Source of the DNA: Patescibacteria group bacterium | GTDB taxonomy: Bacteria > Patescibacteriota > Patescibacteriia > 2-12-FULL-57-11 | Length of the DNA: 58,579 nucleotides | Assembly: GCA_004299275.1 (NCBI GenBank) | Contig: SCSU01000061.1 | Location: 1-58,579, forward strand | Direction of reading: 5' to 3' | Part shown: positions 1 through 58,579 of the stretch, piece after piece | Numbering within the stretch: the first letter of the stretch is position 1 | Layout of the letters: each line of letters begins with the position of its first letter | The notes under the pieces: generated by a model | What the model was told of the DNA's origin: nothing | The model's input: only the letters and a program-made list of their open reading frames with translations | The model's database searches: none | Translations under genes and position numbers: made by a program

Positions 1-2
1 TA

Positions 3-251
3 AATGCAGGAGATAAAAATTCACTCAAGCGGAAACATCCGGCAACATTCCCTGACAAAATACCAACGGATTTCATCCAGTGTTTCTGCCCGCCAAAAGG
101 AGTGGTTCTGGATCCATTCATCGGCTGTGGATCAACAGCGGTTGCCGCAAAACAATTAGGCCGAAATTATATCGGTATTGATATCTCGAAAGAGTACTGC
201 AAACTAGCAGAGGAAAGAATCAAAACAATTGGAGATCCTCTGTTTGGGTGA
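3..251 (+). CDS. DNA methyltransferase (N4/N6, beta-class), C-terminal fragment; 5' end lies outside the window
   Basis: Frame open from window edge to TGA 249-251. Hand translation: ...KRKHPATFPDKIPTDFIQCFCPPKGVVLDPFIGCGSTAVAAKQLGRNYIGIDISKEYCKLAEERI. HPAxFP plus DPFxGxGST AdoMet motif are typical of the N6_N4 methylase family. Absent from the ORF track because it has no start. Confidence 0.8.
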   Translation, partial: NAGDKNSLKRKHPATFPDKIPTDFIQCFCPPKGVVLDPFIGCGSTAVAAKQLGRNYIGIDISKEYCKLAEERIKTIGDPLFG

Positions 252-259
252 TATTGAAG

Positions 260-1312
260 TTATTCAATCGTATATTCGATCCTGTTGCTCGCTGTCATCG
301 CTAGTGAAAATGGATTTCTATCAAATAATGCCTTGTAGGTTTGATTATTAAGCCGCATTCTTGCGGTTCTTGATTCGCCCGATAGCATACCCTTTTGGAG
401 TATTTTTAGATTAAAATTTTTCCAGTTCCATTGGCCGTCCAAATATTGCCATCCCATCATTCTCGCAAGTTCTCGAATGAATCCCTGTACTCTCTGGGCT
501 TCCGTTGAATGAAGGTCAAAATTGGAACCATTCCGGACTAGGTTGATCTGTGTGTTTTGGCCACTTGTTATTTTAATCTTATGGCCAGTTCTTTTGTTAT
601 TACCACCTTGTACAAAGTTTGTGCCATCAAAATAACCTGATGCGTTAAATCTATCTCGCATTGCAAAAAATCGCTCGAGATATTGCATTATTTGATAGAA
701 ATTTAAATCATTTTTACACAAAAATTTATTGAGAATATGGCCATCTTGATTGATCTTGAGATAATTAATCCAATCAAGGCAATTTTCTGGATATCCAAAA
801 AGGTTGTTGCCTACACCGTCGGCAAAAAGTAGTGGGCTTACTGCTGTATCGGGAAGATCGTTAATTATTCCACTTTCCTGCAAAATACCCAATAGCAGAT
901 GAATGGTTCCGAAAGGATACTTGCGTTGAAAGGCGGTTTTTCCATCAAAACCCCTCAATATATTTGGCTGAATGCACTCATCGAAGTTGCGATTATTAAC
1001 AACGAGATTGCGGTTATACTCAACGAGATGATTGCCCATGCTCCCTATGTCACGCCGGTTAATTTCGATATCTAAAAAAATACAATTTCTAAAATTTACA
1101 CCATCCTTGGAAATTAAAATTTTTCCGTCATAAAAACCAACTACTTCTCCATCAAGAAAGTTTGTAACTAACAATCCGCAGAGGAAACCGTCGCTATCCG
1201 GACTTAAAATATATTGTCGGCCTCGCTCGACAACCCATGGACGCCGTTCGATTAAATTTTCGTAATCAATCGGGCCACCGTTGTGTTGTGTTGTTCGTCG
1301 TTTTGTTGTCAT
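260..1312 (-). CDS. hypothetical protein, 350 aa; candidate restriction endonuclease or effector partner of the convergent methyltransferase
   Basis: Long ORF in the low-GC island. Its stop lies 8 nt from the stop of the convergent methylase. No family recognised by eye. Confidence 0.6.
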   Translation of the reverse strand: MTTKRRTTQHNGGPIDYENLIERRPWVVERGRQYILSPDSDGFLCGLLVTNFLDGEVVGFYDGKILISKDGVNFRNCIFLDIEINRRDIGSMGNHLVEYNRNLVVNNRNFDECIQPNILRGFDGKTAFQRKYPFGTIHLLLGILQESGIINDLPDTAVSPLLFADGVGNNLFGYPENCLDWINYLKINQDGHILNKFLCKNDLNFYQIMQYLERFFAMRDRFNASGYFDGTNFVQGGNNKRTGHKIKITSGQNTQINLVRNGSNFDLHSTEAQRVQGFIRELARMMGWQYLDGQWNWKNFNLKILQKGMLSGESRTARMRLNNQTYKALFDRNPFSLAMTASNRIEYTIE

Positions 1313-1314
1313 AA

Positions 1315-1785
1315 TTATCTATACTTGAACTCAACGTTCTTAATCTCGTGTTCATTTCCAAATTGGTCAAGTATAACCACATCAGCTTTAAAGGACTCGC
1401 CCTCTTTATGAAGCGGAGGTTGAATCCAAAAATCAAGCATTAACTGTGTCGTCTTTCTGGGGAGTATTGGATATCTACCAAAAACATTTGAGTTTGGGTG
1501 CTTTATTAGTGGCATAACTGTTTCGGTTTTTGGTTTTCTAATAAATCCGTTCGTGACGACTACTTGTTCCGTTGTTATGTTTGTTGCATACCATTGACTT
1601 ACCACTTGCATCGCTGGCTTATCTTTACTCAATCCCATATGCCACCAAGCTCCCAGTGACTGTAATACCATCTTTAAAGTTTGATTGGGAATGCTGGAAT
1701 CATTCGTCTTCTTTTCAGGAATCCTATTTAATAGCCATCCGAGAAACTTACTCAATAAATCAAAGATGGGAGTGTAGTCAATCAT
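1315..1785 (-). CDS. hypothetical protein, 156 aa, N-terminal hydrophobic helix
   Basis: ORF ends 2 nt before the start of the 350-aa ORF (operon-like). Same low GC. No recognisable motif. Confidence 0.5.
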   Translation of the reverse strand: MIDYTPIFDLLSKFLGWLLNRIPEKKTNDSSIPNQTLKMVLQSLGAWWHMGLSKDKPAMQVVSQWYATNITTEQVVVTNGFIRKPKTETVMPLIKHPNSNVFGRYPILPRKTTQLMLDFWIQPPLHKEGESFKADVVILDQFGNEHEIKNVEFKYR

Positions 1786-1891
1786 ATCTTAACATCAACC
1801 ACTTTTGAGGTGTCATTACCTTTCAGGGCTTTGATACCTCAGACTCTAATTTGGTGTGTCCGGGAGGATTTCTCACTCAGCCCCCCCTATT

Positions 1892-1963
1892 TGCACCCGC
1901 CAAGAGTCGAACTTGGATCCCAGGCTTCGGAGGCCTGTATTCTATCCATTGAACTACGGGTGC
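1892..1963 (-). tRNA. tRNA-Arg (anticodon CCG)
   Basis: Minus-strand read: GCACCCG-TA-GTTC..GAAT-A-CAGGC-CUCCGAA-GCCUG-..-CCAAG-TTCGACT-CTTGG-CGGGTGC-A. Cloverleaf with 7-bp acceptor stem and TTCGA T-loop. No encoded CCA. Confidence 0.85.
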
Positions 1964-1988
1964 AAGCAGAAGGTCTGAGTATGTTTGG

Positions 1989-2969
1989 CTACGGGCGCGT
2001 GAATTTTTTTGCAAGCGCGTAGATGGTATACCAAAACGGCCGGAGCGGCAATTCCCAGGAGTCGGGCGCGGTGAAGACCTCGCCGCCAAAGCCGCGCTTA
2101 AAGCGGCTGACGCCCGCGAGCGGATGCTCGGCCGAGTCCTCCGGCGCGATGCCCCAAAAGTCGTAGCTCTGACAGCCGCGGCTTTTTGCCCGGCGCATCG
2201 CCTGCCAATGCAGGAGATACGGCGCCATCACGTTTCGTTTTTTGTCGGACGAGCCGCCGTGGAGATAAGTCGCGGTGCCGCCGAAGAGCAGGAGTATCAT
2301 TCCGGCGAGAGCTTCGCCCTCGTGGTCGGCGAGCATAATCCGGCTTTGGCAAGATGAGCGGTCACTCGGCTCACCCACGAGCGTCTGGAGCATCTTTTGA
2401 TAATAATTTTTGGCGTGGAGCCGGAAGCGGTCGCGTTTGGACGCCGCCTCAAGGAGCGGCCAGAGTTCGGGAAAGAGTTCAGTCCCGCCCTCGCGGACAG
2501 TCACGCCTTTTTTTTCCGCCAGCCGGAGGTTGTAGCGGGTTTTCTCGTGCATGGCGGCGAGCAAAATATCTTCGTTTTTAGTCAGATTAAGAAGAAGCGT
2601 TGTTTGCGGCTGGATGGGCGTAGCCGAACGGGCAGCGGCCGGCCGGAATTCCAGTTTTTTATCCGCCGGGTCAACTCTCATAGCCAGACTGCGCTGTTCC
2701 CGCGCCGCCGCGATGACTTTTTTTAAAAATTCAGTTTTTTGCTCGGCCGTGAGCGTCGGTGAAAAAATCGGCCCGCGGGGGAGATAGGCGTTCTGCTGGC
2801 CCAAGGGCAGAGACCGGAGAATGATTTGCGCCAGCGCTCCCTCGGCCTCGACTCGCGTCACTGCCGTTCCGGCGGCTTTTTGGAATTCCCCCCATTCCCA
2901 GGAATGTAAAAACGAACCCGAACGCGGGCCGTTTTGAGTGACGAAAGAATTCCACGCCTCTCGATCCAT
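1989..2969 (-). CDS. FemAB-family peptidoglycan interpeptide-bridge aminoacyltransferase
   Basis: 326 aa. The C-terminal block YLHGGSSDKKRNVMAPYLLHWQAMRRAKSRGCQSYDFWGI is typical of FemA/FemB/FemX proteins. Confidence 0.75.
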   Translation of the reverse strand: MDREAWNSFVTQNGPRSGSFLHSWEWGEFQKAAGTAVTRVEAEGALAQIILRSLPLGQQNAYLPRGPIFSPTLTAEQKTEFLKKVIAAAREQRSLAMRVDPADKKLEFRPAAARSATPIQPQTTLLLNLTKNEDILLAAMHEKTRYNLRLAEKKGVTVREGGTELFPELWPLLEAASKRDRFRLHAKNYYQKMLQTLVGEPSDRSSCQSRIMLADHEGEALAGMILLLFGGTATYLHGGSSDKKRNVMAPYLLHWQAMRRAKSRGCQSYDFWGIAPEDSAEHPLAGVSRFKRGFGGEVFTAPDSWELPLRPFWYTIYALAKKFTRP

Positions 2970-2976
2970 ATTATTG

Positions 2977-3534
2977 TTATTTTTTCCCTCCCAAGAGCCG
3001 GAGCGCGGCGCGCAGGCGCGCTTCGTCGCCTTTGACTTCCGAGGGGAGCGAGGCGACCGCCTGCGCCGCTTCCTCGCGCCGGTAACCGAGGCCGGCGAGC
3101 GCCTCCACTACGTCGCGGTCCTCCGACCTTTCGGCCTCAGCCAGTTTGCCGCGCAGTTCCAAAATAATTTTTTGCGCGGTTTTTGTTCCCACTCCCGGCA
3201 CCGAGGTCAGCCGGCTGATATCCCCGGCGTCAATCGCCAGCCGGACTTCGCTAGTTGCCCCGATGGACATCACTTGGAGCGCCGTGCGCGGTCCGACGCC
3301 GGAGACGGCAATCAATTTGCGGAATAGTGCCCGCGCCGCCTCGTCGGCAAAGCCGAAGAGCTCATGGCTGTCCTCGCGTGTGACTTCCATGGTGCAGAGC
3401 CGCACCCGTTCGCCGACCGCGAGCTTGACGGCGGTGGGCGCCGTGAGCGCGACTTCGTAGCCAATACCCGCCACTTCAACGATGGCGCGGTTTTCTTCTT
3501 TAGCGGTGATTGTTCCTTCGAGAGTGGCGATCAT
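2977..3534 (-). CDS. ruvA: Holliday junction branch migration complex subunit RuvA
   Basis: MIATLEGTI...VGYEV...HhH region SGVGPRTALQV. Start moved to the internal ATG at 3534 because the track ORF start (3639) reads through a REP element. Confidence 0.85.
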   Translation of the reverse strand: MIATLEGTITAKEENRAIVEVAGIGYEVALTAPTAVKLAVGERVRLCTMEVTREDSHELFGFADEAARALFRKLIAVSGVGPRTALQVMSIGATSEVRLAIDAGDISRLTSVPGVGTKTAQKIILELRGKLAEAERSEDRDVVEALAGLGYRREEAAQAVASLPSEVKGDEARLRAALRLLGGKK

Positions 3535-3540
3535 ACTTTC

Positions 3541-3586
3541 CCAAACCCCTCCCCCTGCGGGGACTCCCTTTAGCAAAGGGAGAATC
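3541..3586 (-). repeat. REP-like double hairpin, family A (copy 1 of 4)
   Basis: The reverse complement reads TTCTCCCTTTGCTAAAGGGAGTCCCCGCAGGGGGAGGGGTTTGG, matching the copies at 20679, 37090 and 47135. Confidence 0.85.
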
Positions 3587-3601
3587 AGATTACAGGACTC
3601 A

Positions 3602-5725
3602 CTAATAATTACATACCCCGCCGCGGCAGTCGCCGGCAAATTCCGACTCGGCGGTAACGTGGCGTTCCTGGCCGATGATGTCCAGCGTCCCCAAGGTCAG
3701 CACTTGGTCGGGCTTGGAACCGTAGCGATAAACCGTGATGCCTTTGCACTTGAGCTTCCATGCCAAGAGATAGGCCGCGCGCACGTCGGCAACCGTGGCC
3801 TTGGCCGGCAGATTAATGGTTTTGGAAACCGCGTTGTCCGTATATTTTTGAAAAACCGCTTGCATCCTCAAGTGATTCTCGGGAGAGATCTCGAGCGCAG
3901 TCCGAAAGAGTCGGCGCGCGTCCGCGGGGATGCCCTTGATTCCCGCGAGGTTGCCCTTGGCCGCGATTTCAAACAGCAAGTCCGAGGAATAGAAGCCCCG
4001 TTTTTTAGCGAACTCTTCAAAAAGAGGATTGACCTCGAGGAGCCGCGTGCCCTCCATCACATTGCGGACAAAGGCGACGGCAAAGAGCGGCTCAATCCCC
4101 GAGGAGCAGCCGGCGATAATCGAGATGGTGCCGGTCGGCGCGATGGTGGTTGTCGTCGCGTTCCGAAAAGCGCGGTAGCCGCGATGAGCCCAGAGCGAGC
4201 CCTTAAAGTTGGGGAAGGAACCGCGCGAGCGGCCGAGCTCAGCGCTTGCGCGGGAGCTCACGTCGCGGATGCGCTTTATCAGTTTGGCGCCGAACAGGAG
4301 CGCGCGGCGCGAGTCGTAAGGAATCCCGAGTTTAATTAATGTTTCAGCGAAGCCCATAACACCGAGCCCAATCCGGCGGTTCGCCAGCGTGGCGCGTTCA
4401 ATCTCCGGCAGGGGGTAATTGTTGGCGTCAAGCACGTTGTCCAAAAAGCGCACTGCGGTTTTGACTAAATAGTCGAGTTTGGCCCAGTCAAAACGTCCGT
4501 GGACGTCAAAAATTTTGGAGAGATTGATTGAACCGAGCGTGCAGGACTCCCAAGCGTGTAAAGGTTGCTCGCCGCAGGGATTTGTCGCCTCGATTCGTCC
4601 GAGATGCGCGGTCGGGTTTTTGCGGTCAATTTCGTCGAACCAGACCACGCCCGGGTCGCCGGTGCGCCAGGCCTCGGTTACGATTTGGTCAAAGATGTCG
4701 CGCGCCCCGACCCGCTCGCTGACTTTGCCGGAGCGCGGATTCACCAGCGATATTTTGCCGCGGCGGCTGACCGCCCGCATAAAAGCGTCGCTCGCGCCGA
4801 CCGAGAAGTTAAAATTGGAAAACGCTTTGCCGTCGGCTTTGGCCGTCACAAACTCGCGAATGCTCGGATGGGTGACAGCCAAAATCGCCATGTTGGCGCC
4901 GCGCCGTCGCCCGCCTTGTTTAATCACGTCGGTCGTGGTGTCAAAAAGCCGGATAAAAGAGACCGGCCCCGAGGCAATCCCGCCGGTCGAACGCACGATG
5001 TCGCCGCCCGGCCGGATGGCGGAAAAGGAAAAACCGGTGCCGCCGCCGGACTGGTGGATTTTGGCCGCGGCCTTAAGCCCGTCAAAAATGGAATCCAGCG
5101 AATCCTCAATCGGAATGACAAAACAGGCGGCGAGCTGGCCGGAGGGGAGTCCCGCGTTCATGAGCGTCGGCGAGTTGGGTAGGAACTCGCCGTTGGCCAT
5201 CATCCGGTAGAAAGTTTCCTCGGATTCGTCCACCGTGTCGCGCGCGCCGCCGTAGCGCTGTTCCGACTGGGCCACGGCGCGGGCCACGCGCCGGAAGAGC
5301 TGAGAGGGGGTCTCAATTGTCCGGCCCTCGCCGTCTTTTTTAAGATAGCGTTCGGCGAGGACTTTAATCGCGTTTACGCCGAGCTTGAGGTCGTCGCGGA
5401 CGCCGAAAAATTCCTTGATTCGCCGCGTCTTGGTCCGTTCGGCGCGGTAGAGGATAAAGGCCTTGGCCGCGTCAGCGAGTCCGCGCTCCATCAAGGAGTT
5501 TTCCACCGCGTCAGAGACATCTTCCACCGTCGGAATTTTTCGGCCGTAGGCCTCGGCGACAGTCGTCACCACTTGATTGGCTACGGAGCGCGCGACTTTG
5601 CCGTCTGGCCGGCTGACGGCCAGAATCGCTTTTTCCACGGCGCGGGCGATTTTTTCCTCGGAGAATGGCTCCAGCCGTCCGTCGCGTTTGCGGACGAATT
5701 TGGGGATCGCGTTTATCTTGGGCAT
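3602..5725 (-). CDS. nrdJ: adenosylcobalamin-dependent (class II) ribonucleotide reductase with N-terminal ATP-cone
   Basis: 707 aa. ATP-cone VRKRDGRLEPFSEEKIARAVEKA, active-site TNPCGEQPL, and a C-terminal Cys pair CRGGVCNY. Confidence 0.9.
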   Translation of the reverse strand: MPKINAIPKFVRKRDGRLEPFSEEKIARAVEKAILAVSRPDGKVARSVANQVVTTVAEAYGRKIPTVEDVSDAVENSLMERGLADAAKAFILYRAERTKTRRIKEFFGVRDDLKLGVNAIKVLAERYLKKDGEGRTIETPSQLFRRVARAVAQSEQRYGGARDTVDESEETFYRMMANGEFLPNSPTLMNAGLPSGQLAACFVIPIEDSLDSIFDGLKAAAKIHQSGGGTGFSFSAIRPGGDIVRSTGGIASGPVSFIRLFDTTTDVIKQGGRRRGANMAILAVTHPSIREFVTAKADGKAFSNFNFSVGASDAFMRAVSRRGKISLVNPRSGKVSERVGARDIFDQIVTEAWRTGDPGVVWFDEIDRKNPTAHLGRIEATNPCGEQPLHAWESCTLGSINLSKIFDVHGRFDWAKLDYLVKTAVRFLDNVLDANNYPLPEIERATLANRRIGLGVMGFAETLIKLGIPYDSRRALLFGAKLIKRIRDVSSRASAELGRSRGSFPNFKGSLWAHRGYRAFRNATTTTIAPTGTISIIAGCSSGIEPLFAVAFVRNVMEGTRLLEVNPLFEEFAKKRGFYSSDLLFEIAAKGNLAGIKGIPADARRLFRTALEISPENHLRMQAVFQKYTDNAVSKTINLPAKATVADVRAAYLLAWKLKCKGITVYRYGSKPDQVLTLGTLDIIGQERHVTAESEFAGDCRGGVCNY

Positions 5726-5877
5726 ACCCGGTGGTAGAACGCCGACTCGAACCCCGCTTAAGCGGGGTTCGACGAGCGAACACTTTTTACGACTATTAGC
5801 TTTTGTTCTGGGCTCTGCTTCATTGCCTTGAAGAAACTTTGCTCTAGGAACGCTGTCGGCGTTTCACCACCGGGCAT
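5726..5877 (-). promoter_or_regulatory. nrdJ leader cassette: 20-bp stem joining the uORF start to the nrdJ start, plus an internal 26-nt palindrome
   Basis: Minus-sense CCCGGTGGTGAAACGCCGAC (5874-5855) pairs with GTCGGCGTTCTACCACCGGG (5746-5727). Perfect palindrome TCGAACCCCGCTTAAGCGGGGTTCGA lies at 5747-5772. Confidence 0.6.
5758..5877 (-). CDS. conserved small upstream ORF, 39 aa (MPGGETPTAFLEQSFFKAMKQSPEQKLIVVKSVRSSNPA)
   Basis: Hand translation. Paralogue of the 45-aa uORF at 23793-23930: 22/39 identical residues, 12 of them through synonymous codon differences. Confidence 0.55.
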   Translation of the reverse strand: MPGGETPTAFLEQSFFKAMKQSPEQKLIVVKSVRSSNPA

Positions 5878-5885
5878 ACGGGAGT

Positions 5886-5894
5886 ATTGTAACA
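5886..5894 (-). promoter_or_regulatory. extended -10 promoter-like element TGTTACAAT, 8 nt upstream of the uORF ATG
   Basis: Sequence match only. Its counterpart TGTTATAGT sits in the equivalent position upstream of the valS uORF. Confidence 0.35.
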
Positions 5895-5950
5895 GATTCG
5901 CCGAAGACTGGTTGGGTTTAAGACGTCAGAGGCAGGGCAAATGCGAACAC

Positions 5951-5981
5951 GAGGTTCGACCTCCTCGGGAGGTCGAACCTC
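5951..5981 (-). terminator. 31-nt palindrome 14 nt downstream of the ileS stop (family B, copy 1 of 2)
   Basis: GAGGTTCGACCTCC-TCG-GGAGGTCGAACCTC, a 14-bp stem. The same element lies 3' of rsmA at 50003-50033. Confidence 0.6.
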
Positions 5982-5994
5982 TGGTGAGCACAGA

Positions 5995-8892
5995 CTAAAC
6001 CTTCTCCAGTCCAATCCAAGCTGTCTCGCCTTGGATTTGCACCTCCGTCGTGTACGGCAGATCGGCGCGGCCGGTCGTTACAGTTTTGGCGCGGACGGCT
6101 TGGCCAAGTTCGGTCTCGACTTTTTTAAATTCGGCGGCAGGCTCGCCAGAAGTTTCGTAAGAGAGATGGATGAAGTCGCTCACGGTGAGTCCGGCACTTT
6201 TTCGGAGCGCCTGGATATGGCGAATCAGCTCGCGCAGAGCGCCGGCGCGTTTGAGTTCCGGCGTTAAAGCCGTATCGAGCGTCACGGAGATTTCCCCGCT
6301 CTTTTTTTGTTCAACGGCGAGAACATTCAGTTCATCGCGGATAATCTCGGCAATTTCATCCGTAAAGGGCGCGCCGGTGAGCACGGCTTTCGCGAGCGGC
6401 TGGCGAGTTGGCATTTTGGCCGCCGACCGCTGTTCCAAGCCGAGCGAGACCACCACCCGCGCTCGCGCCATTTCTTCCAAGAGCTTTTTATCCGACATCT
6501 TTTTTTCAAGTTTGGGCCAATTTTCGAGATGCACTGACTCCATGGAACCTTGGAGTTCGCGGTAAAGCGCCTCGGCGGTAAAGGGCGCGAATGGCGCCAG
6601 CAGTTTGGAAAATTGAAGCAGTGCAAAATGGAGCGTGGCGCTGGCTTGTTTCCCCCCCGCGCCCTTGAACCGCTCGCGGCTGCGGCGGACATACCAAGTG
6701 GAAAGGTCAGTCACAAAGTCAGCGAGCGCTCGCGCCGGCTCGGTGACGCGATATGCTTCGAGGTCGGCTGTGACTTTTTCCGCGAGTTCTGAGAGACGCG
6801 CGAGAATCCAGCGGTCGAGAATGTGACGCGAGGGGATAGTGGATAGTGGATAGTGGATAGAACTGTAAGTTTTGTAGAAGGCGAGCACGTTCCAGAGAAT
6901 CAGGAAAAATTTGCGCTGGAGTTCGGCCAAGTCCTTTTCGTCAAAACGTTTGGCGTCGCCGGGCTGGTTGACCGAGTACATATAGAGCCGCAGGCAGTCG
7001 GCGCCGTATTTCTCAATCATCTGCCAGGGGTCAACCACATTACCTTTGGATTTGGACATTTTTTGCCCCTTGGCATCGAGGAGGTGTCCAAGCGAAATCA
7101 CATTTTTGTAGGGCGCGTCTTTGCCGAGGAGCGCGGCAACGGCGAGCAGGGTATAAAACCAGCCGCGGGTTTGGTCAATCGCCTCGCTGATGTAGTCGGC
7201 GGGAAAAGCTTCGCCGCCATCCACCCGTTTTTTGTTTTCAAACGGATAGTGCCACTCCGCAAAAGGCATGGCGCCGGAATCAAACCAGACGTCAGCGACC
7301 TCTTTGACCCGGCTCATCCAGGCGCCGCATTTTTGGCAGTGGATTTTTAGGGCGTCCACAAAAGGCCGATGGAGGTCAACCGCGCCGCTGTTTTTTGGCA
7401 ACTCGCCGGTCAGTTTTTCCAGTTCTTCAAGCGAGCCGACGCAGAGGCGGTGCTCGCATTTCTCGCATTCCCAAATCGGGAGCGGCGTGCCCCAGTAGCG
7501 CTCGCGGGAAAAAGCCCAGTCCTTGACCGAACGGAGCCACTCGCCAAAGCGGCCTTCCTTTATATATTCCGGCACCCAGTTGATTTGAGCATTGGCGCGA
7601 AGCAGTTTTTCCTGCAGCGCGGTCATCCTAATCCACCACGATTCCTTAGCGTAGTAGAGGAGCGGCGTCCCGCAGCGCCAGCAAAAGGGATAGTCGTGCG
7701 TGTAATCGTAGCTCGCATAGAGCGCGCCGTTTTTTTTCAGACTGGCGATGATTGCCGGATCGGCATCCTTGACGAACTCACCGGCCCAAGGCGTGATCTC
7801 AGGGAGAAACCGGCCATCAGGGTCAACAGTCATCAGCACCGGCAGGTTGTTTCCACGGCCGACGTTGAGGTCATCTTCGCCAAAAGCCGGCGCGATATGG
7901 ACAATGCCCGTGCCTTCTTCGACCGAGACAAAGCTTCCGGCAATCAGCCGGTAAGCGGGCCGGTCGGGTTTAACAAAGGTAAAAAGCGGTTCGTAGCTGA
8001 GGCCAGCGAGCTCGCGGCCCATAACCGAGAAAAGGGTTTTTGAATCGGGGGGGAGGACTTTCTCGGCCAGCGCTTCGGCGACAATCAAAGTTTCTTCGCC
8101 GTTTTTTGCCAGCCGGTAGGTGATGTTCGGCCCGACAGCCAGCGCGACATTGGCCGGGAGTGTCCAAGGGGTCGTGGTCCAAACCAGAAAAAAAGTTTGG
8201 TCGTCGGTCACAATTTCTTTCCCTGACCCTGATTTGATTTTTTGCCCGGCCGCGGCGCGCAGTTTAACGATGACCGACGGCTCGGTGACTTCTTTATAAC
8301 CTAGCGCCACCTCGTGGGAGGAGAGCGCGGTGCCGCAACGGGGGCAATAGGGGACAATTTTGTAGTCTTTGTAGAGCAGTCCTTGGTCCCAGACTTGTTT
8401 GATAATCCACCAAAGCGATTCAATGTAAGGCGTCTCGTAGGTGATGTAGGGGTGCTCCAAGTCCAGCCAAAAACCGATGCGCCTGGTTATTTTGTTCCAA
8501 TCTTCAAGATAAGACCAAACGCTTTTTTTGCATTCGGCGTTGAAAAAGGCGATGGACTCGGCTGGGGTCGCTTTGAGCGATTCAATTTGTTTTTTCCCCG
8601 AGATGCCCAGAGCTTTTTCCACGCCGAGCTCGACCGGCAGGCCGTGGGTGTCCCAGCCGGCTTTGCGTTCCACGCGCCAGCCGGCCATGGTCTTGTAGCG
8701 CGGGAAGAGGTCTTTGAAGGCGCGGGCCTCAACGTGGTGGATGCCCGGCCGTCCGTTCGCGGTCGGCGGGCCCTCAAAAAACACAAAATTGCCGCGGGGA
8801 GATTTTTTTTCCAGCGTTTTTCCAAAAATTTTTTTCTCTTCCCAGAAACGAAGGATTTGTTCTTCCAATTCGGGAAAATTAGGGGCGGGCAT
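5995..8892 (-). CDS. ileS: isoleucine--tRNA ligase
   Basis: 965 aa. PTANGRPGIHH (HIGH-like), KMSKSKGN, class Ia editing and anticodon-binding regions. Confidence 0.95.
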   Translation of the reverse strand: MPAPNFPELEEQILRFWEEKKIFGKTLEKKSPRGNFVFFEGPPTANGRPGIHHVEARAFKDLFPRYKTMAGWRVERKAGWDTHGLPVELGVEKALGISGKKQIESLKATPAESIAFFNAECKKSVWSYLEDWNKITRRIGFWLDLEHPYITYETPYIESLWWIIKQVWDQGLLYKDYKIVPYCPRCGTALSSHEVALGYKEVTEPSVIVKLRAAAGQKIKSGSGKEIVTDDQTFFLVWTTTPWTLPANVALAVGPNITYRLAKNGEETLIVAEALAEKVLPPDSKTLFSVMGRELAGLSYEPLFTFVKPDRPAYRLIAGSFVSVEEGTGIVHIAPAFGEDDLNVGRGNNLPVLMTVDPDGRFLPEITPWAGEFVKDADPAIIASLKKNGALYASYDYTHDYPFCWRCGTPLLYYAKESWWIRMTALQEKLLRANAQINWVPEYIKEGRFGEWLRSVKDWAFSRERYWGTPLPIWECEKCEHRLCVGSLEELEKLTGELPKNSGAVDLHRPFVDALKIHCQKCGAWMSRVKEVADVWFDSGAMPFAEWHYPFENKKRVDGGEAFPADYISEAIDQTRGWFYTLLAVAALLGKDAPYKNVISLGHLLDAKGQKMSKSKGNVVDPWQMIEKYGADCLRLYMYSVNQPGDAKRFDEKDLAELQRKFFLILWNVLAFYKTYSSIHYPLSTIPSRHILDRWILARLSELAEKVTADLEAYRVTEPARALADFVTDLSTWYVRRSRERFKGAGGKQASATLHFALLQFSKLLAPFAPFTAEALYRELQGSMESVHLENWPKLEKKMSDKKLLEEMARARVVVSLGLEQRSAAKMPTRQPLAKAVLTGAPFTDEIAEIIRDELNVLAVEQKKSGEISVTLDTALTPELKRAGALRELIRHIQALRKSAGLTVSDFIHLSYETSGEPAAEFKKVETELGQAVRAKTVTTGRADLPYTTEVQIQGETAWIGLEKV
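6834..6860. repeat. heptamer tandem array (GGATAGT)x~4 inside the ileS coding sequence, in frame
   Basis: Direct reading. Encodes IHYPLSTIP just before the conserved ILDRWIL. Confidence 0.9.
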
Positions 8893-8914
8893 ACCCGGCA
8901 GTAGAATTTGTTAG

Positions 8915-8960
8915 CACGGACCTTGAAGGTCCGTTTTCACAGACCTTCAAGGTCCGTGTC
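8915..8960. repeat. GACCTTGAAGGTC double-palindrome module (family C, copy 1 of 3) in the ileS 5' leader
   Basis: CACGGACCTTGAAGGTCCGTTTTCACAGACCTTCAAGGTCCGTGTC. Near-identical copies lie at 13007 and 49134. Confidence 0.85.
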
Positions 8961-8971
8961 CAGCTTGGAAA

Positions 8972-8980
8972 AGTATACCA
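8972..8980 (-). promoter_or_regulatory. extended -10 promoter-like element TGGTATACT upstream of the ileS leader
   Basis: Sequence match only. Confidence 0.3.
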
Positions 8981-9073
8981 GTGAAGCGCTGGTTGGCAAT
9001 GTGCTTCCTGACGGGCCTGATTGTTTGACAGCCGCGTTTTTATCTGTTGAGCTGACGGCGAAGGCAGGAGGAA

Positions 9074-9499
9074 ATGGAGGATTATCAGCTGGAAAAACAG
9101 ATGGCGGTGGCGATTTACTCGTTTCTCTTCGCCGAGGCTCAAGCGCGCCTGCGCCGTCTTCAGGAAATCGTGAACGATTGGGGGATGAATCAACCGCCGC
9201 TCGAAAAAAATGGCGTGGAGCGCGTGCCGGCCGCGAGTCGGGTCCCGCGCGAGATCTGGGTCGAAATTAAACTCCTCGAACAGGAGTGGCAGGAGCTTGC
9301 GGCGGCAGCTCGGGCATTGACCGAACAGGACAGCCGTGAGTACTACCGGGTCGCCGACGCGCTGGCCAAACTCCGGGCGAGTTTGGAGGTATCAGACACG
9401 CTGGTTTGGGCAATTCGTTCAGCTATCGCCAATCGCGGCGTAATCGCCTCGCGTCTCGCCTTTTGGGAGAGAGAACTGCGCCGAGCACAGACGCCCTGA
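9074..9499 (+). CDS. hypothetical protein, 141 aa
   Basis: AGGAGG lies 3 nt upstream of the ATG. The ORF is co-directional with downstream rpiB. No family recognised. Confidence 0.55.
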   Translation: MEDYQLEKQMAVAIYSFLFAEAQARLRRLQEIVNDWGMNQPPLEKNGVERVPAASRVPREIWVEIKLLEQEWQELAAAARALTEQDSREYYRVADALAKLRASLEVSDTLVWAIRSAIANRGVIASRLAFWERELRRAQTP

Positions 9500-9534
9500 A
9501 AAGCGTCTTTTTTTAATTTTGATATAATGTCTCC

Positions 9535-9987
9535 ATGAAAAGGACAATAGTTTATATCGGCGCGGATCACGCCGGCTTCCGGCTGAAGCAGCAGCTTTTG
9601 GCGTATTTGCGGCAGCTTAAGTTTAGAGTGGTGGACCTCGGAGCAAAAAAGCTTATTCCCGGCGATGATTATCCGGATTATGCCTTTGCCGTGGCGCGTG
9701 AGGTCGGCCGCGGCCGCGGCTCGGGGGTGCTTATCTGCGGCTCGGCGCAAGGGGTCTGCATCGCCGCCAACAAAGTGCGGCGGATTAGGGCTGTCGCCGC
9801 CGCCACCGTCCGCGACGTTAAACTTTCCCGCGAACACAATGACGCCAATGTTCTCTGTCTTTCCGGCTGGAGCACGCCGCTCCCCCGGGCGCGGCAGCTC
9901 TTGCGGGCTTTCCTCAACACGCCGTTCTCCGGCGCGCCGCGCCACATCCGCCGAATTAAAAAAATCAGTAAGCTGGAGGTAAGGTAA
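9535..9987 (+). CDS. rpiB: ribose-5-phosphate isomerase B
   Basis: IGADHAGFRLK...VLICGSAQGVCIAANKV...REHNDANVLCLSG, the RpiB/LacAB signature. Confidence 0.9.
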   Translation: MKRTIVYIGADHAGFRLKQQLLAYLRQLKFRVVDLGAKKLIPGDDYPDYAFAVAREVGRGRGSGVLICGSAQGVCIAANKVRRIRAVAAATVRDVKLSREHNDANVLCLSGWSTPLPRARQLLRAFLNTPFSGAPRHIRRIKKISKLEVR

Positions 9988-9991
9988 TCTT

Positions 9992-10627
9992 GTGACAGAA
10001 ATTATCCCCGCCATTTTGGCTTATTCGGAAAAAGAGTTTGACGACAAGGTCAAACAAATTGGAGCGCGAGCGTCAACAATTCAGATTGATGTCATGGACG
10101 GATTGTTTGTGCCTAACCGCACTTGGGCCGATCCGGCGGCTGTCGCCAAGATGCGTCTCCCTTACACCATCGAAGCCCATCTAATGGTCGCTGATCCGCT
10201 TCCCGCGGCGCAGGCTTGGGTGGCGGCTGGGGCTCAGCGGATTTTTGTTCACGCCGAAGCCGAGGGCTGGCGAGCGGCGGTCCAGGCCGCGCGCGAAGAG
10301 GAGCGGGAGGGCGGCGTAGCCGTCAATCCAAACACGCCACTTTCGGCGATTGAAGAAGTCATCAACGAGCTGGACGCGGTGCTCGTCATGGGGGTTAACC
10401 CCGGCTGGAGCGGACAGCCCTTCGAACGCCTTGCCATCGCCCGCGTCGCCGAGTTACGATCGAGGTATCCTCGGCTCCGGATCGAGGTTGACGGCGGAGT
10501 CAACGAATCAAATGCCCGCGAGCTCGCCGCGGCCGGAGCTGACGGACTCGTCGCCGCTTCCGCCCTTTTTTCCGCCAAAAATTTCGAAGAATCATTTAAA
10601 GCCCTTAGCCGGGCCGCAAACTCATGA
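9992..10627 (+). CDS. rpe: ribulose-phosphate 3-epimerase
   Basis: GTG start. IQIDVMDGLFVPN, HLMV, VMGVNPGWSGQ and EVDGGVN motifs. Confidence 0.85.
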   Translation: MTEIIPAILAYSEKEFDDKVKQIGARASTIQIDVMDGLFVPNRTWADPAAVAKMRLPYTIEAHLMVADPLPAAQAWVAAGAQRIFVHAEAEGWRAAVQAAREEEREGGVAVNPNTPLSAIEEVINELDAVLVMGVNPGWSGQPFERLAIARVAELRSRYPRLRIEVDGGVNESNARELAAAGADGLVAASALFSAKNFEESFKALSRAANS

Positions 10628-11445
10628 AGCCAAAACATTTTTTTCTGACTGCCGTTGCGGCAATTTTTTTTGCCGCCGCTTTTAGTGCCCTGAGCGTTCA
10701 GGCCGCGACCATAACCGCGGGGAGCCTGATCAAGGGCACGAGCTTCTCTTCCGTTTATTATTATTCGTCAAACGGCAAGCGCTACGTCTTCCCTAACGAG
10801 AAAACTTACAAGACTTGGTATTCGGATTTCTCCGGCGTCGTCACCATTCCGGATACCCAGCTCTCGGTCATACCGATTGGCGGCAACGTGACCTATCGTC
10901 CGGGCGTGAAGATGGTAAAAATCACTACGGCTCCGCGAGTCTATACCGTGGCCAAGGGCGGCGTGCTCCGCTGGGTGACGCAGGAGTCAATCGCCTCGGC
11001 CTATTACGGCGCCGACTGGAATAAAAAAATTGACGACATTCCTGATGCTTTTTTCACCAACTATACCGAAGGCGCGATGATTTCCGCTTCCGCCGACTAC
11101 AACCCCATCACCGAGACCACCGTCGCCACCACGATTGATGTTGACAAAGGAATAAGTCAGCCGACGGTTCAACCAAAAACCGTGGACGTAACCTACACCC
11201 TGACTGGTTTCAATCCTCAAGCAGTCACAATCAACAAAGGCGATACAATCCGCTGGACCAACAACACCACCGGCGCACTAGAGCTCCGCTCCAATCCTCA
11301 TCCGGCGCATACTGACAATCCGGCATTCTCCGGTAATGCGGTTTCCGGCGGCCAATATTCGCAAACCTTCAGCCTAGCTGTCAGTTTTGGTTATCATAAT
11401 CACGTCTCGCCGGGCAATACCGGAACAATCACCGTCAATCCTTAA
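10624..11445 (+). CDS. secreted protein with C-terminal cupredoxin-like domain
   Basis: N-terminal signal peptide (..ALSVQAA). The C-terminal block VTINKGDTIRWTNN...HNHVSPGNTGTITV looks cupredoxin-like. ATGA overlap with the rpe stop. Confidence 0.65.
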   Translation: MKPKHFFLTAVAAIFFAAAFSALSVQAATITAGSLIKGTSFSSVYYYSSNGKRYVFPNEKTYKTWYSDFSGVVTIPDTQLSVIPIGGNVTYRPGVKMVKITTAPRVYTVAKGGVLRWVTQESIASAYYGADWNKKIDDIPDAFFTNYTEGAMISASADYNPITETTVATTIDVDKGISQPTVQPKTVDVTYTLTGFNPQAVTINKGDTIRWTNNTTGALELRSNPHPAHTDNPAFSGNAVSGGQYSQTFSLAVSFGYHNHVSPGNTGTITVNP

Positions 11446-11475
11446 GGGCTAAGTACTAACCTTTAATTCAATTAT

Positions 11476-11691
11476 ATGCGCAACGAAAACTACAACTTAC
11501 TCAAGCTCCTGCATAATTCTTTAGATGACCAGTGGCGTTTGGAGAAGCACTATTTAAAGGACGCCAAAAAATGCGGCTGTAAAAGCTGCTCGATGCTTCT
11601 TGGTAAGCTGCGTAACCAGCTCACCGTCAATATTGCCGCCCTGCAAAAGGAACTGGCGATGCACATGGGGAAGAAGGGCAAATTGTCCTAG
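11476..11691 (+). CDS. hypothetical small protein, 71 aa
   Basis: ORF only. Lower GC than the surroundings and ends 9 nt before the IS left end. Confidence 0.4.
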   Translation: MRNENYNLLKLLHNSLDDQWRLEKHYLKDAKKCGCKSCSMLLGKLRNQLTVNIAALQKELAMHMGKKGKLS

Positions 11692-11700
11692 GCGGGATTC

Positions 11701-12980
11701 CAAGACCCGATCTCCATTGCGCATTAGATAAAAATAAAGTGTTACCGTAGTCGTGTTGGTATTTTGAAAAGTTTTTTAAGAATCGAGTCGCATTTTTGTT
11801 TGAGTACAATCGGGTTCAGTGTAGCATATTTCTGACGCAATCTTTCTTTTGTTTCAGGGTCAATATCCGGATGAGCCAGTACCCGCTGATATACTGTCTG
11901 CGCCGTATCGTACTTGCGCACTTTTCTGGAAAGAATCCGTACTTTCTCAATGCACTTCAAAGACGGAATGAAAAAGTTAATGTAATCTTCCAAAACATCA
12001 TAAAGTTCGTTTAAAATTGCGGCGTGTCGCAGATCGTTAAATCTAGTGTAACCCACGATATGTCTCACATTGGCGTAGTTCTTCTGTTCGATCCTCGCAT
12101 GGTCGTTTTTCATGTAAGGACGGGTGCGGGTCATCTTAATTTTCCGTTCATCGCACCACCCCTTAAGATGCCAATTGATGAATTCTCCTCCGGAATCCGG
12201 ATCAATGCCGCGTAACGGAAAGGGTAAACGTCTTTCAATTCGCTCAATACTGCGCACGGTTTCCATTTCTCCTTTGTTCCACTGCGCCGCCAGCATCGTC
12301 CAGATAGTTGCGACGTCCGTATACTGCACTGTATAGCAAAAATCGCCTGAAATCGTGTATCCGCAATGAGCCACAGTGTCCACCTCGCCCCACCCCGGAG
12401 GAGGATTCTCCCAAGGACCTCTTCGTACCGGAATGATTTCTTTAAGATTGGATGGTTTGGTTGCGCCTCGTCCGCCGCGACGTCTGATGTTCTCAAAATT
12501 AGCAATGCGGTTCTTAATGGTGCCGAGACTCGCCTGAAGCAAGAGACCGGTCGTTTCCTCAGCGTGCTTCCACATCCCGTCTCTCTTCAAAATTCTGATA
12601 TATTCTGGAATTGCCGGGTGCAGACGTTCGGCGCAGATGCGATTGGCGGCTGCCCATATCTCCTTAAGAGCCGCCGCAGTTCGGTGGTCATAGACCTTCT
12701 TCCTCCCGCGGCGTTCTTCGTAGGAGCTAGGGCGAAGATGAAACGTTCGGAACCTCCGGATGGCCGATTTTCGGAATACCTTCGTGATACTACAGACCGC
12801 GTCAAGGATTCGACCCTTTCCTGCTTTATCTGCGGTTAGATACTCCCGCAGTTTTTCCTTAAAAATCTCCTGTTTGGTAGCCATATTCATATACGGCTAC
12901 GGTAACAGGAATTATTATCTAACCGCTCCTGTCTCGGTAACAGTTATTTTTATCTAAAGCGCATTGGAGATCGGGTCTTG
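11701..12980 (-). mobile_element. insertion sequence, ~1,280 bp, ~48-bp imperfect terminal inverted repeats
   Basis: Left end: CAAGACCCGATCTCCATTGCGCATTAGATAAAAATAAAGTGTTACCGTAG. Reverse complement of right end: CAAGACCCGATCTCCAATGCGCTTTAGATAAAAATAACTGTTACCGAG. Single transposase ORF and lower GC. Confidence 0.85.
11742..12890 (-). CDS. DDE (rve/integrase-core type) transposase
   Basis: 382 aa. Candidate catalytic triad in GEVDTVAH ... GIDPDSGGEF ... HARIEQKN. IS family not assigned. Confidence 0.8.
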   Translation of the reverse strand: MNMATKQEIFKEKLREYLTADKAGKGRILDAVCSITKVFRKSAIRRFRTFHLRPSSYEERRGRKKVYDHRTAAALKEIWAAANRICAERLHPAIPEYIRILKRDGMWKHAEETTGLLLQASLGTIKNRIANFENIRRRGGRGATKPSNLKEIIPVRRGPWENPPPGWGEVDTVAHCGYTISGDFCYTVQYTDVATIWTMLAAQWNKGEMETVRSIERIERRLPFPLRGIDPDSGGEFINWHLKGWCDERKIKMTRTRPYMKNDHARIEQKNYANVRHIVGYTRFNDLRHAAILNELYDVLEDYINFFIPSLKCIEKVRILSRKVRKYDTAQTVYQRVLAHPDIDPETKERLRQKYATLNPIVLKQKCDSILKKLFKIPTRLR

Positions 12981-12987
12981 TTATTTG

Positions 12988-12996
12988 TGGTATGAT
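12988..12996 (+). promoter_or_regulatory. extended -10 promoter-like element TGGTATGAT, 8 nt from the IS right end
   Basis: Sequence match only. Precedes the tkt leader module. Confidence 0.3.
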
Positions 12997-13006
12997 AAAG
13001 ATAAGA

Positions 13007-13050
13007 ACAGACCTTGAAGGTCTGTAAAAACGGACCTTCAAGGTCTGTGC
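13007..13050. repeat. GACCTTGAAGGTC double-palindrome module (family C, copy 2 of 3) in the tkt 5' leader
   Basis: ACAGACCTTGAAGGTCTGTAAAAACGGACCTTCAAGGTCTGTGC. Confidence 0.85.
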
Positions 13051-13073
13051 TCGCGATCTATTACCTACCGAGT

Positions 13074-13961
13074 ATGCCCCAAGTTACGCGCCAGCCGGAA
13101 CATCTCCACGACAAAAAATTGAAACAGCTCGAGGAGCGGGCGATGAAAATCCGCGAGGATATTATTGCCATGCTGACCGAAGCCGGGAGTGGCCATTCTG
13201 CCGGACCGCTGGGTATGGCCGATATTTTTACCGCGCTCTACTTCCACGTTCTTGTCCACGACCCGAAAAAACCGGACTGGCCCGAGCGCGACATCTTGCT
13301 CCTCTCAAACGGCCACATTTGTCCGGTGCGCTACGTAGCCATGGCTCATGCCGGTTACATCCCGAAGCGCGAGCTGATGACTCTGCGCAAATTCGGCTCG
13401 CGTCTCCAGGGGCATCCCGAGCGCGTTCGCTGGCCGGCACTTGAATCCACCTCCGGCCCCTTGGGTTCCGGGCTCCCCATTGGCGCCGGCATGGCCTACG
13501 CCTATAAGTATTTGGATAATAAACCCAACCGTGTTTTTGTGATTTCAAGCGACGGCGAGCTTGAGGCCGGGGTCAACTGGGAGGCGGCGCTTTTCGCGGC
13601 GCGCAACCGTCTGCATAATCTGACTTGGATTATTGACCGCAACAACATCCAGATTGACGGCTATACCGAGGACATCATGCCGCTCGAATCGCTCACGGAA
13701 AAATTTATGGCTTTCAATTTTCATGTATTGGAGATTGACGGACACAACATCCGCGAGTTCGTGGACGCGGTGGAGGAGGCCCGCGCGGTCTGGGAAAAGC
13801 CGACAGTGATTATCGCCCACACCATCCCCGGCCGGGGCGTGGATTTTATGGAGTTCGAGCCCTATTGGCACGGCGTGCCGCCCAAGCGCGGCGAGGAGGC
13901 GGAAAAGTCGCTGGCCGCGCTCCGGACGCTCGGGGGACGGATTGTGAGTGAGCATGAGTGA
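13074..13961 (+). CDS. transketolase, N-terminal (TPP/PP-domain) subunit
   Basis: MPQVTRQ...SGHSAGPLGMADIFTALYF...SSDGELEAGVNWEA. Start moved from 13014 to ATG 13074 because the upstream part is the repeat module. Confidence 0.85.
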   Translation: MPQVTRQPEHLHDKKLKQLEERAMKIREDIIAMLTEAGSGHSAGPLGMADIFTALYFHVLVHDPKKPDWPERDILLLSNGHICPVRYVAMAHAGYIPKRELMTLRKFGSRLQGHPERVRWPALESTSGPLGSGLPIGAGMAYAYKYLDNKPNRVFVISSDGELEAGVNWEAALFAARNRLHNLTWIIDRNNIQIDGYTEDIMPLESLTEKFMAFNFHVLEIDGHNIREFVDAVEEARAVWEKPTVIIAHTIPGRGVDFMEFEPYWHGVPPKRGEEAEKSLAALRTLGGRIVSEHE

Positions 13962-13967
13962 AGACGT

Positions 13968-15119
13968 ATGCCATTTGGAATAAATCCTAAGGCAAAATTG
14001 GTCAAAAATTTATTCGCCGCGGACATTGAACTCAAACCGACCCGCGATGGCTATGGTTTGGGTTTGGTGGATGCCGGCAAAAAGGACGCCAAGGTGGTCG
14101 TGCTTTGCGCCGACCTTTCCGAATCCACCCGCTCGCATTGGTTTAAAAAAGAATTCCCCGCTCGCTTTGTGCAGATTGGCGTCTCCGAACAGTCCATGGC
14201 CGCGATTGCCTCGGGCTTAGCGCTGGCCGGCAAGGTGCCGTTTATCTCAAGCTACGCCGGTTTTTCCCCGGGCCGGAATTGGGAACAGATTCGGACGACG
14301 ATTACCTTGAACGACGCCAACGTCAAAGTCGCCGGCGCGCACGCCGGGGTCTCGGTCGGTCCGGATGGCGCCACGCACCAGATGACCGAAGACCTCGCGC
14401 TGATGCGTACTCTGCCGAACATGGTAGTTCTCGCGCCGTGCGATATGCAGGAAACCAAAAAGGCCACGGTCGCGGTGGCGGGTGTTTACGGTCCGCACTA
14501 TCTCCGTTTCGGCCGCGAGAAATCGCCGGTGTTCACCACGCCGGCCACACCTTTTAAAATAGGGCGAGCAGAAATTTTCCGTTTCGGCCGCGATGTGACG
14601 ATTGTCGCCTGCGGTATTTTGGTTCACGAGGCGCTCAAGGCGGCGGAGGAACTCCGCAAAAAAGGCATTGAGGCCGAGGTGATTGATTCTCACACGATTA
14701 AGCCGCTGGACGCCAAAACAATTCTCGCTTCAATTGCGAAAACCGGCTGCGTGGTGACAGTGGAAGAGCATCAGGTTGACGGCGGGTTGGGAGCGGCAGT
14801 CGCTGAAGCGCTTGGGGCGGCTCGGCCGGTGCCTTTAGAGCGGATTGGTGTGCAGAATCGTTACGGCGAGTCAGGTGAGCCGATAATGCTCCTCGAGGCC
14901 TTCGGTTTAACTTCGCCTTATATCGCAATGGCCGCGCGACGGGCGACTGCGCGAAAAGCAGGGAAAAAAGTGTCGGAAGTCCCGGATTATATGGCGGCGG
15001 CAGAGCGACGTGCCGTTGAACTAAAAAAACAAGTGATTAGCGAAGCGCTCTCCCGCGCGCCGCGGGAGTGGGGAGGAAAAAAGGGAAACATTAAAGACCT
15101 AATTAAAAAAAGTAAGTAG
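13968..15119 (+). CDS. transketolase, C-terminal (Pyr/C-domain) subunit with ~60-aa basic C-terminal extension
   Basis: FVQIGVSEQSMAAIASGLA...GPDGATHQMTEDLALMRTLPNM. The tail ..KKGNIKDLIKKSK extends beyond the usual length. Confidence 0.85.
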   Translation: MPFGINPKAKLVKNLFAADIELKPTRDGYGLGLVDAGKKDAKVVVLCADLSESTRSHWFKKEFPARFVQIGVSEQSMAAIASGLALAGKVPFISSYAGFSPGRNWEQIRTTITLNDANVKVAGAHAGVSVGPDGATHQMTEDLALMRTLPNMVVLAPCDMQETKKATVAVAGVYGPHYLRFGREKSPVFTTPATPFKIGRAEIFRFGRDVTIVACGILVHEALKAAEELRKKGIEAEVIDSHTIKPLDAKTILASIAKTGCVVTVEEHQVDGGLGAAVAEALGAARPVPLERIGVQNRYGESGEPIMLLEAFGLTSPYIAMAARRATARKAGKKVSEVPDYMAAAERRAVELKKQVISEALSRAPREWGGKKGNIKDLIKKSK

Positions 15120-15136
15120 AACATAGAAGGTAGGCC
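15116..15136. repeat. heptamer array, GTAGAAC family (GTAGAAC ATAGAAG GTAGGCC)
   Basis: Direct reading. Overlaps the tkt-C stop codon. Confidence 0.7.
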
Positions 15137-15151
15137 AAAAATAAGTGTGCT

Positions 15152-16138
15152 ATGTCCAAACCCGTCTTTGACATGATTTCGGTCGGCGATGCCACGCTGG
15201 ACATCTTTATTTTTGTCTCCGAGGCCTCGGTGATGTGCTCGGTGGACCGCACGGCCTGTCTTTTGTGTTTTAACTACGCGGACAAAATTCCCATTGAGCG
15301 GCTGGACCGCTCTGTCGCCGGCAACGCCGCCAACAATGCCGTTGGCAGCGCCCGCTTGGGGCTCAATACTTCTTTCTACTCCATCATCGGCGACGACGAG
15401 ACCGGCCACTCGGTCACCGAGACGATGAAAAAGGAAAAAGTTTCACTGGAGCATCTGCGTTTGGACAAAAAGCATCCTTCCAATTATTCCGTGGTGCTCA
15501 ATTACCGCGGCGAGCGGACGATTCTGACCCACTCGGAGCCGCGCACCTACGAGGCGCCGCACTTGGTGCATTCGGAGTGGGTTTACTACACGGCCATCGG
15601 CAAGAATCACGAGCGGCTGGAGCGCGATATTGTGAAGCACGTCAAACGCACTGACACCAAGCTCGCCTATAACCCGGGCTCGAGCCAGCTCCGGGAAGGG
15701 TTGAAACGCCTCCTGCCGACTTTTGCCGCCACCAATGTTTTATTTTTGAATAAAGAAGAAGCCCAGCTCTTAGTGGGCAAACAGGGGACGATGTCGGCGC
15801 TTTTGCGCGCGCTCCAGGAGCAGGGGCCAGAGATGGTGGTCGTGACCGACGGGCCGCGCGGTTCAAGCGTCTTTGACGGCCGGAAGATGTATTCCATGGG
15901 GGTGTTTCCGGTCAAGGTGGTGGAGATGACCGGCGCCGGCGACGCTTTTGCCACGGCTTTTATCGCCGCGCTCCACTACGGCCGGCCGGTAACCGAGGCG
16001 CTCCGCTGGGGCGCGGCCAACGCCGCTTCGGTCGTGACTAAAATCGGGCCGCAAGCCGGGCTCCTGCGTTTGCCGGAGCTCAAGCGCTGGCTTAAGAGAT
16101 ATGCTTCGGTGAAACCAAGGGAGTTGAAGACCGGCTAA
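15152..16138 (+). CDS. PfkB-family carbohydrate kinase
   Basis: 328 aa. TGAGDAFATAFIAAL signature near the C-terminus. Substrate not assignable. Confidence 0.8.
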   Translation: MSKPVFDMISVGDATLDIFIFVSEASVMCSVDRTACLLCFNYADKIPIERLDRSVAGNAANNAVGSARLGLNTSFYSIIGDDETGHSVTETMKKEKVSLEHLRLDKKHPSNYSVVLNYRGERTILTHSEPRTYEAPHLVHSEWVYYTAIGKNHERLERDIVKHVKRTDTKLAYNPGSSQLREGLKRLLPTFAATNVLFLNKEEAQLLVGKQGTMSALLRALQEQGPEMVVVTDGPRGSSVFDGRKMYSMGVFPVKVVEMTGAGDAFATAFIAALHYGRPVTEALRWGAANAASVVTKIGPQAGLLRLPELKRWLKRYASVKPRELKTG

Positions 16139-16168
16139 GCGCTTATCGCCTAGCGCTTATCGTTTATG
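16134..16168. repeat. heptamer array, GCTTATC orientation (left arm of four-helix-bundle cassette 1)
   Basis: GCTAAGC GCTTATC GCCTAGC GCTTATC GTTTATG. Spans the kinase stop and the cassette ATG. Confidence 0.85.
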
Positions 16169-16513
16169 TTTAGATTTGAGGGCCTGGAGATCTGGCAACT
16201 AGCAATCAAGTATGCTGAAAAGTTATACTCCGTCTCGCGGGCATTTCCAGATGAGGAACGTTACGCACTTGCTGATCAGCTCCGTCGCGCGGCAATCTCT
16301 ATTTCCAACAATATAGCCGAAGGTTCGGGTGGAACAGATAGAGAATTTCGTAACTTCCTTTCGATGAGTGTCAAGTCAACATTGGAGTGCATTAACATCT
16401 TAATTATTGCAGAACGTCTACGTTATATTTCGAGAGCAACGAAGGATTCTCTCTACGAGGAAGGAGAACGACTTATTCGTAAGATACGAAGTTTTCGCAA
16501 CACTTTTCCATAG
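16166..16513 (+). CDS. four-helix-bundle protein (23S rRNA intervening-sequence protein / Avd-like family)
   Basis: LEIWQLAIKYAEKLYSVSRAFPDEERYALADQLRRAAISISNNIAEG...EFRNFLSMSVKSTLE is the family signature. Confidence 0.85.
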   Translation: MFRFEGLEIWQLAIKYAEKLYSVSRAFPDEERYALADQLRRAAISISNNIAEGSGGTDREFRNFLSMSVKSTLECINILIIAERLRYISRATKDSLYEEGERLIRKIRSFRNTFP

Positions 16514-16527
16514 TAATCCCACGGTCG

Positions 16528-16564
16528 GCGATTAGCGATAAGCTATAAGCGATTAGCGATAAGC
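16528..16564. repeat. heptamer array, GATAAGC orientation (right arm of cassette 1), ends at the fba ATG
   Basis: GCGATTA GCGATAA GCTATAA GCGATTA GCGATAA GC-ATG. Reverse complement of the left-arm units. Confidence 0.85.
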
Positions 16565-17488
16565 ATGCTGGTCACACTAAAATCCGTACTCTCCAAAGCC
16601 CACCGCGGCAATTACGCCGTCGGCGCGTTTAACATTAACAATTTGGAAATTTGTCAGGCGGTGATGGCGGCGGCGGAGAGAGTCCGCGCGCCGGTGATTC
16701 TCCAGACTTCCGAAGGCGCGATTGACTACGCCGGGATGGATTACCTCGCGGCCATCGCGCGGCTCGCGGCGGCGAAGACGCGCCTGCCGGTGGTTTTTCA
16801 CCTCGACCACGGCAAAAATCCGGCGCTGGTTGAACGGGCGATTAAAAGCGGGTATTACACCTCAGTGATGATTGACGGGTCGGCTCGTTCTTATAAAGAA
16901 AACGTCCGCATCACAAAAAAGATTGTCGCGATGGCTCATCGCCGCGGTATTTCGGTTGAGGCCGAGCTCGGCGCTATCGCCGGGATTGAGGATTTTGTTT
17001 CTGTTTCCGAGCGCGAAGCGCGGCTCACCAATCCCGTGGAAGCCGCAAAATTTGTTAGAGAAACCGGGTGCGATGCTTTAGCCGTGGCCATTGGCACGAG
17101 CCACGGCGCGTTCAAGTTTAAGGGCGAACCAAAACTTGATATTGTGCGGCTGAAAAAAATAAAGAAGCTCACCAAAAAACCGCTCGTGCTCCACGGCGCC
17201 TCCGGCGTGCCGGCGGACATCAAACGGCTCGCCCTAAAATACGGCGGCCGTCTCAAGGAAGCCCGCGGCGTCTCCGACGCGCTCAACCGCACCGCGGTCC
17301 GCGGTGGCATCAATAAAGTGAACATTGATACTGACCTGCGTCTGGCTTTTACCGCCGGCGTGCGTCGGGCGCTCGCGGAACACCCCGAGGTGATTGACCC
17401 GCGCAAAATTCTTGGCCCGGCAAAAAACTTCATCACGCAAGTCGTCGCGCGCAAAATGCGCCTCCTCGGCTCTGCGGGCAAGGCGTAA
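16565..17488 (+). CDS. fba: class II fructose-bisphosphate aldolase
   Basis: 307 aa. VVFHLDHG, GTSHGAFKF and LVLHGASGV motifs. Confidence 0.9.
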   Translation: MLVTLKSVLSKAHRGNYAVGAFNINNLEICQAVMAAAERVRAPVILQTSEGAIDYAGMDYLAAIARLAAAKTRLPVVFHLDHGKNPALVERAIKSGYYTSVMIDGSARSYKENVRITKKIVAMAHRRGISVEAELGAIAGIEDFVSVSEREARLTNPVEAAKFVRETGCDALAVAIGTSHGAFKFKGEPKLDIVRLKKIKKLTKKPLVLHGASGVPADIKRLALKYGGRLKEARGVSDALNRTAVRGGINKVNIDTDLRLAFTAGVRRALAEHPEVIDPRKILGPAKNFITQVVARKMRLLGSAGKA

Positions 17489-17532
17489 ATTTCAAATACT
17501 CGTCGAGCGAAACAGCGATATGGGGATGTTGA

Positions 17533-17597
17533 ACATCCCGAGGGATGTTCAACATCCAGAAATCCGGTGGATGTTTGACATCTGGATATACATTTGT
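17533..17597. repeat. three tandem copies of the palindrome GGATGTT-N-AACATCC
   Basis: GGGATGTTGAACATCCC, GGGATGTTCAACATCC and GGATGTTTGACATC read directly. They lie between the fba stop and its terminator. Confidence 0.8.
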
Positions 17598-17651
17598 GAC
17601 TGAAGCTAGCGTATTTAATCCCGTTCCGCACTACGTGGTATCTTTGCAAAA

Positions 17652-17681
17652 CCCGCTCCGCAAGGAGCGGGCTTTGTTTTT
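17652..17681 (+). terminator. rho-independent terminator after fba
   Basis: CCCGCTCC-GCAA-GGAGCGGG followed by a T-rich run. Confidence 0.75.
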
Positions 17682-17711
17682 CAATTTTTCATTGTGATAG
17701 AATGTTGGCGT

Positions 17712-18704
17712 ATGGCTGGTTTTGACCTCATCACTATCGGCGCGGCGACGATTGACGCTTTTGTCTGGTCCAAGGCCTTCCGTCTGGTTAAAAGCCGCGC
17801 TTTTTCCACTGGCGTGGGCGAGTGCTTGTCGCTCGGTTCAAAAATCGAGATTGATAAGTTCGTGCTAGGGACCGGCGGCGGCGGAACCAACTCGGCCGCG
17901 ACTTTTGCCAATCTCGGTTTTAAAACCGCCTGTTTGACCGCTGTCGGCGATGACCTTTTTGGCCAAGGCGTGCTCGGAGATTTAAAAACGCGCCGGGTGG
18001 CTTCGGTTCTGGTTCAGAGAATCCCCGGCGGACAAACCGCCTTTTCCACAATTTTAGTCGTGCCTTCGGGCGAGCGGACCATACTGGTCTCGCGCGGCGT
18101 GGCCGAGCATCTGTCGGAAAAAATGCTTCCGCGGCGGTTCAGCGCCAAGTGGATTTACATGACCTCGCTCGGCGGCAATTTGAAATTTGGGAGGAAAATT
18201 TTCAGCCAGGCAAAAAAATCCGGGACGAGCATTTTCTGGAACCCGGGCGCCAAAGACCTTGTGCTTGGAGCCGGTCGTCTGAAGCCTTTCTTAAAACAAG
18301 TGGAAGTTTTGGACATGAACCGCGAGGAGGCGATGAAGTTGACCGGTCGGCCTCTTGGAGATTTAGCAGGCATGCTCCGTGACTTAGATAAAATCGGCAG
18401 CCGCTTAGTGCTCCTGACCGACGGGGAGAAGGGCGCCTATCTCTCAGAAGGCGGGCAGTTGTGGCGGGCGCACACCCATCGCCATATCAAAGTGGTTAAT
18501 AAGACCGGCGCGGGTGATGCTTTTGGCAGTGGTTTTCTCGCCGGGCTCATCAAATATCGTGACCGGACGCGGGCGCTCCAGCTCGGGGTCTTGAACTCCG
18601 AGAGCGTCATCCAAAAAATCGGCGCCAAAACCGGACTCCTCACTAATTGGCCAAGCAAAAATAAACTGGCCGGCGTAAAAGTGACCGCCGTCGCTAAAAG
18701 CTAA
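17712..18704 (+). CDS. PfkB-family carbohydrate kinase (second copy)
   Basis: MAGFDLITIGAATIDAFV...NKTGAGDAFGSGFLAGL. Start chosen at ATG 17712; the track start 17694 is also possible. Confidence 0.75.
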   Translation: MAGFDLITIGAATIDAFVWSKAFRLVKSRAFSTGVGECLSLGSKIEIDKFVLGTGGGGTNSAATFANLGFKTACLTAVGDDLFGQGVLGDLKTRRVASVLVQRIPGGQTAFSTILVVPSGERTILVSRGVAEHLSEKMLPRRFSAKWIYMTSLGGNLKFGRKIFSQAKKSGTSIFWNPGAKDLVLGAGRLKPFLKQVEVLDMNREEAMKLTGRPLGDLAGMLRDLDKIGSRLVLLTDGEKGAYLSEGGQLWRAHTHRHIKVVNKTGAGDAFGSGFLAGLIKYRDRTRALQLGVLNSESVIQKIGAKTGLLTNWPSKNKLAGVKVTAVAKS

Positions 18705-18754
18705 TCGCTTAGCGCGTATCGCCGGCGATATGCGATTGGCGATAAGCGATATGC
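18700..18754. repeat. back-to-back inverted heptamer arrays of the GATAAGC family with no cargo
   Basis: GCTAATC GCTTAGC GCGTATC GCC|GGC GATATGC GATTGGC GATAAGC GATATGC. Palindromic about GCCGGC. Confidence 0.8.
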
Positions 18755-18765
18755 AAGCAAAAGGT

Positions 18766-19752
18766 ATGCCCAAGATTTTTATCACCCGACAAATTCCCGA
18801 TGCTGGGATAAAGCTCCTCAAAAAAGCGGGCTACAACGTTTCGATTTACCCCAAGGACGAGATTATCCCGCGGAAAGAATTGCGCCGCGCCGTCAAAGGC
18901 GTTGACGCCTTGCTTCCGTTACTTACCGACCGGATTGACGGCGAAGTAATGGACGCGGCCGGCAAAAAATTAAAGATCATCGCCAATTACGCCGTTGGTT
19001 TTGATAATGTTGATTTAGAAGCCGCCAAAAAACGCGGGATTATTGTTGCCAATACGCCGGCGCCGGAGGTGTCCGAGACCGTGGCGGAGCACACCTTTGC
19101 CCTGATGATTGCTCTCGCTCATCGAATCGCGGAGTCCGACGCTTATGCCCGCGCCGGCAAATATCAGGGCTGGGGGCCGTTGCTCCTCCTTGGTGTTGAT
19201 CTTTACGGGAAGACCTTGGGGATTGTGGGTTTGGGGCGGATCGGCGCGGCCGTGGCCAAGCGCGCGGTTAAGGGTTTTGGCATGCAGGTCGTCTACAGCG
19301 ACCCGCGCAAGAATCCGGATTTTGAAAAAGAATTTAACGCCCGCTATCTGCCGCTTGCCAAACTGTTGGCGGTTTCCGATTTTGTTTCCCTGCACGTGCC
19401 TTTGCTACCTTCCACGCGACACTTGATTTCCACCGCCGAATTCGCTTTGATGAAAAAGACGGCTTATCTTGTAAACACCGCCCGCGGCCCGATTGTGGAC
19501 GAAAAAGCCCTGCTCCGGGCGCTCCGGACCGGGCGCGTCGCCGGCGCCGGGCTGGACGTCTTTGAGTGCGAGCCGGCGATTGACTGCGACCTCACCGACA
19601 AACTGGCGCTTAAAAAATTCGCCAACGTCGTGCTCACCCCGCACACCGCCTCGGCCACGATCGAGGCGCGGCAGGCGATGAGCAAGCTCGCGGCGGAAAA
19701 CATCATCGCGGTACTTTCTGGAAAAAAACCGTTGACTCCAGCGAAGGTGTAG
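18766..19752 (+). CDS. D-isomer-specific 2-hydroxyacid dehydrogenase (glyoxylate/hydroxypyruvate reductase-like)
   Basis: MPKIFITRQIPDAG..., NAD fold GIVGLGRIGAAVAKRA, and TPHTASAT. Start moved to ATG 18766 because the track start lies inside the repeat array. Confidence 0.85.
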   Translation: MPKIFITRQIPDAGIKLLKKAGYNVSIYPKDEIIPRKELRRAVKGVDALLPLLTDRIDGEVMDAAGKKLKIIANYAVGFDNVDLEAAKKRGIIVANTPAPEVSETVAEHTFALMIALAHRIAESDAYARAGKYQGWGPLLLLGVDLYGKTLGIVGLGRIGAAVAKRAVKGFGMQVVYSDPRKNPDFEKEFNARYLPLAKLLAVSDFVSLHVPLLPSTRHLISTAEFALMKKTAYLVNTARGPIVDEKALLRALRTGRVAGAGLDVFECEPAIDCDLTDKLALKKFANVVLTPHTASATIEARQAMSKLAAENIIAVLSGKKPLTPAKV

Positions 19753-19755
19753 GGG

Positions 19756-19783
19756 GTAGTACATAGAACGTAGAACATAGAAA
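19756..19783. repeat. heptamer array, GTAGAAC orientation (left arm of cassette 2)
   Basis: GTAGTAC ATAGAAC GTAGAAC ATAGAAA. Ends 3 nt before the cassette ATG. Confidence 0.85.
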
Positions 19784-19786
19784 TGT

Positions 19787-20191
19787 ATGCGGGTGAGTTC
19801 ATATAAGGATTTGATTGTTTGGCAGAAGGCAATGCAGCTTGTGAAAAAAGTGTATTCTCTAACACAGCTGCTACCCCGGGAGGAGCTGTATGGCCTCGCG
19901 AGTCAAATGAAGCGCGCCGCGGTTTCTGTCCCGTGCAATATCGCAGAGGGATTCAGGCGAAACCACCGGCAAGAGCAAATCCAGTTCTTTGCGGTCTCGT
20001 ATGGCTCGGGTGCTGAACTGGAAACTCAGATTGAGATTTGCAAGCAGCTCGGTTTTGCAAAAGCGGAACAGACCAAGGTCGCAGAGGATATTCTCAATGA
20101 GGTGATGAGGATGCTTAACACATTTTCCATTCCCATGAGCCGACGCCTCCAAGATTCAACTACCAACTACGTTCTACGTTCTACGTTCTGA
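19787..20191 (+). CDS. four-helix-bundle protein (23S rRNA intervening-sequence protein / Avd-like family)
   Basis: LIVWQKAMQLVKKVYSLTQLLPREELYGLASQMKRAAVSVPCNIAEG. The C-terminal TTNYVLRSTF is encoded by the right-arm heptamers. Confidence 0.85.
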   Translation: MRVSSYKDLIVWQKAMQLVKKVYSLTQLLPREELYGLASQMKRAAVSVPCNIAEGFRRNHRQEQIQFFAVSYGSGAELETQIEICKQLGFAKAEQTKVAEDILNEVMRMLNTFSIPMSRRLQDSTTNYVLRSTF

Positions 20192-20194
20192 TAC
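20167..20194. repeat. heptamer array (CTACGTT)x3 + CTGATAC, reverse complement of the GTAGAAC family (right arm of cassette 2)
   Basis: Direct reading. Ends 1 nt before the next ATG (20196). Confidence 0.85.
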
Positions 20195-20195
20195 T

Positions 20196-20675
20196 ATGCA
20201 CATTTTTTCCAAACACTGTTATTGCCGGCGGCAGATTATCCCCTTCCGTTCGACTGAGCATTTTGACGAGCACGCGGTGGCCAGAGTTTTTTGTCCCGAT
20301 TGCGCCGAGCGCGCGCCGGGGGAGGCCTTTGAGGTGGCGGTCGCCGGCATTCCGGGTTGGAGCGGCGTTTACGCCATTGACTGGAACCAGTCTTTTTTGG
20401 AAGAGAAAGACCCGGATTTTCGGGATAGCGAAAATTATTACAAAAAACTTTTTTCTTCCGGCGACGTCACTTTTGGTTTTTTGCCTAAAAATAAGCCGGA
20501 ATTTTTTTACACTTTGTTCGGGATTAGCGAGCGTCTGCCTTCAAAAACTTTGCCGCCAGGACGCGCCGGACGCACTCTTGCGGAAGAAGAGGCGACCGCG
20601 CACGCCCATCGCCACCCGCTCCGCGGCTCGCGGGAAAAAAAACGCCGCCCGCGCGGCTGGGGGAGGAAGGGCTAG
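20196..20675 (+). CDS. hypothetical protein, 159 aa, with CxxC...CxxC and a basic tail
   Basis: ORF flanked by repeat elements. HCYCRR...CPDCAE suggests a zinc-ribbon-like N-terminus. Confidence 0.5.
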   Translation: MHIFSKHCYCRRQIIPFRSTEHFDEHAVARVFCPDCAERAPGEAFEVAVAGIPGWSGVYAIDWNQSFLEEKDPDFRDSENYYKKLFSSGDVTFGFLPKNKPEFFYTLFGISERLPSKTLPPGRAGRTLAEEEATAHAHRHPLRGSREKKRRPRGWGRKG

Positions 20676-20678
20676 TTA

Positions 20679-20735
20679 ATTCTCCCTTTGCTAAAGGGAG
20701 TCCCCGCAGGGGGAGGGATTTAGGTTGGAGGGTAT
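20679..20735 (+). repeat. REP-like double hairpin, family A (copy 2)
   Basis: ATTCTCCCTTTGCTAAAGGGAGTCCCCGCAGGGGGAGGGATTTAGGTTGGAGGG, starting 4 nt after the stop codon. Confidence 0.85.
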
Positions 20736-20752
20736 GGAGGAATAATAAAAAC

Positions 20753-20781
20753 CGGCGTCTCCATTGGGAGCGCCGTTTTTC
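20753..20781. terminator. hairpin with flanking A and T runs (possibly a bidirectional terminator)
   Basis: AAAAACCGGCGTCTCC-ATTG-GGAGCGCCGTTTTT. Confidence 0.5.
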
Positions 20782-21048
20782 TTGCGGCCGCGGTCCGAGC
20801 GGTTCCGTTTGAGCGCCGGTCGTCCGCGAGTCCCGGCGCGGAGCAGAACCTTCTTCTCCCCTGGTTCTTTTTCCTCGGAGCCCGGGGTTTCCTTGCTCGG
20901 CTGAAGGAACTTGTAACGTTTGGTCATGAACGTTCTCCTCCCTCTCATTTTATACAAATATTGACCCGCTGCCAATTTATGGTCGGATGTTGAAAAAATG
21001 AGTAAAATTATCCACAGGCGTTAATTCTTAATATTTATCGGGAAAATT

Positions 21049-21462
21049 ATGAATCCCAAACAGTTTTTTCAAATCGGGGGCATCGTCCTCGTGCTCGTCG
21101 GACTCCTTGGTTTTATCGGGGTCCTTGGGCCGACCGAGGGGCAGAGCGTGTTTGGCCCGCTCTGGTGGTTTGATAACGCCGAGAACTGGGCGCACCTCGT
21201 CGTCGGCATCGTGGCGCTCATCGTTGGCTTTGCGCTCGCGGCCAACTTGCAGAAGCCGCTGGCGATAGTCGTTGGGGTAGTGGGCATCTTAGTCGGGTTG
21301 TGGAGCTTACTGGTGAGCACCAAACTGCTCGGCGCCAACTTGGAGAACCCGATGGATACGATTCTCCACCTCGTGGTCGGCGCTTGGGCGCTCTGGGCCG
21401 GGTTGCGCGGCGCGAAGGCCATGCCGCCAGCCGCGCCGCCCAAGCCAATGGGGACGATGTAA
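21049..21462 (+). CDS. small integral membrane protein, 137 aa, about 4 TM segments
   Basis: Hydrophobic segments throughout (IGGIVLVLVGLLGFIGVLG, VVGIVALIVGFALA, ...), followed by a terminator. Confidence 0.6.
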   Translation: MNPKQFFQIGGIVLVLVGLLGFIGVLGPTEGQSVFGPLWWFDNAENWAHLVVGIVALIVGFALAANLQKPLAIVVGVVGILVGLWSLLVSTKLLGANLENPMDTILHLVVGAWALWAGLRGAKAMPPAAPPKPMGTM

Positions 21463-21482
21463 CTTTATTATCGGAATGAAAA

Positions 21483-21513
21483 ACACCCCGACCTGCGTCG
21501 GGGTGTTTTTTTT
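21483..21513. terminator. bidirectional rho-independent terminator between convergent genes
   Basis: ACACCCCGAC-CTGC-GTCGGGGTGT flanked by AAAA and TTTTTTT. Confidence 0.75.
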
Positions 21514-21583
21514 GGACCCAGTGGGAATCGAACCCACATCTTCCGGATGCAAACCGGATGCTCTACCACTAAGCTATGGGCCC
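21513..21583 (-). tRNA. tRNA-Ala (anticodon UGC)
   Basis: GGGCCCA..GCTTAGTGGTAGAGC..TCCGG-TTTGCAT-CCGGA..GTGGGTTCGATTCCCAC-TGGGTCC-A. G3:U70 is present. Confidence 0.85.
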
Positions 21584-21669
21584 GCCAAAATCAGACGGGA
21601 TTCCGAATTTCCATTATAAAGCGGGGAAAGGATAACAGAAAGCGACATTGCGGGCAATCCTTAAACACC

Positions 21670-21702
21670 CAAAAACACCCCCCGATGTACATCGGGGGGT
21701 GT
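21670..21702 (-). terminator. rho-independent terminator after the RRM-protein gene
   Basis: ACACCCCCCGAT-GTAC-ATCGGGGGGTGT with a T run on the minus strand. Confidence 0.7.
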
Positions 21703-21725
21703 TTGGCTTGAAAACCGCGGGAGCT

Positions 21726-21983
21726 CTAGCGTTCCTGCTTGGGGCGGGCTTCGTTGCAGGCGAGCGCCCGGCCGCCGAGATCGTAGCCGTTGAACATCTC
21801 AATGGCTTTTTGCGCTTCGGCGTCGGAGGCCATCTCCACAAAGGCGAACCCGCGGGGGTGGCCGGCCGCTTTGTCCATGGGGATAAACACCGAGGCGACC
21901 GTGCCGGCTTGGGAGAAAAGCTCGGTTAACTGCTGTTCAGTAACGTTCCAGGAGAGATTGCCGACGAAGACACGATTGGACAT
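21726..21983 (-). CDS. RNA-binding protein with RRM domain
   Basis: RNP-2 VFVGNL and RNP-1 RGFAFVEM. 85 aa. Confidence 0.9.
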   Translation of the reverse strand: MSNRVFVGNLSWNVTEQQLTELFSQAGTVASVFIPMDKAAGHPRGFAFVEMASDAEAQKAIEMFNGYDLGGRALACNEARPKQER

Positions 21984-22105
21984 AACTGCGATAAGATTAG
22001 ATTATTAATAAGTAAGACGATAAATAAAGAGGGCGCGACACTACATACGGCAAAAGTTTTAAAAATTAGACGCTAGTGAGTATATCACAGCTCTGGCACT
22101 AAAAC

Positions 22106-22579
22106 ATGTTGCGAGTCAAGCCTTTCATCTTTGTTGGCGTTATTCTCCTCCTCGCGGTTTTTGGTTGGGGCGAGTGGCGGGCGAGGACGGCCGTAAAGGC
22201 CGCCGCCAGCGGCTACCGCGGCGCGAGCGAAGTCAACAGCGTTTTGGTTCTCTCGGTTTCGCGCGACCTCGCGGCCGGCAAGAAACCGGCGGACATTTTA
22301 AATTCTTTTCGAGCGGCGAGCGAAAGGCAGGAGAAATCTTTGGCCGGATTTTATAAAGCCGTCCCTTTTTGGTGGCGGCTCCAGCCGGGCCGGAGCGAGA
22401 TGCGGTTGATTAAATTAGCCGAAGCGGAATCGCGGGCGCTCACGGCGCTCACGGACTCACTCGCGCTCCTTGAGCAATCCGCGGAAAACGAATGGTCCGA
22501 ACCGCTTAAAAAGTTGAATCAGGCAACCGCCGAGTTCGGTTCCGCGCATCGCGCGATCATGCAAACATTCATCCCTTAA
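22106..22579 (+). CDS. hypothetical membrane-anchored protein, 157 aa
   Basis: N-terminal TM helix (FIFVGVILLLAVFGW). No family recognised. Confidence 0.5.
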   Translation: MLRVKPFIFVGVILLLAVFGWGEWRARTAVKAAASGYRGASEVNSVLVLSVSRDLAAGKKPADILNSFRAASERQEKSLAGFYKAVPFWWRLQPGRSEMRLIKLAEAESRALTALTDSLALLEQSAENEWSEPLKKLNQATAEFGSAHRAIMQTFIP

Positions 22580-23705
22580 GCTCCACCCTGATTTTTTGGA
22601 GCATTAGTTTTTCGGCATCAAGCAGGGAAATTCCACCGATGGCAAAGGCGGCTTGGCGCGGCGCGCCGGTCGGCGCCCAGTCGCGGACGAGCTGGAGCGC
22701 GTCAAGGTTGCGGTTCGTGTGGAGGAGTCCGGAGACGCCGCCGGCGTTATTTTCGTAAAGTACAAAAGAGACAGCTACTTCGGGCGAGGCGGCGATGAGC
22801 TCATCCAAGACGCCGGCGAGTTCCGTCTCGCCGCCGCCGGCGGCCACGAAATCCTGGCGGGTGAGCAGGGCCCAGGCGATTTTGTGCTCGCTGTCTTGGC
22901 GGAGCCGGGCGAGCGCGCGACCCCAGAGCCGGAGGGTCGTCACTGTGCGCGTCCGGTAGAGCTCGGCGACAATCCGTTCGCGGTCGGCGCCGTCTTCGAC
23001 GAGCTTGGCGGCCGTGGCTAGAGTCCGGGGCGAGACGTTTCCAGTTTTAAAACTTTTGGTTTTGGCGATTACGCCGGCCAAGAGCGCGGTCGAGAGCGCC
23101 CGGTCAAGCTTGGCGTCCGGCCATCGGGCGAGGAGCTCGGCGACAACTTCCGAGACGGAAGCGGCGGTGAGGTCCACCAAGTTTATATTGCCGTAGTGTT
23201 CGTTGGTCGGCGAGTGGTCGAGGTTCGCGACCGGCACGGAACGCCAAAACTCCGGTGCCTGACGCCAAAGCGCGCCCAAGGCCTCGTGGTCAGGACAGCC
23301 GACGGTAATCGCCAAGTCGTAACGGCAGCGTCCAGGCTCGGCCCGGACCTGTTCCGGGCTCCAATTTTCTTTCTCCGGCGTCAAGGTGATTTTAAGTTCG
23401 TCACCGGAGACGGCATAGTGAAGGTTCGCGAGTTTGGCCGGGCCGAGCGGCAGAGTGATGACCAAATTGGCCAGCCCGGGCAGATGGCTTTTGATTGTCT
23501 CGGCGTCAGGCAGGAGCCCGTGTTCCGGCCTCAAAACAAAGCCGTCGCCGACAGTGTCCACTGACTTGCCCTGAGCGCGGAGCAGGCGGCGGAGCGTTAG
23601 GCCGGCCGCGGTCTCATCAACGCCGGCAAGGTGGGGTAGCGCAATCAGAATACGCTGGCTGCGCCGGGCTGCCTCCAAAAACTGTTCGTGCGGTTCGAGT
23701 GCCAT
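22569..23705 (-). CDS. DHH/DHHA1-family (NrnA-like) protein with degenerate catalytic motifs
   Basis: 378 aa. Architecture and the LDHSP...NLVD block resemble NrnA. DHH reads DHS, and the GGGH position reads PTGAPRQAAF. Confidence 0.55.
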   Translation of the reverse strand: MALEPHEQFLEAARRSQRILIALPHLAGVDETAAGLTLRRLLRAQGKSVDTVGDGFVLRPEHGLLPDAETIKSHLPGLANLVITLPLGPAKLANLHYAVSGDELKITLTPEKENWSPEQVRAEPGRCRYDLAITVGCPDHEALGALWRQAPEFWRSVPVANLDHSPTNEHYGNINLVDLTAASVSEVVAELLARWPDAKLDRALSTALLAGVIAKTKSFKTGNVSPRTLATAAKLVEDGADRERIVAELYRTRTVTTLRLWGRALARLRQDSEHKIAWALLTRQDFVAAGGGETELAGVLDELIAASPEVAVSFVLYENNAGGVSGLLHTNRNLDALQLVRDWAPTGAPRQAAFAIGGISLLDAEKLMLQKIRVELKG

Positions 23706-23752
23706 GGGGTAGAATTGGTAAAGTAAGACACCTTACCCGCTCCCTTTAATTT

Positions 23753-23782
23753 TTGCAACCCGCCCCGTCCGCTTGTTATAGT
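23753..23782 (+). promoter_or_regulatory. promoter-like TTGCAA - 18 nt - TGTTATAGT upstream of the valS leader
   Basis: Sequence match only. The -10 ends 10 nt before the uORF ATG. Confidence 0.4.
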
Positions 23783-23792
23783 TCCCTGCAGT

Positions 23793-23930
23793 ATGCCCGG
23801 TAGTGAAACGCCGGCAGCATGCATAGAACAAGGTTTCTTAAGGGCTATAAAACTGAATCAAGAGCAAACGCTCTTAATCGCAAAGAATGTCCGTTCGCCG
23901 AATCCAGCCCCTGTTTCCGGTAATGGGTGA
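23793..23930 (+). CDS. conserved small upstream ORF, 45 aa (MPGSETPAACIEQGFLRAIKLNQEQTLLIAKNVRSPNPAPVSGNG)
   Basis: Hand translation. Paralogue of the nrdJ uORF, with a third-codon-position substitution pattern between the two. Confidence 0.55.
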   Translation: MPGSETPAACIEQGFLRAIKLNQEQTLLIAKNVRSPNPAPVSGNG

Positions 23931-24016
23931 AATTCAAACAAGGTGCAGCATTAAAACAATAATTATTCGCCGACAGAAACAGGGGCTGGGTTCGGAGCCG
24001 GCGTTCTACTACCGGG
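23796..24016 (+). promoter_or_regulatory. valS leader structure: 20-bp closing stem plus inner 14-bp stem
   Basis: CCCGGTAGTGAAACGCCGGC (23796-23815) pairs with GCCGGCGTTCTACTACCGGG (23997-24016). CCAGCCCCTGTTTC (23904-17) pairs with GAAACAGGGGCTGG (23976-89). Confidence 0.6.
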
Positions 24017-24017
24017 T

Positions 24018-26804
24018 ATGACTAAGAAAATTGAACTCCCCAAGTCCTACGCCCCCAAGGACTACGAAGACGCGCTTTACCGCCAATGGGAAAAGAGCGG
24101 GTTTTTTAATCCGGACAAATTGCCCGGCCGGCGTCCGGATTCTTACTGTATTGTGATGCCGCCGCCGAACGTCACCGGCGTTTTGCACATCGGCCACGCG
24201 GTGATGCTCGCGATTGAAGACCTGCTGATTCGTTTTGAGCGCCTGCGCGGGAAAAAAACGCTCTGGCTCCCGGGCACCGACCACGCCGCGATTGCCACCC
24301 AGAACAAGGTGGAAAAGCTCCTTTGGGAGAAGGAAAAGAAAACCCGCCACGCTCTCGGCCGCGAAAAATTTTTGGCGCGGGTTAAAAACTTCGCGCAGGA
24401 GTCGCACGACACGATTGTCACTCAAGTCAAAAAGATGGGCTCCTCCTGCGACTGGTCGCGCGAGGCCTACACTTTGGACGCGCCGCGCGTTCAGGCCGTG
24501 GCCGAGGCCTTCCGGCGATTGCATGAAATGGGACTGATTTACCGCGGCCAGCGGGTTGTTAACTGGTGCCCGCACTGTCAGTCAACGCTCTCTGACGACG
24601 AGGTAGCGTACCGGCCGGCCAAGGAGAAGCTCTATTGGATTAAATACGGACCCTTTGTTTTGGCCACCGCCCGTCCCGAAACCAAACTAGGGGACACCGC
24701 CGTGGCCGTGCACCCCCAAGACCAGCGCTACAAAAAATACGTGGGCCGGCGTTTCAAGATTCCCGGCGTGCTCGGCGAATTTGAAGTCGTGGTCGTGGCT
24801 GACGGGGTAGTGGACAGGGAGTTCGGTTCGGGGATGATTAAGGTTACCCCGGCCCATGATTTTACCGACTTTGAGATCGCGGCGCGCCACGGCGTTCCAA
24901 TGCGTCAAGTAATTGGCGAAGACGGCCGGATGATGGCGAATACCGGCAAATATGCCGGGCTCACCACCGCCGAGGCGCGCGCGGCGATTGTCCGCGACAT
25001 GGAGAAAATGGGTTTGATTGAAAAGATTGAAGAATACGAGCATAACCTCTCGGTCTGCTATCGTTGCGGCACGACGATTGAGCCGTTGCCTAAACTCCAG
25101 TGGTTTATCGCGGTCAATAAACCTTTTACCTTTCGCCAGTCAGCGCGGTCTCCGATTAAAGACATCGGCGACGGCGAAAAAATCACGCTCAAAGAGCTGA
25201 TGAGTCACGTGGTCAAAACTGGCCAGATTCAAATCATCCCCGACCGTTTTGTCAAAACCTATTTCCACTGGATTGACAATCTCCGCGACTGGAACATCTC
25301 GCGTCAGATTTGGTTCGGCCACCGGATCCCAGTTTGGCACCACGATACCTGTCAGATGCTTGGCATCATGGACACAATGCACCAGCCTGACACATGGATG
25401 CGGGATGCTTATGTTATTTTGGATAAACCATTGGATGAGTATGCCGACGACGAGATCGTTTATTGTGGGAAGTGCAAGAACGGTTACACCATCAAAAAGA
25501 TAAAGGAGGGTCATTTTACACAGGATCCGGACACGCTGGACACCTGGTTTTCTTCCGGGCTCTGGACTTTTTCCACGCTCGGCTGGCCGGCGGAGATGGC
25601 GGATTTTAAAAATTATCATCCGACCGCGGTGCTCGAGACTGGTTATGACATTCTTTTCTTTTGGGTGGCGCGGATGATTTTGATGTCGCTCGCGCTGATC
25701 GGCGAGATTCCTTTCAAAACAGTTTATTTGCACGGACTGGTGCGCGACGAGCAGGGGAGGAAGATGAGCAAGTCACTCGGGAACGTGATTGACCCGCTCG
25801 CGGTCGCCGCCAAGTACGGGACTGACGCCGTGCGGCTCTCGCTCGTGCTCGGCACGACGCCCGGGAACGACACCCGGCTCTCGGAAGAAAAAATCGCCGG
25901 CTTCCGCAATTTTACCAACAAGCTGTGGAATATCGGACGGTTCGTGTTGAGCCAAACCTCAATTTCCAAATTCCAAATTCCAAATTCCAAAACTTTGCCC
26001 GACCGCTGGATTCTTTCCCGCTTGTCCGAGGTGACCGAGCGGGTGACGCGGCATCTGGAAAATTATGAATTTTCCGCGGCCGGCGAAATTCTGCGCGATT
26101 TTACCTGGGGCGATTTTGCCGATTGGTACTTGGAAATCAGCAAAGTTCAAAAACAGAGTTCACCCGCGCTCGCCAAAAACACCGATTTAATTCTCCGTCA
26201 CACCCTCGCGGTTCTCCTTAAGCTCTGGCATCCCTTTATGCCTTATGTGACCGAGGTTCTGTGGCGAGAACTTCAAGGAAAAGAGGGCGGTTTGCTTTTG
26301 GTCGCGTCCTGGCCGGCGCCGGGGGCACGGGAGGCGCGAGCCGAGCAAGCGATGAAGAACTGGCAGGAGACGGTCGCCGCGATCCGCAATCTCCGCGCCG
26401 AATACAAGGTGCCGCCGGAGCGGGAAGTTGAGGCCGAAATCGTCAGCGCGCCGGCTGGATTGTCCGAGGAGCTCGCTTGGCTCGAAAAATTGTCTCGGAG
26501 CAAAATCAGCGCTGTTAAAAAAGCTGAGAAAAAAGGCCAGGCGGCCGCGCTCGCCGGCTCCATGGAAATTTATGTTGACCTCGCCGGAGCGGTTGACCGA
26601 GGGCGGGAGTCCGCCCGGCTTCAAAAAGAGCGGGAGAGTTTAGAGAGTTATCTCGCCGCCTTGGAGGCCAAACTAAAAAATAATGACTTTTTGAAACGAG
26701 CGCCGTCGGCGGTGGTGGAAAAGGAAAAAGAAAAAGCCGCGGCGGCGCGCGACAAACTGGCGCGAATCCGCCGCGAGCTCACATCGCTTGGTGCGGACGG
26801 TTGA
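24018..26804 (+). CDS. valS: valine--tRNA ligase
   Basis: 928 aa. PPPNVTGVLHIGHA, KMSKSLGN, and a C-terminal coiled coil. Confidence 0.95.
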   Translation: MTKKIELPKSYAPKDYEDALYRQWEKSGFFNPDKLPGRRPDSYCIVMPPPNVTGVLHIGHAVMLAIEDLLIRFERLRGKKTLWLPGTDHAAIATQNKVEKLLWEKEKKTRHALGREKFLARVKNFAQESHDTIVTQVKKMGSSCDWSREAYTLDAPRVQAVAEAFRRLHEMGLIYRGQRVVNWCPHCQSTLSDDEVAYRPAKEKLYWIKYGPFVLATARPETKLGDTAVAVHPQDQRYKKYVGRRFKIPGVLGEFEVVVVADGVVDREFGSGMIKVTPAHDFTDFEIAARHGVPMRQVIGEDGRMMANTGKYAGLTTAEARAAIVRDMEKMGLIEKIEEYEHNLSVCYRCGTTIEPLPKLQWFIAVNKPFTFRQSARSPIKDIGDGEKITLKELMSHVVKTGQIQIIPDRFVKTYFHWIDNLRDWNISRQIWFGHRIPVWHHDTCQMLGIMDTMHQPDTWMRDAYVILDKPLDEYADDEIVYCGKCKNGYTIKKIKEGHFTQDPDTLDTWFSSGLWTFSTLGWPAEMADFKNYHPTAVLETGYDILFFWVARMILMSLALIGEIPFKTVYLHGLVRDEQGRKMSKSLGNVIDPLAVAAKYGTDAVRLSLVLGTTPGNDTRLSEEKIAGFRNFTNKLWNIGRFVLSQTSISKFQIPNSKTLPDRWILSRLSEVTERVTRHLENYEFSAAGEILRDFTWGDFADWYLEISKVQKQSSPALAKNTDLILRHTLAVLLKLWHPFMPYVTEVLWRELQGKEGGLLLVASWPAPGAREARAEQAMKNWQETVAAIRNLRAEYKVPPEREVEAEIVSAPAGLSEELAWLEKLSRSKISAVKKAEKKGQAAALAGSMEIYVDLAGAVDRGRESARLQKERESLESYLAALEAKLKNNDFLKRAPSAVVEKEKEKAAAARDKLARIRRELTSLGADG
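25964..25991. repeat. heptamer tandem array (TTCCAAA)x4 inside the valS coding sequence, in frame
   Basis: Direct reading. Encodes ISKFQIPNSK just before the conserved LPDRWIL. Confidence 0.9.
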
Positions 26805-26846
26805 CAAACCACGAGCGGTCTGCCCTAATGCAGGCAGGAGGAGCAC

Positions 26847-27227
26847 ATGGTCGAAGAGAAAAAGGGGGACAAACCCTTCAAACACGTCTGCGTGCTGTGC
26901 CTGGCCACGCTCTGGGGCTGGCGGCCGAAGGCCGACCACTCCTGCGGCTACCTGACCGTCGAGGTGGCGCGGGATTACAATCTGGCCGAGATGATTCCGG
27001 AGAGCGAACGCGTCGCCTGCGCGCAATTCGCGCTCCTCATCATGGGGTTCACGCCGGAGAAAACCAGGGACTACAAGCGTCGGACGGAGCGCGTGGGCAC
27101 AGTGAACATTCCGCCGGTCATCACCGGCGGGCGGCGGACGAAGTCCCTGTTTGGGACCCAGTCCGGCCGGGGAACCGCGGGGCCGGCTTCTCGCCGCAGC
27201 CGTCCGACGGAGCCGAGGACCAAGTGA
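26847..27227 (+). CDS. hypothetical protein, 126 aa
   Basis: AGGAGG lies 5 nt upstream of the ATG and a terminator follows. No family recognised. A competing overlapping frame at 26801-27247 is less well supported. Confidence 0.5.
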   Translation: MVEEKKGDKPFKHVCVLCLATLWGWRPKADHSCGYLTVEVARDYNLAEMIPESERVACAQFALLIMGFTPEKTRDYKRRTERVGTVNIPPVITGGRRTKSLFGTQSGRGTAGPASRRSRPTEPRTK

Positions 27228-27245
27228 CGCCGGCGGGAGGCAGCT

Positions 27246-27274
27246 GACACGCTCCAGAGAAGCGTGTCTTTTTT
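27246..27274 (+). terminator. rho-independent terminator
   Basis: GACACGCT-CCAGAGA-AGCGTGTC followed by TTTTTT. Confidence 0.75.
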
Positions 27275-27300
27275 ATAACGCGTTGATATAATAGTAATCT

Positions 27301-28509
27301 ATGGTTAAAGGAGAAAAAACCGTTGGCCCTCTTCTTTCCTCGCGCTTTATTCAGGATGTTGTTGTTCGTGCGTCTTTGGAGAATAAGCTTGCGAGCGGCC
27401 GGAAGCTAAGAGTCAAAATCGGGATGGACCCGACCGCGCCGGACCTCCACCTCGGCCACGCGGTGGCATTGCGCCTACTGCGGCGGTTTCAGAACGCCGG
27501 CCACACCATTGTTTTTATCATCGGCGATTTTACCGCCAAAATTGGCGACCCCTCGGGCAAATCCAAGACCAGGCCGATGCTTGACGCTCCAGCGATCGAG
27601 GCCAACGCTAAAACCTATTTTGAACAGGTCGGTTTGATTCTGGACGTCAAAAAAGCGGAGATTCGCCGCAATTCGGAGTGGCTCGGGAAGCTCGGTTTTG
27701 ATGATGTGATTAAACTCGCCTCCAAATTCACCGTGGCAAGAATTCTTGAACGCGATGATTTTGCCGAGCGCTTTAAGAGCGGTTCGGAGATCTCCGGCCA
27801 TGAACTCCTTTACCCCATGATGCAGGCGCAGGACTCGGTGGCTGTGGCCGCGGACGTCGAGGTCGGGGGCACGGACCAGCTTTTCAATATGCTCGCCGGC
27901 CGCGAGCTCCAAAAAAAACTTGGTTTGCCGGAACAGGAAGTTTTGACCGTGCCGCTGTTGCTCGGATTGGACGGGACGCTGAAAATGTCCAAGTCGCTCG
28001 GCAATTATGTCGGTCTCCGCGACAAACCCGAGGAGATGTACGGCAAACTGATGAGTCTGCCGGACCGATTGCTCCGGCACTACTTTGAGCTTGCGACCGA
28101 TTTGTCGGATTCGGAAATCGAAGCGATTCAAAAAACGCTCGTCGGAGAAAAGGCAAATCCGCGCGACCTAAAAATGCGTCTGGCGCGGCTCGTGGTCGCG
28201 AGCTATCACGGCGAGGGGGCGGCGGAGAGCGCCGAAGAGTCCTTCGTCAAAGTTTTTCAAAAAAAAGAAATTCCGGATGAGGTCAAAACAGTCGCCGTGG
28301 ACAAAAATAAACTGACCGCGGCGGAACTGCTTCTTTTGACCGGCCTCGCGGCTTCAAAAAGCGAAGCCCGGCGCGTTATTGAACAGCGGGGTTTAAAGAT
28401 TGACGGCGTCGCGGTCGGCGACCCGTCGCTCCCAGTGGCCATCGGGGAGAAGGGCGTGCTGCTCCAAAAAGGCAAAAGGCATTTTATCCGGGCGGTGCGG
28501 AAAGCTTGA
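27301..28509 (+). CDS. tyrS: tyrosine--tRNA ligase
   Basis: 402 aa. PDLHLGHA, KMSKSLGN, and a C-terminal S4-like domain. Confidence 0.9.
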   Translation: MVKGEKTVGPLLSSRFIQDVVVRASLENKLASGRKLRVKIGMDPTAPDLHLGHAVALRLLRRFQNAGHTIVFIIGDFTAKIGDPSGKSKTRPMLDAPAIEANAKTYFEQVGLILDVKKAEIRRNSEWLGKLGFDDVIKLASKFTVARILERDDFAERFKSGSEISGHELLYPMMQAQDSVAVAADVEVGGTDQLFNMLAGRELQKKLGLPEQEVLTVPLLLGLDGTLKMSKSLGNYVGLRDKPEEMYGKLMSLPDRLLRHYFELATDLSDSEIEAIQKTLVGEKANPRDLKMRLARLVVASYHGEGAAESAEESFVKVFQKKEIPDEVKTVAVDKNKLTAAELLLLTGLAASKSEARRVIEQRGLKIDGVAVGDPSLPVAIGEKGVLLQKGKRHFIRAVRKA

Positions 28510-28594
28510 ATTACAGACTATTGACTTGGAAGTCCTGGGCGCTTAAGATTCCTTCGCAAAGCCAATTAAAATAATTTTTAGCAACTTTCGTTTT

Positions 28595-29476
28595 ATGCTG
28601 AAAGACAGTTCCGAGGCGTTTAAGAATTCTTCAAGAATCGCCGGCAAGGTAAAAAAAGGGATGACGCCGCCGGTGGTGGCCGCTCTGGCAGTAGGCGTCT
28701 TGCTTATAATCGGCGTGGCCGCGGCCTGGCAGAAGACCGTGGGGGAAAAATCGACGCGCTTGGCCAACGCCGAGGCGGAGAGGACGGCGCTGAATAAAAA
28801 AGTCAAGGAATTGTCCGGCGAGCTTTCGGCCAAAGAAAAGGAAGCCGCTGACGCCAAAAAAACGGCGGAGGAAAAAGCCAAGGAGGCGGAAGCGGCCCGG
28901 CTCGCGGCCTTGGAAGTGCCGCTGGACTGGCGCGTTTTTACCGTCACTCCTTTCGGTTTTGAATTCCGCTACCCCAAAGAGTGGGGCGAGGCGGCGCTTA
29001 AAACTTTTAAGCTGGAAGATAAGTCGGGTGAGCGCGGCGAGGGCGGCAATATCACCTTTTCCGCCCTGCGGCCGACCGTGGTGCTCGCCGGCTGGAACAG
29101 CGCCGATTACACCTCGTCTAAGCCGTCTTTGGCCTTTGACGCCGTTCGATTTAAGGGAATCAAAAATTGCGATGACCTCAAAAACCGCCACACGGTCTCT
29201 AACTGCGAAGAAATCAAAACCCGCGACGGCCTGACCGCGCTCCTTTATCGCGAGAGCCAGTTGCCGGCGGACCAGGTGAACGGCGTCTCTTTCTCCTTTG
29301 ACGTCGGAGCGGTTTTTACCGGCAACGAACGATTCCCGGTTTTCGCGGTGCAAATCAATCAGGACGCCAATATCGCCTTTGACAGCTTGAAGCGAGTGAT
29401 TGCTTCCATTAAAAATATTGCTGCGCCGCCGGTAGCCGCGACTTCCAGCCCGCCGGCCGCCGCACAAAAGCAGTAG
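28595..29476 (+). CDS. hypothetical membrane-anchored protein with coiled-coil segment, 293 aa
   Basis: TM helix (VVAALAVGVLLIIGVAAA), then a charged coiled region, then a globular C-terminus. Confidence 0.55.
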   Translation: MLKDSSEAFKNSSRIAGKVKKGMTPPVVAALAVGVLLIIGVAAAWQKTVGEKSTRLANAEAERTALNKKVKELSGELSAKEKEAADAKKTAEEKAKEAEAARLAALEVPLDWRVFTVTPFGFEFRYPKEWGEAALKTFKLEDKSGERGEGGNITFSALRPTVVLAGWNSADYTSSKPSLAFDAVRFKGIKNCDDLKNRHTVSNCEEIKTRDGLTALLYRESQLPADQVNGVSFSFDVGAVFTGNERFPVFAVQINQDANIAFDSLKRVIASIKNIAAPPVAATSSPPAAAQKQ

Positions 29477-29554
29477 GGAACAGCAACAGGTAACGAAAAT
29501 CCGAGACTCAAGAGGTTTCGGATTTTTGAATTGAAAATTAAAATATAGACAATA

Positions 29555-29631
29555 GTCATCTCGACCAAGGCGGAGAGATCTTCAATTCGACGAAAAAGAG
29601 TTGAAGATCCCTCGGCTCCGCTCGGGATGAC
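29555..29631 (+). repeat. structured repeat, family D (copy 1 of 2), in the argS upstream region
   Basis: GTCATCTCGACCAAGGCGGAGAGATCTTCAATTCG...TTGAAGATCCCTCGGCTCCGCTCGGGATGAC. A second copy lies at 50791-50895. Confidence 0.8.
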
Positions 29632-29829
29632 GACATATCCATCATCTCGACCCCGTTCGGGGACTTATTTGTTTAGTTCCCGAGCATTGTCGAGGGACTA
29701 CTTTAATCCCCGTTGCGATCGTAGCCCCTCGGCTGCGCTCGGGGACTTCTCAATTCTTCAACTTTCTACCAACCTTGTTTTCTTACCGTTTCAAGGATAA
29801 TCTGTGTTAGGTCGTCTTAAATTTACGCT

Positions 29830-31725
29830 ATGAACTCTTTAGTTAGAGCCAAGGAAGAAATTTTGGCGCACCTTGCCGCCGCTATCGGCCCGGAGGCGGA
29901 ATTGCTCGCGGACTCGCTCGGCGAGCCGCCGCAGCCGGACTTCGGCGATTTGAGTTTTGCCTGTTTTTCCCTCTCTAAAATTTGGAGCAAAAAGCCAACG
30001 GTCATCGCGAACGACCTCGCCGCCTCAATCGGCCGGGAGCTCGCGCAGACCAAAGAAAAAGGTTATGTGGAGCGCGTGGAGGCCCGCGGCCCCTACCTGA
30101 ATTTTTGGCTGGACATCGGGCGCGTAGCCCAGGAGACGCTCCGACAGGCGGCGCGGAGCGGCAGCCGCTACGGCACCCGCGCGGCCGGAGCCATCGGCGC
30201 GCGCTTGCCGGCGGTAGATACTTTTTTGGAATCGCAGATTGAAGAGCTCCGGAATTTTTTGCCCGGCCGGGGAATTATCCACGGCGTTTCCCGGCTGGTT
30301 AAAGTCCCGGGACGCGCCGGCGCGCGGCTGCTCGAGTCGGTCGGCGGTGCGCGACGGCGGCCGCTCGTCATGGTTGAGGTCTGTTCGCCGAACACTCATA
30401 AAGAAATTCATATCGGACATTTGCGCAATATCGTGTTCGGGCGGGCGATAGTAACGCTCCGCCGGGCGCTGGGCGAGGAGGTAATTACAAGCTCCTACCC
30501 GGGAGACGCCGGCGCGCACGTGGCCAAAACGCTCTGGGCGCTGGACAAATTCCACAAGAATGAGCCGGTGCCGGCGGAAAAGGGCCGCTATCTGGGCAAG
30601 ATTTACAGCGAGGCCAGCCGGGCGCTGGAAAAAAATCCGCAAGTTAAAGGCGAGATTGACTCGGTTCAGCGTTCGCTTGAGGCCGGGGACAAATACTGGA
30701 CCGCGCTGTGGCGCAGAACGCGCGCCTGGAGCATTGCTGAGATAAAAGCGGTTTTCACCGAACTCGGCGTGCCGATCCGGCGCTGGTATTTTGAGAGCGA
30801 AACCGAGGGGCCGGGGCGGCGGCTGGTGGGCGAGCTCTTAAAAAAGGGGGTCGCCCAAAAAAGCCAAGGCGCGACAATTATTGATTTGTCCGCCGAGGGG
30901 CTGGGCGCTTTCCTGATATTAAAATCGGACGGCACGACGCTTTATGCCACCAAAGACCTGGCTTTGGCCAAGAAAAAATTTGCGGAATATCCACTGGACC
31001 TTTCCATCCATGTCGTTGACGCCCGGCAGACGCTCTACTTCAAACAGCTTTTTGCCGCGCTTCGTAAAATCGGCTTTGCCAAACAACTGGTGCATCTGCC
31101 TTTTGAATTTGTGACGCTCAAAGAGGGCCCGATGAGTTCGCGGCTCGGCAATGTCATTGCTTACGAAGACCTGCGCGACGAGATGATCAAAAAGACCTCG
31201 GCCGAAACGCAAAAACGCCATACCGATTGGCCGAAAAAACGCCTCCAGTCCACCGCGCATGCGATTGCCCTGGCCGGCATGGTGGTGGGTATGCTCAAAC
31301 AGGACACTGACCGGCAGATTGTTTTTGACCTGGAAGAAGCGCTCTCCTTTGACGGTTTTACCGGGCCGTATCTGCAGTATACTTTAGCCCGGGTCAAAGG
31401 AATTTTGGCCAAAGTTCAAAGCGGGCGCCGCGGCGCGGCGGACGGTGGGTATAACTTTAATCGACCAGAAGAGCGCGCGCTTGTCCTGGACTGCGCCCGC
31501 TACAGCGAGGCGGTCAAAGAAGCGGCGGAGTCCTATCGGCCGGCGAAGCTCGTGGCTTTTTTATTCGTTTTGGCCAAGCATTTTGCCGAGTTCTACGAAC
31601 GGGTGCCGGTCATCGCCTCGCCCGAAGCCGAACGCGCCGCGCGCCTCACGCTCGTCGCGGCGGTCGGCGCGGTGCTCGAAAGCGGTTTCCGCCTGCTCGG
31701 TATTCCGGTGGTTCGTGAGATGTAA
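29830..31725 (+). CDS. argS: arginine--tRNA ligase
   Basis: 631 aa. SPNTHKEIHIGHLRN (HIGH) and a C-terminal DALR-type anticodon-binding region. Confidence 0.9.
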   Translation: MNSLVRAKEEILAHLAAAIGPEAELLADSLGEPPQPDFGDLSFACFSLSKIWSKKPTVIANDLAASIGRELAQTKEKGYVERVEARGPYLNFWLDIGRVAQETLRQAARSGSRYGTRAAGAIGARLPAVDTFLESQIEELRNFLPGRGIIHGVSRLVKVPGRAGARLLESVGGARRRPLVMVEVCSPNTHKEIHIGHLRNIVFGRAIVTLRRALGEEVITSSYPGDAGAHVAKTLWALDKFHKNEPVPAEKGRYLGKIYSEASRALEKNPQVKGEIDSVQRSLEAGDKYWTALWRRTRAWSIAEIKAVFTELGVPIRRWYFESETEGPGRRLVGELLKKGVAQKSQGATIIDLSAEGLGAFLILKSDGTTLYATKDLALAKKKFAEYPLDLSIHVVDARQTLYFKQLFAALRKIGFAKQLVHLPFEFVTLKEGPMSSRLGNVIAYEDLRDEMIKKTSAETQKRHTDWPKKRLQSTAHAIALAGMVVGMLKQDTDRQIVFDLEEALSFDGFTGPYLQYTLARVKGILAKVQSGRRGAADGGYNFNRPEERALVLDCARYSEAVKEAAESYRPAKLVAFLFVLAKHFAEFYERVPVIASPEAERAARLTLVAAVGAVLESGFRLLGIPVVREM

Positions 31726-31811
31726 TTGAAAGTTTTGGTTACTACAGTTTTCTCTTGCAGGCTTTGGCACGGGTGTTATACTCACCCCCACGATGAATTA
31801 ATCGCAAATGT

Positions 31812-32267
31812 ATGTTTAAACAGCGTTTAGAGGGCGGCGCCGGCGACACCGTCATCGCCGGCGGGGTCAAGGTCGAAGGTGATTTTGTGAGCGAGGGCAA
31901 TGTGATTATCGAAGGCGAAGTGGTCGGGAGTCTCCGGACCGCGCGCGACCTGCAGGTCGGCGACGCGGCCAAGATCCACGCCGACGTGGCGGCGACCAAC
32001 GCCCGCGTTGCCGGCGAGGTGCGGGGCAATGTCGTCATCAAAGAAAAACTGGAGCTGGCTTCGTCCTCGCGAATTTTCGGAGACGTTCAGGCTAAGATTT
32101 TAACGGTTGAGGCCGGCGCGCAGTTGAACGGCAAAATTCATATGGGGGAAGCGCCCGCCGAGGCGACGAGCAAGAGCGAACGCAATCACGCGGAACGGAC
32201 TACGGCTGGCGGTCTCTCGGCGCTCGTCGGCAACCGCGTCAAGGCAGAGAAGGCCAGCGCAAATTAG
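31812..32267 (+). CDS. bactofilin-family cytoskeletal protein
   Basis: Beta-helical repeats: VIAGGVKVEGDFVSEGNVIIEGEVVGSL...VAGEVRGNVVIKEKLEL... Confidence 0.85.
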   Translation: MFKQRLEGGAGDTVIAGGVKVEGDFVSEGNVIIEGEVVGSLRTARDLQVGDAAKIHADVAATNARVAGEVRGNVVIKEKLELASSSRIFGDVQAKILTVEAGAQLNGKIHMGEAPAEATSKSERNHAERTTAGGLSALVGNRVKAEKASAN

Positions 32268-32339
32268 TTAATAGCTATAGTTTATAGCTATAGGTCTTTA
32301 AAAAATTTCTCGCTATTCACTATAGCTATATACTTTTTT

Positions 32340-33110
32340 GTGTACCACTATATCTACGACAACTTTCTTTCCGACAAGCGGCAGGCCAAGACGCTGGCGG
32401 AGCTCGAAAACCGGCTGACTGATTTGGGCATTCAGGGGCGGGTTGACCGCCTCCATCCTTTCAAAAGTCTGCGCGAGGCGATTGACGAGGGCCTCCGGCG
32501 CGGCACTAAGACTTTGGTTGCCGTCGGCAACGACGAAACTTTCAAAAAAATTTTGGATGTGGCGGCGGGCATGGGCGTGACTGTCGGTTATGTCCCGCTC
32601 GCGCCCGAGAGCGCCTTTGCCGAGCTTTTGGGCATCCCGCTCGGAGTCGCGGCTTGCGACATCCTCGCCGCCCGACTGACCGAAAAGCTTGATGTCGGCC
32701 GAGTCAACGGGCAATATTTTTTGGCCGCGGTTTCCTTTGACGCCAAAAACGTTAAGTTGGAATGCGAGGGGCGGTTTCGGCTGGAGCTCGTCGCCGGCGG
32801 ACGGGTTTCCATTATGAACATCGCGGCCGTGGAGCGGGACGCCCCGGAACACGTGGCCAATCCTTTTGACGGCCTGCTCGAAGCGGTGCTCGAGCCCGCG
32901 GCCGCCGGTCCTCGGCCGTTTCGCGGCCGGGCAGTGCCGAGCGTTTTACCGATTAAACGCGTGGTGGCGCGTTCGCCAGAGGCATTTTCGCTTTACTCCG
33001 ACGGCCGCGAGCTCAAGAGCCAGAACGCGGAGATTGATTTGGCCAAAGAAAAACTCAAGGTGATTATCGGCAAGTCGCGGCTGTTCGCGGCGATGGCCGG
33101 CGGCGGATAG
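32340..33110 (+). CDS. diacylglycerol/lipid kinase catalytic-domain protein (YegS-like)
   Basis: GTG start. The TLVAVGNDETF block resembles the DAGK_cat GGDGT region (degenerate). Confidence 0.6.
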   Translation: MYHYIYDNFLSDKRQAKTLAELENRLTDLGIQGRVDRLHPFKSLREAIDEGLRRGTKTLVAVGNDETFKKILDVAAGMGVTVGYVPLAPESAFAELLGIPLGVAACDILAARLTEKLDVGRVNGQYFLAAVSFDAKNVKLECEGRFRLELVAGGRVSIMNIAAVERDAPEHVANPFDGLLEAVLEPAAAGPRPFRGRAVPSVLPIKRVVARSPEAFSLYSDGRELKSQNAEIDLAKEKLKVIIGKSRLFAAMAGGG

Positions 33111-33135
33111 CGCAGATGGCACGGGGTGTTATCAA

Positions 33136-33173
33136 GAGTGTTTACAACCTCCTATAGGAGGTTGTAAACACTC
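33136..33173. other. perfect 17-bp hairpin at the boundary of the low-GC LAGLIDADG segment
   Basis: GAGTGTTTACAACCTCC-TATA-GGAGGTTGTAAACACTC. Confidence 0.8.
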
Positions 33174-33233
33174 AAGATACGGGCGGTTGTGACCGCGTAA
33201 AAAAATATTTGGTAGACGCTTATTATTTGAGGT

Positions 33234-33881
33234 ATGTTGCCCAAATAAAAAGTCGCCATTAAGTGGTCCCCTAAATTCGCCTATGCCCTCGGTCTTCTGA
33301 CCTCGGATGGCAGCCTTTCTATTGATGGCAGACACGTAAATTTTACGTCAAAAGAATTGGAGTTAATTAAATTATTTCGAGCCTGTCTTTGTCTGGATAA
33401 CGCAATCGGCAGGAAGGTTCGTTCAAACGAGCGTGAAAAGAGGTACTACCAAGTACAATTCGGCGACGTAATTTTTTATCGATTTCTTCTTGATATCGGT
33501 CTTACTCCTAAAAAGTCCAAGACGATTGGTTCACTTAAAATTCCGGACGATTTTTTCTTTGACTTTCTGCGCGGATATTTTGACGGTGATGGGTCGGTAT
33601 TTTCCCATAAAGACCGTCGTTGGAAAAACAGTATTATGCACTACCTTGTTTTCATCTCGGCTAGTCGGAACCATCTTCAATGGATACAAGATACTAATCG
33701 ACGTTTGCTTTCAATCCGCGGAGCAATCAGCCAAGGTGGTAGAGGTGTTTTTCAGCTCCGTTACGCCAAACGCGAATCTCGTCTTCTTGCCAAACGATTG
33801 TATTACCATCTAGTATTACCATACGGGAAAAGAAAATTTAGAAAACTTCAAAAAATCATGGGCGAGTGGAGAAACTGGTAG
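33234..33881 (+). pseudogene. two-motif LAGLIDADG homing endonuclease gene interrupted by an in-frame TAA at codon 5
   Basis: ATG 33234 MLPK-TAA(33246-48)-KVAIKWSPKFAYALGLLTSDGSLSIDGR... (motif 1) ...FLRGYFDGDGS (motif 2). The track ORF starts at TTG 33357. The last 22 nt overlap tRNA-Leu. Confidence 0.6.
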
Positions 33882-33944
33882 ACTCGTATGCTTGAGGGGC
33901 ATATGCTGAAAAGCATGAGGGTTCGAATCCCTCCTCGCCCACCA
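33860..33944 (+). tRNA. tRNA-Leu (anticodon GAG), long variable arm, CCA encoded
   Basis: GGGCGAG...TATGC-TTGAGGG-GCATA-variable arm-GAGGGTTCGAATCCCTC-CTCGCCC-ACCA. Confidence 0.85.
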
Positions 33945-34083
33945 GCCTTCGCCAAGGCTTCGGCTGGCAAGCCAGATGTAGCTCAAGCGACGGCTGGCAT
34001 GCCGGCAGGAAGGTTTGGCGAAGGCTGTCCTTCGTAGCTTGCAGAGCGAAGAAGGGCAAAAGACGCTCCGACGAACGTCGGAG

Positions 34084-34160
34084 CGTCTTTAATGGGCGGT
34101 TAGCTCAGCTGGTTAGAGCGTCTCGTTTACACCGAGAAGGTCGTAGGTTCGAATCCTACA
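34084..34160 (+). tRNA. tRNA-Val (anticodon UAC), CCA encoded
   Basis: GGGCGGTTAGCTCAGCTGGTTAGAGCG-TCTCG-TTTACAC-CGAGA-..GTAGGTTCGAATCCTAC-ACCGCCC-ACCA. Confidence 0.9.
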
Positions 34161-34163
34161 CCG

Positions 34164-34189
34164 CCCACCAAAGCACCCCGACGCATGTC
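34164..34189 (+). terminator. rho-independent terminator after tRNA-Val
   Basis: CACCCCGAC-GCAT-GTCGGGGTG followed by TTTT. Confidence 0.75.
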
Positions 34190-34257
34190 GGGGTGTTTTG
34201 TATCTTGACTAATTTTAAATTTCCTTTATATTTCTGTCGTCCCCTGAGGAGGAAACG

Positions 34258-34902
34258 ATGGATGCAGAACAGAGACGTGCAGCGCTTCTCGATTTCTTCG
34301 ACTCGCACTTGCTCGAGCCGAAGCCGGAGAGAGCGGCCGCGCTCCTCGAGCCATTTGTCCGGATGATTGAGGACGGCCGTTACTATCTCTCGGCGCGGAG
34401 CAAATTCCGCGCCAGCCAGGTGACGGCGATTCTCGCGCTCGCGACGGACGGAGCAATCCAAAAGGGCGAGCTGGTCTCGTTGTCCGCGCCGCCGCTCCGC
34501 GAGGGCTGGATGACTGAGGAGGCCGCGGCCAAGTCCTTTGGCGTCGCGCTGGCGGTGAGCACTTGTTCTTTGGAACTGCCGCGGCTTGCGCTGGAGCCGC
34601 CGCGCGGAGGAGGGGAGCTCCCGCTCGAGGACGAGGTCACTGACTTTCTCGAGGCGACGCTCTGGAAGGACCTGCGCCCGTGTCTCGTAAACACCCTCTG
34701 CGCGGAGCTCGGGGAACACCAGCGGCTCAGCCGCTGGGTCAGCGACACCTGGGACGCGCTATTCCTCGTTCTGCTCGCCGCGCGGCAAAACCGCACCGAT
34801 GTTTTCCTGCGGCTTAAACCCCTGATCGAGCTCCTCTCCCACGCCATCCTCGCCGGCCGCAAACGCGACGATTCCTCGACAGCGATACTCTTTGTCGCCT
34901 GA
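34258..34902 (+). CDS. hypothetical protein, 214 aa
   Basis: GAGGAGG lies 5 nt upstream of the ATG, and a hairpin plus T run follows. No family recognised. Confidence 0.55.
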   Translation: MDAEQRRAALLDFFDSHLLEPKPERAAALLEPFVRMIEDGRYYLSARSKFRASQVTAILALATDGAIQKGELVSLSAPPLREGWMTEEAAAKSFGVALAVSTCSLELPRLALEPPRGGGELPLEDEVTDFLEATLWKDLRPCLVNTLCAELGEHQRLSRWVSDTWDALFLVLLAARQNRTDVFLRLKPLIELLSHAILAGRKRDDSSTAILFVA

Positions 34903-34967
34903 CCCCCCGCCGTAGCCGAGGGGGCTTTTTTATGTTATACTTCCGGCATAACAATAAATGATGATAT

Positions 34968-35345
34968 ATGCCTGCTTCCAAAACGATATTAGTCGTGGAA
35001 GATGAGCTGTCGGTCAGCAAGGTTTTAAAAGATAAATTATCGCGGGCGGGGTTCCGGATGCTCACGGCCGCGAACGGCGCCGAGGGTTTGCGTTCGGCCC
35101 TGCGCCACCATCCCGATTTGATATTGCTGGACATCATTATGCCGGTCATGGACGGGATGACCATGCTTAAAAAATTGCGTCAGGACAAATGGGGAAAAAA
35201 AGCCGAGATTATCATACTGACCAACTTAAGCGACACCAAAGACGTGGCCGATGCCCTGCGCGCCGGCGCGTATGACTATTTAGTCAAAGCCAATTGGAGT
35301 TTGGAGAGTTTGGTGCGGCGGGTAAAGGACAGATTAGGGGTGTGA
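34968..35345 (+). CDS. stand-alone response regulator receiver domain (CheY-like)
   Basis: ILVVEDE...DLILLDIIMPVMDG...IIILTN...K. 125 aa. Confidence 0.9.
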   Translation: MPASKTILVVEDELSVSKVLKDKLSRAGFRMLTAANGAEGLRSALRHHPDLILLDIIMPVMDGMTMLKKLRQDKWGKKAEIIILTNLSDTKDVADALRAGAYDYLVKANWSLESLVRRVKDRLGV

Positions 35346-35357
35346 TATAATTACGGC

Positions 35358-35594
35358 ATGCAATATTTTGTCGGCATCCTGTTTATCGCTCTCGGGGTGC
35401 TCTTAGTGCTCAAGACCGAATTTTTTTACGGCCTTGTCGGCGCCATGGAATGGCCGGAGAAGCACATCGGCCCGGGCGGAACAAGAATTTTTTTAAAAAT
35501 TGTCGGGTTAGTTCTGGTTTTTGCCGCCTTTCTTTTAATGAGCGGAACTCTGGCCGACGTCGGCCGAGTAGTGCTGACGCCTACAGTCCGCTGA
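35358..35594 (+). CDS. small membrane protein, 78 aa
   Basis: Two hydrophobic helices. ORF only. Confidence 0.45.
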   Translation: MQYFVGILFIALGVLLVLKTEFFYGLVGAMEWPEKHIGPGGTRIFLKIVGLVLVFAAFLLMSGTLADVGRVVLTPTVR

Positions 35595-35643
35595 TTTTAC
35601 GACGCTGATAACGCTGATAGCATTTGCGACAATAATCAGCGGA

Positions 35644-35668
35644 CTACTCACGACTCACTACTTCACCT
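35644..35668. repeat. heptamer array, CGACTCA family (CTACTCA CGACTCA CTACTTC ACCT), ends at the ATG
   Basis: Direct reading. Confidence 0.75.
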
Positions 35669-36208
35669 ATGCCCTACCTTCCCTCCGGCACCGAATTGCT
35701 GAACCCCTTCCAGATATTAGAACGCGCGGGGGTTAAAGAGGGGATGCGCGTCGCCGACCTCGGTTCGGGCGCTATCGGCCATTTTGTTTTTCCGGCCGGC
35801 CGGATGGTCGGCAAAAACGGCGCGGTTTACGCCGTGGATATTTTGAAGTCCGCGCTCGCCGGGGTTGAGTCGCGGGCCAAGATTGAGGGCGCGGCTAATG
35901 TGCAGACAGTTTGGGCGGACATCGAAGTCGTTGGCGCGACAAATATCCCCGCTGGAACGCTCGACATCGTGCTCCTCATCAACAATCTCCCCAAGCAATC
36001 TATGGTGGCGGAAGCGGTTCGGCTTTTAAAACCCGGCGGCAAACTGCTGGTGGTTGACTGGAGTCCGACCGCCTCGCCGTTCGGTCCGCCGTCTAAAGAC
36101 CGGGTGGACAAAGAGACGGCCAAACGGCTCGCCGCCGAGCAAAAATTGCGGCTGAAAGATGAATTTCAAGCCGGCCGCTACCATTACGGGCTGGTGTTCG
36201 AAAAATAG
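35669..36208 (+). CDS. class I SAM-dependent methyltransferase
   Basis: Motif I VADLGSGAIGHF, and post-I/II motifs ...LKPGGKLLVVDW. Confidence 0.8.
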   Translation: MPYLPSGTELLNPFQILERAGVKEGMRVADLGSGAIGHFVFPAGRMVGKNGAVYAVDILKSALAGVESRAKIEGAANVQTVWADIEVVGATNIPAGTLDIVLLINNLPKQSMVAEAVRLLKPGGKLLVVDWSPTASPFGPPSKDRVDKETAKRLAAEQKLRLKDEFQAGRYHYGLVFEK

Positions 36209-36252
36209 CTCCGGCTATCGTAAGACCGCTCCGATACAATGTCGGTGCGGTC

Positions 36253-36711
36253 TTGTATTATGTTGATGATTTGCTATTATCGTTCGCGAATATGATTGAC
36301 TGGCGTTTGCTTTTTTCGCCGCGGTTTTGGTTTGCGATTGGCTGGAATCCTCTCCAACCGCGGACGGGATTTATTATGGCCGCGGTTTTCGGTTTGTTTT
36401 TGGTCGCCGGCGCGACACTTTGGTTCTTCGCGAGCCGCCGCGACAGGTTTGACCCGCCGCTTCGCCGCGCGCTTAAACGTTTCGGCCACGTTTTTTTCAC
36501 CGTCGGCCTGCTCGGATTATTCTTCACCCTTACCGCCTACGAACAGGCCGGAGTTTTTGCCGCGCGTTTTTGGTTTTTGCTTCTGCTTTTGATTTTTGCG
36601 GTATGGCTCGGCTCCGAGGCCTGGCGGGCGCATATTCTGATTCCGGCGGAGCGCGAAGCGGCTTCCATCAAAGAACGTTTGAAAAAATATTTCGGGAAAA
36701 AACGGCAGTAG
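36253..36711 (+). CDS. hypothetical integral membrane protein
   Basis: TTG start in the track (an in-frame ATG at 36292 is also possible). Three to four hydrophobic helices. Confidence 0.5.
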   Translation: MYYVDDLLLSFANMIDWRLLFSPRFWFAIGWNPLQPRTGFIMAAVFGLFLVAGATLWFFASRRDRFDPPLRRALKRFGHVFFTVGLLGLFFTLTAYEQAGVFAARFWFLLLLLIFAVWLGSEAWRAHILIPAEREAASIKERLKKYFGKKRQ

Positions 36712-36718
36712 GATTATT

Positions 36719-37084
36719 ATGGACGGCCGAAAGAATCTGGGCAATTTCGGCGAGCGGCTGGCCGTCACAGCGCTTTTGCGTCAGGGTTATAAAATTCGCG
36801 GCCGGCAGGTGCGCACTCCCTTTGGCGAGATTGACATCATTGCCGAGGCGCCCGACCACCTTATTTTTGTGGAGGTAAAAACGCGGCGAACCGCGGAGTT
36901 CGGCGCGCCCGAAGAGGCAATTACCGAAAAAAAGCGCGAACATCTGGCGAACGCCGTGGAGTCCTACCGGCTGGCCGAAGGCCTCTTGGATAGACCGTTC
37001 CGCGTGGACGCTATTGCCATTTTTTTGGACGAGGCCAAGCGCAAGGCGACCGTTAGACACATTAAAAATATTCTGGAGGACTAA
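36719..37084 (+). CDS. yraN: YraN-family (UPF0102) endonuclease-like protein
   Basis: GERLAVTALLRQGYKIRGRQVRTPFGEIDIIAEAPDHLIFVEVKTRR. Confidence 0.85.
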   Translation: MDGRKNLGNFGERLAVTALLRQGYKIRGRQVRTPFGEIDIIAEAPDHLIFVEVKTRRTAEFGAPEEAITEKKREHLANAVESYRLAEGLLDRPFRVDAIAIFLDEAKRKATVRHIKNILED

Positions 37085-37089
37085 AGTCC

Positions 37090-37145
37090 ATTCTCCCTTT
37101 GCTAAAGGGAGTCCCCACAGGGGGAGGGATTTAGATTGGAGGGCA
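37090..37145 (+). repeat. REP-like double hairpin, family A (copy 3)
   Basis: ATTCTCCCTTTGCTAAAGGGAGTCCCCACAGGGGGAGGGATTTAGATTGGAGGG, starting 6 nt after the yraN stop. Confidence 0.85.
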
Positions 37146-37165
37146 TCGGGGATAGGGTATAGTGT

Positions 37166-37194
37166 TTGACAGTCCGTCGGGTGTTTGATATCTT
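37166..37194 (+). promoter_or_regulatory. promoter-like TTGACA - 17 nt - TATCTT upstream of nusA
   Basis: Sequence match only. Confidence 0.4.
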
Positions 37195-37205
37195 ACTCAT
37201 TGCTA

Positions 37206-37237
37206 GGACGAGCTATTGAGTAGGCTCGTCCATTTTT
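37206..37237 (+). terminator. intrinsic-terminator-like hairpin inside the nusA leader
   Basis: GGACGAGC-TATTGAGTAG-GCTCGTCC followed by ATTTTT. Confidence 0.6.
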
Positions 37238-37255
37238 CTACTCGTTCTCTAATTT

Positions 37256-37290
37256 CTACTCACGACTCACTATTCCCGACTCACTACTTT
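37256..37290. repeat. heptamer array, CGACTCA family, ends 1 nt before the nusA ATG
   Basis: CTACTCA CGACTCA CTATTCC CGACTCA CTACTTT. Confidence 0.8.
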
Positions 37291-37291
37291 T

Positions 37292-38599
37292 ATGGCTTCC
37301 CCCATTGTTCAGGCAATGAAGCAAATCTGCGACGAGAAAGGCATCCCTTACGAGGCGGTGCTTGATACCGTTTCGGCCGCGCTTGCCGCCGCTTATCGCA
37401 AGGATTTCGGCGAAAAGAATCAAAACGTCAAAGTGGAGTTTGACCCGGAGACGGGCGGCTCCCGCGTTTTTGACGTGAAGACGGTCGTTTCCGACGAATT
37501 CGTGGCCGAGGCCGTTAAAGAAATGGAGGCGTTTGAAGCGGCGCGCACCGCGGGCAAAGAGGTCAGCGCGGAAAAAATAAAAGAAGGCCGCGTGGAGCAG
37601 GCTATTGCCGTCGCCAAGCCCGGGGAGCTCGTCGCCGCCGGCGAGCCGGTGGAAGAGGTCAAGTACAATCCCAAACTGCATCTCTCGTTTTCCGAAGCGC
37701 AAAAAATCAAACCGGACGCGCAGATCGGCGAGGAACTCCGGATTGAGTTGCCTCTGCCGGGCGCTTTCGGCCGCATGGCCGCCCAGACCGCCAAACAAGT
37801 CATCACCCAGCGCCTGCGCGAGGCCGAGCGCACCCGCGTCTTTGAGGAATTCAAGGGCAAGGAAGGGGAGCTCCTGACCGGCATGGTCCAGCGGCGCGAG
37901 GGCAAGATGATTTTGGTGGATTTGGGGCGGGTAACCGGAGTCATGTCGCCGACCGACCAGATGCCGAGCGAACCCTACAACTCCGGCGACCGCGTGCGGG
38001 TTTTCGTCTATTCGGTCCAGATGGGGCCGAAGGGGCCGGAGATACTTATCTCACGGACGCATCCAGACATGATTCGCCGGCTTTTTGCCTTGGAGATTCC
38101 GGAGGTCGCTTCCGGCGTGGTGCAGATCCACTCCATCGCCCGCGACCCGGGCTCCCGGGCCAAAGTGGCGGTTTCCTCCACACAGGAAAATGTAGACCCG
38201 ATCGGTTCCTGCATCGGCCAGCGCGGCAGTCGCATCCAGACGGTCATCTCGGAACTGGGCGGGGAGAAGATAGACATTATTGAGTGGAAAGATGACCCCG
38301 AGCGCTTCATCATCAATTCGCTCTCCCCGGCCAAGTCAATCAAAGTTGCCTTGGACCGCGAGACTAAAGTTGCCACCGCGAGCATCGCGCCGGAACAGCT
38401 TTCTTTGGCCATTGGCCGCGGCGGGCAGAACGTGCGCTTGGCGGCAAAATTGACCGGCTGGAAGATCAACATCGTCGAGGCTGGCGGCGACAAAATCGAG
38501 TCAACCAGCGAAACGGCGGCGGGGGACGCGGAACCGCCAGCACCCAAGGAAGCAGAAGCCGCCGAAGAGAAAAATGATAAGGGTGCAGTTGCGGGTTAA
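37292..38599 (+). CDS. nusA: transcription termination/antitermination factor NusA
   Basis: 435 aa. S1 domain (GELLTGMVQRREGKMILVDLG) and two KH domains (GSCIGQRGSRIQ, LAIGRGGQNVRLA). The N-terminal domain carries an insertion. Confidence 0.9.
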   Translation: MASPIVQAMKQICDEKGIPYEAVLDTVSAALAAAYRKDFGEKNQNVKVEFDPETGGSRVFDVKTVVSDEFVAEAVKEMEAFEAARTAGKEVSAEKIKEGRVEQAIAVAKPGELVAAGEPVEEVKYNPKLHLSFSEAQKIKPDAQIGEELRIELPLPGAFGRMAAQTAKQVITQRLREAERTRVFEEFKGKEGELLTGMVQRREGKMILVDLGRVTGVMSPTDQMPSEPYNSGDRVRVFVYSVQMGPKGPEILISRTHPDMIRRLFALEIPEVASGVVQIHSIARDPGSRAKVAVSSTQENVDPIGSCIGQRGSRIQTVISELGGEKIDIIEWKDDPERFIINSLSPAKSIKVALDRETKVATASIAPEQLSLAIGRGGQNVRLAAKLTGWKINIVEAGGDKIESTSETAAGDAEPPAPKEAEAAEEKNDKGAVAG

Positions 38600-38614
38600 C
38601 GCGCCAACGATTTT

Positions 38615-39352
38615 ATGGAAATTCTAAAAGCCGTCTTTTACACTCCGATTTTTAACTTGCTGGTTTTTCTCTACAACGCCATCCCCGGCCACGACGTCGG
38701 CGTGGCCATCGTGCTCGTGACCGTGATTCTGCGCTTGCTCACCCTGCCGCTCAACACCTGGAGCATCAAATCGCAAAAAGCGCTCCAGGACCTCCAGCCC
38801 AAACTCAAAGCGATTCAAGAACAATTCAAAGGCGATAAAGAAAAACAGGCGCGGGAGACGATGGCGCTCTACTCGGCCGAAAAGGTGAACCCCTTTTCTT
38901 CCTGTCTGCCGCTTTTGATTCAGCTGCCGTTCCTGATTGCGCTTTATCAAGTGCTCCAGAATGTGCTTTCCTCCCGGGGTTTTGAAGTGCTCTACCCTTT
39001 TGTCGGGAACCCCGGCGTCATCAGTCCGGTCTCTCTCGGTTTAATCAACTTGAGTTCTCCTTCGTGGACCTTGGCCCTGATTGCCGGCGTCTCCCAATTT
39101 TTCCAGGCAAAGATGATGACGGTCTCGAGGCCGCCTCAGCCGCCCGCGCCGGGCGCCAAAGACGAGGACACGCTCGCGCTCATGAACAAGCAGATGATTT
39201 ACATGATGCCGATTATGACCGTGGTGATTGCATGGAGTCTGCCGGCGGGCCTGGCGCTTTACTGGATAGTGATGAATGCCTTGGCCATCGCCCAGCAGTG
39301 GTGGGTTTTTAAAAAGAAAACAGTCCCCGAAAAGAACACAGTACCCGCCTGA
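38615..39352 (+). CDS. yidC: membrane protein insertase YidC (short, Oxa1-like form)
   Basis: 245 aa. ...SIKSQKALQDLQPKLKAIQEQFKGDKEKQ..MALY...NPFSSCLPLLIQLPFLIALY. Confidence 0.85.
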   Translation: MEILKAVFYTPIFNLLVFLYNAIPGHDVGVAIVLVTVILRLLTLPLNTWSIKSQKALQDLQPKLKAIQEQFKGDKEKQARETMALYSAEKVNPFSSCLPLLIQLPFLIALYQVLQNVLSSRGFEVLYPFVGNPGVISPVSLGLINLSSPSWTLALIAGVSQFFQAKMMTVSRPPQPPAPGAKDEDTLALMNKQMIYMMPIMTVVIAWSLPAGLALYWIVMNALAIAQQWWVFKKKTVPEKNTVPA

Positions 39353-39398
39353 TTCGCTTTGATTCGCGTGAAGATTAGTTTTGATTAGTTATTTATGT

Positions 39399-39701
39399 AT
39401 GCGCATTGATTCCCGCGACTTGGTGGGCTTGCCGGTTTTAACTGAGTCGCGGCGGCGTCTCGGCAAAGTCCTCTCGTTTGAAATTGACGTTGACTCGCAG
39501 GCGGTCACGCTCTATCACGTCGGCGCGCGCCATTGGCCCGGCGCCGCACGCTACTTAATTTCGCCGCGGCAAGTGGCCTCCGTCACCGCCGAGGAGATGG
39601 TTGTTTTTGACGCGGCGGTTCGCGAGCGCGAGGCCGAAGCGCGCGCCATCGCCGCGCCGGCCGCCACTATCTCGCCAGTGGCAAGCAGTCAAAGGGATTA
39701 G
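39399..39701 (+). CDS. PRC-barrel domain protein
   Basis: RDLVGLPVLTESRRRLGKVLSFEIDVDSQAVTLYHV. Start set at ATG 39399; the track TTG at 39381 is possible. Confidence 0.6.
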   Translation: MRIDSRDLVGLPVLTESRRRLGKVLSFEIDVDSQAVTLYHVGARHWPGAARYLISPRQVASVTAEEMVVFDAAVREREAEARAIAAPAATISPVASSQRD

Positions 39702-39835
39702 AGAAGACCGTTGCAAAACTCGCGATTTTGCCTTTCACGGGCGCCTGTCGACCCCGCTCTCCCTACGTTTTAGTAGGGTTCGCGGGGCTCGTGAACCCGT
39801 TCAAGGCAACCTCATCAAGTTTTGCAAAGGTCTCT
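39702..39835 (+). other. ~135-nt structured element closed by an 18-bp imperfect stem (possible sRNA, 3' UTR or MITE)
   Basis: AGAAGACCGTTGCAAAACT (39702-20) pairs with AGTTTTGCAAAGGTCTCT (39818-35). Inner hairpins: CGACCCCGC/GCGGGGCTCG and CCCTAC/GTAGGG. Confidence 0.45.
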
Positions 39836-39868
39836 TAGAGTGAGGTTGGTGTCTGGAATTTTGTGTTT

Positions 39869-39896
39869 GGATTTCGGATTTCGGAATTTGGGATTT
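39869..39896. repeat. heptamer array GGATTTC GGATTTC GGAATTT GGGATTT
   Basis: Direct reading. Lies 10 nt upstream of ATG 39907. Confidence 0.75.
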
Positions 39897-39906
39897 TTAT
39901 TTTGTT

Positions 39907-40842
39907 ATGTTGCCGCTCCCTCGCGCGATAATCCGGACCCTCTGTTTTGCCGATGTGCTGGACATGGCTCTGACCCCGGCGGAGTTGCACCGGACCCTGG
40001 GCATTGACCTCGGTGCGAGCGCGGCGCTCGCTGAGGTTTACTTTGCGTTCTGGGGTGACCGCGAGCTCCGTGAAAAAATTGTTTTCAAAAACGGTTTCGT
40101 GGCGCTCGCCGGCCGCGAGGAGCTCATCGCCGAACGGCTGCTCCGGCTCGCGATTGCCGAGGAAAAGTGGAGCGCGGCGCAAAGAGCTCTCCGGCGTCTC
40201 CGCCACCTGCCGTGGCTCAGGCTCGCCGCGGTCTGCAACACCGTGGCCATGGGTCTGCCGCGCGCCGAGAGCGACATTGATATTTTTTTGGCCGCCGCCC
40301 CCGGGCGGCTGTGGGCGCTCCGTCTCCTCTCCCACCTGGCTCTGGCGTTAGGTTCGCTCGCCCGCCGCGGCGGGCAAACCAGAAACCGGATTTGCCTTAG
40401 TTTTTCCGTAACCCGGGGCGCCTTTGACCTCTCACGCGTGGCTAAGCAACCGGCCGACCCCTATCTCACTTTTTGGCTGTCCTCAATCGTGCCGGCGCTG
40501 GACTGCCGCGGCACCTACGAGGAGCTCCTCGCGGCCAATCGCTGGTCAGCGGAGCTTTTGCCGAATTGCTCAGCGCGCGCCCTGGCCCCGTTTTATGCCG
40601 TCCAGAATTCCCGCCTCGCCGTTTTTTTGGAATTTATTTTTTCCGGGAGAATCGGGAGGAATCTGGAGATTTTTGCCCGCCGGCTGCAGCGCCAGAGAAT
40701 TCTGGCCAATCCGGAGAGTCGCGTGCATGAGGCGGGCACCGATGTAGTGGTGACCGACGAGATGCTTAAGTTCCACGAGCAGGACCGGCGCGCCGAGATC
40801 CGCGACGCCTTTCTCCTGCGCGCGGTGCATTACGGAGTATAG
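39907..40842 (+). CDS. hypothetical protein, 311 aa
   Basis: Long ORF co-directional with the O-antigen-ligase-like gene. No family recognised by eye. Confidence 0.6.
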   Translation: MLPLPRAIIRTLCFADVLDMALTPAELHRTLGIDLGASAALAEVYFAFWGDRELREKIVFKNGFVALAGREELIAERLLRLAIAEEKWSAAQRALRRLRHLPWLRLAAVCNTVAMGLPRAESDIDIFLAAAPGRLWALRLLSHLALALGSLARRGGQTRNRICLSFSVTRGAFDLSRVAKQPADPYLTFWLSSIVPALDCRGTYEELLAANRWSAELLPNCSARALAPFYAVQNSRLAVFLEFIFSGRIGRNLEIFARRLQRQRILANPESRVHEAGTDVVVTDEMLKFHEQDRRAEIRDAFLLRAVHYGV

Positions 40843-40876
40843 AAGTAGTTAGTACGTAGAACACAGAACATAGAAA
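40839..40876. repeat. heptamer array, GTAGAAC family
   Basis: ATAGAAG TAGTTAG TAC GTAGAAC ACAGAAC ATAGAAA. Ends 5 nt before ATG 40882. Confidence 0.75.
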
Positions 40877-40881
40877 GTGTT

Positions 40882-42147
40882 ATGAATTCGTTTGTTTTCC
40901 TGCGCGAGTGGGGGACAATTCTGCTGGTGTTCCTCCTCCCCTGGCAGGCGCGCTGGATTGCGCGCGAGGGTTGGCGTCCGATTGATGGCGCGAAACTTCC
41001 TTGGCTGACACTTTCTCTCTATGCCACCGAAGTTCTGGTCGGCCTGCTTATAATCTTCGCGTTGGCGGACCGTGATTTTCGCCTTCGTCTCCGTTCGCGC
41101 CTGCCAAGGTTGATTATCTACCCTTTGGCGCTGATAGTTTTATTTTCTTTATTATCAATTTTCTGGTCGGCTGACCGCGACTTGGCGCTGCAAAAAAGCG
41201 TTCAGCTCATTTTGGCCTTGTCCGTTCTGCCGCTTTGCATTGCGCACCAAAAACCGAAAAATTTGGTCAGCGCTTTTCTCCTTTCGGCCGGTGTTCAGGC
41301 GTTCCTCGGCGCGGCCCAGTCGCTCGCGGGCTTTTCGCCGGCTTCCACTTGGCTCGGCGTGTCGCGCCAGAGCGGCGAGCTCGCGGCCTCGGTCGCCGAG
41401 GGCGGCGACTTGCGGGTGCTCCGCGCTTACGGCACTCTGCCGCACCCCAACATCCTCGGCGGCTATCTCGCGGCGGCGATACTCCTCGCTCTCGTCCGCT
41501 ACCGCGAGGCAGTTAGCCGCAATCAACGGATATTTTTCATCGTTTTTCTTTCGCTGCTTTTCTTCGCCCTGTTTTTCACTTTCTCCCGCAGCGCCTGGCT
41601 GGCCGTCTCCCTCGGTTCTTTGCCGCTCCTTTACGCGCTGGTCAAAGAACGCGCCGGCGCGCATCTGCTTTTGCCCTTGGCGCTAGTGCCCGCGCTTTTG
41701 GCCGCCATCGTTTTTGCGCCGGTGGTCGCCGGCCGGCTCACCGGCGCGGGGCGGCTCGAGGTTCGTTCCACCAAAGAGAGAGTCACCTCCCTCGCCGACG
41801 GTTTCGCCGTCTTTATGGGGAGCGGGGGTTTAGGCGTCGGCGTCGGGCAAATAAATCCCAAAGCTTACGGTTCCCCAACAATTTCCACCGAACCGGCTCA
41901 CCTGGTGCCACTCCAGTTTGCCGCCGAACTCGGCATCATTGGTCTGTTGCTGTTCCTGTTTTTCGCTTGGCGGCTATGGCGCGCCGCCCGCGCAACCCCC
42001 CTTTCTCTTGCCCTGTTTCTGTTGTTGTCCACTGTTTCTCTTTTCGACCACTACCTCTGGACCCTCTGGGCCGGCAATCTGTTGTCCATTTTCGCAATTT
42101 TTGCGATTCTTCGGGCAAAGTCCGACCCCGCTTTTGGGGGGTCTTGA
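40882..42147 (+). CDS. O-antigen ligase (Wzy_C/RfaL) family membrane protein
   Basis: 421 aa polytopic protein. The FTFSRSAWLA block is typical of the O-antigen ligase domain. Confidence 0.75.
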   Translation: MNSFVFLREWGTILLVFLLPWQARWIAREGWRPIDGAKLPWLTLSLYATEVLVGLLIIFALADRDFRLRLRSRLPRLIIYPLALIVLFSLLSIFWSADRDLALQKSVQLILALSVLPLCIAHQKPKNLVSAFLLSAGVQAFLGAAQSLAGFSPASTWLGVSRQSGELAASVAEGGDLRVLRAYGTLPHPNILGGYLAAAILLALVRYREAVSRNQRIFFIVFLSLLFFALFFTFSRSAWLAVSLGSLPLLYALVKERAGAHLLLPLALVPALLAAIVFAPVVAGRLTGAGRLEVRSTKERVTSLADGFAVFMGSGGLGVGVGQINPKAYGSPTISTEPAHLVPLQFAAELGIIGLLLFLFFAWRLWRAARATPLSLALFLLLSTVSLFDHYLWTLWAGNLLSIFAIFAILRAKSDPAFGGS

Positions 42148-42181
42148 CATCTTTGGGGGACTGTATACAATACCCCCGCGT

Positions 42182-42208
42182 TTAGCACTCGCCCCATAAG
42201 AGTGCTAC
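42182..42208 (+). promoter_or_regulatory. CIRCE element (HrcA operator) upstream of groES
   Basis: TTAGCACTC-GCCCCATAA-GAGTGCTAC versus consensus TTAGCACTC-N9-GAGTGCTAA. Confidence 0.85.
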
Positions 42209-42243
42209 CCGCCTTTTATTTTTCTAATTATTTTCAGCGAACT

Positions 42244-42537
42244 ATGCAGAAACTGCGTCCGCTCCATGACCGGGTAATCGTGAAGCCGATTGAGGAGGCC
42301 GAGGCCACGGTCGCCGGGATTATCCTCCCCGACACCGTGGACAAGGAGAAGCCGGAGAAAGGCGAGGTCATCGCCGTCGGCCCCGGCAAATACGAGGAGG
42401 GCAAATTTGTGCCGATGTCGGTCAAGGTCGGCGACAAAGTCGTCTTCAAAAAGTACAGTCCGGACGAGGTCAAAATCGGGGAGGTCGAATACCTGATTCT
42501 CTCCGAGTCTGACCTGATGGCGATAATTGAATCATAA
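42244..42537 (+). CDS. groES: co-chaperonin GroES
   Basis: MQKLRPLHDRVIVKPIEEAEATVAGIILPDT... Start moved to ATG 42244 because the track start reads through CIRCE. Confidence 0.95.
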   Translation: MQKLRPLHDRVIVKPIEEAEATVAGIILPDTVDKEKPEKGEVIAVGPGKYEEGKFVPMSVKVGDKVVFKKYSPDEVKIGEVEYLILSESDLMAIIES

Positions 42538-44169
<1,632 letters not shown>

Positions 44170-44179
44170 AAAAGAGTAC

Positions 44180-44207
44180 GTAGAACGTAGAACATAGAAC
44201 TAAACAC
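44180..44207. repeat. heptamer array, GTAGAAC family
   Basis: GTAGAAC GTAGAAC ATAGAAC TAAACAC, starting 11 nt after the groEL stop. Confidence 0.8.
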
Positions 44208-44208
44208 A

Positions 44209-44240
44209 AGATCGGATCCCACGGAGATCCGATTTTGTTT
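44209..44240 (+). terminator. rho-independent terminator after groEL
   Basis: ATCGGATC-CCACGGA-GATCCGAT followed by TTTGTTT. Confidence 0.7.
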
Positions 44241-44530
44241 GTCGCTTGGTGATAAACGCCACCCTCCGCTGATAAGCGAGCGACAAAGAAAGATTGTGGA
44301 GGATAAAAGAAAATACTAAAGTTGGCTTTGCACTAAAATTTGTTTTGCCACTGAGCGAGCTCAAATGTTGCTACGCAGTGAGTTATTGCCATGTTGCTCG
44401 GCATAAACGGGTGGAGGGGATTGGTAGGGGTGAGGAGGGGCAGCCGCCTCTCCTCACCCTTACCACCGCGTAGCCGGTTGATTATTTGTAATTTTTCGCG
44501 TACCATAGTTTTGGCGGAGATGCCTCAAAG

Positions 44531-44872
44531 ATGATTAAGCGCAGCGCGGAAAGCCAAAAGATTCACGACGACATCCGGCAGAATAAATTTTTTGCCGCCA
44601 TTGGTTATATTTGGATTCTCTGCCTCCTGCCGCTCCTCGGCCGCCAGAGCTCCAAATTCGCGCTGTTCCACGGCCGGCAGGGCTTTTTGCTTTTCGCCCT
44701 CTCGCTCGGTCTCTGGATTTTAAGCTGGTTCCCGTGGATCGGTTGGCTGATTTGGCTTGTTGGCTCGGTCATTCTGGCCGCGCTGGCTCTCTCCGGAGTC
44801 TTTTTTGCGCTCCGCGGCGAATACTGGAAGATGCCCGTCCTCGGCAGCTACGCCAAAAAAATCACCTTATAA
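44531..44872 (+). CDS. small membrane protein (DUF4870/Tic20-like)
   Basis: FFAAIGYIWILCLLPLLGRQSSKFALFHGRQGFLLFAL. Three TM helices. Confidence 0.6.
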   Translation: MIKRSAESQKIHDDIRQNKFFAAIGYIWILCLLPLLGRQSSKFALFHGRQGFLLFALSLGLWILSWFPWIGWLIWLVGSVILAALALSGVFFALRGEYWKMPVLGSYAKKITL

Positions 44873-44915
44873 TTCCATCTCTCACCTCTAACACCCAACT
44901 TTTAACTTCCAATTT

Positions 44916-46050
44916 ATGAAAGACCTCCTCGTGCGTTTGGAAAATTTGTCCGAGAAAATTTCCTCCACTTGGAGGTTGCTTTGACCTAGGACGCAAGGAA
45001 AAACAGGCGGCGGCTTTGGAGGAACAGATGAGCGCGCCGGAATTTTGGCAAGACGCCGCCCGCGCCAGAAAAATTTCCGAAGAGCGCGCCGCGCTGGCCA
45101 AGGAGCTGGAAGAGTGGGGAGCGCTCCGCGCGACCGTTGCCGAATTGACGGCTCTGGTTGGCGAGTCAATAAAAACCGGCGACAGCGCTTTGGCCGAAGA
45201 GTTTGGCGCGGAAATTGAAAAATTGGAAAAACGATTTTCGGAGCTGGAATTCGCGGTGCTCTTTTCCGGAAAATACGACATGCGGGACTGCATCGTCGCT
45301 TTTCACGCCGGCACCGGCGGCACCGAGGCGATGGACTGGGCCGAGATGCTGCTCCGGATGATTCTGCGCTTTGCCGAACGCCAAGGTTTTAGCGCGCGAG
45401 TGGTTGACCTGCAGCGCGGCGGCGAGGCCGGGATTAAATCGGCCACCGTTGCTTGTGCCGGCCGCTACGCTTATGGCTGGCTCAAATCCGAGGCCGGCGT
45501 GCACCGGCTGGTGCGCATCTCGCCCTTTGACGCGGAAAAGATGCGGCATACCTCCTTCGCGTTGATTGAAGTTTTGCCGGACTTGGGCGAGCTGGCGGAA
45601 ATCGCTCTGGACCCCAAGGATTTGAAAATTGACACCTTTCTCGCTTCCGGCCACGGCGGCCAGGGCGTGCAGACGACTTACTCGGCCGTGCGCGTCACGC
45701 ACCTGCCGACCGGCATCGTGGTCTCCTGCCAGAACGAACGCAGTCAAACGCAGAATAAAGAAACCGCCTTGCGGATTATGCGCGCCAAACTCCATGCCCG
45801 CGCCGAGGCCGAGCGCCAGCGGGAAAAACAAAAGATTCGCGGCGAGTACACCTCGGCCGAATGGGGGAACCAGATTCGCTCCTACGTGCTCCAGCCCTAT
45901 CGGCTGGTCAAAGACCACCGGAGCGGCTTTGAGAGCCCGGAGACTGACGCGGTGCTGGACGGTGTGCTCGAGTCGTTTGTTGAGGCCTATCTCCGCTGGG
46001 AGCAGGCAGGGAGGCCAAAGATAAAAGGTTCAAAAGAAACAGTTGAATAA
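44916..46050 (+). CDS. prfB: peptide chain release factor 2, with programmed +1 frameshift at CTT TGA C (44979-44985)
   Basis: Frame 0: MKDLLVRLENLSEKISSTWRLL-TGA. After +1: DLGRKEKQAAALEEQMSAPEFWQD... An SD-like GGAGG lies 3 nt upstream of CTT. SPF and GGQ motifs occur downstream. Confidence 0.9.
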
Positions 46051-46179
46051 AACAGATAATGAAAGCCAATTTTTCCTATCTTGGCTTTAATAAATCGGGA
46101 GTTACGCCAAAAAACGCTATAGCGTTTTTTGGCGGAGTCTAGAGGAGGAATAAAATCAAAAGGATAACTAAATAAAATT

Positions 46180-47100
46180 ATGAGAATTCTAGTGACCGGT
46201 GGTGCAGGTTTCATCGGTTCCCACGTGGTGGATGCGCTCGTCTCTCGCGGACACAAAGTAACCGTGCTCGATGACCTCTCCACTGGCAAGCGGGAGAACT
46301 TGAACCGCCAAGCGGCCTTCGTCAAAGGCAAGGTTGAGACCCTCGCGGCCGAACGGCTGGTGCGCCGGCTCCGTCCCGAGGCGATTTTTAACTTCGCCGC
46401 GCAAAAGGATGTCCGTTTTTCTGTCAGCCGTCCGGCTGAAGACGCGCTCATTAACGTCGTCGGTCTGCTCCGCTTGGTCCAAGGCGCGCTGCCTCATGGC
46501 CTCAAACGGTTGGTGCTGGCTTCGACCGGCGGCGCGATTTACGGCGGCGCAAAAAAATTGCCGACGCCGGAAGATTATCCCGCTCATCCGTTTTCGCCCT
46601 ACGGCGTCTCTAAACTTGCGAGCGAGCTTTATCTCCACTCTTACCGGCACGCCGGCGGCTTGCCCGCGGTCTCGCTCCGTTTCGCCAATGTCTACGGCCC
46701 GCGCCAAGACCCGAAGAGCGAGGCCGGCGTGGTCGCCATTTTTGCCCGCCGACTGCTCCGCGGCCAGCGGCCGGTGATTACGGGCGACGGGGAGCAGTCC
46801 CGGGACTTTGTCTACATTGACGATGTCGTGCGGGCTTGCCTCGCCGCTTTGACGACGAAACATCTCGGCGTTTACAACATCGGCACCGGGGTGGAAACAA
46901 ACATCAATGAACTGGCGCGGATGCTGAATTTACTTGTTGGCAGCGAGCTCCAGCCGGTTTACGCTCCGGCAGTAGCGGGGGAAGAGCGCCGAAGCGCTCT
47001 AGCGATTGGACTGGCTAAGAAATTTCTTGGCTGGAAGCCGCGAGTGGCGCTGGCTCAGGGACTGGCCAAGACGATTGAGTGGCAGATAGCGCGTAGCTAA
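46180..47100 (+). CDS. NAD-dependent epimerase/dehydratase (UDP-glucose 4-epimerase-like)
   Basis: ILVTGGAGFIGSH and YGVSK catalytic motifs. 306 aa. Confidence 0.85.
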   Translation: MRILVTGGAGFIGSHVVDALVSRGHKVTVLDDLSTGKRENLNRQAAFVKGKVETLAAERLVRRLRPEAIFNFAAQKDVRFSVSRPAEDALINVVGLLRLVQGALPHGLKRLVLASTGGAIYGGAKKLPTPEDYPAHPFSPYGVSKLASELYLHSYRHAGGLPAVSLRFANVYGPRQDPKSEAGVVAIFARRLLRGQRPVITGDGEQSRDFVYIDDVVRACLAALTTKHLGVYNIGTGVETNINELARMLNLLVGSELQPVYAPAVAGEERRSALAIGLAKKFLGWKPRVALAQGLAKTIEWQIARS

Positions 47101-47130
47101 TCGCATATCGCAAATAGCAGATAGTGAATG
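47082..47130. repeat. heptamer array with GC at unit positions 1-2 (GCAGATA GCGCGTA GCTAATC GCATATC GCAAATA GCAGATA GTGAATG)
   Basis: Direct reading. Spans the epimerase stop codon. Confidence 0.75.
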
Positions 47131-47134
47131 TTAA

Positions 47135-47178
47135 ATTCTCCTTTTCTAAAGGGAGTACCCGAAGGGGGAGGGATTTAT
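47135..47178 (+). repeat. REP-like double hairpin, family A (copy 4, diverged)
   Basis: ATTCTCCTTTTCTAAAGGGAGTACCCGAAGGGGGAGGGATTTATG. Confidence 0.8.
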
Positions 47179-47183
47179 GAATA

Positions 47184-47242
47184 ATAGCGAATAGCGAATA
47201 GCGAATGAAAGCGAATTCAAAGCAAATAACAGCGAATAGCAG
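47184..47242. repeat. heptamer array (ATAGCGA)x3 plus degenerate units, ends at the tsaC ATG
   Basis: ATAGCGA ATAGCGA ATAGCGA ATGAAAG CGAATTC AAAGCAA ATAACAG CGAATAG CAG-ATG. Confidence 0.8.
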
Positions 47243-47902
47243 ATGGCAATAACTCGTAGCAATATTCGCGCGGCGGTGGAGGTTCTTAAAAAAGGCGGGT
47301 TGGTTATTTATCCCACGGAGACTGCTTACGCCCTTGGCTGTGACAGTCGGAACCTGAGCGCTGTCCGTCGTATCTATGCGCTTAAAGGCCGTCAGCGGCA
47401 GAAACCGCTTGCGCTCATCGCCGCCGGCCTCAAAATGGTCAAACATTTTTTTCGATTCACGACTCACTATCCCGCCTTTGACGGGACCCCCCGCCTCTGG
47501 CGGGGTGGCTCACGGCTCACTCGCAAGCACTGGCCCGGCCCCTTGACGCTTGTTCTTCCAGTAAAGAATCCCCGTCTCCGACGCGCGCTTGGAGCGCGCG
47601 AGGTCGGCGTGCGCGTCTCGCCGCAGGCGGTTGCCCGAGCTCTTTCCAAATATCTCGGCGCGCCGATTGTCGCCACTTCGGCCAACCGAAGCGGTAAAGG
47701 GAATTGTTATTCAATTCGCGCGGTCCGCCGTTCCTTCGGCCTTTCACGAGATTGGACTCCGACGTTACGTCGGAGTCCAATCTCGAAAGTCGTGTTTATC
47801 CTCGACTCCGGTCATCTTCCGCGGCGGAGACCGTCAACCGTAGTCGCTTTCCGCAAAGGTAAACCAATAGTCCTCCGGCAGGGACCAATTAGGATTTCGT
47901 AA
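47243..47902 (+). CDS. tsaC: L-threonylcarbamoyladenylate synthase (YrdC/Sua5 family) carrying two in-frame repeat insertions
   Basis: GGLVIYPTETAYALGCD...YALKGRQRQKPLALI...HWPGPLTLVLP...ATSANRSG...PSTVV. Confidence 0.85.
   Translation: MAITRSNIRAAVEVLKKGGLVIYPTETAYALGCDSRNLSAVRRIYALKGRQRQKPLALIAAGLKMVKHFFRFTTHYPAFDGTPRLWRGGSRLTRKHWPGPLTLVLPVKNPRLRRALGAREVGVRVSPQAVARALSKYLGAPIVATSANRSGKGNCYSIRAVRRSFGLSRDWTPTLRRSPISKVVFILDSGHLPRRRPSTVVAFRKGKPIVLRQGPIRIS
47456..47524 (+). repeat. double-hairpin repeat, family E (copy 1 of 2), inside tsaC and in frame
   Basis: TTCACGACTCACTATCCCGCCTTTGACGGGACCCCCCGCCTCTGGCGGGGTGGCTCACGGCTCAC. Encodes THYPAFDGTPRLWRGGSRLT. Confidence 0.85.
47751..47781. repeat. 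31-nt perfect palindrome inside tsaC, in frame
   Basis: ATTGGACTCCGACGT-T-ACGTCGGAGTCCAAT. Encodes RDWTPTLRRSPI. Related CCGACG-N-CGTCGG hairpins lie at 34058-34090 and 50858-50880. Confidence 0.85.
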
Positions 47903-47932
47903 TCTCGTCTTTATTCGTATTTTCGTAGCCCC

Positions 47933-49099
47933 ATGCTTCAACCCGGCGGCTCGCAAATATTCTGGAAGTACTTGGTCGCCCACCCCTCGCGTCAGGTGAG
48001 GGAACTTTTTCTTTCCACGGCGATTATGGATTTCGCCGTCGCGGCGATTACGATTTTTGAGCCGATTTACCTGTTCAAAATCGGTTTCAGCATTCCTCAA
48101 ATCATCCTTTTTTATCTAAGCATTTACGGCTTTTACTTTGTCATCCAACCCCTGGGCGGCAAAATTACCCGCTCGCGCGGCTACGAGCACGGGATTATTT
48201 TTTCCACGCCTTTTTTGATTCTTTATTATCTGTCGCTTTTTGCCATCCCTTACTCGCCGCTCTTCGCCGCGGTCGCGGTGATTGCCTTCGCCATCCAAAA
48301 AACTCTTTACTGGCCCGGGTTTCACGCCGACTTCGCCCGTTTCGGTTCGGTCGCCGAACGCGGCCGGGAATTCGGCGCGCTGGTTTTTTTGCTCTCCATC
48401 TCGGCGGTAACCGGGCCGGTTTTCGGCGGTCTCATCCTCAAATTTTTTGGCTTCCCCGCGCTTTTCGTGATTGTCTCTTTGATTATTCTGCTATCGAACA
48501 TTCCGCTTTTAACCACGCCCGAAAAGTTTAAACCGCGCGAACTTTCTTACCGCGACGCTTACAAACGGCTCTTTCGCCCCGAGCACCGGCGGCTCGTCCT
48601 CGCCCATATCGGCTATGGCGAGGAATTGTTCGCGGCAGTTCTTTGGCCGCTCATGATGTTTTCGATCATCGGTCATTTTGCCACACTAGGTTTGATCGTA
48701 ACTTTGGGGACGCTCTTTACCGCCGTCGTCGGCTTTGTCATCGGGCGGCTCACCGACACCGCCCCGCGCCGCAGCATCCTCCGATTGGGCGGAATTTTTA
48801 CGGCGCTCTCTTGGCTCACGCGTATCACCGTTGCCTCGCCGTTAGCGGTGCTCGGCATCGAGGCCATCTACCGCTCTGGACGCATGGCCCAGGCATTGCC
48901 CATGACGGCCATGACCTACGACCGCGGCCGGGAGTACTCGGTCACCAAAACCGCGCTCCTCTTCGAGATGGCCGTGGTGATCGGCAAGGCGTCGGCCGCG
49001 CTCTTCGCGCTCCTCGCTTTTATTTTCGCGCCGGATTACGCTTGGCCGATTGTCTATCTGCTCGCCGCGGCGTATACGCTGTTGTATTTGGTGTTTTAA
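47933..49099 (+). CDS. MFS-type transporter
   Basis: 388 aa with about 12 hydrophobic segments. Confidence 0.75.
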   Translation: MLQPGGSQIFWKYLVAHPSRQVRELFLSTAIMDFAVAAITIFEPIYLFKIGFSIPQIILFYLSIYGFYFVIQPLGGKITRSRGYEHGIIFSTPFLILYYLSLFAIPYSPLFAAVAVIAFAIQKTLYWPGFHADFARFGSVAERGREFGALVFLLSISAVTGPVFGGLILKFFGFPALFVIVSLIILLSNIPLLTTPEKFKPRELSYRDAYKRLFRPEHRRLVLAHIGYGEELFAAVLWPLMMFSIIGHFATLGLIVTLGTLFTAVVGFVIGRLTDTAPRRSILRLGGIFTALSWLTRITVASPLAVLGIEAIYRSGRMAQALPMTAMTYDRGREYSVTKTALLFEMAVVIGKASAALFALLAFIFAPDYAWPIVYLLAAAYTLLYLVF

Positions 49100-49100
49100 T

Positions 49101-49182
49101 ATGCCCGGTAGTGAAACGCCGACGGCAAGCCGGACACAGACCTTGAAGGTCTGTAAAAACGGACCTTCAAGGTCTGTGTGTA
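49101..49182 (+). promoter_or_regulatory. rsmA leader: uORF head (ATGCCCGGTAGTGAAACGCCGAC) fused to the family C module
   Basis: The first 9 codons, MPGSETPTA, match the nrdJ/valS uORF heads. There is no 3' arm. The frame is open into rsmA. Confidence 0.6.
49134..49180. repeat. GACCTTGAAGGTC double-palindrome module (family C, copy 3 of 3)
   Basis: ACACAGACCTTGAAGGTCTGTAAAAACGGACCTTCAAGGTCTGTGTG. Confidence 0.85.
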
Positions 49183-49988
49183 TGGATTTAACCGACCGTA
49201 CAGAATTGCGCGCGCTTCTTGCCCGCCACGGCATCACGCTGGCCAAAACCTACGGCCAGCATTTTTTGGTTGACCGCCGCGTGCTGGAGATGATTGTGGA
49301 AACAGCCTTCCCTATTCCCTATACCCTATTCCCTATACCCCTAGTTTTCGAGGTCGGCCCCGGCGCCGGCACGCTCACGCGTGAACTTGCGGCGCGCGCC
49401 GGGCGCGTCATCGCCGTTGAGCGCGACCCGCGTTTTTTGCCCGTGCTCGAGGAGACGCTCAGCGAGTTTGGCAATGTTCAAATCATCGAAGCCGACGCCT
49501 TAAAAATCTCCTTCAGTCAACTCACCCCTCCCTATACCCTAGACCCTAGACCCTATACCCTTGTCTCCAACCTCCCTTACGAAATCACCACGCCTTTTCT
49601 CTGGAAAATTTTGGAAGAGGAGCCGGTTGTGCCGGCGCAAGCCGTCCTCTTAATCCAAGCCGATGTCGCCGAGCGAATTCTGGCCAAGCCGCCCAAGATG
49701 AATCTGCTCGCGCTTTTGGTCCAGCTCTCGGGCGAGGTGAAACTTGTCCGCAAGGTTCCGGCTTCGGCATTTTTTCCGCCGCCGCGGGTCCAGAGCGCGA
49801 TTATTGAAATCATCCCCAGATTGGATATCCGCCAAGCGCCAAGCGCTAAGCGCCAAGCTCTTTCCTTGGCCCGCCGCGCTTTTGCCAACCCCCGCAAAAA
49901 ATTAGGCAATACTTTGGGCAATCAGGCCGGGCGTTTTGCCGCTCGCCGGCCCGGGGAGCTCGGGGTGGAGGACTGGCTGGAGTTGTGA
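49183..49988 (+). CDS. rsmA: 16S rRNA (adenine1518/1519-N6)-dimethyltransferase RsmA/KsgA with three in-frame heptamer insertions
   Basis: MDLTDRTELRALLARHGITLAKTYGQHFLVD...EVGPGAGTLT...SNLPYEITTP. Start set at ATG 49183; the track ORF (49050) reads through the leader repeats. Confidence 0.85.
49311..49338. repeat. heptamer array CCTATTC CCTATAC CCTATTC CCTATAC inside rsmA
   Basis: Direct reading. Encodes FPIPYTLFPIP just before the EVGPGAGTLT SAM motif. Confidence 0.9.
49530..49560. repeat. heptamer array CCCTATA CCCTAGA CCCTAGA CCCTATA inside rsmA
   Basis: Direct reading. Encodes PPYTLDPRPYT just before SNLPY. Confidence 0.9.
49831..49858. repeat. heptamer array GCCAAGC GCCAAGC GCTAAGC GCCAAGC inside rsmA
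   Basis: Direct reading. Encodes RQAPSAKRQAL. Confidence 0.9.
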
Positions 49989-50002
49989 TTTATGCTCGCC
50001 AG

Positions 50003-50033
50003 AGGTTCGACCTCCTCGGGAGGTCGAACCTCG
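50003..50033 (+). terminator. 31-nt palindrome 14 nt after the rsmA stop (family B, copy 2)
   Basis: GAGGTTCGACCTCC-TCG-GGAGGTCGAACCTC. Its flanks also match the ileS copy in the same gene-relative orientation. Confidence 0.6.
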
Positions 50034-50108
50034 TGCTCGCCCACTTCGCTATTGCCCTGTTTTCCTTTATAATAATCTCAAACCACGCCGAGGCGTGGAT
50101 ATTCGCGT

Positions 50109-50741
50109 ATGGTTCAATCTTCCTGGTCTGATTCGCACCGTCTCTCGCTCGCCGTGCTGGCCGGCGCGACGGCGGTTATGCTCTCTTTCGGCTTTCTTTC
50201 CATTGGCCGGGCCATCCAGCGGCCTTTTGAACCCAAGGGTCCCCCCACTAAAACCTACGACGAACAGGCCAAGGAGGCGGAGCAGGCCCTCAAGGTCAAG
50301 GACACGGACGGCGATGGGCTCTCCGACTGGGATGAAATTAAAATTTATAACACCAGCGCCTATATCGCCGACACCGACTCGGACGGCAAGAGCGACGGCG
50401 AGGAAGTAAAAATGGGCGAAGACCCCAACTGCCCCGCCGGCAAAACCTGCGCGAGCTCGGCCGCCTATCTCGCTCCGCCGGCCAAAGTTGACCCCGAGGA
50501 CCTGCTTAATAATTCCGCCAATCCTTTTGAAAATATTTTCCAAAGTTCCGGCTCGGCGCTGGATGTCTCCCTGCTCGCCGCTTTTGACGCCCCCAAGATT
50601 CGCGCGCTCCTTAAGGCCTCGGGCGTCGCCCAGGACACTTTGGACAAACTCACCGACAGCCAGCTTGAAGCTATATATAAGGAAGCTCTCGCCGACCAAG
50701 TGCCGACCTCCACCGCAAAATCCGTTCTGGGAGCACAATAA
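50109..50741 (+). CDS. membrane-anchored protein with thrombospondin type-3-like calcium-binding repeats
   Basis: N-terminal TM helix, then DTDGDGLSDWDE and DTDSDGKSDGEE. Confidence 0.65.
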   Translation: MVQSSWSDSHRLSLAVLAGATAVMLSFGFLSIGRAIQRPFEPKGPPTKTYDEQAKEAEQALKVKDTDGDGLSDWDEIKIYNTSAYIADTDSDGKSDGEEVKMGEDPNCPAGKTCASSAAYLAPPAKVDPEDLLNNSANPFENIFQSSGSALDVSLLAAFDAPKIRALLKASGVAQDTLDKLTDSQLEAIYKEALADQVPTSTAKSVLGAQ

Positions 50742-50745
50742 TAAT

Positions 50746-50787
50746 GTGAGTAGTGAGTAGAACGTAGAACATAGAACGTAGTATTTA
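50746..50787. repeat. heptamer array GTGAGTA GTGAGTA GAACGTA GAACATA GAACGTA GTATTTA
   Basis: Direct reading. Starts 5 nt after the stop codon. Confidence 0.8.
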
Positions 50788-50790
50788 TTC

Positions 50791-50895
50791 GTCATCTCGA
50801 CCAAGGTGGAGAGATCTCCAATTCGTCAATGCGATAAGAACTGAAGATCCCTCGACCCCGGTCCGACGTAACGTCGGACCTTCGCTCGGGATGAC
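50791..50895 (+). repeat. structured repeat, family D (copy 2), with a nested CCGACG hairpin
   Basis: GTCATCTCGACCAAGGTGGAGAGATCTCCAATTCG...CTGAAGATCCCTCGACCCCGGTCCGACGTAACGTCGGACCTTCGCTCGGGATGAC. Confidence 0.8.
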
Positions 50896-50900
50896 ATCTG

Positions 50901-50964
50901 CTCACGACTCACGATCCCGCCTTTGGCGGGACCCCCCGCCGCTGGCGGGGTGGCTCACTACGCC
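50901..50964 (+). repeat. double-hairpin repeat, family E (copy 2), immediately upstream of the giant ORF
   Basis: CTCACGACTCACGATCCCGCCTTTGGCGGGACCCCCCGCCGCTGGCGGGGTGGCTCACTACGCC. Confidence 0.85.
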
Positions 50965-50965
50965 A

Positions 50966-53900
50966 ATGTCTCCTTCCGCTCGCCGCCGAGCCGCACTCAC
51001 GCTTGTCTGTCTCTTCCTCACTGCGGAGGTTGGTGTTTTTGGTTTGGCCGCGGCGGCCAACGCCCAAGGCGGCGCGGTGACAATCCTCCCTTCTCCAGCG
51101 GCCGGCATCGGGCCGGTTTTTGTCCGCACCGATGTCGGCGTCCGGGACTCGGTCCGCTTCGGCCTCTTGGCCACGCTCCTGATGAGTTCCTTGAACGCGA
51201 TTAATTATTTTGCCCAAAAAATCGCTTTTGACTACGCCGAGCAGGTCTCCGAAGGCGGGCCCGGGCAGAAGCCGCTCTTTTTTACCGAGGATTGGAAAGA
51301 TTATCTCAGGGATGTCGCTCTGGATTCAGTCGGCGAATTTTTGGGCACGCTAAACCAGTCCGGACTCCTGCCGTTTAACGTCTGCGCGCCGAGCATCAAC
51401 ATTGTTGTCCCCTTGGCCTTGGGCATCCTCTTTGACGATTACCGGCCGCCCAAGCCCAAGTGCGAATGGAAGGCGATACAGGCCGCTTACAAAAATCTTA
51501 CTTTTAACCTGACCACCGACCTCTCGCTCAAGGCCACGGCCTCAATGTTTGAGCCGGGCCAGTCGGAGTTGGACGCCGCGATTCGCGCCGCTTCGCTGGC
51601 GCGCCAGCGCATTCCGCCGGTCCAAAACCCGGCGGCGCTCGCGCGCTCCTCCGGCCGGGGCTTCCTCGACCTTCGGAGTCCGCTGTCGCGGAATGTCCTC
51701 ACGCCCGCCGAGCTCATCCGCCACCAGACCTTGGCGGAAACCGTGGATGAACCGAACAGGGCCAAAGACCTCTCCTGGCGGGGCTCGTGGGAGGTGATTA
51801 AAGCCGCGCCGGAGAATATCGGGCTGGCCGCTTTAAACACTTTTATCACCCATTTAGTTTCTAAACTGATTCAAAAGGCGCTCAAGGGTTTGCTGTTTCA
51901 CCCGCCGGACCAGCCTGTCTGCAACCTCGGCATCGCCGGCTGCAGCGGCGGCATGGCTGACCAAAATGCCGGCAATAATCCGGAGGATTTAGGCACGGCG
52001 CGTCGCCTGAACGCCGACCTGATTACGCCCGCGCTCCAGTCCGACGCCCGCTATGATATCCTAACCGAACTCGCCACCTGCCCGGATAAATTTCGCACGC
52101 CCAATAATTGCGCCGTGGACACCCAGCTCGCGGCGCTCGTCGGCCAGGGGCCGCGGGACGGCAAATACTTCACGGTCAAAGAAGCGCTGGACGCCGGGTA
52201 TCTGCACGGCGACTGGCCGCTCATCTCCAACTCCGAGACGCACCGCGCGCGAAACGCCGACCCCTACTGTTTTGCCAGCGGCTATTGCTACTCTAACTTG
52301 GTCAAATTGCGCAAGGCGCGGATTTTGCCCGTCGGCTGGGAGCTCGCCGCGGCCAAAAGTCCGGCTGACCCGGTCAAACTTTCCGAAGTCGTCGCCAAAT
52401 TCAACGACTGTCCCACGCCCGAGGACCCCAACCCCGCCAATCATCCCTGGTGCAAACTCATTGACCCCAACTGGATATTGAAAGTGCCTGTTACCCAGTG
52501 CCGGCTCCGCGGCTTTGGCGCCACGATGCTCGACGACCAGGGCGGCGGCCGGGCGGAAATCTGTCTGGATCAGCCCTCCTGCATGCAAGAGGACAAAAAC
52601 GGCAACTGCTTGGTCGGTTACGGCTATTGCGCCCGCGAAAAAAATATCTGGCGAATCGGCGGCCGCGAGTGTCCGAGCGCCTACGCCTCCTGCGCCAGTT
52701 TTGCCGGCCGCGCTGGCGAGTCGCTGACCGTGCTCCAGTCCAGTTTGGACCAAGGCGTCTGCAACGCGGAGAATGTCGGCTGCCGCGCTTATTCCACAGT
52801 CCGCGACAGTAAGGACGCGAGCGCTTGGCTCTATTCCCCGGGCCGTGACCGCGTTTTCCTGAATCGACAGGTGAGCGCTTGCGAGGCCAAGGACGCCGGC
52901 TGCGGCAAGGTTATAGATAAAGAAGGTCTGCGCCGGAATTTGGTGCTGAATTCCTCGTTTGAGGAAGATGTCGCGCCGAATGCCGGGCTCTTCGCCCGCT
53001 ACTGGACCAAGGCCGAGTGGGGCACGCAGTGGTTAAGCGACCAAGCCATGAGCCGGAGCGGCAGTCATTCGCTCGCGCCGCCGGACTACCAAAAATCCAA
53101 TGATGTTGACGTCGCGGTCAAGCAGACCGTTAACCTCGACCCCAACGCGACCTACACCGTGTCTTTTTACGGCCGGCAGGAGAAAACCGGAGAAAAAGGC
53201 GGTTTAATTTTGCGGCTGGGGGTGCTCTCGGACGCCGGGGTTGTGCCCATAGCCGACAGCGCCACCAACTGCGCCGCGAATGGTGAGTGGCGGGCGCTCT
53301 TTGGCGTTCCGGCCGGTGTCGGCTGGGAACGCTATTCCTGCACCCTCGTTTTGCCGCCGAAGGTTTTCACTCCGCCCGGCTACGCCAAACCGGTAACGCA
53401 GACCGGCCAGCTCGCCGTGAACTTGTATCGCATCGGCGACCGGCCCTTGGTTGACGACTTGCAGATTGAAGACGGCTCTCGCGCCACCGACTATCACGGC
53501 TCCGCTTTTGAGGGCGGCGCGCTGGTGACGCTCAAAACGCCGCCGGAGTACCTCGGCTGTAGCGGCGAGGCGGCCAAAGACCCCAAGGACTGCGGCCGCT
53601 ACGCCCAAGTCTGCCGTTCGGACGAAGTCGGCTGTGACCGTTTTACTCCGCTCGAGGGCGGCATCGCGCTCACGGCCGTGGTTTCGGGGAATGACGGCTG
53701 TCCCTCCGAGTGCGTCGGCTATGAGACCTTTAGAAAAGAAGAGACAAACTACGACACCGCCAGCTATCCGCTCTACTTCATCCCCAAGACCGCGGCCTCT
53801 TGCGGCGCGGCCGCTAACGGCTGTTCGGAGTTCACCAATTTAGACACGCAGGCCGCCGGCGGGGAGGCGCGGGAATACTTTACTTATCTCCGGCCCTGCG

Positions 53901-56900
53901 AGCGGCCGACCGCCGAAGTCCCCACCTACTACACTTGGGAGGGCTCAGACACCGCCGGCTATCAGCTCAAAGAGTGGCACCTCAAAGTCGGCGCCGCGTT
54001 CCCCAATGAGCCGGCCGGAACAACCGGCGTCAAACCGCCGGCCACGGTGCCCGGTTACAACCCCGCTTTCTGCACCAAGGCCATTTACCAGTCCGGCGGC
54101 GACCCCGACTGCCGCGAGTTTTTGGACGCCGACGGCAAAGTTTATTATCGGCTGTATTCCAAAACCATCATCATCACGAGCGACTGCCATCCTTACCGCC
54201 TGACTAAAGCGCCGGAGGACACCTCAGTCAAATCCGAGAACGCCTGCACCGGCGGCAAGCACTGGGCCGTCGGCAAATGCCTCGTCTGCGAAGACCTGGG
54301 GGGAACTTGGAACGCCGCGGCCGGCGAATGTACCTTTTACGGTTTGCGCTCCGAGTCCAACACCTGTTCATCGGCCGAGAACGGCTGCCGGCTGTTTACC
54401 GGCAACGCCGGCGGCAACGTCCAGACGATGCTCACCGAGACCTTTGAGGGCGCGCTTTCCTCTGGCTGGCTCAATACTCTAAAAGCCAACCCGAGCACGG
54501 TCGCGACCTCCACCGAGTCCACGGTCGTGGGCGGCGCTTCGCTCAAAATCACCGGCTCGCTCGCGGCCGCTTACAATTTTGTCACTTCCACTCCGCCCGC
54601 GCTCACCCAAGGCGACTTGTATCTCCTGAATTTTTGGGCCAAGGGCGCGAACGGTAATTTTGCCAACCTGAGTTTTACCAACCCCACGACCAATGAGACC
54701 GTCAAATTCCTCGACCCGGCGGTAAAACAAGTCGGGCTCACCGGCAACTGGAAGGCCTACAGCTTCGGCCCGGTGGTTTTGACCATTAACCCTAAATCCG
54801 CGGACGCGGTTAAGGGCATCAATCTTTCGTTCGCCGCCGGGATGCCGGGCAATTCGTCGTGGTATCTGGACAACATTGAGCTTAAAAAAATCGGGAGTGC
54901 CGTCGCCGCGATTGACGGCTCGTGGAAAACCCCGGCGATTTGCGACCAGAGTCCGGCCGGAGCGCCCCTGCCCCAGTATTACCTTGGTTGTGCCAGCTAC
55001 ACCGACCGCACCGACGCGACGCGCAACCTCCGTTCCTTTGACCGGCTCTGCCGTAGCGCCGCGGTCGGCTGCCGCGCCTATCTGGATACCCGCAACAACG
55101 ATTTTATCGGTTATGAGTACTGGAACGCCTTGGCGACTTTGCCGGTGAAGGCCACGGTTCCCACGCCGGTCAAGGGTTCTTACAGTGAGACCGTGTGCAC
55201 TGTTTCGCCCGAGCAGTCCTCCTGCCGTTATAACTTAAAGAGCGGCAACCGCCCGGCTTTGAATATCTTGGGGACAGTAGTTGAGTGCAGCCGGCCGGAT
55301 AAAAGCGAGGGCTCCTGTTCCATTGACGGAACTTACATCTGTGAGGTGAAAAAAGGGGAGACCAAATGCGCCGGGAGCCCCTCGGACCTCGTCACCGTGC
55401 CGCCGGACCGGACAGTGTACCTCGTGGACGCCGAAGGCAAGCGCTGTGACGCCTCGCAAGCCGGCTGCAGCGAGGTCGGAGCGCCGCAGGGTTCGGTTTG
55501 CGGCCTGCTCTCGCCCTGTAAGCCCTCCGGCGGCGCCGTCACCTGCAAATGCGAGGCGCCGGTTGAGAACTGCGGCTACAACGCCCAAAACCAGTTTATC
55601 TGTTCCGCCAAAAACCAATTCGTCTGCGATGTGCCGAGCGGCCAGAGCTCCTGCACCTATGCCCTGCCGCAAAACGAGCCCTACGGCAAACTGTCTTATA
55701 CCAGCAAAAATTTGATTTTAAATCCGGAGCTCTACCAAACCCAGGTCTGCTCCGGCCCGGCGGTTGGCTGTGAGGAATGGAAATCAGCCAATAGGAACGC
55801 CCCGGGAATCGCTTACTTCAAAACACCGGACGGCCGCTACTGCGAGTATCGGGAAAAGGTGCAAATAAACGGCGCCGAGTACTCCGGCTACTTTCTGCAA
55901 GGTAAGGATTCGCCTTGCGACCCGACTTACGTGATCGGCGGCAACTACTACGGCCTGCGCAAAACCGGCGACGCCAATTACAAGGGCTATGTCGGCTCCT
56001 GCTCCTCGGAGTTCGCCGGCTGCACCGAGTTTATTGACCACGCCGACCTGACGGTTAAACAAATCGGTAACAAGTTCGTCGCCGACCCGGCCCGCTACTA
56101 CTACGTCAAAGACCAGAGCATTGACGACGCCTCCTGCAACGGCCAGGCGTCGCCCAAAGAGGGTTGCCTGCTGCTTGAAGACACGAGCAAACCCGAGATT
56201 AGTTATTCCGCGGTCGGCACTTACGGTGACAGCGCCAACAAGGACTACCGGCTCGTGCCCGCCCGGCCCGGCTACTGCGGCTACAAGATTGACTGCGCCA
56301 ACGGCGCGCCGGTCCAAAACATCATCGGCAACCTCGGCGCCGGCTGGGTCGCGCCGTTCTATAACACGCTCGAGGACTATCTGGCCAACCCGCAGTTCTG
56401 GCCCTTTGCCAGCAAGGGCTATCAGAAAGACATTTTGAAAAAGGAATTTTTCTACCGCGCAAGCTTTACCCCCAAAGACGCCAAGGATGTCTGCCAGCTG
56501 ATAAAAAAACTCTTCAACGCCGACCTGCCCTTTACCTACGCCGGTCGGGGCTGCAGCGTCAAGCAGGATTGCGCGGGCAACGGCTTGGACGCGAGCGCCG
56601 ACTGCGTGGCCGCGAGTTCGGAATTTACTCCGTCCGCGCCGGCCAACTCGGTGGTTAAGGTCAGCCGCGACCGCGTCTGCGGCGCTTGGTTCGCCTGCAA
56701 GAGCTCTTCTCCGGTTTTTGACCCGCGCACCAACCGCTTCCGTGAGGTTTGCGACCAAATCGGACTTTGCGATCAAGCCTCGCTTGCCGAACAAAAGGAC
56801 ACGAGCAAGGTGGACATCACTCTCTGCAAACGGTGGGTCAACGACGCCGAGTCCAGGCAAATTCTTTCGGAAAAATTGTACCGCGAGCGGGATGTCTCTT

Positions 56901-58579
56901 TTTCCGGCTTTGATTACTCCGGCTACAGCGTGCCGCACCAGTTCCCGGCGAGTGTCCTCTCTCAGGCCAAAATCGGCAGCCGCTGCGCGGTGCCCCAAGG
57001 CGTCTCCTGCGACCCCAAGGTGAACTCTAACGCCGCCCAAAACGGCAAGGCCGACTGCTCGTGTCAGTCGTCGTTTGACTGTCCTTCGACTCTCGGGCCG
57101 GACAAAAAACCAACGGTCAACCGCTACTCCTGCGACCCGGTTTATTCGCTGGGCAATGACCTCGGCGCCTGTCCGTTTGTCCCGCAGAATCCCGATGTCG
57201 GAAAAGACGGCGACACCTGTCTTGTCGGCGGCGGCGAGGTTGCCTATTGCCAAAATCCCGCCCAGCAGAATTGCTGTCGTAACGGGATTGTGGAAGGGAT
57301 TGAGGGCTGTGACGACGGTAACAGTATTTCCGGCGACGGCTGCAGCGCCGGTTGCGGACTGGAGGGCAAGTGTTTTGGCCGGCGGTGTTATCAGTCAGCT
57401 TTCGGCAAAACCGACCCGGTAGCGCTGGATGGGCCGCAGGCGCTCGAGCCCGTCGGTTCGGAGAATATCGGCAAAAATACGCTGGAATTTTCCTGTCGCG
57501 CCTACCCCGAGGCGAGCTCGCCCGTGCCCGGTGACGTCGTCTTGGCGCGCAACACCGACACCGGCGCGCCGGAGTCGGTCAAACAGGGCTTCCAAGGCGC
57601 GGCCATTTGCGAAGAGGGGGAGAACTGCGAATGCAATTATCAAAAAGCCAAATACAGCGGCGGCGAGCTCAAGTATTTCGGCTCCAGCGCGCCGCTCGCC
57701 AATACCGGCCGCTGCTCCGGCGGGCCGTTTGACGGCGCGGCTTGCGACCCGCTCCAGAACCGCTTTAAGGAGCGCAACGCGGTGAAAAATGTTTTGACCT
57801 GCAACGCCGCGCAAGTGGCGGCCGGCGGCGCGACCGAGGGCGACTGCCAGCCGGTTCAGCGCGCCGACTTGGTCCGCGGGTTCCAAGGGTTCTGTTTGGA
57901 GCGCGACGAGACGACACCCATCTACGGTCGCGAGCTCGCCGCTGGCGCTCCGAGCCGCGCTTGCCTCACATGGCTCCCGACCGACCGGCTCTCCGGCCAG
58001 CCCGACCTCTTTAACCAATACAAGAGCGCGACCTACGAGCTCCGCGACAGTTACGCCTGCGCCCTGCCGCAGGTCTACCGCGTGATGAAGGCCTCGGGGC
58101 CTTATGCTAAGGACTTTGCTACTGGCAAGGATGTGAATGCCCAGCAGGATATCTGGCTGGGGACAGTGGCTTCGGACGGGGATCAGTTCAACAAAAACGC
58201 GTTTAACCCTTTCCTGTTCTGCCCGCCTTCAACCGGGTTTGTGGTGATGGGCGCCTGCACCAACAATAGCGGTGAGGTTGAAGGAGCCGGTTTGGGGATA
58301 GGACCCCCAATGTTCAATCAAAAACCAGTGCTCAATTATGTTTGCGTGCCGTGGGGTTCGGTGCACCTTGCCGAACGCTCGCGCGGCAAATCTGGAAACG
58401 GTCAATACACGACTGTTCCGAGTCCGCCGGACATCGCCCAAAATTACCTAAAAGAGTGTTCGTTTGCCGACTTCCCGATTTCGGGGCAACCGAGCATCGT
58501 CAACTATCAGGAGCTGGCGCGTTTCCCGCAGGGGATTTGCGCCCAGAATGTCAGTGAACAACAGCTCAGTAATTTGGAC
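50966..58579 (+). CDS. giant secreted cysteine-rich protein, at least 2,538 aa; 3' end outside the window
   Basis: Hand translation finds no stop from 50768 to the window end (not in the track because no stop is present). ATG 50966 gives signal peptide MSPSARRRAALTLVCLFLTAEVGVFGLAAAANA-QG. Two CBM/jelly-roll-like segments and one CCRNGIVEGIEGCDDGNSISGDGCSAGC repeat. Confidence 0.85.
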   Translation, partial: MSPSARRRAALTLVCLFLTAEVGVFGLAAAANAQGGAVTILPSPAAGIGPVFVRTDVGVRDSVRFGLLATLLMSSLNAINYFAQKIAFDYAEQVSEGGPGQKPLFFTEDWKDYLRDVALDSVGEFLGTLNQSGLLPFNVCAPSINIVVPLALGILFDDYRPPKPKCEWKAIQAAYKNLTFNLTTDLSLKATASMFEPGQSELDAAIRAASLARQRIPPVQNPAALARSSGRGFLDLRSPLSRNVLTPAELIRHQTLAETVDEPNRAKDLSWRGSWEVIKAAPENIGLAALNTFITHLVSKLIQKALKGLLFHPPDQPVCNLGIAGCSGGMADQNAGNNPEDLGTARRLNADLITPALQSDARYDILTELATCPDKFRTPNNCAVDTQLAALVGQGPRDGKYFTVKEALDAGYLHGDWPLISNSETHRARNADPYCFASGYCYSNLVKLRKARILPVGWELAAAKSPADPVKLSEVVAKFNDCPTPEDPNPANHPWCKLIDPNWILKVPVTQCRLRGFGATMLDDQGGGRAEICLDQPSCMQEDKNGNCLVGYGYCAREKNIWRIGGRECPSAYASCASFAGRAGESLTVLQSSLDQGVCNAENVGCRAYSTVRDSKDASAWLYSPGRDRVFLNRQVSACEAKDAGCGKVIDKEGLRRNLVLNSSFEEDVAPNAGLFARYWTKAEWGTQWLSDQAMSRSGSHSLAPPDYQKSNDVDVAVKQTVNLDPNATYTVSFYGRQEKTGEKGGLILRLGVLSDAGVVPIADSATNCAANGEWRALFGVPAGVGWERYSCTLVLPPKVFTPPGYAKPVTQTGQLAVNLYRIGDRPLVDDLQIEDGSRATDYHGSAFEGGALVTLKTPPEYLGCSGEAAKDPKDCGRYAQVCRSDEVGCDRFTPLEGGIALTAVVSGNDGCPSECVGYETFRKEETNYDTASYPLYFIPKTAASCGAAANGCSEFTNLDTQAAGGEAREYFTYLRPCERPTAEVPTYYTWEGSDTAGYQLKEWHLKVGAAFPNEPAGTTGVKPPATVPGYNPAFCTKAIYQSGGDPDCREFLDADGKVYYRLYSKTIIITSDCHPYRLTKAPEDTSVKSENACTGGKHWAVGKCLVCEDLGGTWNAAAGECTFYGLRSESNTCSSAENGCRLFTGNAGGNVQTMLTETFEGALSSGWLNTLKANPSTVATSTESTVVGGASLKITGSLAAAYNFVTSTPPALTQGDLYLLNFWAKGANGNFANLSFTNPTTNETVKFLDPAVKQVGLTGNWKAYSFGPVVLTINPKSADAVKGINLSFAAGMPGNSSWYLDNIELKKIGSAVAAIDGSWKTPAICDQSPAGAPLPQYYLGCASYTDRTDATRNLRSFDRLCRSAAVGCRAYLDTRNNDFIGYEYWNALATLPVKATVPTPVKGSYSETVCTVSPEQSSCRYNLKSGNRPALNILGTVVECSRPDKSEGSCSIDGTYICEVKKGETKCAGSPSDLVTVPPDRTVYLVDAEGKRCDASQAGCSEVGAPQGSVCGLLSPCKPSGGAVTCKCEAPVENCGYNAQNQFICSAKNQFVCDVPSGQSSCTYALPQNEPYGKLSYTSKNLILNPELYQTQVCSGPAVGCEEWKSANRNAPGIAYFKTPDGRYCEYREKVQINGAEYSGYFLQGKDSPCDPTYVIGGNYYGLRKTGDANYKGYVGSCSSEFAGCTEFIDHADLTVKQIGNKFVADPARYYYVKDQSIDDASCNGQASPKEGCLLLEDTSKPEISYSAVGTYGDSANKDYRLVPARPGYCGYKIDCANGAPVQNIIGNLGAGWVAPFYNTLEDYLANPQFWPFASKGYQKDILKKEFFYRASFTPKDAKDVCQLIKKLFNADLPFTYAGRGCSVKQDCAGNGLDASADCVAASSEFTPSAPANSVVKVSRDRVCGAWFACKSSSPVFDPRTNRFREVCDQIGLCDQASLAEQKDTSKVDITLCKRWVNDAESRQILSEKLYRERDVSFSGFDYSGYSVPHQFPASVLSQAKIGSRCAVPQGVSCDPKVNSNAAQNGKADCSCQSSFDCPSTLGPDKKPTVNRYSCDPVYSLGNDLGACPFVPQNPDVGKDGDTCLVGGGEVAYCQNPAQQNCCRNGIVEGIEGCDDGNSISGDGCSAGCGLEGKCFGRRCYQSAFGKTDPVALDGPQALEPVGSENIGKNTLEFSCRAYPEASSPVPGDVVLARNTDTGAPESVKQGFQGAAICEEGENCECNYQKAKYSGGELKYFGSSAPLANTGRCSGGPFDGAACDPLQNRFKERNAVKNVLTCNAAQVAAGGATEGDCQPVQRADLVRGFQGFCLERDETTPIYGRELAAGAPSRACLTWLPTDRLSGQPDLFNQYKSATYELRDSYACALPQVYRVMKASGPYAKDFATGKDVNAQQDIWLGTVASDGDQFNKNAFNPFLFCPPSTGFVVMGACTNNSGEVEGAGLGIGPPMFNQKPVLNYVCVPWGSVHLAERSRGKSGNGQYTTVPSPPDIAQNYLKECSFADFPISGQPSIVNYQELARFPQGICAQNVSEQQLSNLD

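What the first reader, a model, noticed from the sequence alone, without database searches (positions are those of the whole stretch)
5723..5894. Second copy of the same uORF-plus-stem cassette upstream of nrdJ, with coding-type and compensatory substitutions
On the minus strand, TGTTACAAT (5894-5886) is followed 8 nt later by ATG 5877. The ORF encodes MPGGETPTAFLEQSFFKAMKQSPEQKLIVVKSVRSSNPA and stops at TAA 5760-5758.

Codon-by-codon comparison with the valS uORF:
- 22 of 39 residues are identical.
- 12 of those 22 use different synonymous codons (for example GTC/GTT, CGT/CGC, AAT/AAC, CCA/CCC, GCC/GCT in the last 13 codons).
- This third-position pattern is what purifying selection on a peptide produces.

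The 20-bp stem is preserved: CCCGGTGGTGAAACGCCGAC pairs with GTCGGCGTTCTACCACCGGG, ending 1 nt before the nrdJ ATG.
- Two positions have changed on both strands relative to valS (A-U to G-C, and G-C to A-U).
- The same G.U and A.C positions are retained.

The uORF again terminates inside a hairpin, with its TAA in the centre of the perfect palindrome at 5747-5772. TATG again flanks both ends.

Two unrelated essential genes therefore carry the same composite element.
Basis: seen in the sequence. Interest (0 to 1): 0.85.

Follow-up and report, generated by a model that had tools for sequence, protein, structure and literature searches.

The report
Mobile palindromic insert at leaderless start codons
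A small repeated DNA element with inverted-repeat ends has landed exactly on the start codons of nrdJ and valS in an uncultured Patescibacteria (CPR) bacterium, so each essential gene now sits behind a short upstream reading frame and a long RNA stem that buries its true start codon.

Summary
All coordinates check: the 39-codon uORF, the 20-nt arms, the palindrome around the TAA, 22/39 identical residues (12 with synonymous codon changes) and two compensatory arm changes.

The interpretation needs revising.
- **It is an insertion.** Eight orthologous contigs from CPR relatives lack the cassette. Most have an extended -10 box 8-10 nt before the gene's own ATG, a leaderless layout. In the window the same promoter-to-ATG spacing is kept, but the cassette sits after a duplicated (G)TATG.
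- **It is a repeat family.** There are two full copies (149 and 221 nt). Chimeric or partial copies sit at ksgA, ileS and a transketolase gene, fused to a second repeat.
- **Nothing related was found elsewhere.** Rfam, Pfam, NCBIfam, 1.8 billion protein representatives, phages and plasmids gave no match.
- **The coding signal is only suggestive.** P is about 0.02-0.04 over codons 9-39 and is not significant outside the inner hairpin. An antisense frame gives a similar dN/dS.

Best reading: a MITE-like or palindromic mobile element. Its frame, opened by the ancestral leaderless AUG, probably lets ribosomes melt the stem that hides the real start. This mechanism is inferred, not shown. I rate it a new variant of a known kind, of moderate interest.

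The parts
5886..5894 (-). Extended -10 promoter TGTTACAAT, 8 nt upstream of the first ATG (ancestral leaderless nrdJ promoter)
   Evidence: Sequence. The same TGnTAnnnT + 6-10 nt + ATG layout occurs at rpiB, pfkB, tyrS and other genes. It also occurs at nrdJ in relatives L127 and L128.
5758..5877 (-). uORF of 39 codons plus TAA. It is opened by the ancestral or duplicated start codon ATG 5877-5875.
   Evidence: It is the only frame open in both full copies.
5855..5874 (-). Left arm / terminal inverted repeat CCCGGTGGTGAAACGCCGAC
5747..5772 (-). Inner perfect 26-nt palindrome TCGAACCCCGCTTAAGCGGGGTTCGA, with the uORF stop in its loop
   Evidence: The stem is kept in the valS copy through 2-3 compensatory changes.
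5727..5746 (-). Right arm / terminal inverted repeat GTCGGCGTTCTACCACCGGG, ending 1 nt before the nrdJ ATG
3602..5725 (-). nrdJ (B12-dependent ribonucleotide reductase, 707 aa). Its true start is ATG 5725, preceded by the second TATG.
   Evidence: Pfam PF03477/PF00317/PF02867. The N-terminus MPK...VRKRDGRLEPF aligns with relatives.
23774..23782 (+). Extended -10 promoter TGTTATAGT, 10 nt upstream of the first ATG of the valS copy
   Evidence: valS in relatives has the same spacing directly to its own ATG.
23793..23930 (+). valS-copy uORF of 45 codons plus TGA
23796..23815 (+). Left arm of the valS copy, CCCGGTAGTGAAACGCCGGC
23898..23995 (+). Inner hairpin of the valS copy: a 20-bp stem and a 58-nt AT-rich loop (about 72 nt extra relative to the nrdJ copy). 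The uORF stop lies in the loop.
23997..24016 (+). Right arm of the valS copy, GCCGGCGTTCTACTACCGGG, followed by T and the valS ATG at 24018
   Evidence: valS (24018-26804) is confirmed by Pfam.
49100..49184 (+). Chimeric copy at ksgA/rsmA: TATG, left arm (49104-49123), D2 double hairpin (49136-49178), then GTATG. The first ATG (49101) is in frame with the ksgA ATG (49182), with 27 open codons between them.
8893..8958 (-). Partial copy in the ileS leader: D2 double hairpin (8958-8916), right-arm remnant TTCTACTGCCGGG (8906-8894), T, then the ileS ATG at 8892. It has no left arm and no uORF.
13007..13076 (+). Partial copy in the transketolase leader: D2 double hairpin (13007-13049), degenerate right-arm-like TCTATTACCTACCGAG, T, then ATG at 13074

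Best explanation
The cassette is a copy of a lineage-specific, non-autonomous mobile palindromic element, either MITE-like or IS200/REP-type. The full copies are 149 nt (nrdJ) and 221 nt (valS). Each has 20-nt terminal inverted repeats bounded by TATG direct repeats.

**Origin (shown).** Each copy inserted at the T|ATG of a gene that ancestrally had a leaderless or near-leaderless mRNA, with an extended -10 box 8-10 nt before the ATG.

**Consequences (inferred).**
- The transcript's 5'-terminal AUG now opens a 39-45-codon frame inside the element.
- The arms plus the quasi-palindromic UAUG form a 24-25-bp stem. This stem pairs the 5' end with the nucleotides up to and including the real start codon.

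**Most likely mechanism (inferred).**
- A 70S ribosome loads co-transcriptionally on the 5' AUG before the right arm has been made.
- Translation of the element's frame keeps the left arm single-stranded. This exposes the genuine AUG for initiation or reinitiation.
- The host gene's expression therefore becomes coupled to leaderless translation of the uORF.
- RNase III cleavage of the long duplex may contribute.

Selection for this tolerance or coupling would explain the open frame and the compensatory stem changes. The insertion and the anatomy are shown. The transcription start, uORF translation and coupling are inferred.
For: **Insertion**
- nrdJ in relative L128 reads TGTTAGAAT-gtaaccgt-ATGCCAAAG, and in L127 TGATAGAAT-acggctgt-ATGAAG.
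- The window reads TGTTACAAT-actcccgt-ATGCCC[cassette]gggtATGCCCAAG.
- valS in relatives L123, L124 and L125 has its -10 box 9-10 nt before its own ATG, always preceded by T. The window has TGTTATAGT + 10 nt + ATG + cassette.
- No cassette was found in any of the relatives' loci by nhmmer.

**Mobile-element anatomy**
- The inverted symmetry starts exactly after TATG and ends exactly before TATG in both copies.
- There are 2 full and 3 partial or chimeric copies within 58 kb.
- The interior is variable, with a 72-nt indel and the D2 chimeras.

**Leaderless usage**
- Several other genes have TGnTAnnnT + 6-8 nt + ATG.

**Structure**
- Fold z-scores are -9.7 and -9.2.
- Two of two arm differences are compensatory, as are 2-3 in the inner hairpin.

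**Modelling**
- P(unpaired) for AUG1 is 0.02-0.03 in the full leader.
- The AUG2 region opens from 0.12-0.21 to 0.42-0.57 only when nt 1-32 are occupied. A ribosome at the stop codon does not open it.

**Other points**
- There is no internal promoter or terminator on the gene strand.
- Frame 0 is the only frame open in both copies, with dN/dS of 0.17-0.28.
- Published precedents exist: MITEs that carry conserved ORFs (PMC10969869), leaderless uORFs ahead of genes in mycobacteria (PMC4633059), and the dependence of leaderless initiation on start-codon accessibility (PMC8459731).
Against: - Only two full copies exist, so covariation and coding statistics are thin. The coding signal is not significant outside the stems.
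- No autonomous parent element or transposase with matching ends was found. The only IS in the window has unrelated 37-bp ends.
- No additional copies could be retrieved from public collections. Mobility is therefore inferred from anatomy and empty orthologous sites in rather distant relatives (ValS about 60%, NrdJ 67-75% identity).
- 28 of 46 genes start with T-ATG. Landing on start codons needs no special targeting and proves no function.
- The distance from uORF stop to gene AUG differs between copies (32 against 87 nt). This argues against simple termination-reinitiation.
- In the equilibrium fold, AUG1 itself is buried.
- There are no expression data.
Confidence: 0.55

Rival explanations
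1. It is a purely selfish or neutral MITE-like insertion. The uORF is an accidental open frame created by the duplicated ATG. The host gene is expressed despite the element, for example after RNase III cuts the 24-25-bp duplex and leaves a short-leader mRNA, or through stem breathing. Arm symmetry is kept because both ends must be recognised by the same transposase, or is homogenised through hairpin repair, and not because of RNA function.
For: - It has the same insertion and TIR/TSD anatomy as the best explanation.
- The coding signal is not significant outside the stems, and an antisense frame gives an equal dN/dS.
- The chance of no stop arising under random mutation is about 0.4.
- Symmetric changes in both terminal repeats are expected if one protein reads both ends.
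- Decayed partial copies at ileS and tkt show that the element can erode.
- Correia elements are a precedent for RNase III action on transcribed MITE hairpins (PMC2649163).
Against: - At 24-30% divergence between copies, a neutral element should have lost stem pairing and probably its frame. Instead 0 of 4 arm changes are uncompensated, and the inner hairpin also co-varies.
- Both copies place the stop in the inner hairpin loop.
- Essential genes with a buried start codon need some route to expression.
Confidence: 0.27
2. It is a dedicated cis-regulatory leader, such as an attenuator or riboregulator, that senses a physiological signal (amino-acid supply, translation capacity or a ligand). It was recruited to valS and nrdJ, and later partly to ileS, tkt and ksgA.
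For: - It sits in front of housekeeping genes involved in translation and nucleotide supply.
- It has a conserved two-stem architecture with covariation.
- The uORF stop sits in a hairpin loop in both copies.
Against: - It is absent from every orthologous site examined in relatives.
- No Rfam family matches, even at E up to 10.
- No terminator follows the hairpin.
- The uORF has no run of Val or other regulatory codons.
- The partial copies lack the uORF altogether.
- The TATG-bounded inverted repeats are better explained by transposition.
Confidence: 0.1
3. The 39-45-residue peptide is a genuine small protein with a function of its own, acting in trans. The stems are incidental.
For: - dN/dS is 0.17-0.28 and replacements are mostly conservative.
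- A BLOSUM permutation gives P of 0.02-0.04 over codons 9-39.
Against: - No homologue was found in 5.8 billion clustered proteins or 1.84 billion representatives.
- No Pfam or NCBIfam match was found.
- The C-terminus differs between the copies.
- The signal vanishes outside the hairpin region.
- The ksgA copy keeps only the first 9 codons.
Confidence: 0.05

Closest known systems
Bacterial MITEs with transcribed hairpins, e.g. Neisseria Correia repeat-enclosed elements (CREE)
   Same: - Size of about 100-250 bp.
- Terminal inverted repeats flanked by short direct repeats.
- Multiple copies next to genes.
- When co-transcribed, the inverted repeats form a long duplex that can be bound or cut by RNase III and alters expression of the adjacent gene (PMC2649163, PMC2229807).
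   Different: - The flanking repeat here is TATG (4-5 nt), not TA.
- There is no sequence similarity.
- The element sits exactly on the start codon of leaderless genes and supplies a frame opened by that start codon.
- RNase III action is untested here.
Rickettsia palindromic elements (RPE) and other ORF-carrying MITEs (ERIC, BOX)
   Same: - These are palindromic repeats of about 150 bp that carry an open frame with a conserved peptide.
- They are tolerated inside or next to essential genes (PMC10969869).
- The ksgA copy here is an in-frame, stop-free 27-codon N-terminal addition.
   Different: In the nrdJ and valS copies the frame ends in a stop before the gene (nrdJ is also out of frame, at 152 nt). 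The result is a uORF and not a protein fusion.
Leaderless upstream small ORFs of mycobacteria (including Cys-rich attenuator uORFs) and synthetic leaderless bicistronic designs
   Same: - A 5'-terminal AUG opens a short ORF ahead of an annotated gene on the same transcript.
- The uORF is proposed to tune or enable downstream translation (PMC4633059, PMC10367133).
   Different: - Those uORFs are vertically conserved at one locus and are not bounded by inverted repeats.
- Here the uORF arrived with a repeated insertion, and it is combined with a 24-25-bp stem that buries the downstream start.
Translational coupling by ribosome-mediated unfolding of a long-range stem (the classic coat-replicase pairing of RNA phage MS2, and erm leader peptides; from textbook knowledge)
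   Same: The downstream start site is sequestered by pairing with a sequence inside an upstream ORF, and is predicted to open only while a ribosome covers that sequence.
   Different: - No stalling signal or antibiotic or ligand input is apparent.
- The upstream ORF is leaderless.
- None of this has been demonstrated experimentally here.
REP/REPIN and IS200/IS605-type palindrome-associated elements (single-strand transposition 3' of a tetranucleotide)
   Same: - Each arm folds into a small local hairpin (prefix folds) and contains GTAG or GTGG.
- Insertion 3' of a fixed tetranucleotide (TATG), with the element itself ending in TATG, would give the same junctions.
- The co-resident D2 repeat looks like a REP doublet.
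   Different: - No Y1/RAYT transposase is present in the window.
- The arms are long-range inverted repeats and not same-strand subterminal hairpins.
- REPs usually lie at the 3' ends of genes.

Membership tests
MITE (non-autonomous DNA transposon) | Small size (under about 500 bp) with no transposase gene | tested here: met
   The TIR-to-TIR spans are 149 nt (5874-5726) and 221 nt (23796-24016). The only ORF is a 39-45-codon peptide with no family match.
MITE (non-autonomous DNA transposon) | Terminal inverted repeats | tested here: met
   The arms are 20 nt, with 18/20 Watson-Crick pairs plus one G.T in each copy.
MITE (non-autonomous DNA transposon) | Target-site duplication, with empty sites holding a single copy of the target | tested here: met
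   - TATG (GTATG) flanks both ends of both full copies.
- Orthologous nrdJ and valS sites in relatives have a single T-ATG and no insert.
- Caveat: the relatives are distant, and an element that itself ends in TATG (IS200-like) would look the same.
MITE (non-autonomous DNA transposon) | Multiple dispersed copies in the genome | tested here: inconclusive
   There are 2 full and 3 partial or chimeric copies in the 58.6-kb window. The rest of the genome could not be reached.
MITE (non-autonomous DNA transposon) | A related autonomous element whose transposase recognises the same ends | tested here: not met
   - The only IS in the window (11701-12980, rve/IS481-like) has unrelated 37-bp TIRs.
- No other transposase was found among the ORFs scanned.
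- The collection scans found only chance hits.
- Absence from 58 kb does not exclude a parent element elsewhere.
Leader-peptide transcription attenuator | A uORF enriched in codons for the regulated amino acid | tested here: not met
   The valS uORF has only 2 Val codons and no runs.
Leader-peptide transcription attenuator | Terminator hairpin with a U-tract, alternating with an antiterminator | tested here: not met
   There is no terminator-like site on the gene strand inside either cassette. The inner hairpin is followed by AGUCGGCG.
Known structured cis-regulatory RNA (Rfam: riboswitch, T-box, leaders) | Match to a curated covariance model | tested here: not met
   No hit reached the gathering score. 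At E up to 10 there were only sub-threshold hits to generic hairpins.
Translational coupling by uORF-dependent unfolding | The downstream start is sequestered by pairing with a sequence inside the upstream ORF | tested here: met
   The predicted stem pairs uORF codons 1-8 with the 24 nt up to and including the gene's AUG.
Translational coupling by uORF-dependent unfolding | Downstream translation depends on uORF translation | not testable with these tools
   Only thermodynamic modelling is available. Occupying nt 1-32 raises P(unpaired) of the AUG2 region from 0.12-0.21 to 0.42-0.57.
Correia-like RNase III-processed MITE transcript | A duplex of at least about 20 bp that is cleaved by RNase III | not testable with these tools
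   A 24-25-bp duplex with one A.C mismatch is predicted. Cleavage cannot be tested here.
Conserved small-protein family | Homologues in other genomes | tested here: not met
   There were no homologues. One search returned only two hits, both to long repetitive proteins. Pfam and NCBIfam gave no match.

The most novel reading that the evidence does not exclude
The element is a mobile insert adapted to leaderless genes. It targets the T|ATG of a leaderless start and brings an in-frame translatable ORF plus a start-codon-sequestering stem. This converts the host gene into a leaderless bicistron whose expression is locked to co-transcriptional 70S loading. It would act as a self-neutralising, and possibly switch-like, translational coupler that spreads between essential genes.
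Probability: 0.25. Interest if true: 0.7.

Novelty: new variant of a known kind. Interest (0 to 1): 0.5.

Why it matters
If the coupling is real, three things follow.
- **Tolerance in a reduced genome.** It would show how a reduced CPR genome that relies on leaderless mRNAs tolerates selfish DNA landing on the start codons of essential genes. It might even exploit it.
- **Natural counterpart to a synthetic design.** It would be a natural version of synthetic leaderless bicistronic designs.
- **A test case for leaderless initiation.** It would allow tests of co-transcriptional 70S initiation, and of reinitiation without a Shine-Dalgarno sequence, in an uncultured lineage.

There is also a practical point. 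Gene callers may mis-start or mis-annotate genes that carry such inserts.

Tried and rejected
**Searches that led nowhere**
- **GTDB genomes.** The pattern CCCGGTRGTRRAACGCCG was too degenerate. 
- **Metagenome contigs.** The 21-nt left-arm pattern gave 3 chance hits without the element.
- **Viral contigs.** The left-arm pattern gave 0 hits.
- **Phages and plasmids.** blastn gave no match.
- **Exact look-up of the window's NrdJ.** It is not on record.
- **Peptide homologues.** None were found.
- **Analogous elements in relatives.** I looked for ATG-to-ATG inverted-repeat cassettes of different sequence in the relatives' loci. Only spurious hits appeared.

**Ideas rejected**
- **Assembly duplication.** The copies are 76% identical and have different flanks.
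- **Internal promoter or terminator.** None was found.
- **Known ribozyme or riboswitch.** Rfam gave nothing.
- **Archaeal-type bulge-helix-bulge intron.** The stem has no bulges.
- **Gene-60-type ribosomal bypassing from AUG to AUG.** There is no nascent-peptide or take-off context, and the gap is 150-225 nt. I considered this only from my own knowledge and did not test it.
- **The neighbouring IS at 11701-12980 as the parent element.** Its ends are unrelated.
- **An antisense ORF.** It has a stop in the valS copy.
Full report
**Observation**

- TGTTACAAT lies at 5894-5886. Eight nucleotides follow, then ATG 5877.
- The 39-codon ORF ends at TAA 5760-5758.
- The left arm CCCGGTGGTGAAACGCCGAC is at 5874-5855. 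The right arm GTCGGCGTTCTACCACCGGG is at 5746-5727. One T follows, then the nrdJ ATG at 5725.
- The TAA sits at the centre of the 26-nt perfect palindrome at 5772-5747.

The second full copy precedes valS at 23793-24017 on the plus strand.
- The two copies are 76% identical over the shared part. The valS copy has about 72 extra nucleotides inside the distal hairpin.
- The flanks differ, so this is not an assembly duplicate.
- The arm motif occurs 4 times at up to 3 mismatches, against 0.01 expected.
- The leaders fold to -80.3 and -100.2 kcal/mol, with z-scores of -9.7 and -9.2.
- Codon-by-codon comparison gives 22/39 identical residues. Twelve of them use different synonymous codons. Differences by codon position are 7/8/15.
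- Both arm differences are compensatory, and the G.U and A.C positions are retained. With the flanking GUAUG/UAUGC, the outer stem is 24-25 bp long and includes both start codons.
- The inner hairpin also keeps its pairing, through 2-3 double changes and one G.U.

**The family is wider than two copies**

- A third left arm, preceded by TATG, lies at 49100-49123 in front of ksgA/rsmA. It is fused to a 43-nt double hairpin, D2 (ACAGACCTTGAAGGTCTGTAAAAACGGACCTTCAAGGTCTGTG), and has no right arm.
- The first ATG of that copy (49101) is in frame with the ksgA ATG (49182), with 27 open codons between them.
- The ileS leader holds D2 plus a right-arm remnant, TTCTACTGCCGGG-T-ATG (8958-8890, minus strand). 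The transketolase leader holds D2 plus a more degenerate remnant (13007-13076).
- The arms therefore occur with different interiors and in decayed forms. Every copy abuts a start codon.

**Organism and ancestral state**

- The closest ValS proteins (best 61% identity) are from Patescibacteria, including Candidatus Uhrbacteria, Magasanikbacteria and Buchananbacteria.
- The closest NrdJ proteins are 67-75% identical and lie next to ruvA and a FemAB gene, as in the window.
- No relative at 90% identity or above is in the protein collection.
- In four nrdJ relatives (five contigs) and three valS relatives (four contigs) the cassette is absent (nhmmer found nothing).
- In most of these loci the gene's own ATG lies 8-10 nt after an extended -10 box:
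  - L128 nrdJ: TGTTAGAAT-gtaaccgt-ATGCCAAAG
  - L127 nrdJ: TGATAGAAT-acggctgt-ATGAAG
  - L123, L124 and L125 valS: -10 box, then 9-10 nt, then T-ATG
- The exceptions are nrdJ in L120/L121 (28 nt) and L122 (14 nt).
- The window keeps the same promoter-to-ATG spacing: TGTTACAAT-actcccgt-ATGCCC for nrdJ, and TGTTATAGT + 10 nt + ATG for valS. The cassette follows, and the native N-terminus (MPK... for NrdJ) resumes after the second TATG.
- The same leaderless-type layout is seen at rpiB, a pfkB kinase, tyrS and the IS transposase in the window.

The cassette is therefore an insertion into ancestral leaderless or near-leaderless start codons, with (G)TATG present on both sides.

**What kind of thing it is**

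- **Anatomy.** The inverted symmetry begins exactly after the left TATG and ends exactly before the right TATG. The elements are 149 and 221 nt long and carry no transposase. Their interiors are variable. Empty orthologous sites exist.
- **Element type.** This is the anatomy of a MITE. An IS200/REP-like element that inserts 3' of TATG and itself ends in TATG would give the same junctions.
- **No parent element.** The only IS in the window (11701-12980, rve/IS481-like) has unrelated 37-bp ends. No other transposase was found among the ORFs scanned.
- **Start-codon targeting is not required.** In this genome 28 of 46 genes start with T-ATG, and only 40 TATG sites are fully intergenic. A TATG-seeking element that can survive only outside coding sequence would often end up on start codons.
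- **No relatives elsewhere.** No match was found in Rfam, among phages or plasmids, in viral contigs or in JGI metagenomes. The GTDB scan was uninformative because my pattern was too loose.

**Is the uORF under peptide selection?**

The evidence is suggestive only.
- Frame 0 is the only frame open in both copies.
- dN/dS is 0.17-0.28, and most replacements are conservative.
- A permutation that keeps the number and type of substitutions gives P = 0.02-0.04 for codons 9-39. It gives only 0.15-0.19 for codons 9-32, the part that lies in neither stem.
- Several of the 'synonymous' changes in codons 33-39 are one half of compensatory pairs in the inner hairpin.
- The antisense frame that shares wobble positions gives the same dN/dS.
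- The peptide has no homologue in 5.8 billion clustered proteins. Among 1.84 billion representatives the only two hits were to long repetitive proteins. Pfam and NCBIfam gave no match.
- MITEs that carry conserved ORFs are known, for example RPE, ERIC and BOX (PMC10969869).

**How it probably works (inferred)**

- No promoter-like site lies inside either cassette on the gene strand, and no terminator follows the hairpins. Transcription attenuation and an internal promoter are therefore unlikely.
- The uORF has no regulatory codon runs.
- In the complete leader both AUGs are paired: P(unpaired) is 0.02-0.03 for AUG1.
- Before the right arm is transcribed, the nrdJ 5' AUG is about half accessible. 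The valS AUG1 is predicted to stay largely paired (P(unpaired) 0.03-0.17) in a local hairpin.
- Forcing nt 1-32 to be single-stranded, as a ribosome on the left arm would, raises accessibility of the real start region from 0.12-0.21 to 0.42-0.57. A ribosome parked at the uORF stop codon does not open it.
- Leaderless initiation is known to depend on start-codon accessibility (PMC8459731), and leaderless uORFs precede genes in mycobacteria (PMC4633059).

The most economical mechanism has three steps. A 70S ribosome loads co-transcriptionally on the ancestral 5' AUG. Translation of the element's frame then holds the stem open. The genuine AUG is used by initiating or reinitiating ribosomes.

Two further points bear on this model.
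- The unequal distances from uORF stop to gene AUG (32 and 87 nt) argue that unfolding matters more than tight termination-reinitiation.
- A 24-25-bp duplex is also a plausible RNase III substrate, as shown for Correia elements (PMC2649163). Cleavage would produce a short-leader mRNA. This could be an alternative or an additional route.
- The decayed ileS and tkt copies, which lack the left arm and the uORF, look like resolved states in which the start codon is no longer sequestered.

**Rivals**

- **Neutral selfish element with an accidental frame.** This remains a serious alternative (about 0.27). Symmetric changes in both terminal repeats are also what a shared transposase-binding site would give.
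- **Dedicated regulatory leader (about 0.1).** It is disfavoured by absence from all orthologous sites, the lack of attenuator features and the transposon-like boundaries.
- **Trans-acting small protein (about 0.05).** It is disfavoured by the lack of homologues and the variable C-terminus.

**Verdict**

The feature is best described as a lineage-specific MITE-like palindromic insert sitting on the start codons of leaderless essential genes. It creates a leaderless uORF and a start-burying stem that has been maintained by compensatory change. This is a new variant of known kinds (ORF-carrying MITEs, leaderless uORFs, stem-unfolding coupling) and not a new class. Interest is moderate (0.5). It would rise if more copies confirmed coding and structural selection, or if reporters showed uORF-dependent expression.

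Noticed in passing
window 11701-12980: A complete insertion sequence with 37-bp terminal inverted repeats (95% complementary). They enclose a 382-aa ORF with weak rve/IS481-type DDE transposase matches. The ORF has a leaderless-type promoter (TGTTACCGT + 8 nt + ATG). The element lies immediately upstream of the transketolase partial cassette.
   Followed up: partly
window 13007-13049, 49136-49178, 8916-8958: The D2 double hairpin (ACAGACCTTGAAGGTCTGTAAAAACGGACCTTCAAGGTCTGTG) looks like a REP doublet. Two copies are 100% identical and one is 81% identical. All three lie in 5' leaders (tkt, ksgA, ileS) in the same orientation relative to the gene, and all are fused to pieces of the cassette arms.
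   Followed up: partly
window 5951-5981 and 50002-50032: An identical 31-nt perfect palindrome, GAGGTTCGACCTCCTCGGGAGGTCGAACCTC, lies just downstream of the ileS stop (between ileS and the nrdJ promoter) and just downstream of the ksgA stop. It is a third repeated hairpin family, terminator-like but without a T-run.
   Followed up: no
window, upstream of many genes, e.g. 16134-16163/16521-16550, 19757-19798, 37230-37291, 39850-39906, 47196-47242: Short heptamer-like tandem repeats (AGCGATA, TAGAACG, CTCACGA, GGATTTC and AATAGCG types) lie directly upstream of many start codons. They also flank the two PF05635 '23S rRNA intervening sequence' four-helix-bundle genes (16166-16513, 19787-20191). 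Similar GGAACAT-type repeats lie upstream of valS in relative L125.
   Followed up: partly
window 49303-49340 and 49523-49560: CCCTATW-type tandem repeats lie inside the ksgA/rsmA reading frame. They encode stretches such as FPIPYTLFPIP just before the SAM-binding motif, as if low-complexity repeats were inserted in frame into a housekeeping gene.
   Followed up: no
window 1-2000: This region is 40% G+C, against 52-62% elsewhere. It holds two ORFs (260-1312, 1315-1785) without Pfam or NCBIfam matches, next to tRNA-Arg (1891-1964). It may be foreign DNA integrated at a tRNA gene.
   Followed up: no
window, all gene starts: 28 of 46 called genes have T at position -1 of the ATG. Several have an extended -10 box 6-10 nt upstream, for example rpiB (9535), a pfkB kinase (17712) and tyrS (27301). 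This suggests widespread leaderless or near-leaderless mRNAs in this CPR lineage.
   Followed up: partly
L120 1768-1797 (relative's nrdJ leader): In the 75%-identical relative, nrdJ has a 28-nt spacer between the -10 box and the ATG. This spacer ends in CACCTCCCT, which resembles the anti-Shine-Dalgarno sequence and not an SD.
   Followed up: no
window 23918-23975: The extra segment of about 72 nt in the valS copy is AT-rich. It is bounded by its own 9-bp inverted repeat (CCCTGTTTC/GAAACAGGG) and replaces the central TTAA of the nrdJ-type palindrome. It may be a nested small insertion, and it also supplies the last six uORF codons and the stop.
   Followed up: no

Follow-up and report, generated by a model that had tools for sequence, protein, structure and literature searches.

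A 430-bp insert between the genes pfkB and fba of the window (the whole 58,579-nt stretch of DNA analysed) is best explained as an intervening sequence (IVS)-type cassette, in which a promoterless four-helix-bundle gene is carried within a host transcript between arms that pair into a stem probably cut by RNase III. We put the probability of this reading at roughly 55%. The gene and its two inverted arrays of three to five heptamers are passed on as one unit, the same as that of the ORF-containing 23S rRNA IVS. We infer arm pairing in vivo, RNase III cleavage and effects on the expression of pfkB, fba and the cassette gene, FHB1. The role of the four-helix-bundle protein is most probably tied to the heptamer arrays. 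The first cassette (cassette 1) and its surroundings comprise the following features:

15152 to 16138, + strand: pfkB, the upstream host gene (carbohydrate kinase; PF00294, E 1.9e-41)
16134 to 16162, + strand: left arm of cassette 1, GCTAAGC GCTTATC GCCTAGC GCTTATC G (family A, complement of GCGATWA)
16166 to 16513, + strand: FHB1, four-helix-bundle gene of 115 aa (PF05635/TIGR02436)
16528 to 16564, + strand: right arm of cassette 1, GCGATTA GCGATAA GCTATAA GCGATTA GCGATAA GC
16565 to 17488, + strand: fba, the downstream host gene (class II fructose-bisphosphate aldolase; PF01116, E 3e-98)
17652 to 17671, + strand: terminator-like hairpin 3' of fba

The sequence bears out the earlier note's description of a 115-aa gene between inverted heptamer arrays that fill the pfkB-fba spacer, and the coordinates agree: the pfkB TAA stop codon (16136-16138) falls within unit 1 of the left arm, and the fba ATG starts at 16565, the base right after the right arm. 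The arms are complementary over 29 nt at 83% (5 mismatches in 29), or over 34 nt at 76%. As the arms match imperfectly, the ~30 bp given in that note for the stem is an upper figure. The best inverted flank score of cassette 1 was 14, compared with 7.0 ± 1.1 in shuffled sequences (maximum 11; 0/300 reached 14) and with a median of 7 for the 66 other genes of the window. Tandem Repeats Finder reported the right arm as a period-7 repeat of 5.3 copies, and a strict threshold gave seven arrays of period 7 in the window and none of any other period from 4 to 12.

The terminator-like hairpin is the probable end of a pfkB-FHB1-fba transcript, and no sigma-70-like promoter site was found inside cassette 1, a search of limited power in a CPR organism. 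At the gathering threshold, Rfam matched only four tRNAs and no rRNA in the whole window, and membership of a known RNA family was rejected on this basis. An IS-like element lies near cassette 1 (11701-12981); its ends are unrelated to the cassette arms.

In the predicted RNA fold of cassette 1, the long-range terminal stem is kept in both the minimum-free-energy and the centroid structures, and the fold of the whole 451 nt is not unusual in energy (z-score -1.4). Terminal stems were predicted in both types of structure for a second cassette of the window (cassette 2, described below), as well as for Xanthomonas (z -8.2) and Dokdonella (z -3.9). Under the IVS-type reading, cassette 1 would be transcribed within the pfkB-fba message, where the arms abutting the pfkB stop and the fba start would pair into an imperfect ~30-bp duplex. 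This duplex would loop the cassette out and bring the pfkB and fba cistrons next to each other again. By analogy with rRNA IVS, RNase III would probably cut it, freeing the RNA of the small gene and splitting the polycistronic transcript.

FHB1 belongs to the 23S rRNA IVS protein family, as had been proposed, with scores above the cutoffs of both PF05635 (E 2e-29, 102 bits; cutoff 33.8) and TIGR02436 (98 bits; cutoff 24). A profile built from 26 relatives matches PDB 2GSC (E 1.8e-26), a deposit of five chains that has been described as a homopentamer (PMC4990558). An exact search of the assembly index had no match for FHB1, and the one with fba gave two contigs only, both from this organism. 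The gene has a G+C content of 43% and a GC3 of 40%, compared with 58% and 67-76% in neighbouring genes. We rejected low G+C as a sign of recent transfer because in all lineages examined, old vertical cassettes included, the gene has a higher A+T content than the host; low G+C characterises the gene family as such.

The ORF-in-a-stem architecture that the earlier note had likened to rRNA IVS finds a match in two such elements. The Azospirillum 23S rRNA IVS (Rfam LSU, 508 bits; locus L174, an Azospirillum lipoferum plasmid copy) holds a PF05635 ORF between inverted heptamer-periodic arms (CAGAGGA CGGATGA... and CCGTCCT CTGTCTT...). The IVS of Coxiella burnetii has three to four GACAGAT heptamers ahead of its S23p ORF, and RNase III cuts its 28-bp stem in vitro at ends that were located by RACE (PMC4990558). 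Like the 23S rRNA IVS of Coxiella, Leptospira and Azospirillum, cassette 1 has a PF05635/S23p-family ORF in sense within the host transcript and enclosing terminal inverted repeats that would form a long stem round the ORF. Its tandem heptamers ahead of the start codon are those of the Coxiella type, and heptamer-periodic arms are seen in both Coxiella and Azospirillum. It differs in lying in the spacer of a protein-coding operon (pfkB/fba), not inside a 23S rRNA gene at helix 25 or 45, and excision by RNase III has been proven for those in rRNA whereas we infer it for the window cassette. Cassette 1 would thus work like an IVS without being one in the strict sense. The Coxiella S23p is held by its authors to be probably untranslated and decaying (PMC4990558), whereas FHB1 is under purifying selection, with a pN of 0.13 and a pS of 0.81 relative to its orthologue in a close relative (L163).

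We found empty sites in relatives, for which the earlier note had proposed to look. The pfkB/fba junction is empty in eight related Uhrbacteria (L004-L010, L022), with a gap of ~3-10 nt, and the DH/hyp159 junction that holds cassette 2 is empty in two (L004 and L007), with a gap of ~5-7 nt. Because relatives show empty pfkB/fba junctions, cassette 1 is, by sequence comparison, an insertion. It occupies the same site in L163 (identity 81% for TktC and 78% for FHB), and L003 and L011 carry an unrelated palindromic element of ~70-90 nt at the same junction. The suggestion of a mobile IVS-like cassette thus holds as far as insertion is concerned, but the cassette is old and vertically inherited, as its presence in L163 and a Xanthomonas counterpart fixed between accB and accC in five genera indicate.

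Presence and absence at orthologous junctions (eight and two empty sites) is also what a DNA transposon or MITE would give. The arms could then be terminal inverted repeats of a DNA mobile element moved in trans or by hairpin or cruciform processing, with the four-helix-bundle gene as cargo or accessory factor and ORF-less hairpins as MITE-like derivatives. Such hairpins of the same unit do exist and are themselves insertions relative to relatives, and cassettes occur in many unrelated contexts. We consider this explanation unlikely. Arm units differ so widely between loci that there is no conserved end for a transposase to bind. Neither a transposase nor a target-site duplication was recognised at the cassette, the empty-site relatives being too diverged for base-level boundaries. 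Inheritance is stable (the window and L163; one site in five Lysobacterales genera), and the exact placement at stop and start codons and the near-universal sense orientation are a better fit to selection at the RNA level. MITE- and REP-like hairpins are likewise small intergenic inserts, and an ORF-less hairpin of the same units exists in the window (18693-18754). Unlike them, the cassettes have arms made of tandem heptamer arrays that vary by locus together with a conserved protein gene, and identical copies show no sign of having multiplied recently, nor were near-identical ones found in different contexts. Arm mismatches comprised 65 G:U and 77 A:C; with no G:U excess, arm pairing is not apparently tuned for sense RNA. 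DNA-level repeats would give this lack of wobble bias, and the result is neither for nor against an RNA stem.

To place the cassette among its homologues, a census of 70 metagenomic loci was scored for inverted flanks with a threshold of 12 and the direct-orientation comparison as control. The best inverted score had a median of 12, against 7 for the direct-orientation control, and scores of at least 12 were reached at 38/70 loci in inverted and 10/70 in direct orientation; about half of the loci fell under the inverted-repeat threshold. Control ORFs had a median inverted score of 7, with none at 12 or above. Flank autocorrelation peaked at lags 7 and 14, with values of 0.39/0.37 at lag 7 over a background of ~0.28. 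The density of strict period-7 arrays was 0.79 per kb up to 200 nt from the gene, 0.063 per kb on the rest of the same contigs and 0.005 per kb across control loci totalling 590 kb, which puts the vicinity of PF05635 genes ~150-fold above the control loci. The typical array has ~4 units (median ~4.3).

At every annotated locus examined but one, a Calothrix plasmid locus (L169), the gene lies in sense with respect to its neighbours, and cassettes are found in cas operons, in tRNA clusters, downstream of rpmG, in accBC and in rRNA. The gene with inverted heptamer arms was seen in CPR bacteria, Cyanobacteria (in plasmids of Nostoc, Calothrix, Picosynechococcus and Leptolyngbya), Alphaproteobacteria and Gammaproteobacteria. 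Both arrays of the Pseudanabaena locus are in direct orientation. This layout, the loci under the inverted-repeat threshold and the unremarkable fold energy of cassette 1 count against the IVS-type reading, as do solo arrays of the same unit (described below) and arm sequences that are conserved beyond their complementarity in Lysobacterales.

Among long simple repeats, heptamers are reported to be the commonest kind in most of those prokaryotic genomes that have many repeats of 5-11 nt (Mrazek 2007, as cited in PMC4679880), and some of the many heptamer arrays in the window lie inside coding genes. The arrays might then be ordinary microsatellites produced by slippage, whose position and complementarity are coincidental. 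We regard this as very improbable, given the ~150-fold enrichment beside PF05635 genes, inverted complementarity far above both the direct-orientation control and shuffles, and the presence of the pattern in all of the bacterial groups just named. The arms are moreover identical among strains, both in four Buchananbacteria contigs and in three contigs each with X. campestris-type and X. sacchari-type proteins, for which reason phase-variable microsatellites were rejected.

The window contains a second cassette, and heptamer arrays of both cassettes' families recur outside them:

19756 to 19782, + strand: left arm of cassette 2, GTAGTAC ATAGAAC GTAGAAC ATAGAA (family B)
19787 to 20191, + strand: FHB2, the second four-helix-bundle gene (134-aa ORF; domain at ~residues 4-113)
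20160 to 20189, + strand: right arm of cassette 2, CTACCAA CTACGTT CTACGTT CTACGTT CT
18693 to 18754, no strand assigned: ORF-less family A hairpin at the pfkB2/DH junction
47096 to 47202: third inverted pair, family A, no ORF (47096-47118 on the - strand and 47187-47202 on the + strand; spacer ~70 nt)
15110 to 15128, + strand: solo family B array in the TktC/pfkB spacer, directly 3' of the TktC stop codon
40850 to 40875, + strand: solo family B array in an intergenic spacer, ending 6 nt ahead of the next ATG
44174 to 44199, + strand: solo family B array directly 3' of the groEL stop codon
50758 to 50783, + strand: solo family B array, preceded by two copies of GTGAGTA

The earlier note had asked whether other four-helix-bundle genes have inverted heptamer flanks, and FHB2 does. 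Cassette 2 has the architecture of cassette 1 with a different heptamer (family B in place of family A). FHB2 is 31% identical to FHB1, and its family assignment is supported by TIGR02436 (114 bits) and by a precomputed Pfam annotation for L001. The left arm begins 3 nt 3' of the DH stop codon; the tail of the FHB2 ORF passes through the right arm, which stops 6 nt ahead of the ATG of the next gene (20196). The arms are complementary over 23 nt at 87%, and their stem is seen in the predicted fold.

The FHB1 arm unit, GCGATWA, recurs in the ORF-less hairpin (GCTAATC GCTTAGC GCGTATC GCC/GGC GATATGC GATTGGC GATAAGC GATATGC) and in the third inverted pair, which lies upstream of a Sua5/YrdC-like gene. 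The pfkB2/DH junction that holds the hairpin is short or overlapping in relatives and has no heptamer arrays there. The FHB2 arm unit, TAGAACR, recurs at the four solo sites, which have no inverted partner, and an exact 19-mer, TAGAACGTAGAACATAGAA, occurs at three places (the left arm of cassette 2 and the arrays at 44174-44199 and 50758-50783). As in dispersed heptamer repeats, there are at least three tandem 7-nt units, the arrays are mostly intergenic and the unit families recur in the window. Because the heptamer family of each cassette is found again elsewhere in the window, these data suggest that the four-helix-bundle protein and the heptamer repeats are functional partners. The earlier note did not make the point that the arrays are family-wide and genome-wide and are also present without the gene.

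The four-helix-bundle fold is shared with Avd, the accessory protein of diversity-generating retroelements (DGR), in agreement with a published account of one homologous fold family (PMC10053308) and with what the earlier note had said. FHB2 also has a weak match to the Avd model (E 7e-7). Identification of the gene as Avd, with the arms as part of a retroelement, is nonetheless the least credible of the explanations considered. The match of FHB2 to the NF033474 equivalog reaches 29.5 bits against a cutoff of 80, and FHB1 has no match. The FHB genes sit in a metabolic context, next to pfkB, fba, a small unknown gene and a 2-hydroxyacid dehydrogenase gene. Neither these neighbours nor 20 of the larger window ORFs include a reverse transcriptase, and there is no template/variable repeat pair at the four-helix-bundle genes. 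A defence system was also rejected as an identity, with no PADLOC match for FHB1 or FHB2.

The recurrence of each arm unit away from its gene makes it possible, though we hold this tentatively, that the arrays are putative sequence-specific RNA or DNA binding sites for the encoded, presumably pentameric protein, with each paralogue having its own heptamer family. The protein would regulate its own gene and a small regulon at stop/start junctions, through intercistronic translation or RNA stability, and the inverted layout would be secondary. The homologue bAvd binds nucleic acid. This explanation is compatible with the IVS-type cassette, with protein-repeat recognition and not RNase III processing as the main function. 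The stability of the arms among strains, which sets them apart from contingency loci, is in keeping with it, as is the placement of arrays directly after stops or before starts. The TAACTGA arrays of Beggiatoaceae are placed in the same way and are not known to have a binding protein (PMC4679880).

Xanthomonas provides a further case. XCC0516 (PDB 2GSC) sits between accB and accC with GGGAATC repeats on both sides, and the GGGAATC family has 186 sites in Xanthomonas, with 70 convergent inverted pairs in X. campestris (PMC4692102). The order accB-FHB-accC is found in Xanthomonas and other Lysobacterales, where the GGGAAT[CG] arms reach up to the ATG of accC. The arm sequence itself, including that of the non-coding right arm, is conserved across five genera of Lysobacterales, which together with a periodic C-C mismatch in the Xanthomonas arms points to sequence-specific recognition. 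Several observations weigh on the other side. Co-inheritance of gene and arms would equally give matching families, and in Buchananbacteria contigs the arrays occur at the gene alone. For the 186 Xanthomonas arrays (PMC4692102), the accB-accC copy was the only FHB gene retrieved. The usual array of ~4 units does not support a pentamer matching five repeat units.

Dispersed heptamer repeats have been described as GGGAATC in Xanthomonas and GGGGAYT in Nostoc (PMC4692102), as TAACTGA arrays in Beggiatoaceae, Cyanobacteria and Bacteroidetes (PMC4679880) and as heptanucleotide repeats in Calothrix (cited in PMC4679880). Like the arrays described here, they form arrays of 3-6 units that are mostly intergenic, abut stop and start codons and often occur as convergent inverted pairs, and the four-helix-bundle gene of Xanthomonas has arms of the GGGAATC family. 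In both papers the repeats are elements in their own right (G-quadruplex formers or possible translational signals) with no tie to PF05635 genes, whereas the arrays in the window and at the 70 loci bracket such genes. The literature searched, from which subscription-only sources were out of reach, yielded the note on the Coxiella IVS alone, and a general link between PF05635 and heptamers was not found described there.

It is conceivable, again as a proposal that we would not yet favour, that PF05635 proteins are the missing partners of bacterial dispersed heptamer repeats, each paralogue specifying its own family. Such a partnership might extend to the GGGAATC repeats of Xanthomonas, the heptanucleotides of Nostoc and Calothrix, TAACTGA-type arrays and ORF-less rRNA IVS. 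A gene bracketed by inverted arrays might then be the complete unit, and solo arrays and ORF-less hairpins might be binding sites or derivatives. If this is true, it would amount to an unrecognised, phylum-spanning layer of intercistronic RNA control or to an unrecognised class of element.

From CPR bacteria to Xanthomonas, the gene and its repeats form one conserved unit, found in rRNA, tRNA clusters, cas operons and core metabolic operons. Three loose ends are joined in it, namely the function of the very common four-helix-bundle/S23p genes, the origin of ORF-bearing rRNA IVS and the meaning of the tandem heptamer repeats, over-represented across many bacteria. The question can be tested in a culturable organism with a crystal structure at hand, through XCC0516 (PDB 2GSC) in a genome with 186 cognate GGGAATC arrays. 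That '23S rRNA IVP' genes are statistically associated with CRISPR loci should not be read as a functional tie, since both cyanobacterial plasmids examined have the gene with its arms merely wedged between cas genes.

Cassette 1, a four-helix-bundle (FHB) gene with heptamer arms in the spacer between pfkB and fba of a Candidatus Uhrbacteria (CPR) bacterium, is best read as a cassette of the IVS type that sits within an mRNA operon; it is like the intervening sequences (IVSs) of 23S rRNA in architecture and protein family and differs from them in its host. The earlier note had described a 115-aa gene with inverted heptamer arrays at this position, and sequence, family models and shuffles showed the description to be accurate. 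The cassette was also found to fill the spacer as claimed, from the pfkB stop codon, which the left arm overlaps, to the fba start codon, which the right arm abuts.

Cassette 1 and its neighbours
15152-16138, pfkB (PfkB); stop TAA inside the first heptamer of the left array (from sequence)
16134-16162, left arm, four units (from sequence): GCTAAGC GCTTATC GCCTAGC GCTTATC G
16166-16513, FHB1 ORF, 115 aa, PF05635/TIGR02436 four-helix-bundle protein (from family models)
16528-16564, right arm, five units (from sequence): GCGATTA GCGATAA GCTATAA GCGATTA GCGATAA GC
16565, ATG of fba (class II aldolase), directly after the right arm

The arms are 83% complementary over 29 nt, and their long-range terminal stem was kept in both minimum-free-energy and centroid RNA folds. 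Their inverted score of 14 was reached by none of 300 shuffles (mean 7, maximum 11) and exceeded that of 65 of the 66 other window genes, the sole exception being an IS-like element. Strict tandem arrays in the window numbered seven at period 7 and none at any other period from 4 to 12. The IS-like element (11701-12981) holds a minus-strand ORF of 381 aa (11742-12890) with only a weak IS481-type match, is flanked by inverted repeats of ~46 nt (CAAGACCCGATCTCCA...TTAGATAAAAATAA...) and is the only non-cassette window gene with a high inverted-flank score (31).

A tblastn search of the window with the FHB1 protein retrieved a second copy, FHB2 (19787-20191), which is 31% identical to FHB1, scores 114 bits against TIGR02436 and lies between a 2-hydroxyacid dehydrogenase gene (DH) and a small unknown gene (hyp159). 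The prediction that other FHB genes would have inverted heptamer flanks held for this copy, which forms cassette 2 (predicted fold z -2.8). Its arms are 87% complementary over 23 nt and are built of a different unit. Both unit families, GCGATWA (family A, cassette 1) and TAGAACR (family B, cassette 2), were found again elsewhere in the window.

Cassette 2 arms and further heptamer arrays in the window
Cassette 2 left arm: GTAGTAC ATAGAAC GTAGAAC ATAGAA
Cassette 2 right arm: CTACCAA CTACGTT CTACGTT CTACGTT CT
18693-18754, family A hairpin without an ORF, pfkB2-DH junction, predicted at -30 kcal/mol
47096/47187, family A inverted pair
6830-6862, 25959-25993, 49307-49340, 49529-49562 and 49829-49858, in-frame arrays inside essential genes: IleRS, ValRS and KsgA/RsmA (three)

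Family B also occurs as solo same-strand arrays directly past the stops of TktC, a 311-aa gene, groEL and another gene, and an exact 19-mer of this family, TAGAACGTAGAACATAGAA, is present at three window places. A solo array of six AACATAG units, the family B unit, was seen in another CPR phylum (Magasanikiibacteriota, L024 1611-1654). The in-frame arrays of IleRS, ValRS and KsgA fall at variable loops; those of KsgA occupy surface loops whose lengths roughly match the B. subtilis protein, which looks more like overwriting of existing sequence than like extension.

The order TktC-pfkB-fba-pfkB2-DH-hyp159 is kept in related genomes, and comparison of the pfkB-fba junction, as the earlier note had suggested, uncovered empty sites, with a gap of only about 3-10 nt in eight genomes. 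The DH-hyp159 gap is about 5-7 nt in two relatives, and the pfkB2-DH junction is short or overlapping in every relative but one, with no heptamer arrays there in any relative examined. These short junctions indicate that the two cassettes, like the hairpin without an ORF, are insertions that brought their arrays with them. The cassette insertion is old. One close relative (L163) also has the cassette in this position (TktC 81%, small protein 78% identical), and FHB1 differs from its orthologue there with pN 0.13 and pS 0.81, which shows the protein to be under purifying selection.

Another close relative (L003, 3885-3975) and L011 (3925-3995) instead have an unrelated palindromic element of ~70-90 nt at pfkB-fba, which makes this junction a hotspot for different small palindromic inserts. 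These elements (GTCATTGCGAGCGAAGCGAAGCAATC...) are of the same general type as a palindromic element of ~120 nt in the window (50746-50915; TCGTCATCTCGACC...GGGATGACA), which is flanked by inverted GTGAGTA/CTCACGA heptamers. The G+C content of FHB1 is 43% versus 58%, and its GC3 40% versus 67-76% in window neighbours. We rejected this as a mark of recent transfer because in each lineage compared (window, L163, L165, L170, L172, L177) the FHB gene has a higher A+T content than the host genes beside it, including in old, vertically inherited copies; in Xanthomonas GC3 is 65% versus 82-85%.

With an alignment of 26 homologues we retrieved 80 metagenomic loci (34-60% identical), and the flank census was restricted to the 70 with at least 120 nt on both sides. 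The best inverted flank match had a median of 12, versus 7 in the direct-orientation control, and 38 of the 70 loci scored at least 12 (control, 10 of 70). Flank autocorrelation peaked at lag 7 (0.39 and 0.37) and lag 14 over a background of about 0.28. Close to the FHB gene (up to 200 nt away) the density of strict period-7 arrays was 0.79 per kb, compared with 0.063 per kb on the rest of the same contigs and 0.005 per kb in control loci (590 kb), an enrichment that, with the controls, rules out coincidental microsatellites. The units vary by locus (GGGCATA, GCAAAGC, GTTAGCT, AGGGATA, TCAGCCG and others), many being GCNNNNN, and the median array length is 4.3 units. Purines predominate in the upstream arm (0.69) and pyrimidines in the downstream arm (purine fraction 0.35). 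Several FHB loci adjoin tRNA genes or rpmG. In Buchananbacteria (L166) two FHB genes (8022-8372 and 8729-9085) lie on either side of rpmG (L33) beside tRNA genes; upstream of the first is a purine-rich array, and a tRNA gene comes directly past its stop, so that any right arm would lie beyond the tRNA.

Heptamer arms also flank FHB genes on cyanobacterial plasmids (Nostoc edaphicum, GGGAACA/TGTTCCC; N. punctiforme, AGTCAGG; Picosynechococcus, GGAGATA/TATCTCC). The Picosynechococcus cassette (L172) sits between cmr2 and cmr3, and a Pseudanabaena plasmid (L171) has an FHB gene between cas6 and cas4 with arrays of 14 and 10 units that are direct, not inverted. FHB cassettes wedged between cas genes may explain, without a functional role, why '23S rRNA IVP' is listed as statistically associated with CRISPR (PMC10910872). 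A role as the Avd protein of diversity-generating retroelements was excluded by context and model scores.

Orthologues of XCC0516, a crystallised family member (2GSC), lie between accB and accC in Xanthomonas, Stenotrophomonas, Lysobacter, Dokdonella and Dyella (L177, L180, L183-L186), the cassette being fixed at this one site across the five genera. The ORF begins inside a left GGGAAT[CG] array, and CATTCCC-type units on the right end at the accC ATG; the arms are identical among strains, and predicted terminal stems are strong (Xanthomonas z -8.2, Dokdonella z -3.9). These arms are members of the published GGGAATC family, whose 186 sites in Xanthomonas, 70 convergent pairs among them, have no assigned function; the array at XCC0517/XCC0516 is in the supplementary list, where the protein family is not commented on (PMC4692102). 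TAACTGA arrays have been described a short distance ahead of start codons, and no protein is known to bind them (PMC4679880); we observed three GATAACT units of this family as a solo array 10 nt upstream of fba in a planctomycete (Planctomycetota, L042 3968-3990). Our search of the open-access literature found no paper that makes a general connection between PF05635 genes and the heptamer arrays beside them, and this link appears to be undescribed so far; it is directly testable in Xanthomonas.

The geometry is constant: cassette and arms occupy the entire spacer, the left arm beginning at the upstream stop or just past it and the right arm reaching the downstream ATG or ending a few bases short of it. 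The FHB gene is sense-oriented in all annotated loci examined except a Calothrix plasmid locus (L169), no promoter-like site was found inside cassette 1, and a terminator-like hairpin lies downstream of fba. Together these features suggest that the cassette is a promoterless passenger riding in the host transcript. Pairing of the arms would loop it out and bring the two host cistrons close together again, a parallel to 23S rRNA, in which helix 45 is kept intact by the IVS stem. The Coxiella IVS, whose terminal stem is 28 bp long, has 3-4 GACAGAT heptamers ahead of the S23p start codon and is cut by RNase III at the first repeat (PMC4990558); an Azospirillum lipoferum plasmid match proved to be a genuine 23S rRNA IVS (Rfam LSU, 508 bits) with inverted, heptamer-periodic arms. 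The IVS-like reading of the earlier note is supported in architecture and homology, and, judging from the homologous rRNA elements, the arm duplex would be a plausible substrate for RNase III. Support is weak for a possible alternative, a DNA transposon moved by enzymes acting in trans: its ends would be variable, cassette inheritance is stable, and neither a target duplication nor a transposase was seen.

Arm mismatches show no G:U excess (65 vs 77), solo arrays exist without an inverted partner, and arm sequence is conserved across Lysobacterales genera, all pointing towards sequence-specific recognition of the arms beyond pairing alone. Since each window paralogue has its own heptamer family and the Xanthomonas arms match GGGAATC, the encoded FHB protein is the obvious candidate partner. 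Separately, the window has three copies of a double palindrome, CAGACCTTGAAGGTCTG-N6-CGGACCTTCAAGGTCTG (8917-8956, 13008-13047 and 49137-49176; none expected by chance). Each copy lies shortly before the start of a gene on the plus strand (the N-terminal half of transketolase, KsgA and a third gene), and the palindrome is possibly an operator or promoter-associated site.

Follow-up and report, generated by a model that had tools for sequence, protein, structure and literature searches.

Intervening sequences (IVSs) that interrupt the 23S rRNA genes of Coxiella burnetii, Leptospira, Brucella and Azospirillum have a gene of the PF05635/TIGR02436 family in common with two cassettes found in the 58,579-nt stretch of DNA analysed here, referred to as the window. 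PF05635/TIGR02436 is a very large family without known function: one query retrieved about 8000 relatives. It has been treated almost exclusively as an oddity of the 23S rRNA IVS. The Coxiella IVS is 428 nt long, has a 28-bp stem, and is cut by RNase III at the first of 3–4 tandem heptamers located directly 5' of the ATG (PMC4990558). Its 5' arm consists of three GACAGAT units and one degenerate unit, and its ORF has been described as decaying and probably untranslated. Elements of this type occupy helix 25 or 45 of the 23S rRNA. In the IVS literature, an origin by transposition has long been proposed. Our analysis of the IVS found inside the LSU rRNA of Azospirillum lipoferum AZO_p2 revealed a four-helix-bundle (4HB) ORF and 36-nt arms of five heptamers, with a total span of 469 nt.

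Heptamers are also found as direct repeats in intergenic regions, the STRR heptamers of cyanobacteria and the TAACTGA repeats being of comparable type. The latter have been reported from Beggiatoaceae, cyanobacteria and Bacteroidetes (MacGregor 2015, PMC4679880); unlike the cassettes, the repeats covered in that paper are direct ones, with a single 'indirect' set, and a term search of its text brought up no link of the heptamers to four-helix-bundle genes or to inverted pairs. The arrays of the window resemble TAACTGA and STRR repeats in being tandem heptamers, present in 2–6 copies and oriented with the downstream gene. In addition, TAACTGA-type repeats often end 1–5 nt before a start codon, where they replace the Shine-Dalgarno sequence, and this matches the arrays at positions 40849, 16527 and 47183. 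The taxa with repeats of the TAACTGA/STRR type overlap with those that are rich in PF05635 genes. In the literature outside subscription papers, no report was found of 4HB cassettes that carry inverted heptamers and lie outside rRNA; the subscription papers may contain an earlier one.

Cassette 2 and the heptamer arrays of the window

Cassette 2 is a module of about 440 bp (439 nt, positions 19756–20194), in which a 4HB gene is placed between two inverted arms, each of about five tandem heptamers. It is the same kind of module as that interrupting the 23S rRNA of Coxiella, Leptospira and Azospirillum. The features of the window that bear on this cassette are listed below.

15116–15136, + strand: solo GTAGAAC-family array, between transketolase-C and pfkB1
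16139–16564, + strand: cassette 1 (427 nt), between pfkB and fructose-bisphosphate aldolase
16139–16162, + strand: cassette 1 left arm, GCGATAA-type
16166–16513, + strand: cassette 1 4HB ORF, 115 aa (TIGR02436, 98.1 bits)
16527–16564, + strand: cassette 1 right arm, GCGATWA units
18700–18751, + strand: two inverted heptamer arrays of the cassette 1 family without an ORF, forming a hairpin between the genes for pfkB2 and the dehydrogenase
18730–19752, + strand: upstream host gene, D-2-hydroxyacid dehydrogenase (Pfam PF02826/PF00389; orthologues in the relatives L083 and L084)
19756–19783, + strand: cassette 2 left arm, GTAGTAC ATAGAAC GTAGAAC ATAGAAA
19787–20191, + strand: cassette 2 gene for a 134-aa 4HB protein (PF05635, TIGR02436, PDB 2GSC, homologue alignment)
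20160–20194, + strand: cassette 2 right arm, CTACCAA CTACGTT CTACGTT CTACGTT CTGATAC
20196–20675, + strand: downstream host gene, 159 aa, without a Pfam family
32257–32343, + strand: second ORF-less hairpin, TAGCTATAG-type repeats in an intergenic spacer (fold z-score, −6.8)
40849–40876, + strand: solo GTAGAAC-family array, located 5 nt upstream of the ATG (40882) of a Wzy_C-type gene
44173–44200, + strand: solo GTAGAAC-family array, just past the stop codon of ORF 42541–44169
50750–50784, + strand: solo array, two GTGAGTA units followed by GTAGAAC-family units

The arms and the 134-aa ORF of cassette 2 were found where an initial sequence-only reading had placed them, and its statement that the right arm supplies the last eight codons and the stop codon (TGA, 20189–20191) of the ORF was confirmed. 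The left arm ends 3 nt 5' of the 4HB ATG at 19787 and contains TAG in every heptamer, which results in stops in all three frames. The TAG stop codon (19750–19752) of the dehydrogenase gene, whose true start is likely at 18766, is in the same 7-nt register as the four TAGs of the left arm, so that five UAGs follow one another. The right arm carries the left-arm units in reverse complement; its core (20167–20194) is formed by three CTACGTT units and CTGATAC, and is preceded by an extra degenerate unit, CTACCAA (20160–20166). It is the only minus-orientation GTAGAAC-family array in the window, and it ends 1 nt 5' of the next ATG (20196), which lies 4 nt beyond the 4HB stop codon.

The second cassette with different heptamers that the same reading had claimed is present as well: the 4HB proteins of cassettes 1 and 2 are 31% identical, and the GCGATAA-type heptamers of cassette 1 are unrelated to those of cassette 2. 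The solo GTAGAAC arrays (15116, 40849, 44173 and 50750) are indeed all on the plus strand. GTAGAAC occurs 12 times in the window (3.1 expected), and a 21-mer pattern of the family has 12 matches, compared with none in shuffles. Nine strict arrays were detected at period 7, versus none at periods 8–11 and none in shuffles. Heptamer arrays oriented with the downstream gene also end at the ATGs at 16565, 37292, 39907 and 47243. The ORF-less hairpin at 18700–18751 has a fold z-score of −2.5; it is missing in L084, and the corresponding junction of L083 is occupied by a different palindromic element.

Bioinformatics analysis revealed that the cassette 2 protein matches PF05635 over profile positions 1–105 of 106 (E-value, 2.8 × 10−37; 127.6 bits, cut-off 33.8) and TIGR02436 with 114.1 bits (cut-off 24). 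A sequence relative with a solved structure, a four-helix bundle, is X. campestris XCC0516 (2GSC_A; E-value, 1.2 × 10−21). In the alignment with homologues, the core of the protein (residues ~1–113) is conserved and the C-terminal tail is not. Avd, the DGR accessory protein (PF22296/NF033474), is a pentamer that binds nucleic acid and belongs to the same four-helix-bundle superfamily; its models match the cassette 2 protein weakly and under their cut-offs (NF033474, 29.5 bits against 80; PF22296, 26.3 bits against 40). A DGR reading was dropped on account of these scores, and because reverse transcriptase, template and variable repeats went unnoticed beside the cassettes in an unsystematic look. 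Integron cassette and toxin-antitoxin readings were dropped as well, since the same unsystematic look beside the cassettes brought up no integrase, attC or partner gene. The genes flanking both cassettes are metabolic or, in one case, a family-less ORF. According to Rfam, there is no rRNA in the window, where cassette 2 lies between the dehydrogenase gene and the 159-aa ORF, and no Rfam family covers the cassette arms. Neither PADLOC models of defence systems nor phages gave a match. A promoter/terminator scan returned nothing beyond shuffle expectation, and within the cassettes it marked only the left arm of cassette 1, read as a weak hairpin resembling a terminator.

The anatomy of the known 23S rRNA IVS, a point missing from the sequence-only reading, is recognised in cassette 2. 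The two cassettes (439 and 427 nt) are similar in size to the IVSs of Coxiella (428 nt) and Azospirillum (469 nt). As in the IVSs, an ORF is enclosed by terminal inverted repeats with a stem of ~28–36 bp (here predicted), and a 5' arm of 3–5 tandem heptamers, the number of which varies between strains, is located directly before the ATG. Unlike the rRNA IVSs, cassette 2 is situated in a sugar-metabolism operon between protein genes, its ORF extends into the right arm and stops immediately before the following start codon, and, in contrast to that of the Coxiella IVS, this ORF is intact, with strong purifying selection acting on it in related lineages.

Homologous loci and relatives

Homologous loci were surveyed in CPR bacteria, Bacteroidota, Clostridia and other phyla, with 80 loci fetched and 76 scored for arms. 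Locus-specific inverted short-repeat arms were found at 64 of the 76 scored loci (median arm, 27 nt), compared with 4% in permuted locus pairs. None of the 80 fetched 4HB loci is located in rRNA. The element is usually found between co-directional genes: a co-directional ORF ends less than 100 nt upstream in 66 of 79 loci (median gap, 40 nt), and another starts less than 100 nt downstream in 64 of 79 (median gap, 33 nt). One of the surveyed loci lies in a ribosomal-protein operon, between rplR and rpsE. Stop triplets are more numerous in the left arm than in the right one at 41 loci and less numerous at 6 (p = 2 × 10−7), i.e., the stop-triplet polarity of the arms follows the direction of transcription.

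Thus, IVS anatomy is the rule for the 4HB family across phyla, and the combination of an ORF, inverted tandem heptamers and a stem of ~28–35 bp represents a general cis-architecture of PF05635. The suggestion of the sequence-only reading that the inverted-array architecture is itself the feature is supported by the survey, by the like arms of the Azospirillum rRNA IVS, and by the conservation of arms in a pair of related loci (L043 and L044). Arm identity in this pair is 83% and 94%, compared with 62.5% at the four-fold sites of the ORF, and the 4HB ORF has a dN/dS of 0.05. Hence, both the ORF and the arms are under selection, the latter despite being cassette-specific in sequence, and what is conserved is the inverted-array architecture, not a particular heptamer sequence. 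The number of repeats is polymorphic, with array copy numbers of 9 and 3 observed downstream of an identical gene; in the near-identical contigs of the organism itself (L001 and L002), no variation in arm copy number was detected. With regard to annotation, the C-terminal tails of 4HB ORFs and the lack of Shine-Dalgarno sequences in adjacent genes result from the presence of the arms.

Comparison with relatives demonstrated that both cassettes are insertions. The syntenic relative L084 is empty at both junctions, which read TAGctATG at the position of cassette 2 and TGAcATG at that of cassette 1, and its downstream gene directly follows the stop codon of the dehydrogenase gene. L083 carries other, palindromic insertions at the cassette junctions. 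These observations are in agreement with the term 'cassette' used in the sequence-only reading. The idea that sites of solo arrays are occupied by cassettes in relatives, for which the same reading had proposed a test, found no support: at the one solo-array site that was open to comparison, the transketolase-pfkB junction (15116), a 4HB gene was found in 0 of 80 syntenic loci.

Pairing of the arms and the proposed function

The predicted duplex of the two cassette 2 arms has an energy of −29.3 kcal/mol, which is reached by 0 of 1000 shuffles, but is not extreme when compared with random GC-rich segment pairs of the window, 6% of which reach it. Cross-pairing between the arms of cassettes 1 and 2 yields only −6.4 and −6.8 kcal/mol. 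The predicted duplexes of solo arrays and the right arm of cassette 2 have energies of −23 to −40.7 kcal/mol, comparable to that obtained with the cognate left arm. The two arms are therefore no more complementary than expected for the family, an outcome that the sequence-only reading had itself named as counting against it: any plus-strand array of the family pairs equally well with the right arm. The non-randomness of cassette 2 lies in placement and orientation, not in extra complementarity of the arms. In the predicted folds of a 461-nt RNA, an arm-arm stem closes the ORF of cassette 2 in both the minimum-energy and the centroid structure, and the ORF of cassette 1 is likewise closed by a predicted stem. 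The z-scores of the whole-cassette folds are modest (−2.4 and −1.4), and the left arm of cassette 2 alone is unstructured (−1.6 kcal/mol). The 64 arm pairs showed no strand-specific wobble signal (59 A-C versus 50 G-T mismatches) and no difference between the energies of sense and antisense duplexes (p = 0.58), so that RNA pairing is not distinguished by these measures from symmetry at the DNA level.

Based on the anatomy shared with the rRNA elements, we favour, with moderate confidence, the reading of cassette 2 as an IVS-type hairpin cassette in the spacer of an mRNA operon. In the operon transcript, the two arms would pair into a stem of 28–35 bp, with the ORF in the loop. RNase III cleavage, which has been demonstrated in rRNA IVSs, may by likeness occur here as well: the arm stem would serve as a substrate as in the rRNA elements, and cleavage would free the 4HB mRNA and separate the flanking cistrons. 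Translation would be terminated in the left arm, stop-rich from the upstream stop codon onwards, and re-coupled by the ORF ending 4 nt before the next ATG; it is proposed that these two properties allow insertion without polar damage. The arms would change through repeat slippage, and sequence differences between cassettes might be maintained to restrict each left arm to pairing with its own right arm. We thus infer transcription through the cassette, formation of the stem in vivo, cleavage by RNase III, and translational coupling. In this way, three loose ends are joined: the rRNA IVS, the intergenic heptamer repeats that had lacked an explanation, and the role of the 4HB family. On the other hand, the hairpin model accounts neither for solo GTAGAAC-family arrays nor for arrays located inside genes, and it gives the 4HB protein no role, despite the purifying selection on this protein.

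Alternative explanations for the inverted arms

A role for the protein would be provided if it were a pentameric, nucleic-acid-binding reader of its own heptamer arrays, with the inverted arms serving primarily as protein-binding sites, an explanation that we regard as unlikely. By binding the single-stranded (UAGNNNN)4–5 left arm, the protein would either open the stem or block it, resulting in autoregulation, and its regulon would consist of the solo arrays located before or after other genes. The regular spacing of TAG in the upstream arms, where 114 intervals between successive TAGs are exactly 7 nt, is consistent with such a reader, but arms without TAG are frequent, e.g., in Bacteroides, Azospirillum and Coxiella. 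The number of units per arm peaks at 4–5 and falls sharply at 6, upstream and downstream alike, and the 2GSC homologue is reported, in a quotation of Lin 2006 in PMC4990558, to be a homopentameric toroid; within the family, however, binding is known only for DGR members. Both arm families have further copies in the window, the solo GTAGAAC-family copies share unit order and orientation, and a solo array is unstructured, whereas at least nine heptamer families are found in the 58-kb window against two 4HB genes. Protein identity is higher between loci that share arm heptamers (63%, compared with 54% otherwise; p = 4 × 10−14), but this correlation is equally expected under common descent. In a comparison unmatched for base composition, the density of heptamer arrays in DNA of 4HB-bearing genomes was ~6–13 times that in syntenic loci lacking 4HB genes (586 kb). 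Copies of a locus's own arms elsewhere within ±3 kb were observed at 6 of 56 loci versus 13 of 280 controls, a difference too weak to use.

A precedent for such a reader is the HutP hexamer, which recognises UAG-N4 repeats and opens a stem in the RNA (PMC2425495). As in the case of HutP and TRAP, both of them ring-shaped readers of (U/G)AG repeats with fixed spacers, UAG recurs here at 7-nt spacing on the strand that forms half of the predicted stem; unlike in these systems, the protein has an unrelated 4HB fold, and the resemblance is an analogy only. By the same analogy, PF05635 proteins in general might be ring-shaped, sequence-specific readers of tandem repeats, each paralogue recognising the (UAGNNNN)4–5 array beside its own gene, opening the arm-arm stem in a HutP-like manner and acting on the solo arrays at the starts and ends of other genes, which we consider quite unlikely. 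If the reader model is true, a widespread post-transcriptional network would have its cis-sites in the intergenic heptamer repeats of CPR bacteria, cyanobacteria (STRR), Bacteroidota and Beggiatoaceae, with the rRNA IVS as a special case.

It is likewise unlikely, in our estimation, that the cassette is a mobile element acting at the DNA level, with the arms as terminal inverted repeats or hairpin ends. Such an element would be moved either by a trans-acting recombinase or by its own 4HB protein, and solo arrays and ORF-less hairpins would represent its targets or excision footprints. The presence/absence pattern at both junctions relative to syntenic relatives, the other palindromic insertions of L083, the ORF-less hairpins of the same repeat type, and the transposition origin proposed for IVSs all fit this explanation, as does the distribution of the PF05635 family, which is patchy across phyla and includes cyanobacterial plasmids, with an identical protein on two plasmids of Nostoc PCC 7120. 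However, comparison of the flanks (TAGGGG/.../TATG and GGCTAA/.../ATGCTG) with the empty L084 revealed no target-site duplication at either cassette, and a transposase is present neither within nor beside the cassettes. There are no near-identical cassette copies in the 58 kb of genome, where the two 4HB proteins are as divergent as stated above, and the closest outside homologue of the cassette 2 protein is 68% identical. Identical 4HB proteins in CPR metagenomes showed no relocation, each being found in one context every time (20 and 21 contigs), and no junction in 80 syntenic loci (586 kb) yielded a 4HB gene when searched with an HMM. Moreover, arm polarity with respect to transcription is unexpected for plain terminal repeats. 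MITEs and REP elements are similar in being short hairpin insertions at gene junctions, as are the ORF-less hairpins at 18700–18751 and 32257–32343, and relatives bear other palindromic elements at the same junctions; unlike MITEs and REP elements, the cassettes have cassette-specific arms of tandem heptamers and are without multiple near-identical copies or target-site duplication.

Finally, it is extremely improbable that heptamer arrays are a generic, slippage-prone filler of spacers, two opposite arrays of which flank a small gene by chance: although the window contains numerous heptamer arrays belonging to many families, most of them without a nearby 4HB gene, and arm complementarity is family-wide rather than pair-specific, this explanation is contradicted by the exact position of the only minus-strand family array at the far end of the 4HB gene, by the same arrangement of unrelated units at the second 4HB gene, by the inverted arms of the 64 homologous loci elsewhere, and by the conservation of arms above four-fold sites in L043 and L044.

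Architecture of the GTAGAAC-flanked cassette

The four-helix-bundle (4HB) gene of the second cassette in the window (cassette 2) is enclosed by inverted arrays of heptamers. The layout is as follows:

19750–19752, plus strand: stop codon TAG of the dehydrogenase gene, followed by GGG and the left arm
19756–19783, plus strand: left arm, four heptamers (GTAGTAC ATAGAAC GTAGAAC ATAGAAA), followed by TGT and the ATG at 19787
19787–20191, plus strand: 4HB ORF, 134 aa, with its TGA (20189–20191) within the right arm
20160–20194, plus strand: right arm (CTACCAA CTACGTT CTACGTT CTACGTT CTGATAC); the next ORF starts one base on, at 20196

The inverted arms around the ORF are real, and their description in the sequence-only reading matches the sequence. 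The right-arm units are the reverse complement of GTAGAAC. The dehydrogenase stop codon lies in 7-nt register with the four left-arm TAGs, giving five UAGs at exact 7-nt spacing.

Profile searches placed the ORF in PF05635 (23S rRNA intervening sequence protein; E-value, 2.8e-37) and also matched it to TIGR02436 ('four helix bundle protein'); the solved structure 2GSC is a relative (E-value, 1.2e-21), and the DGR Avd models scored below their cut-offs. The nearest hits in the database are Patescibacteria (CPR) entries named 'four helix bundle protein', and the top match other than the ORF itself shares 68% identity. Homologues align over the first ~113 residues only, and the C-terminal tail, which is partly encoded by the right arm, shows no conservation. 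The proposal that the window holds paralogous 4HB genes with unrelated arms was borne out: the ORF of cassette 1 (16166–16513) is a second family member, 31% identical, and is flanked by inverted arrays of GCGATAA, a unit unrelated to GTAGAAC.

A 21-mer pattern of the GTAGAAC family has 12 matches in the window, compared with none in shuffled sequence. Every copy is on the plus strand with the sole exception of the cassette 2 right arm, in agreement with the orientation claimed for the solo arrays, which lack a 4HB gene. The duplex between the cassette 2 arms has a predicted energy of −29.3 kcal/mol, unequalled in 1000 shuffles, and the arms of cassettes 1 and 2 do not cross-pair (−6.4 and −6.8 kcal/mol). 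In the 461-nt RNA of cassette 2, the arm–arm stem encloses the ORF in both the minimum-energy and centroid folds, as it does in cassette 1 RNA. Taken alone, this energy does not stand out among random GC-rich coding segments, since 6% of window-wide pairs match it, and the right arm binds the solo arrays as strongly as its cognate left arm, or more strongly (−23 to −40.7 kcal/mol). The expectation of extra complementarity between cognate arms was therefore not upheld; what is special about cassette 2 is the position of the single inverted copy, not the level of complementarity. Neither a wobble test for RNA pairing (arm mismatches, 59 A–C versus 50 G–T) nor a comparison of sense and antisense arm duplex energies (p = 0.58) gave a signal.

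Distribution and turnover of 4HB cassettes

In total, 80 loci encoding 4HB relatives were collected from contigs representing one genome per species. Most were from CPR, and the others were from Bacteroides, Prevotella, Clostridia, Treponema, Kiritimatiellae and Sedimentisphaerales. In nearly all of them, short tandem repeats precede the ATG and recur as the reverse complement near or beyond the stop codon, with a locus-specific unit (TAGCCAC, TAGCTTG, TAGGGTA, CAGTGGA and others). An inverted arm match with an ungapped score of at least 12 was found in 64 of 76 usable loci (median arm, 27 nt); when mismatches were penalised more heavily, the 95th percentile of permuted locus pairs was exceeded by 59% of loci and by 4% of the permuted pairs. 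Successive upstream TAGs are spaced by 7 nt 114 times, by 8 nt 44 times and by 9 nt 10 times, and the number of heptamer units has its mode at 4–5, with a steep drop at 6, on either side of the gene. These results support the claim that the inverted-array architecture is itself the functional unit, and a search of the openly accessible literature found no account of this general rule for the PF05635 family.

All 80 loci are outside rRNA. Of 79 loci, 66 have a co-directional ORF that terminates no more than 100 nt upstream (median gap, 40 nt) and 64 have one that begins no more than 100 nt downstream (median gap, 33 nt), so that the arms fill the spacers. Stop triplets are concentrated in the left arm, which has more of them than its right counterpart in 41 loci and fewer in 6 (p = 2e-7); in 37 of 64 left arms, every reading frame meets a stop.

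Metagenome contigs share with the window the gene order transketolase–pfkB–fba–pfkB–dehydrogenase–orf159. One syntenic relative (L084; 71% aldolase identity) has nothing inserted at either cassette junction, the sequences there reading TGAcATG and TAGctATG. In another (L083; 83% identity), a different palindromic element occupies the cassette 1 junction and the pfkB2–dehydrogenase junction, and a gene for a 303-aa membrane protein is found at the cassette 2 junction. A search of 80 syntenic loci found no 4HB gene, indicating that the cassettes are lineage-specific insertions or were lost elsewhere; the suggestion that relatives carry cassettes at solo-array sites thus found no support at the one checkable site. 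Identical 4HB proteins occurred in one genomic context each time and no target-site duplication was visible at the cassettes, hence there is no sign of ongoing cut-or-copy transposition.

In a close pair of 4HB loci (L043/L044), the ORF is under purifying selection (dN/dS, 0.05), and identity reaches 83% and 94% in the two arms versus 62.5% at 4-fold sites. In contigs L173–L182, the CCTCCTAA array 3' of an identical 4HB gene has nine copies in most contigs and three in another (e.g., L173 2888–2962 versus L176 639–665), which argues that arms change by repeat slippage, as in Coxiella. The CCTCCTAA unit resembles an anti-Shine-Dalgarno sequence, and the array stops at the ruvA start codon.

Several further loci were recorded. 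A 4HB cassette with TAGCTTT-type arms lies between rplR (L18) and rpsE (S5) in a ribosomal-protein operon (L163–L172; e.g., L163 2474–2920); it is identical in 20 metagenome contigs, and the L18 stop codon is the first left-arm TAG. In Nostoc sp. PCC 7120, one 4HB protein (WP_010994075.1) is encoded beside transposase genes on plasmids alpha and gamma (L184 1498–1848 and L185 1504–1854), with a CCCTCTG-type array downstream and no clear left arm. In one contig, labelled Saccharibacteria, a 4HB cassette is followed directly by a group I intron (L021 3421–3616; Rfam RF00028, 87.5 bits).

Relation to rRNA intervening sequences

The correct frame is the intervening sequence (IVS) of rRNA, of which the window cassette is a variant in a protein-coding operon. 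The 428-nt IVS in helix 45 of Coxiella 23S rRNA carries an S23p ORF of the same family and is bounded by repeats that pair into a 28-bp stem, which RNase III cuts in vitro (PMC4990558). Three tandem GACAGAT heptamers and a degenerate fourth lie directly 5' of the ATG, the first heptamer being the cut site, and strains have two or three copies (PMC4990558). We examined a genuine IVS in the plasmid-borne rRNA operon of Azospirillum lipoferum, where a 4HB ORF lies inside the LSU rRNA. It spans 469 nt, is predicted to fold into a long terminal stem, and has 36-nt arms of five inverted heptamers (AGAGGAC GGATGAC AGAGGAC GGAGGAC AGAAAGG versus CCGTCCT CTGTCTT CTGTCAT CCGTCTT). The window cassettes are of comparable length (439 and 427 nt), and a Nostoc punctiforme 4HB locus is similarly arranged (arms GGGTGTG/CACACCC). 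The anatomy common to the Coxiella and Azospirillum IVSs identifies the window cassettes as IVS-type modules outside rRNA. In CPR, a few 4HB ORFs have been reported within 16S and 23S rRNA insertions, the protein being termed uncharacterised. Two ORF-less hairpins of like arrays in the window (18700–18751 and 32257–32343) are analogous to ORF-less IVSs.

Beyond the anatomy, all that follows is what we infer. By analogy with rRNA, the best-supported reading is that the arms would pair within the operon transcript into a stem with the ORF as its loop, and that RNase III would process this stem; cassette-specific arms would keep the stems orthogonal. The geometry suggests a module made for operon residence without polar effects: the stop-rich left arm starts at the upstream stop codon, the ORF extends into the right arm, and the right arm finishes at the next start codon. 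The IVS frame makes an old puzzle experimentally approachable.

This hairpin model leaves two points unaccounted for, namely the oriented solo arrays, predicted to form no structure by themselves, and a protein that is under selection and has no role in it. Both would be explained if the 4HB protein recognised the repeats of its own cassette, in the way that HutP melts a stem by reading UAG-N4 repeats (PMC2425495). The 7-nt UAG periodicity of upstream arms, the 4–5 unit mode and a pentameric homologue are consistent with such recognition, which we nevertheless consider improbable. Shared arm heptamers go with greater similarity between the 4HB proteins (63% versus 54% identity), but common descent predicts this equally. 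Heptamer arrays occur at 0.15/kb in the window, 0.068/kb in homologous loci outside cassettes and 0.012/kb in syntenic loci without a 4HB gene (586 kb); the large excess of the window over the latter is suggestive, although the comparison is unmatched for base composition.

Other repeats and elements

Heptamer arrays also occur within coding regions. CAAATTC (4.6 copies, 25960–25991) lies in the valyl-tRNA synthetase linker between the catalytic and anticodon-binding domains, and the RsmA/KsgA methyltransferase gene holds TTCCCTA, CCCTAGA and CGCCAAG arrays (49308–49340, 49530–49561 and 49830–49858). At least two copies of a palindromic element, GTCATCTCGACCAAGGYGGAGAGATCT..., lie in the window (29555–29631 and about 50787–50840), one of them straight after a solo array. 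In L083, the closest relative, a palindromic ...cattgcgagcgaagcgaagcaatc... (5905–5995 and 8285–8355) is found at the junctions that hold cassette 1 and an ORF-less hairpin in the window; the same operon junctions thus collect different hairpin insertions by lineage. Tandem pairs of ACAGACCTTGAAGGTCTGT hairpins are present at 13004–13051 and 49134–49179, and 23-nt inverted arms, ATRCCCGGTRGTRRAACGCCGRC, surround 108–181 nt at 5724–5877 and 23793–24019.

The element at 11701–12980, probably an insertion sequence, has terminal inverted repeats of 37 nt (95% complementary) on either side of a 382-aa ORF (11742–12890, minus strand) with a weak rve/DDE integrase match. The 159-aa ORF downstream of cassette 2 (20196–20675) has no Pfam or NCBIfam match; two Cys pairs (CYC ... 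CPDC) lie close to its N-terminus, and both L083 and L084 have a conserved copy (54% identity) in the syntenic position. A cassette-1-related array (47098–47118, minus strand) at the epimerase stop codon and a long AATAGCG-type array (47183–47242, plus strand) reaching the ATG of the Sua5/TsaC gene are separated by a structured spacer of ~60 nt (fold z-score, −3.7), and this region may be another small hairpin element.
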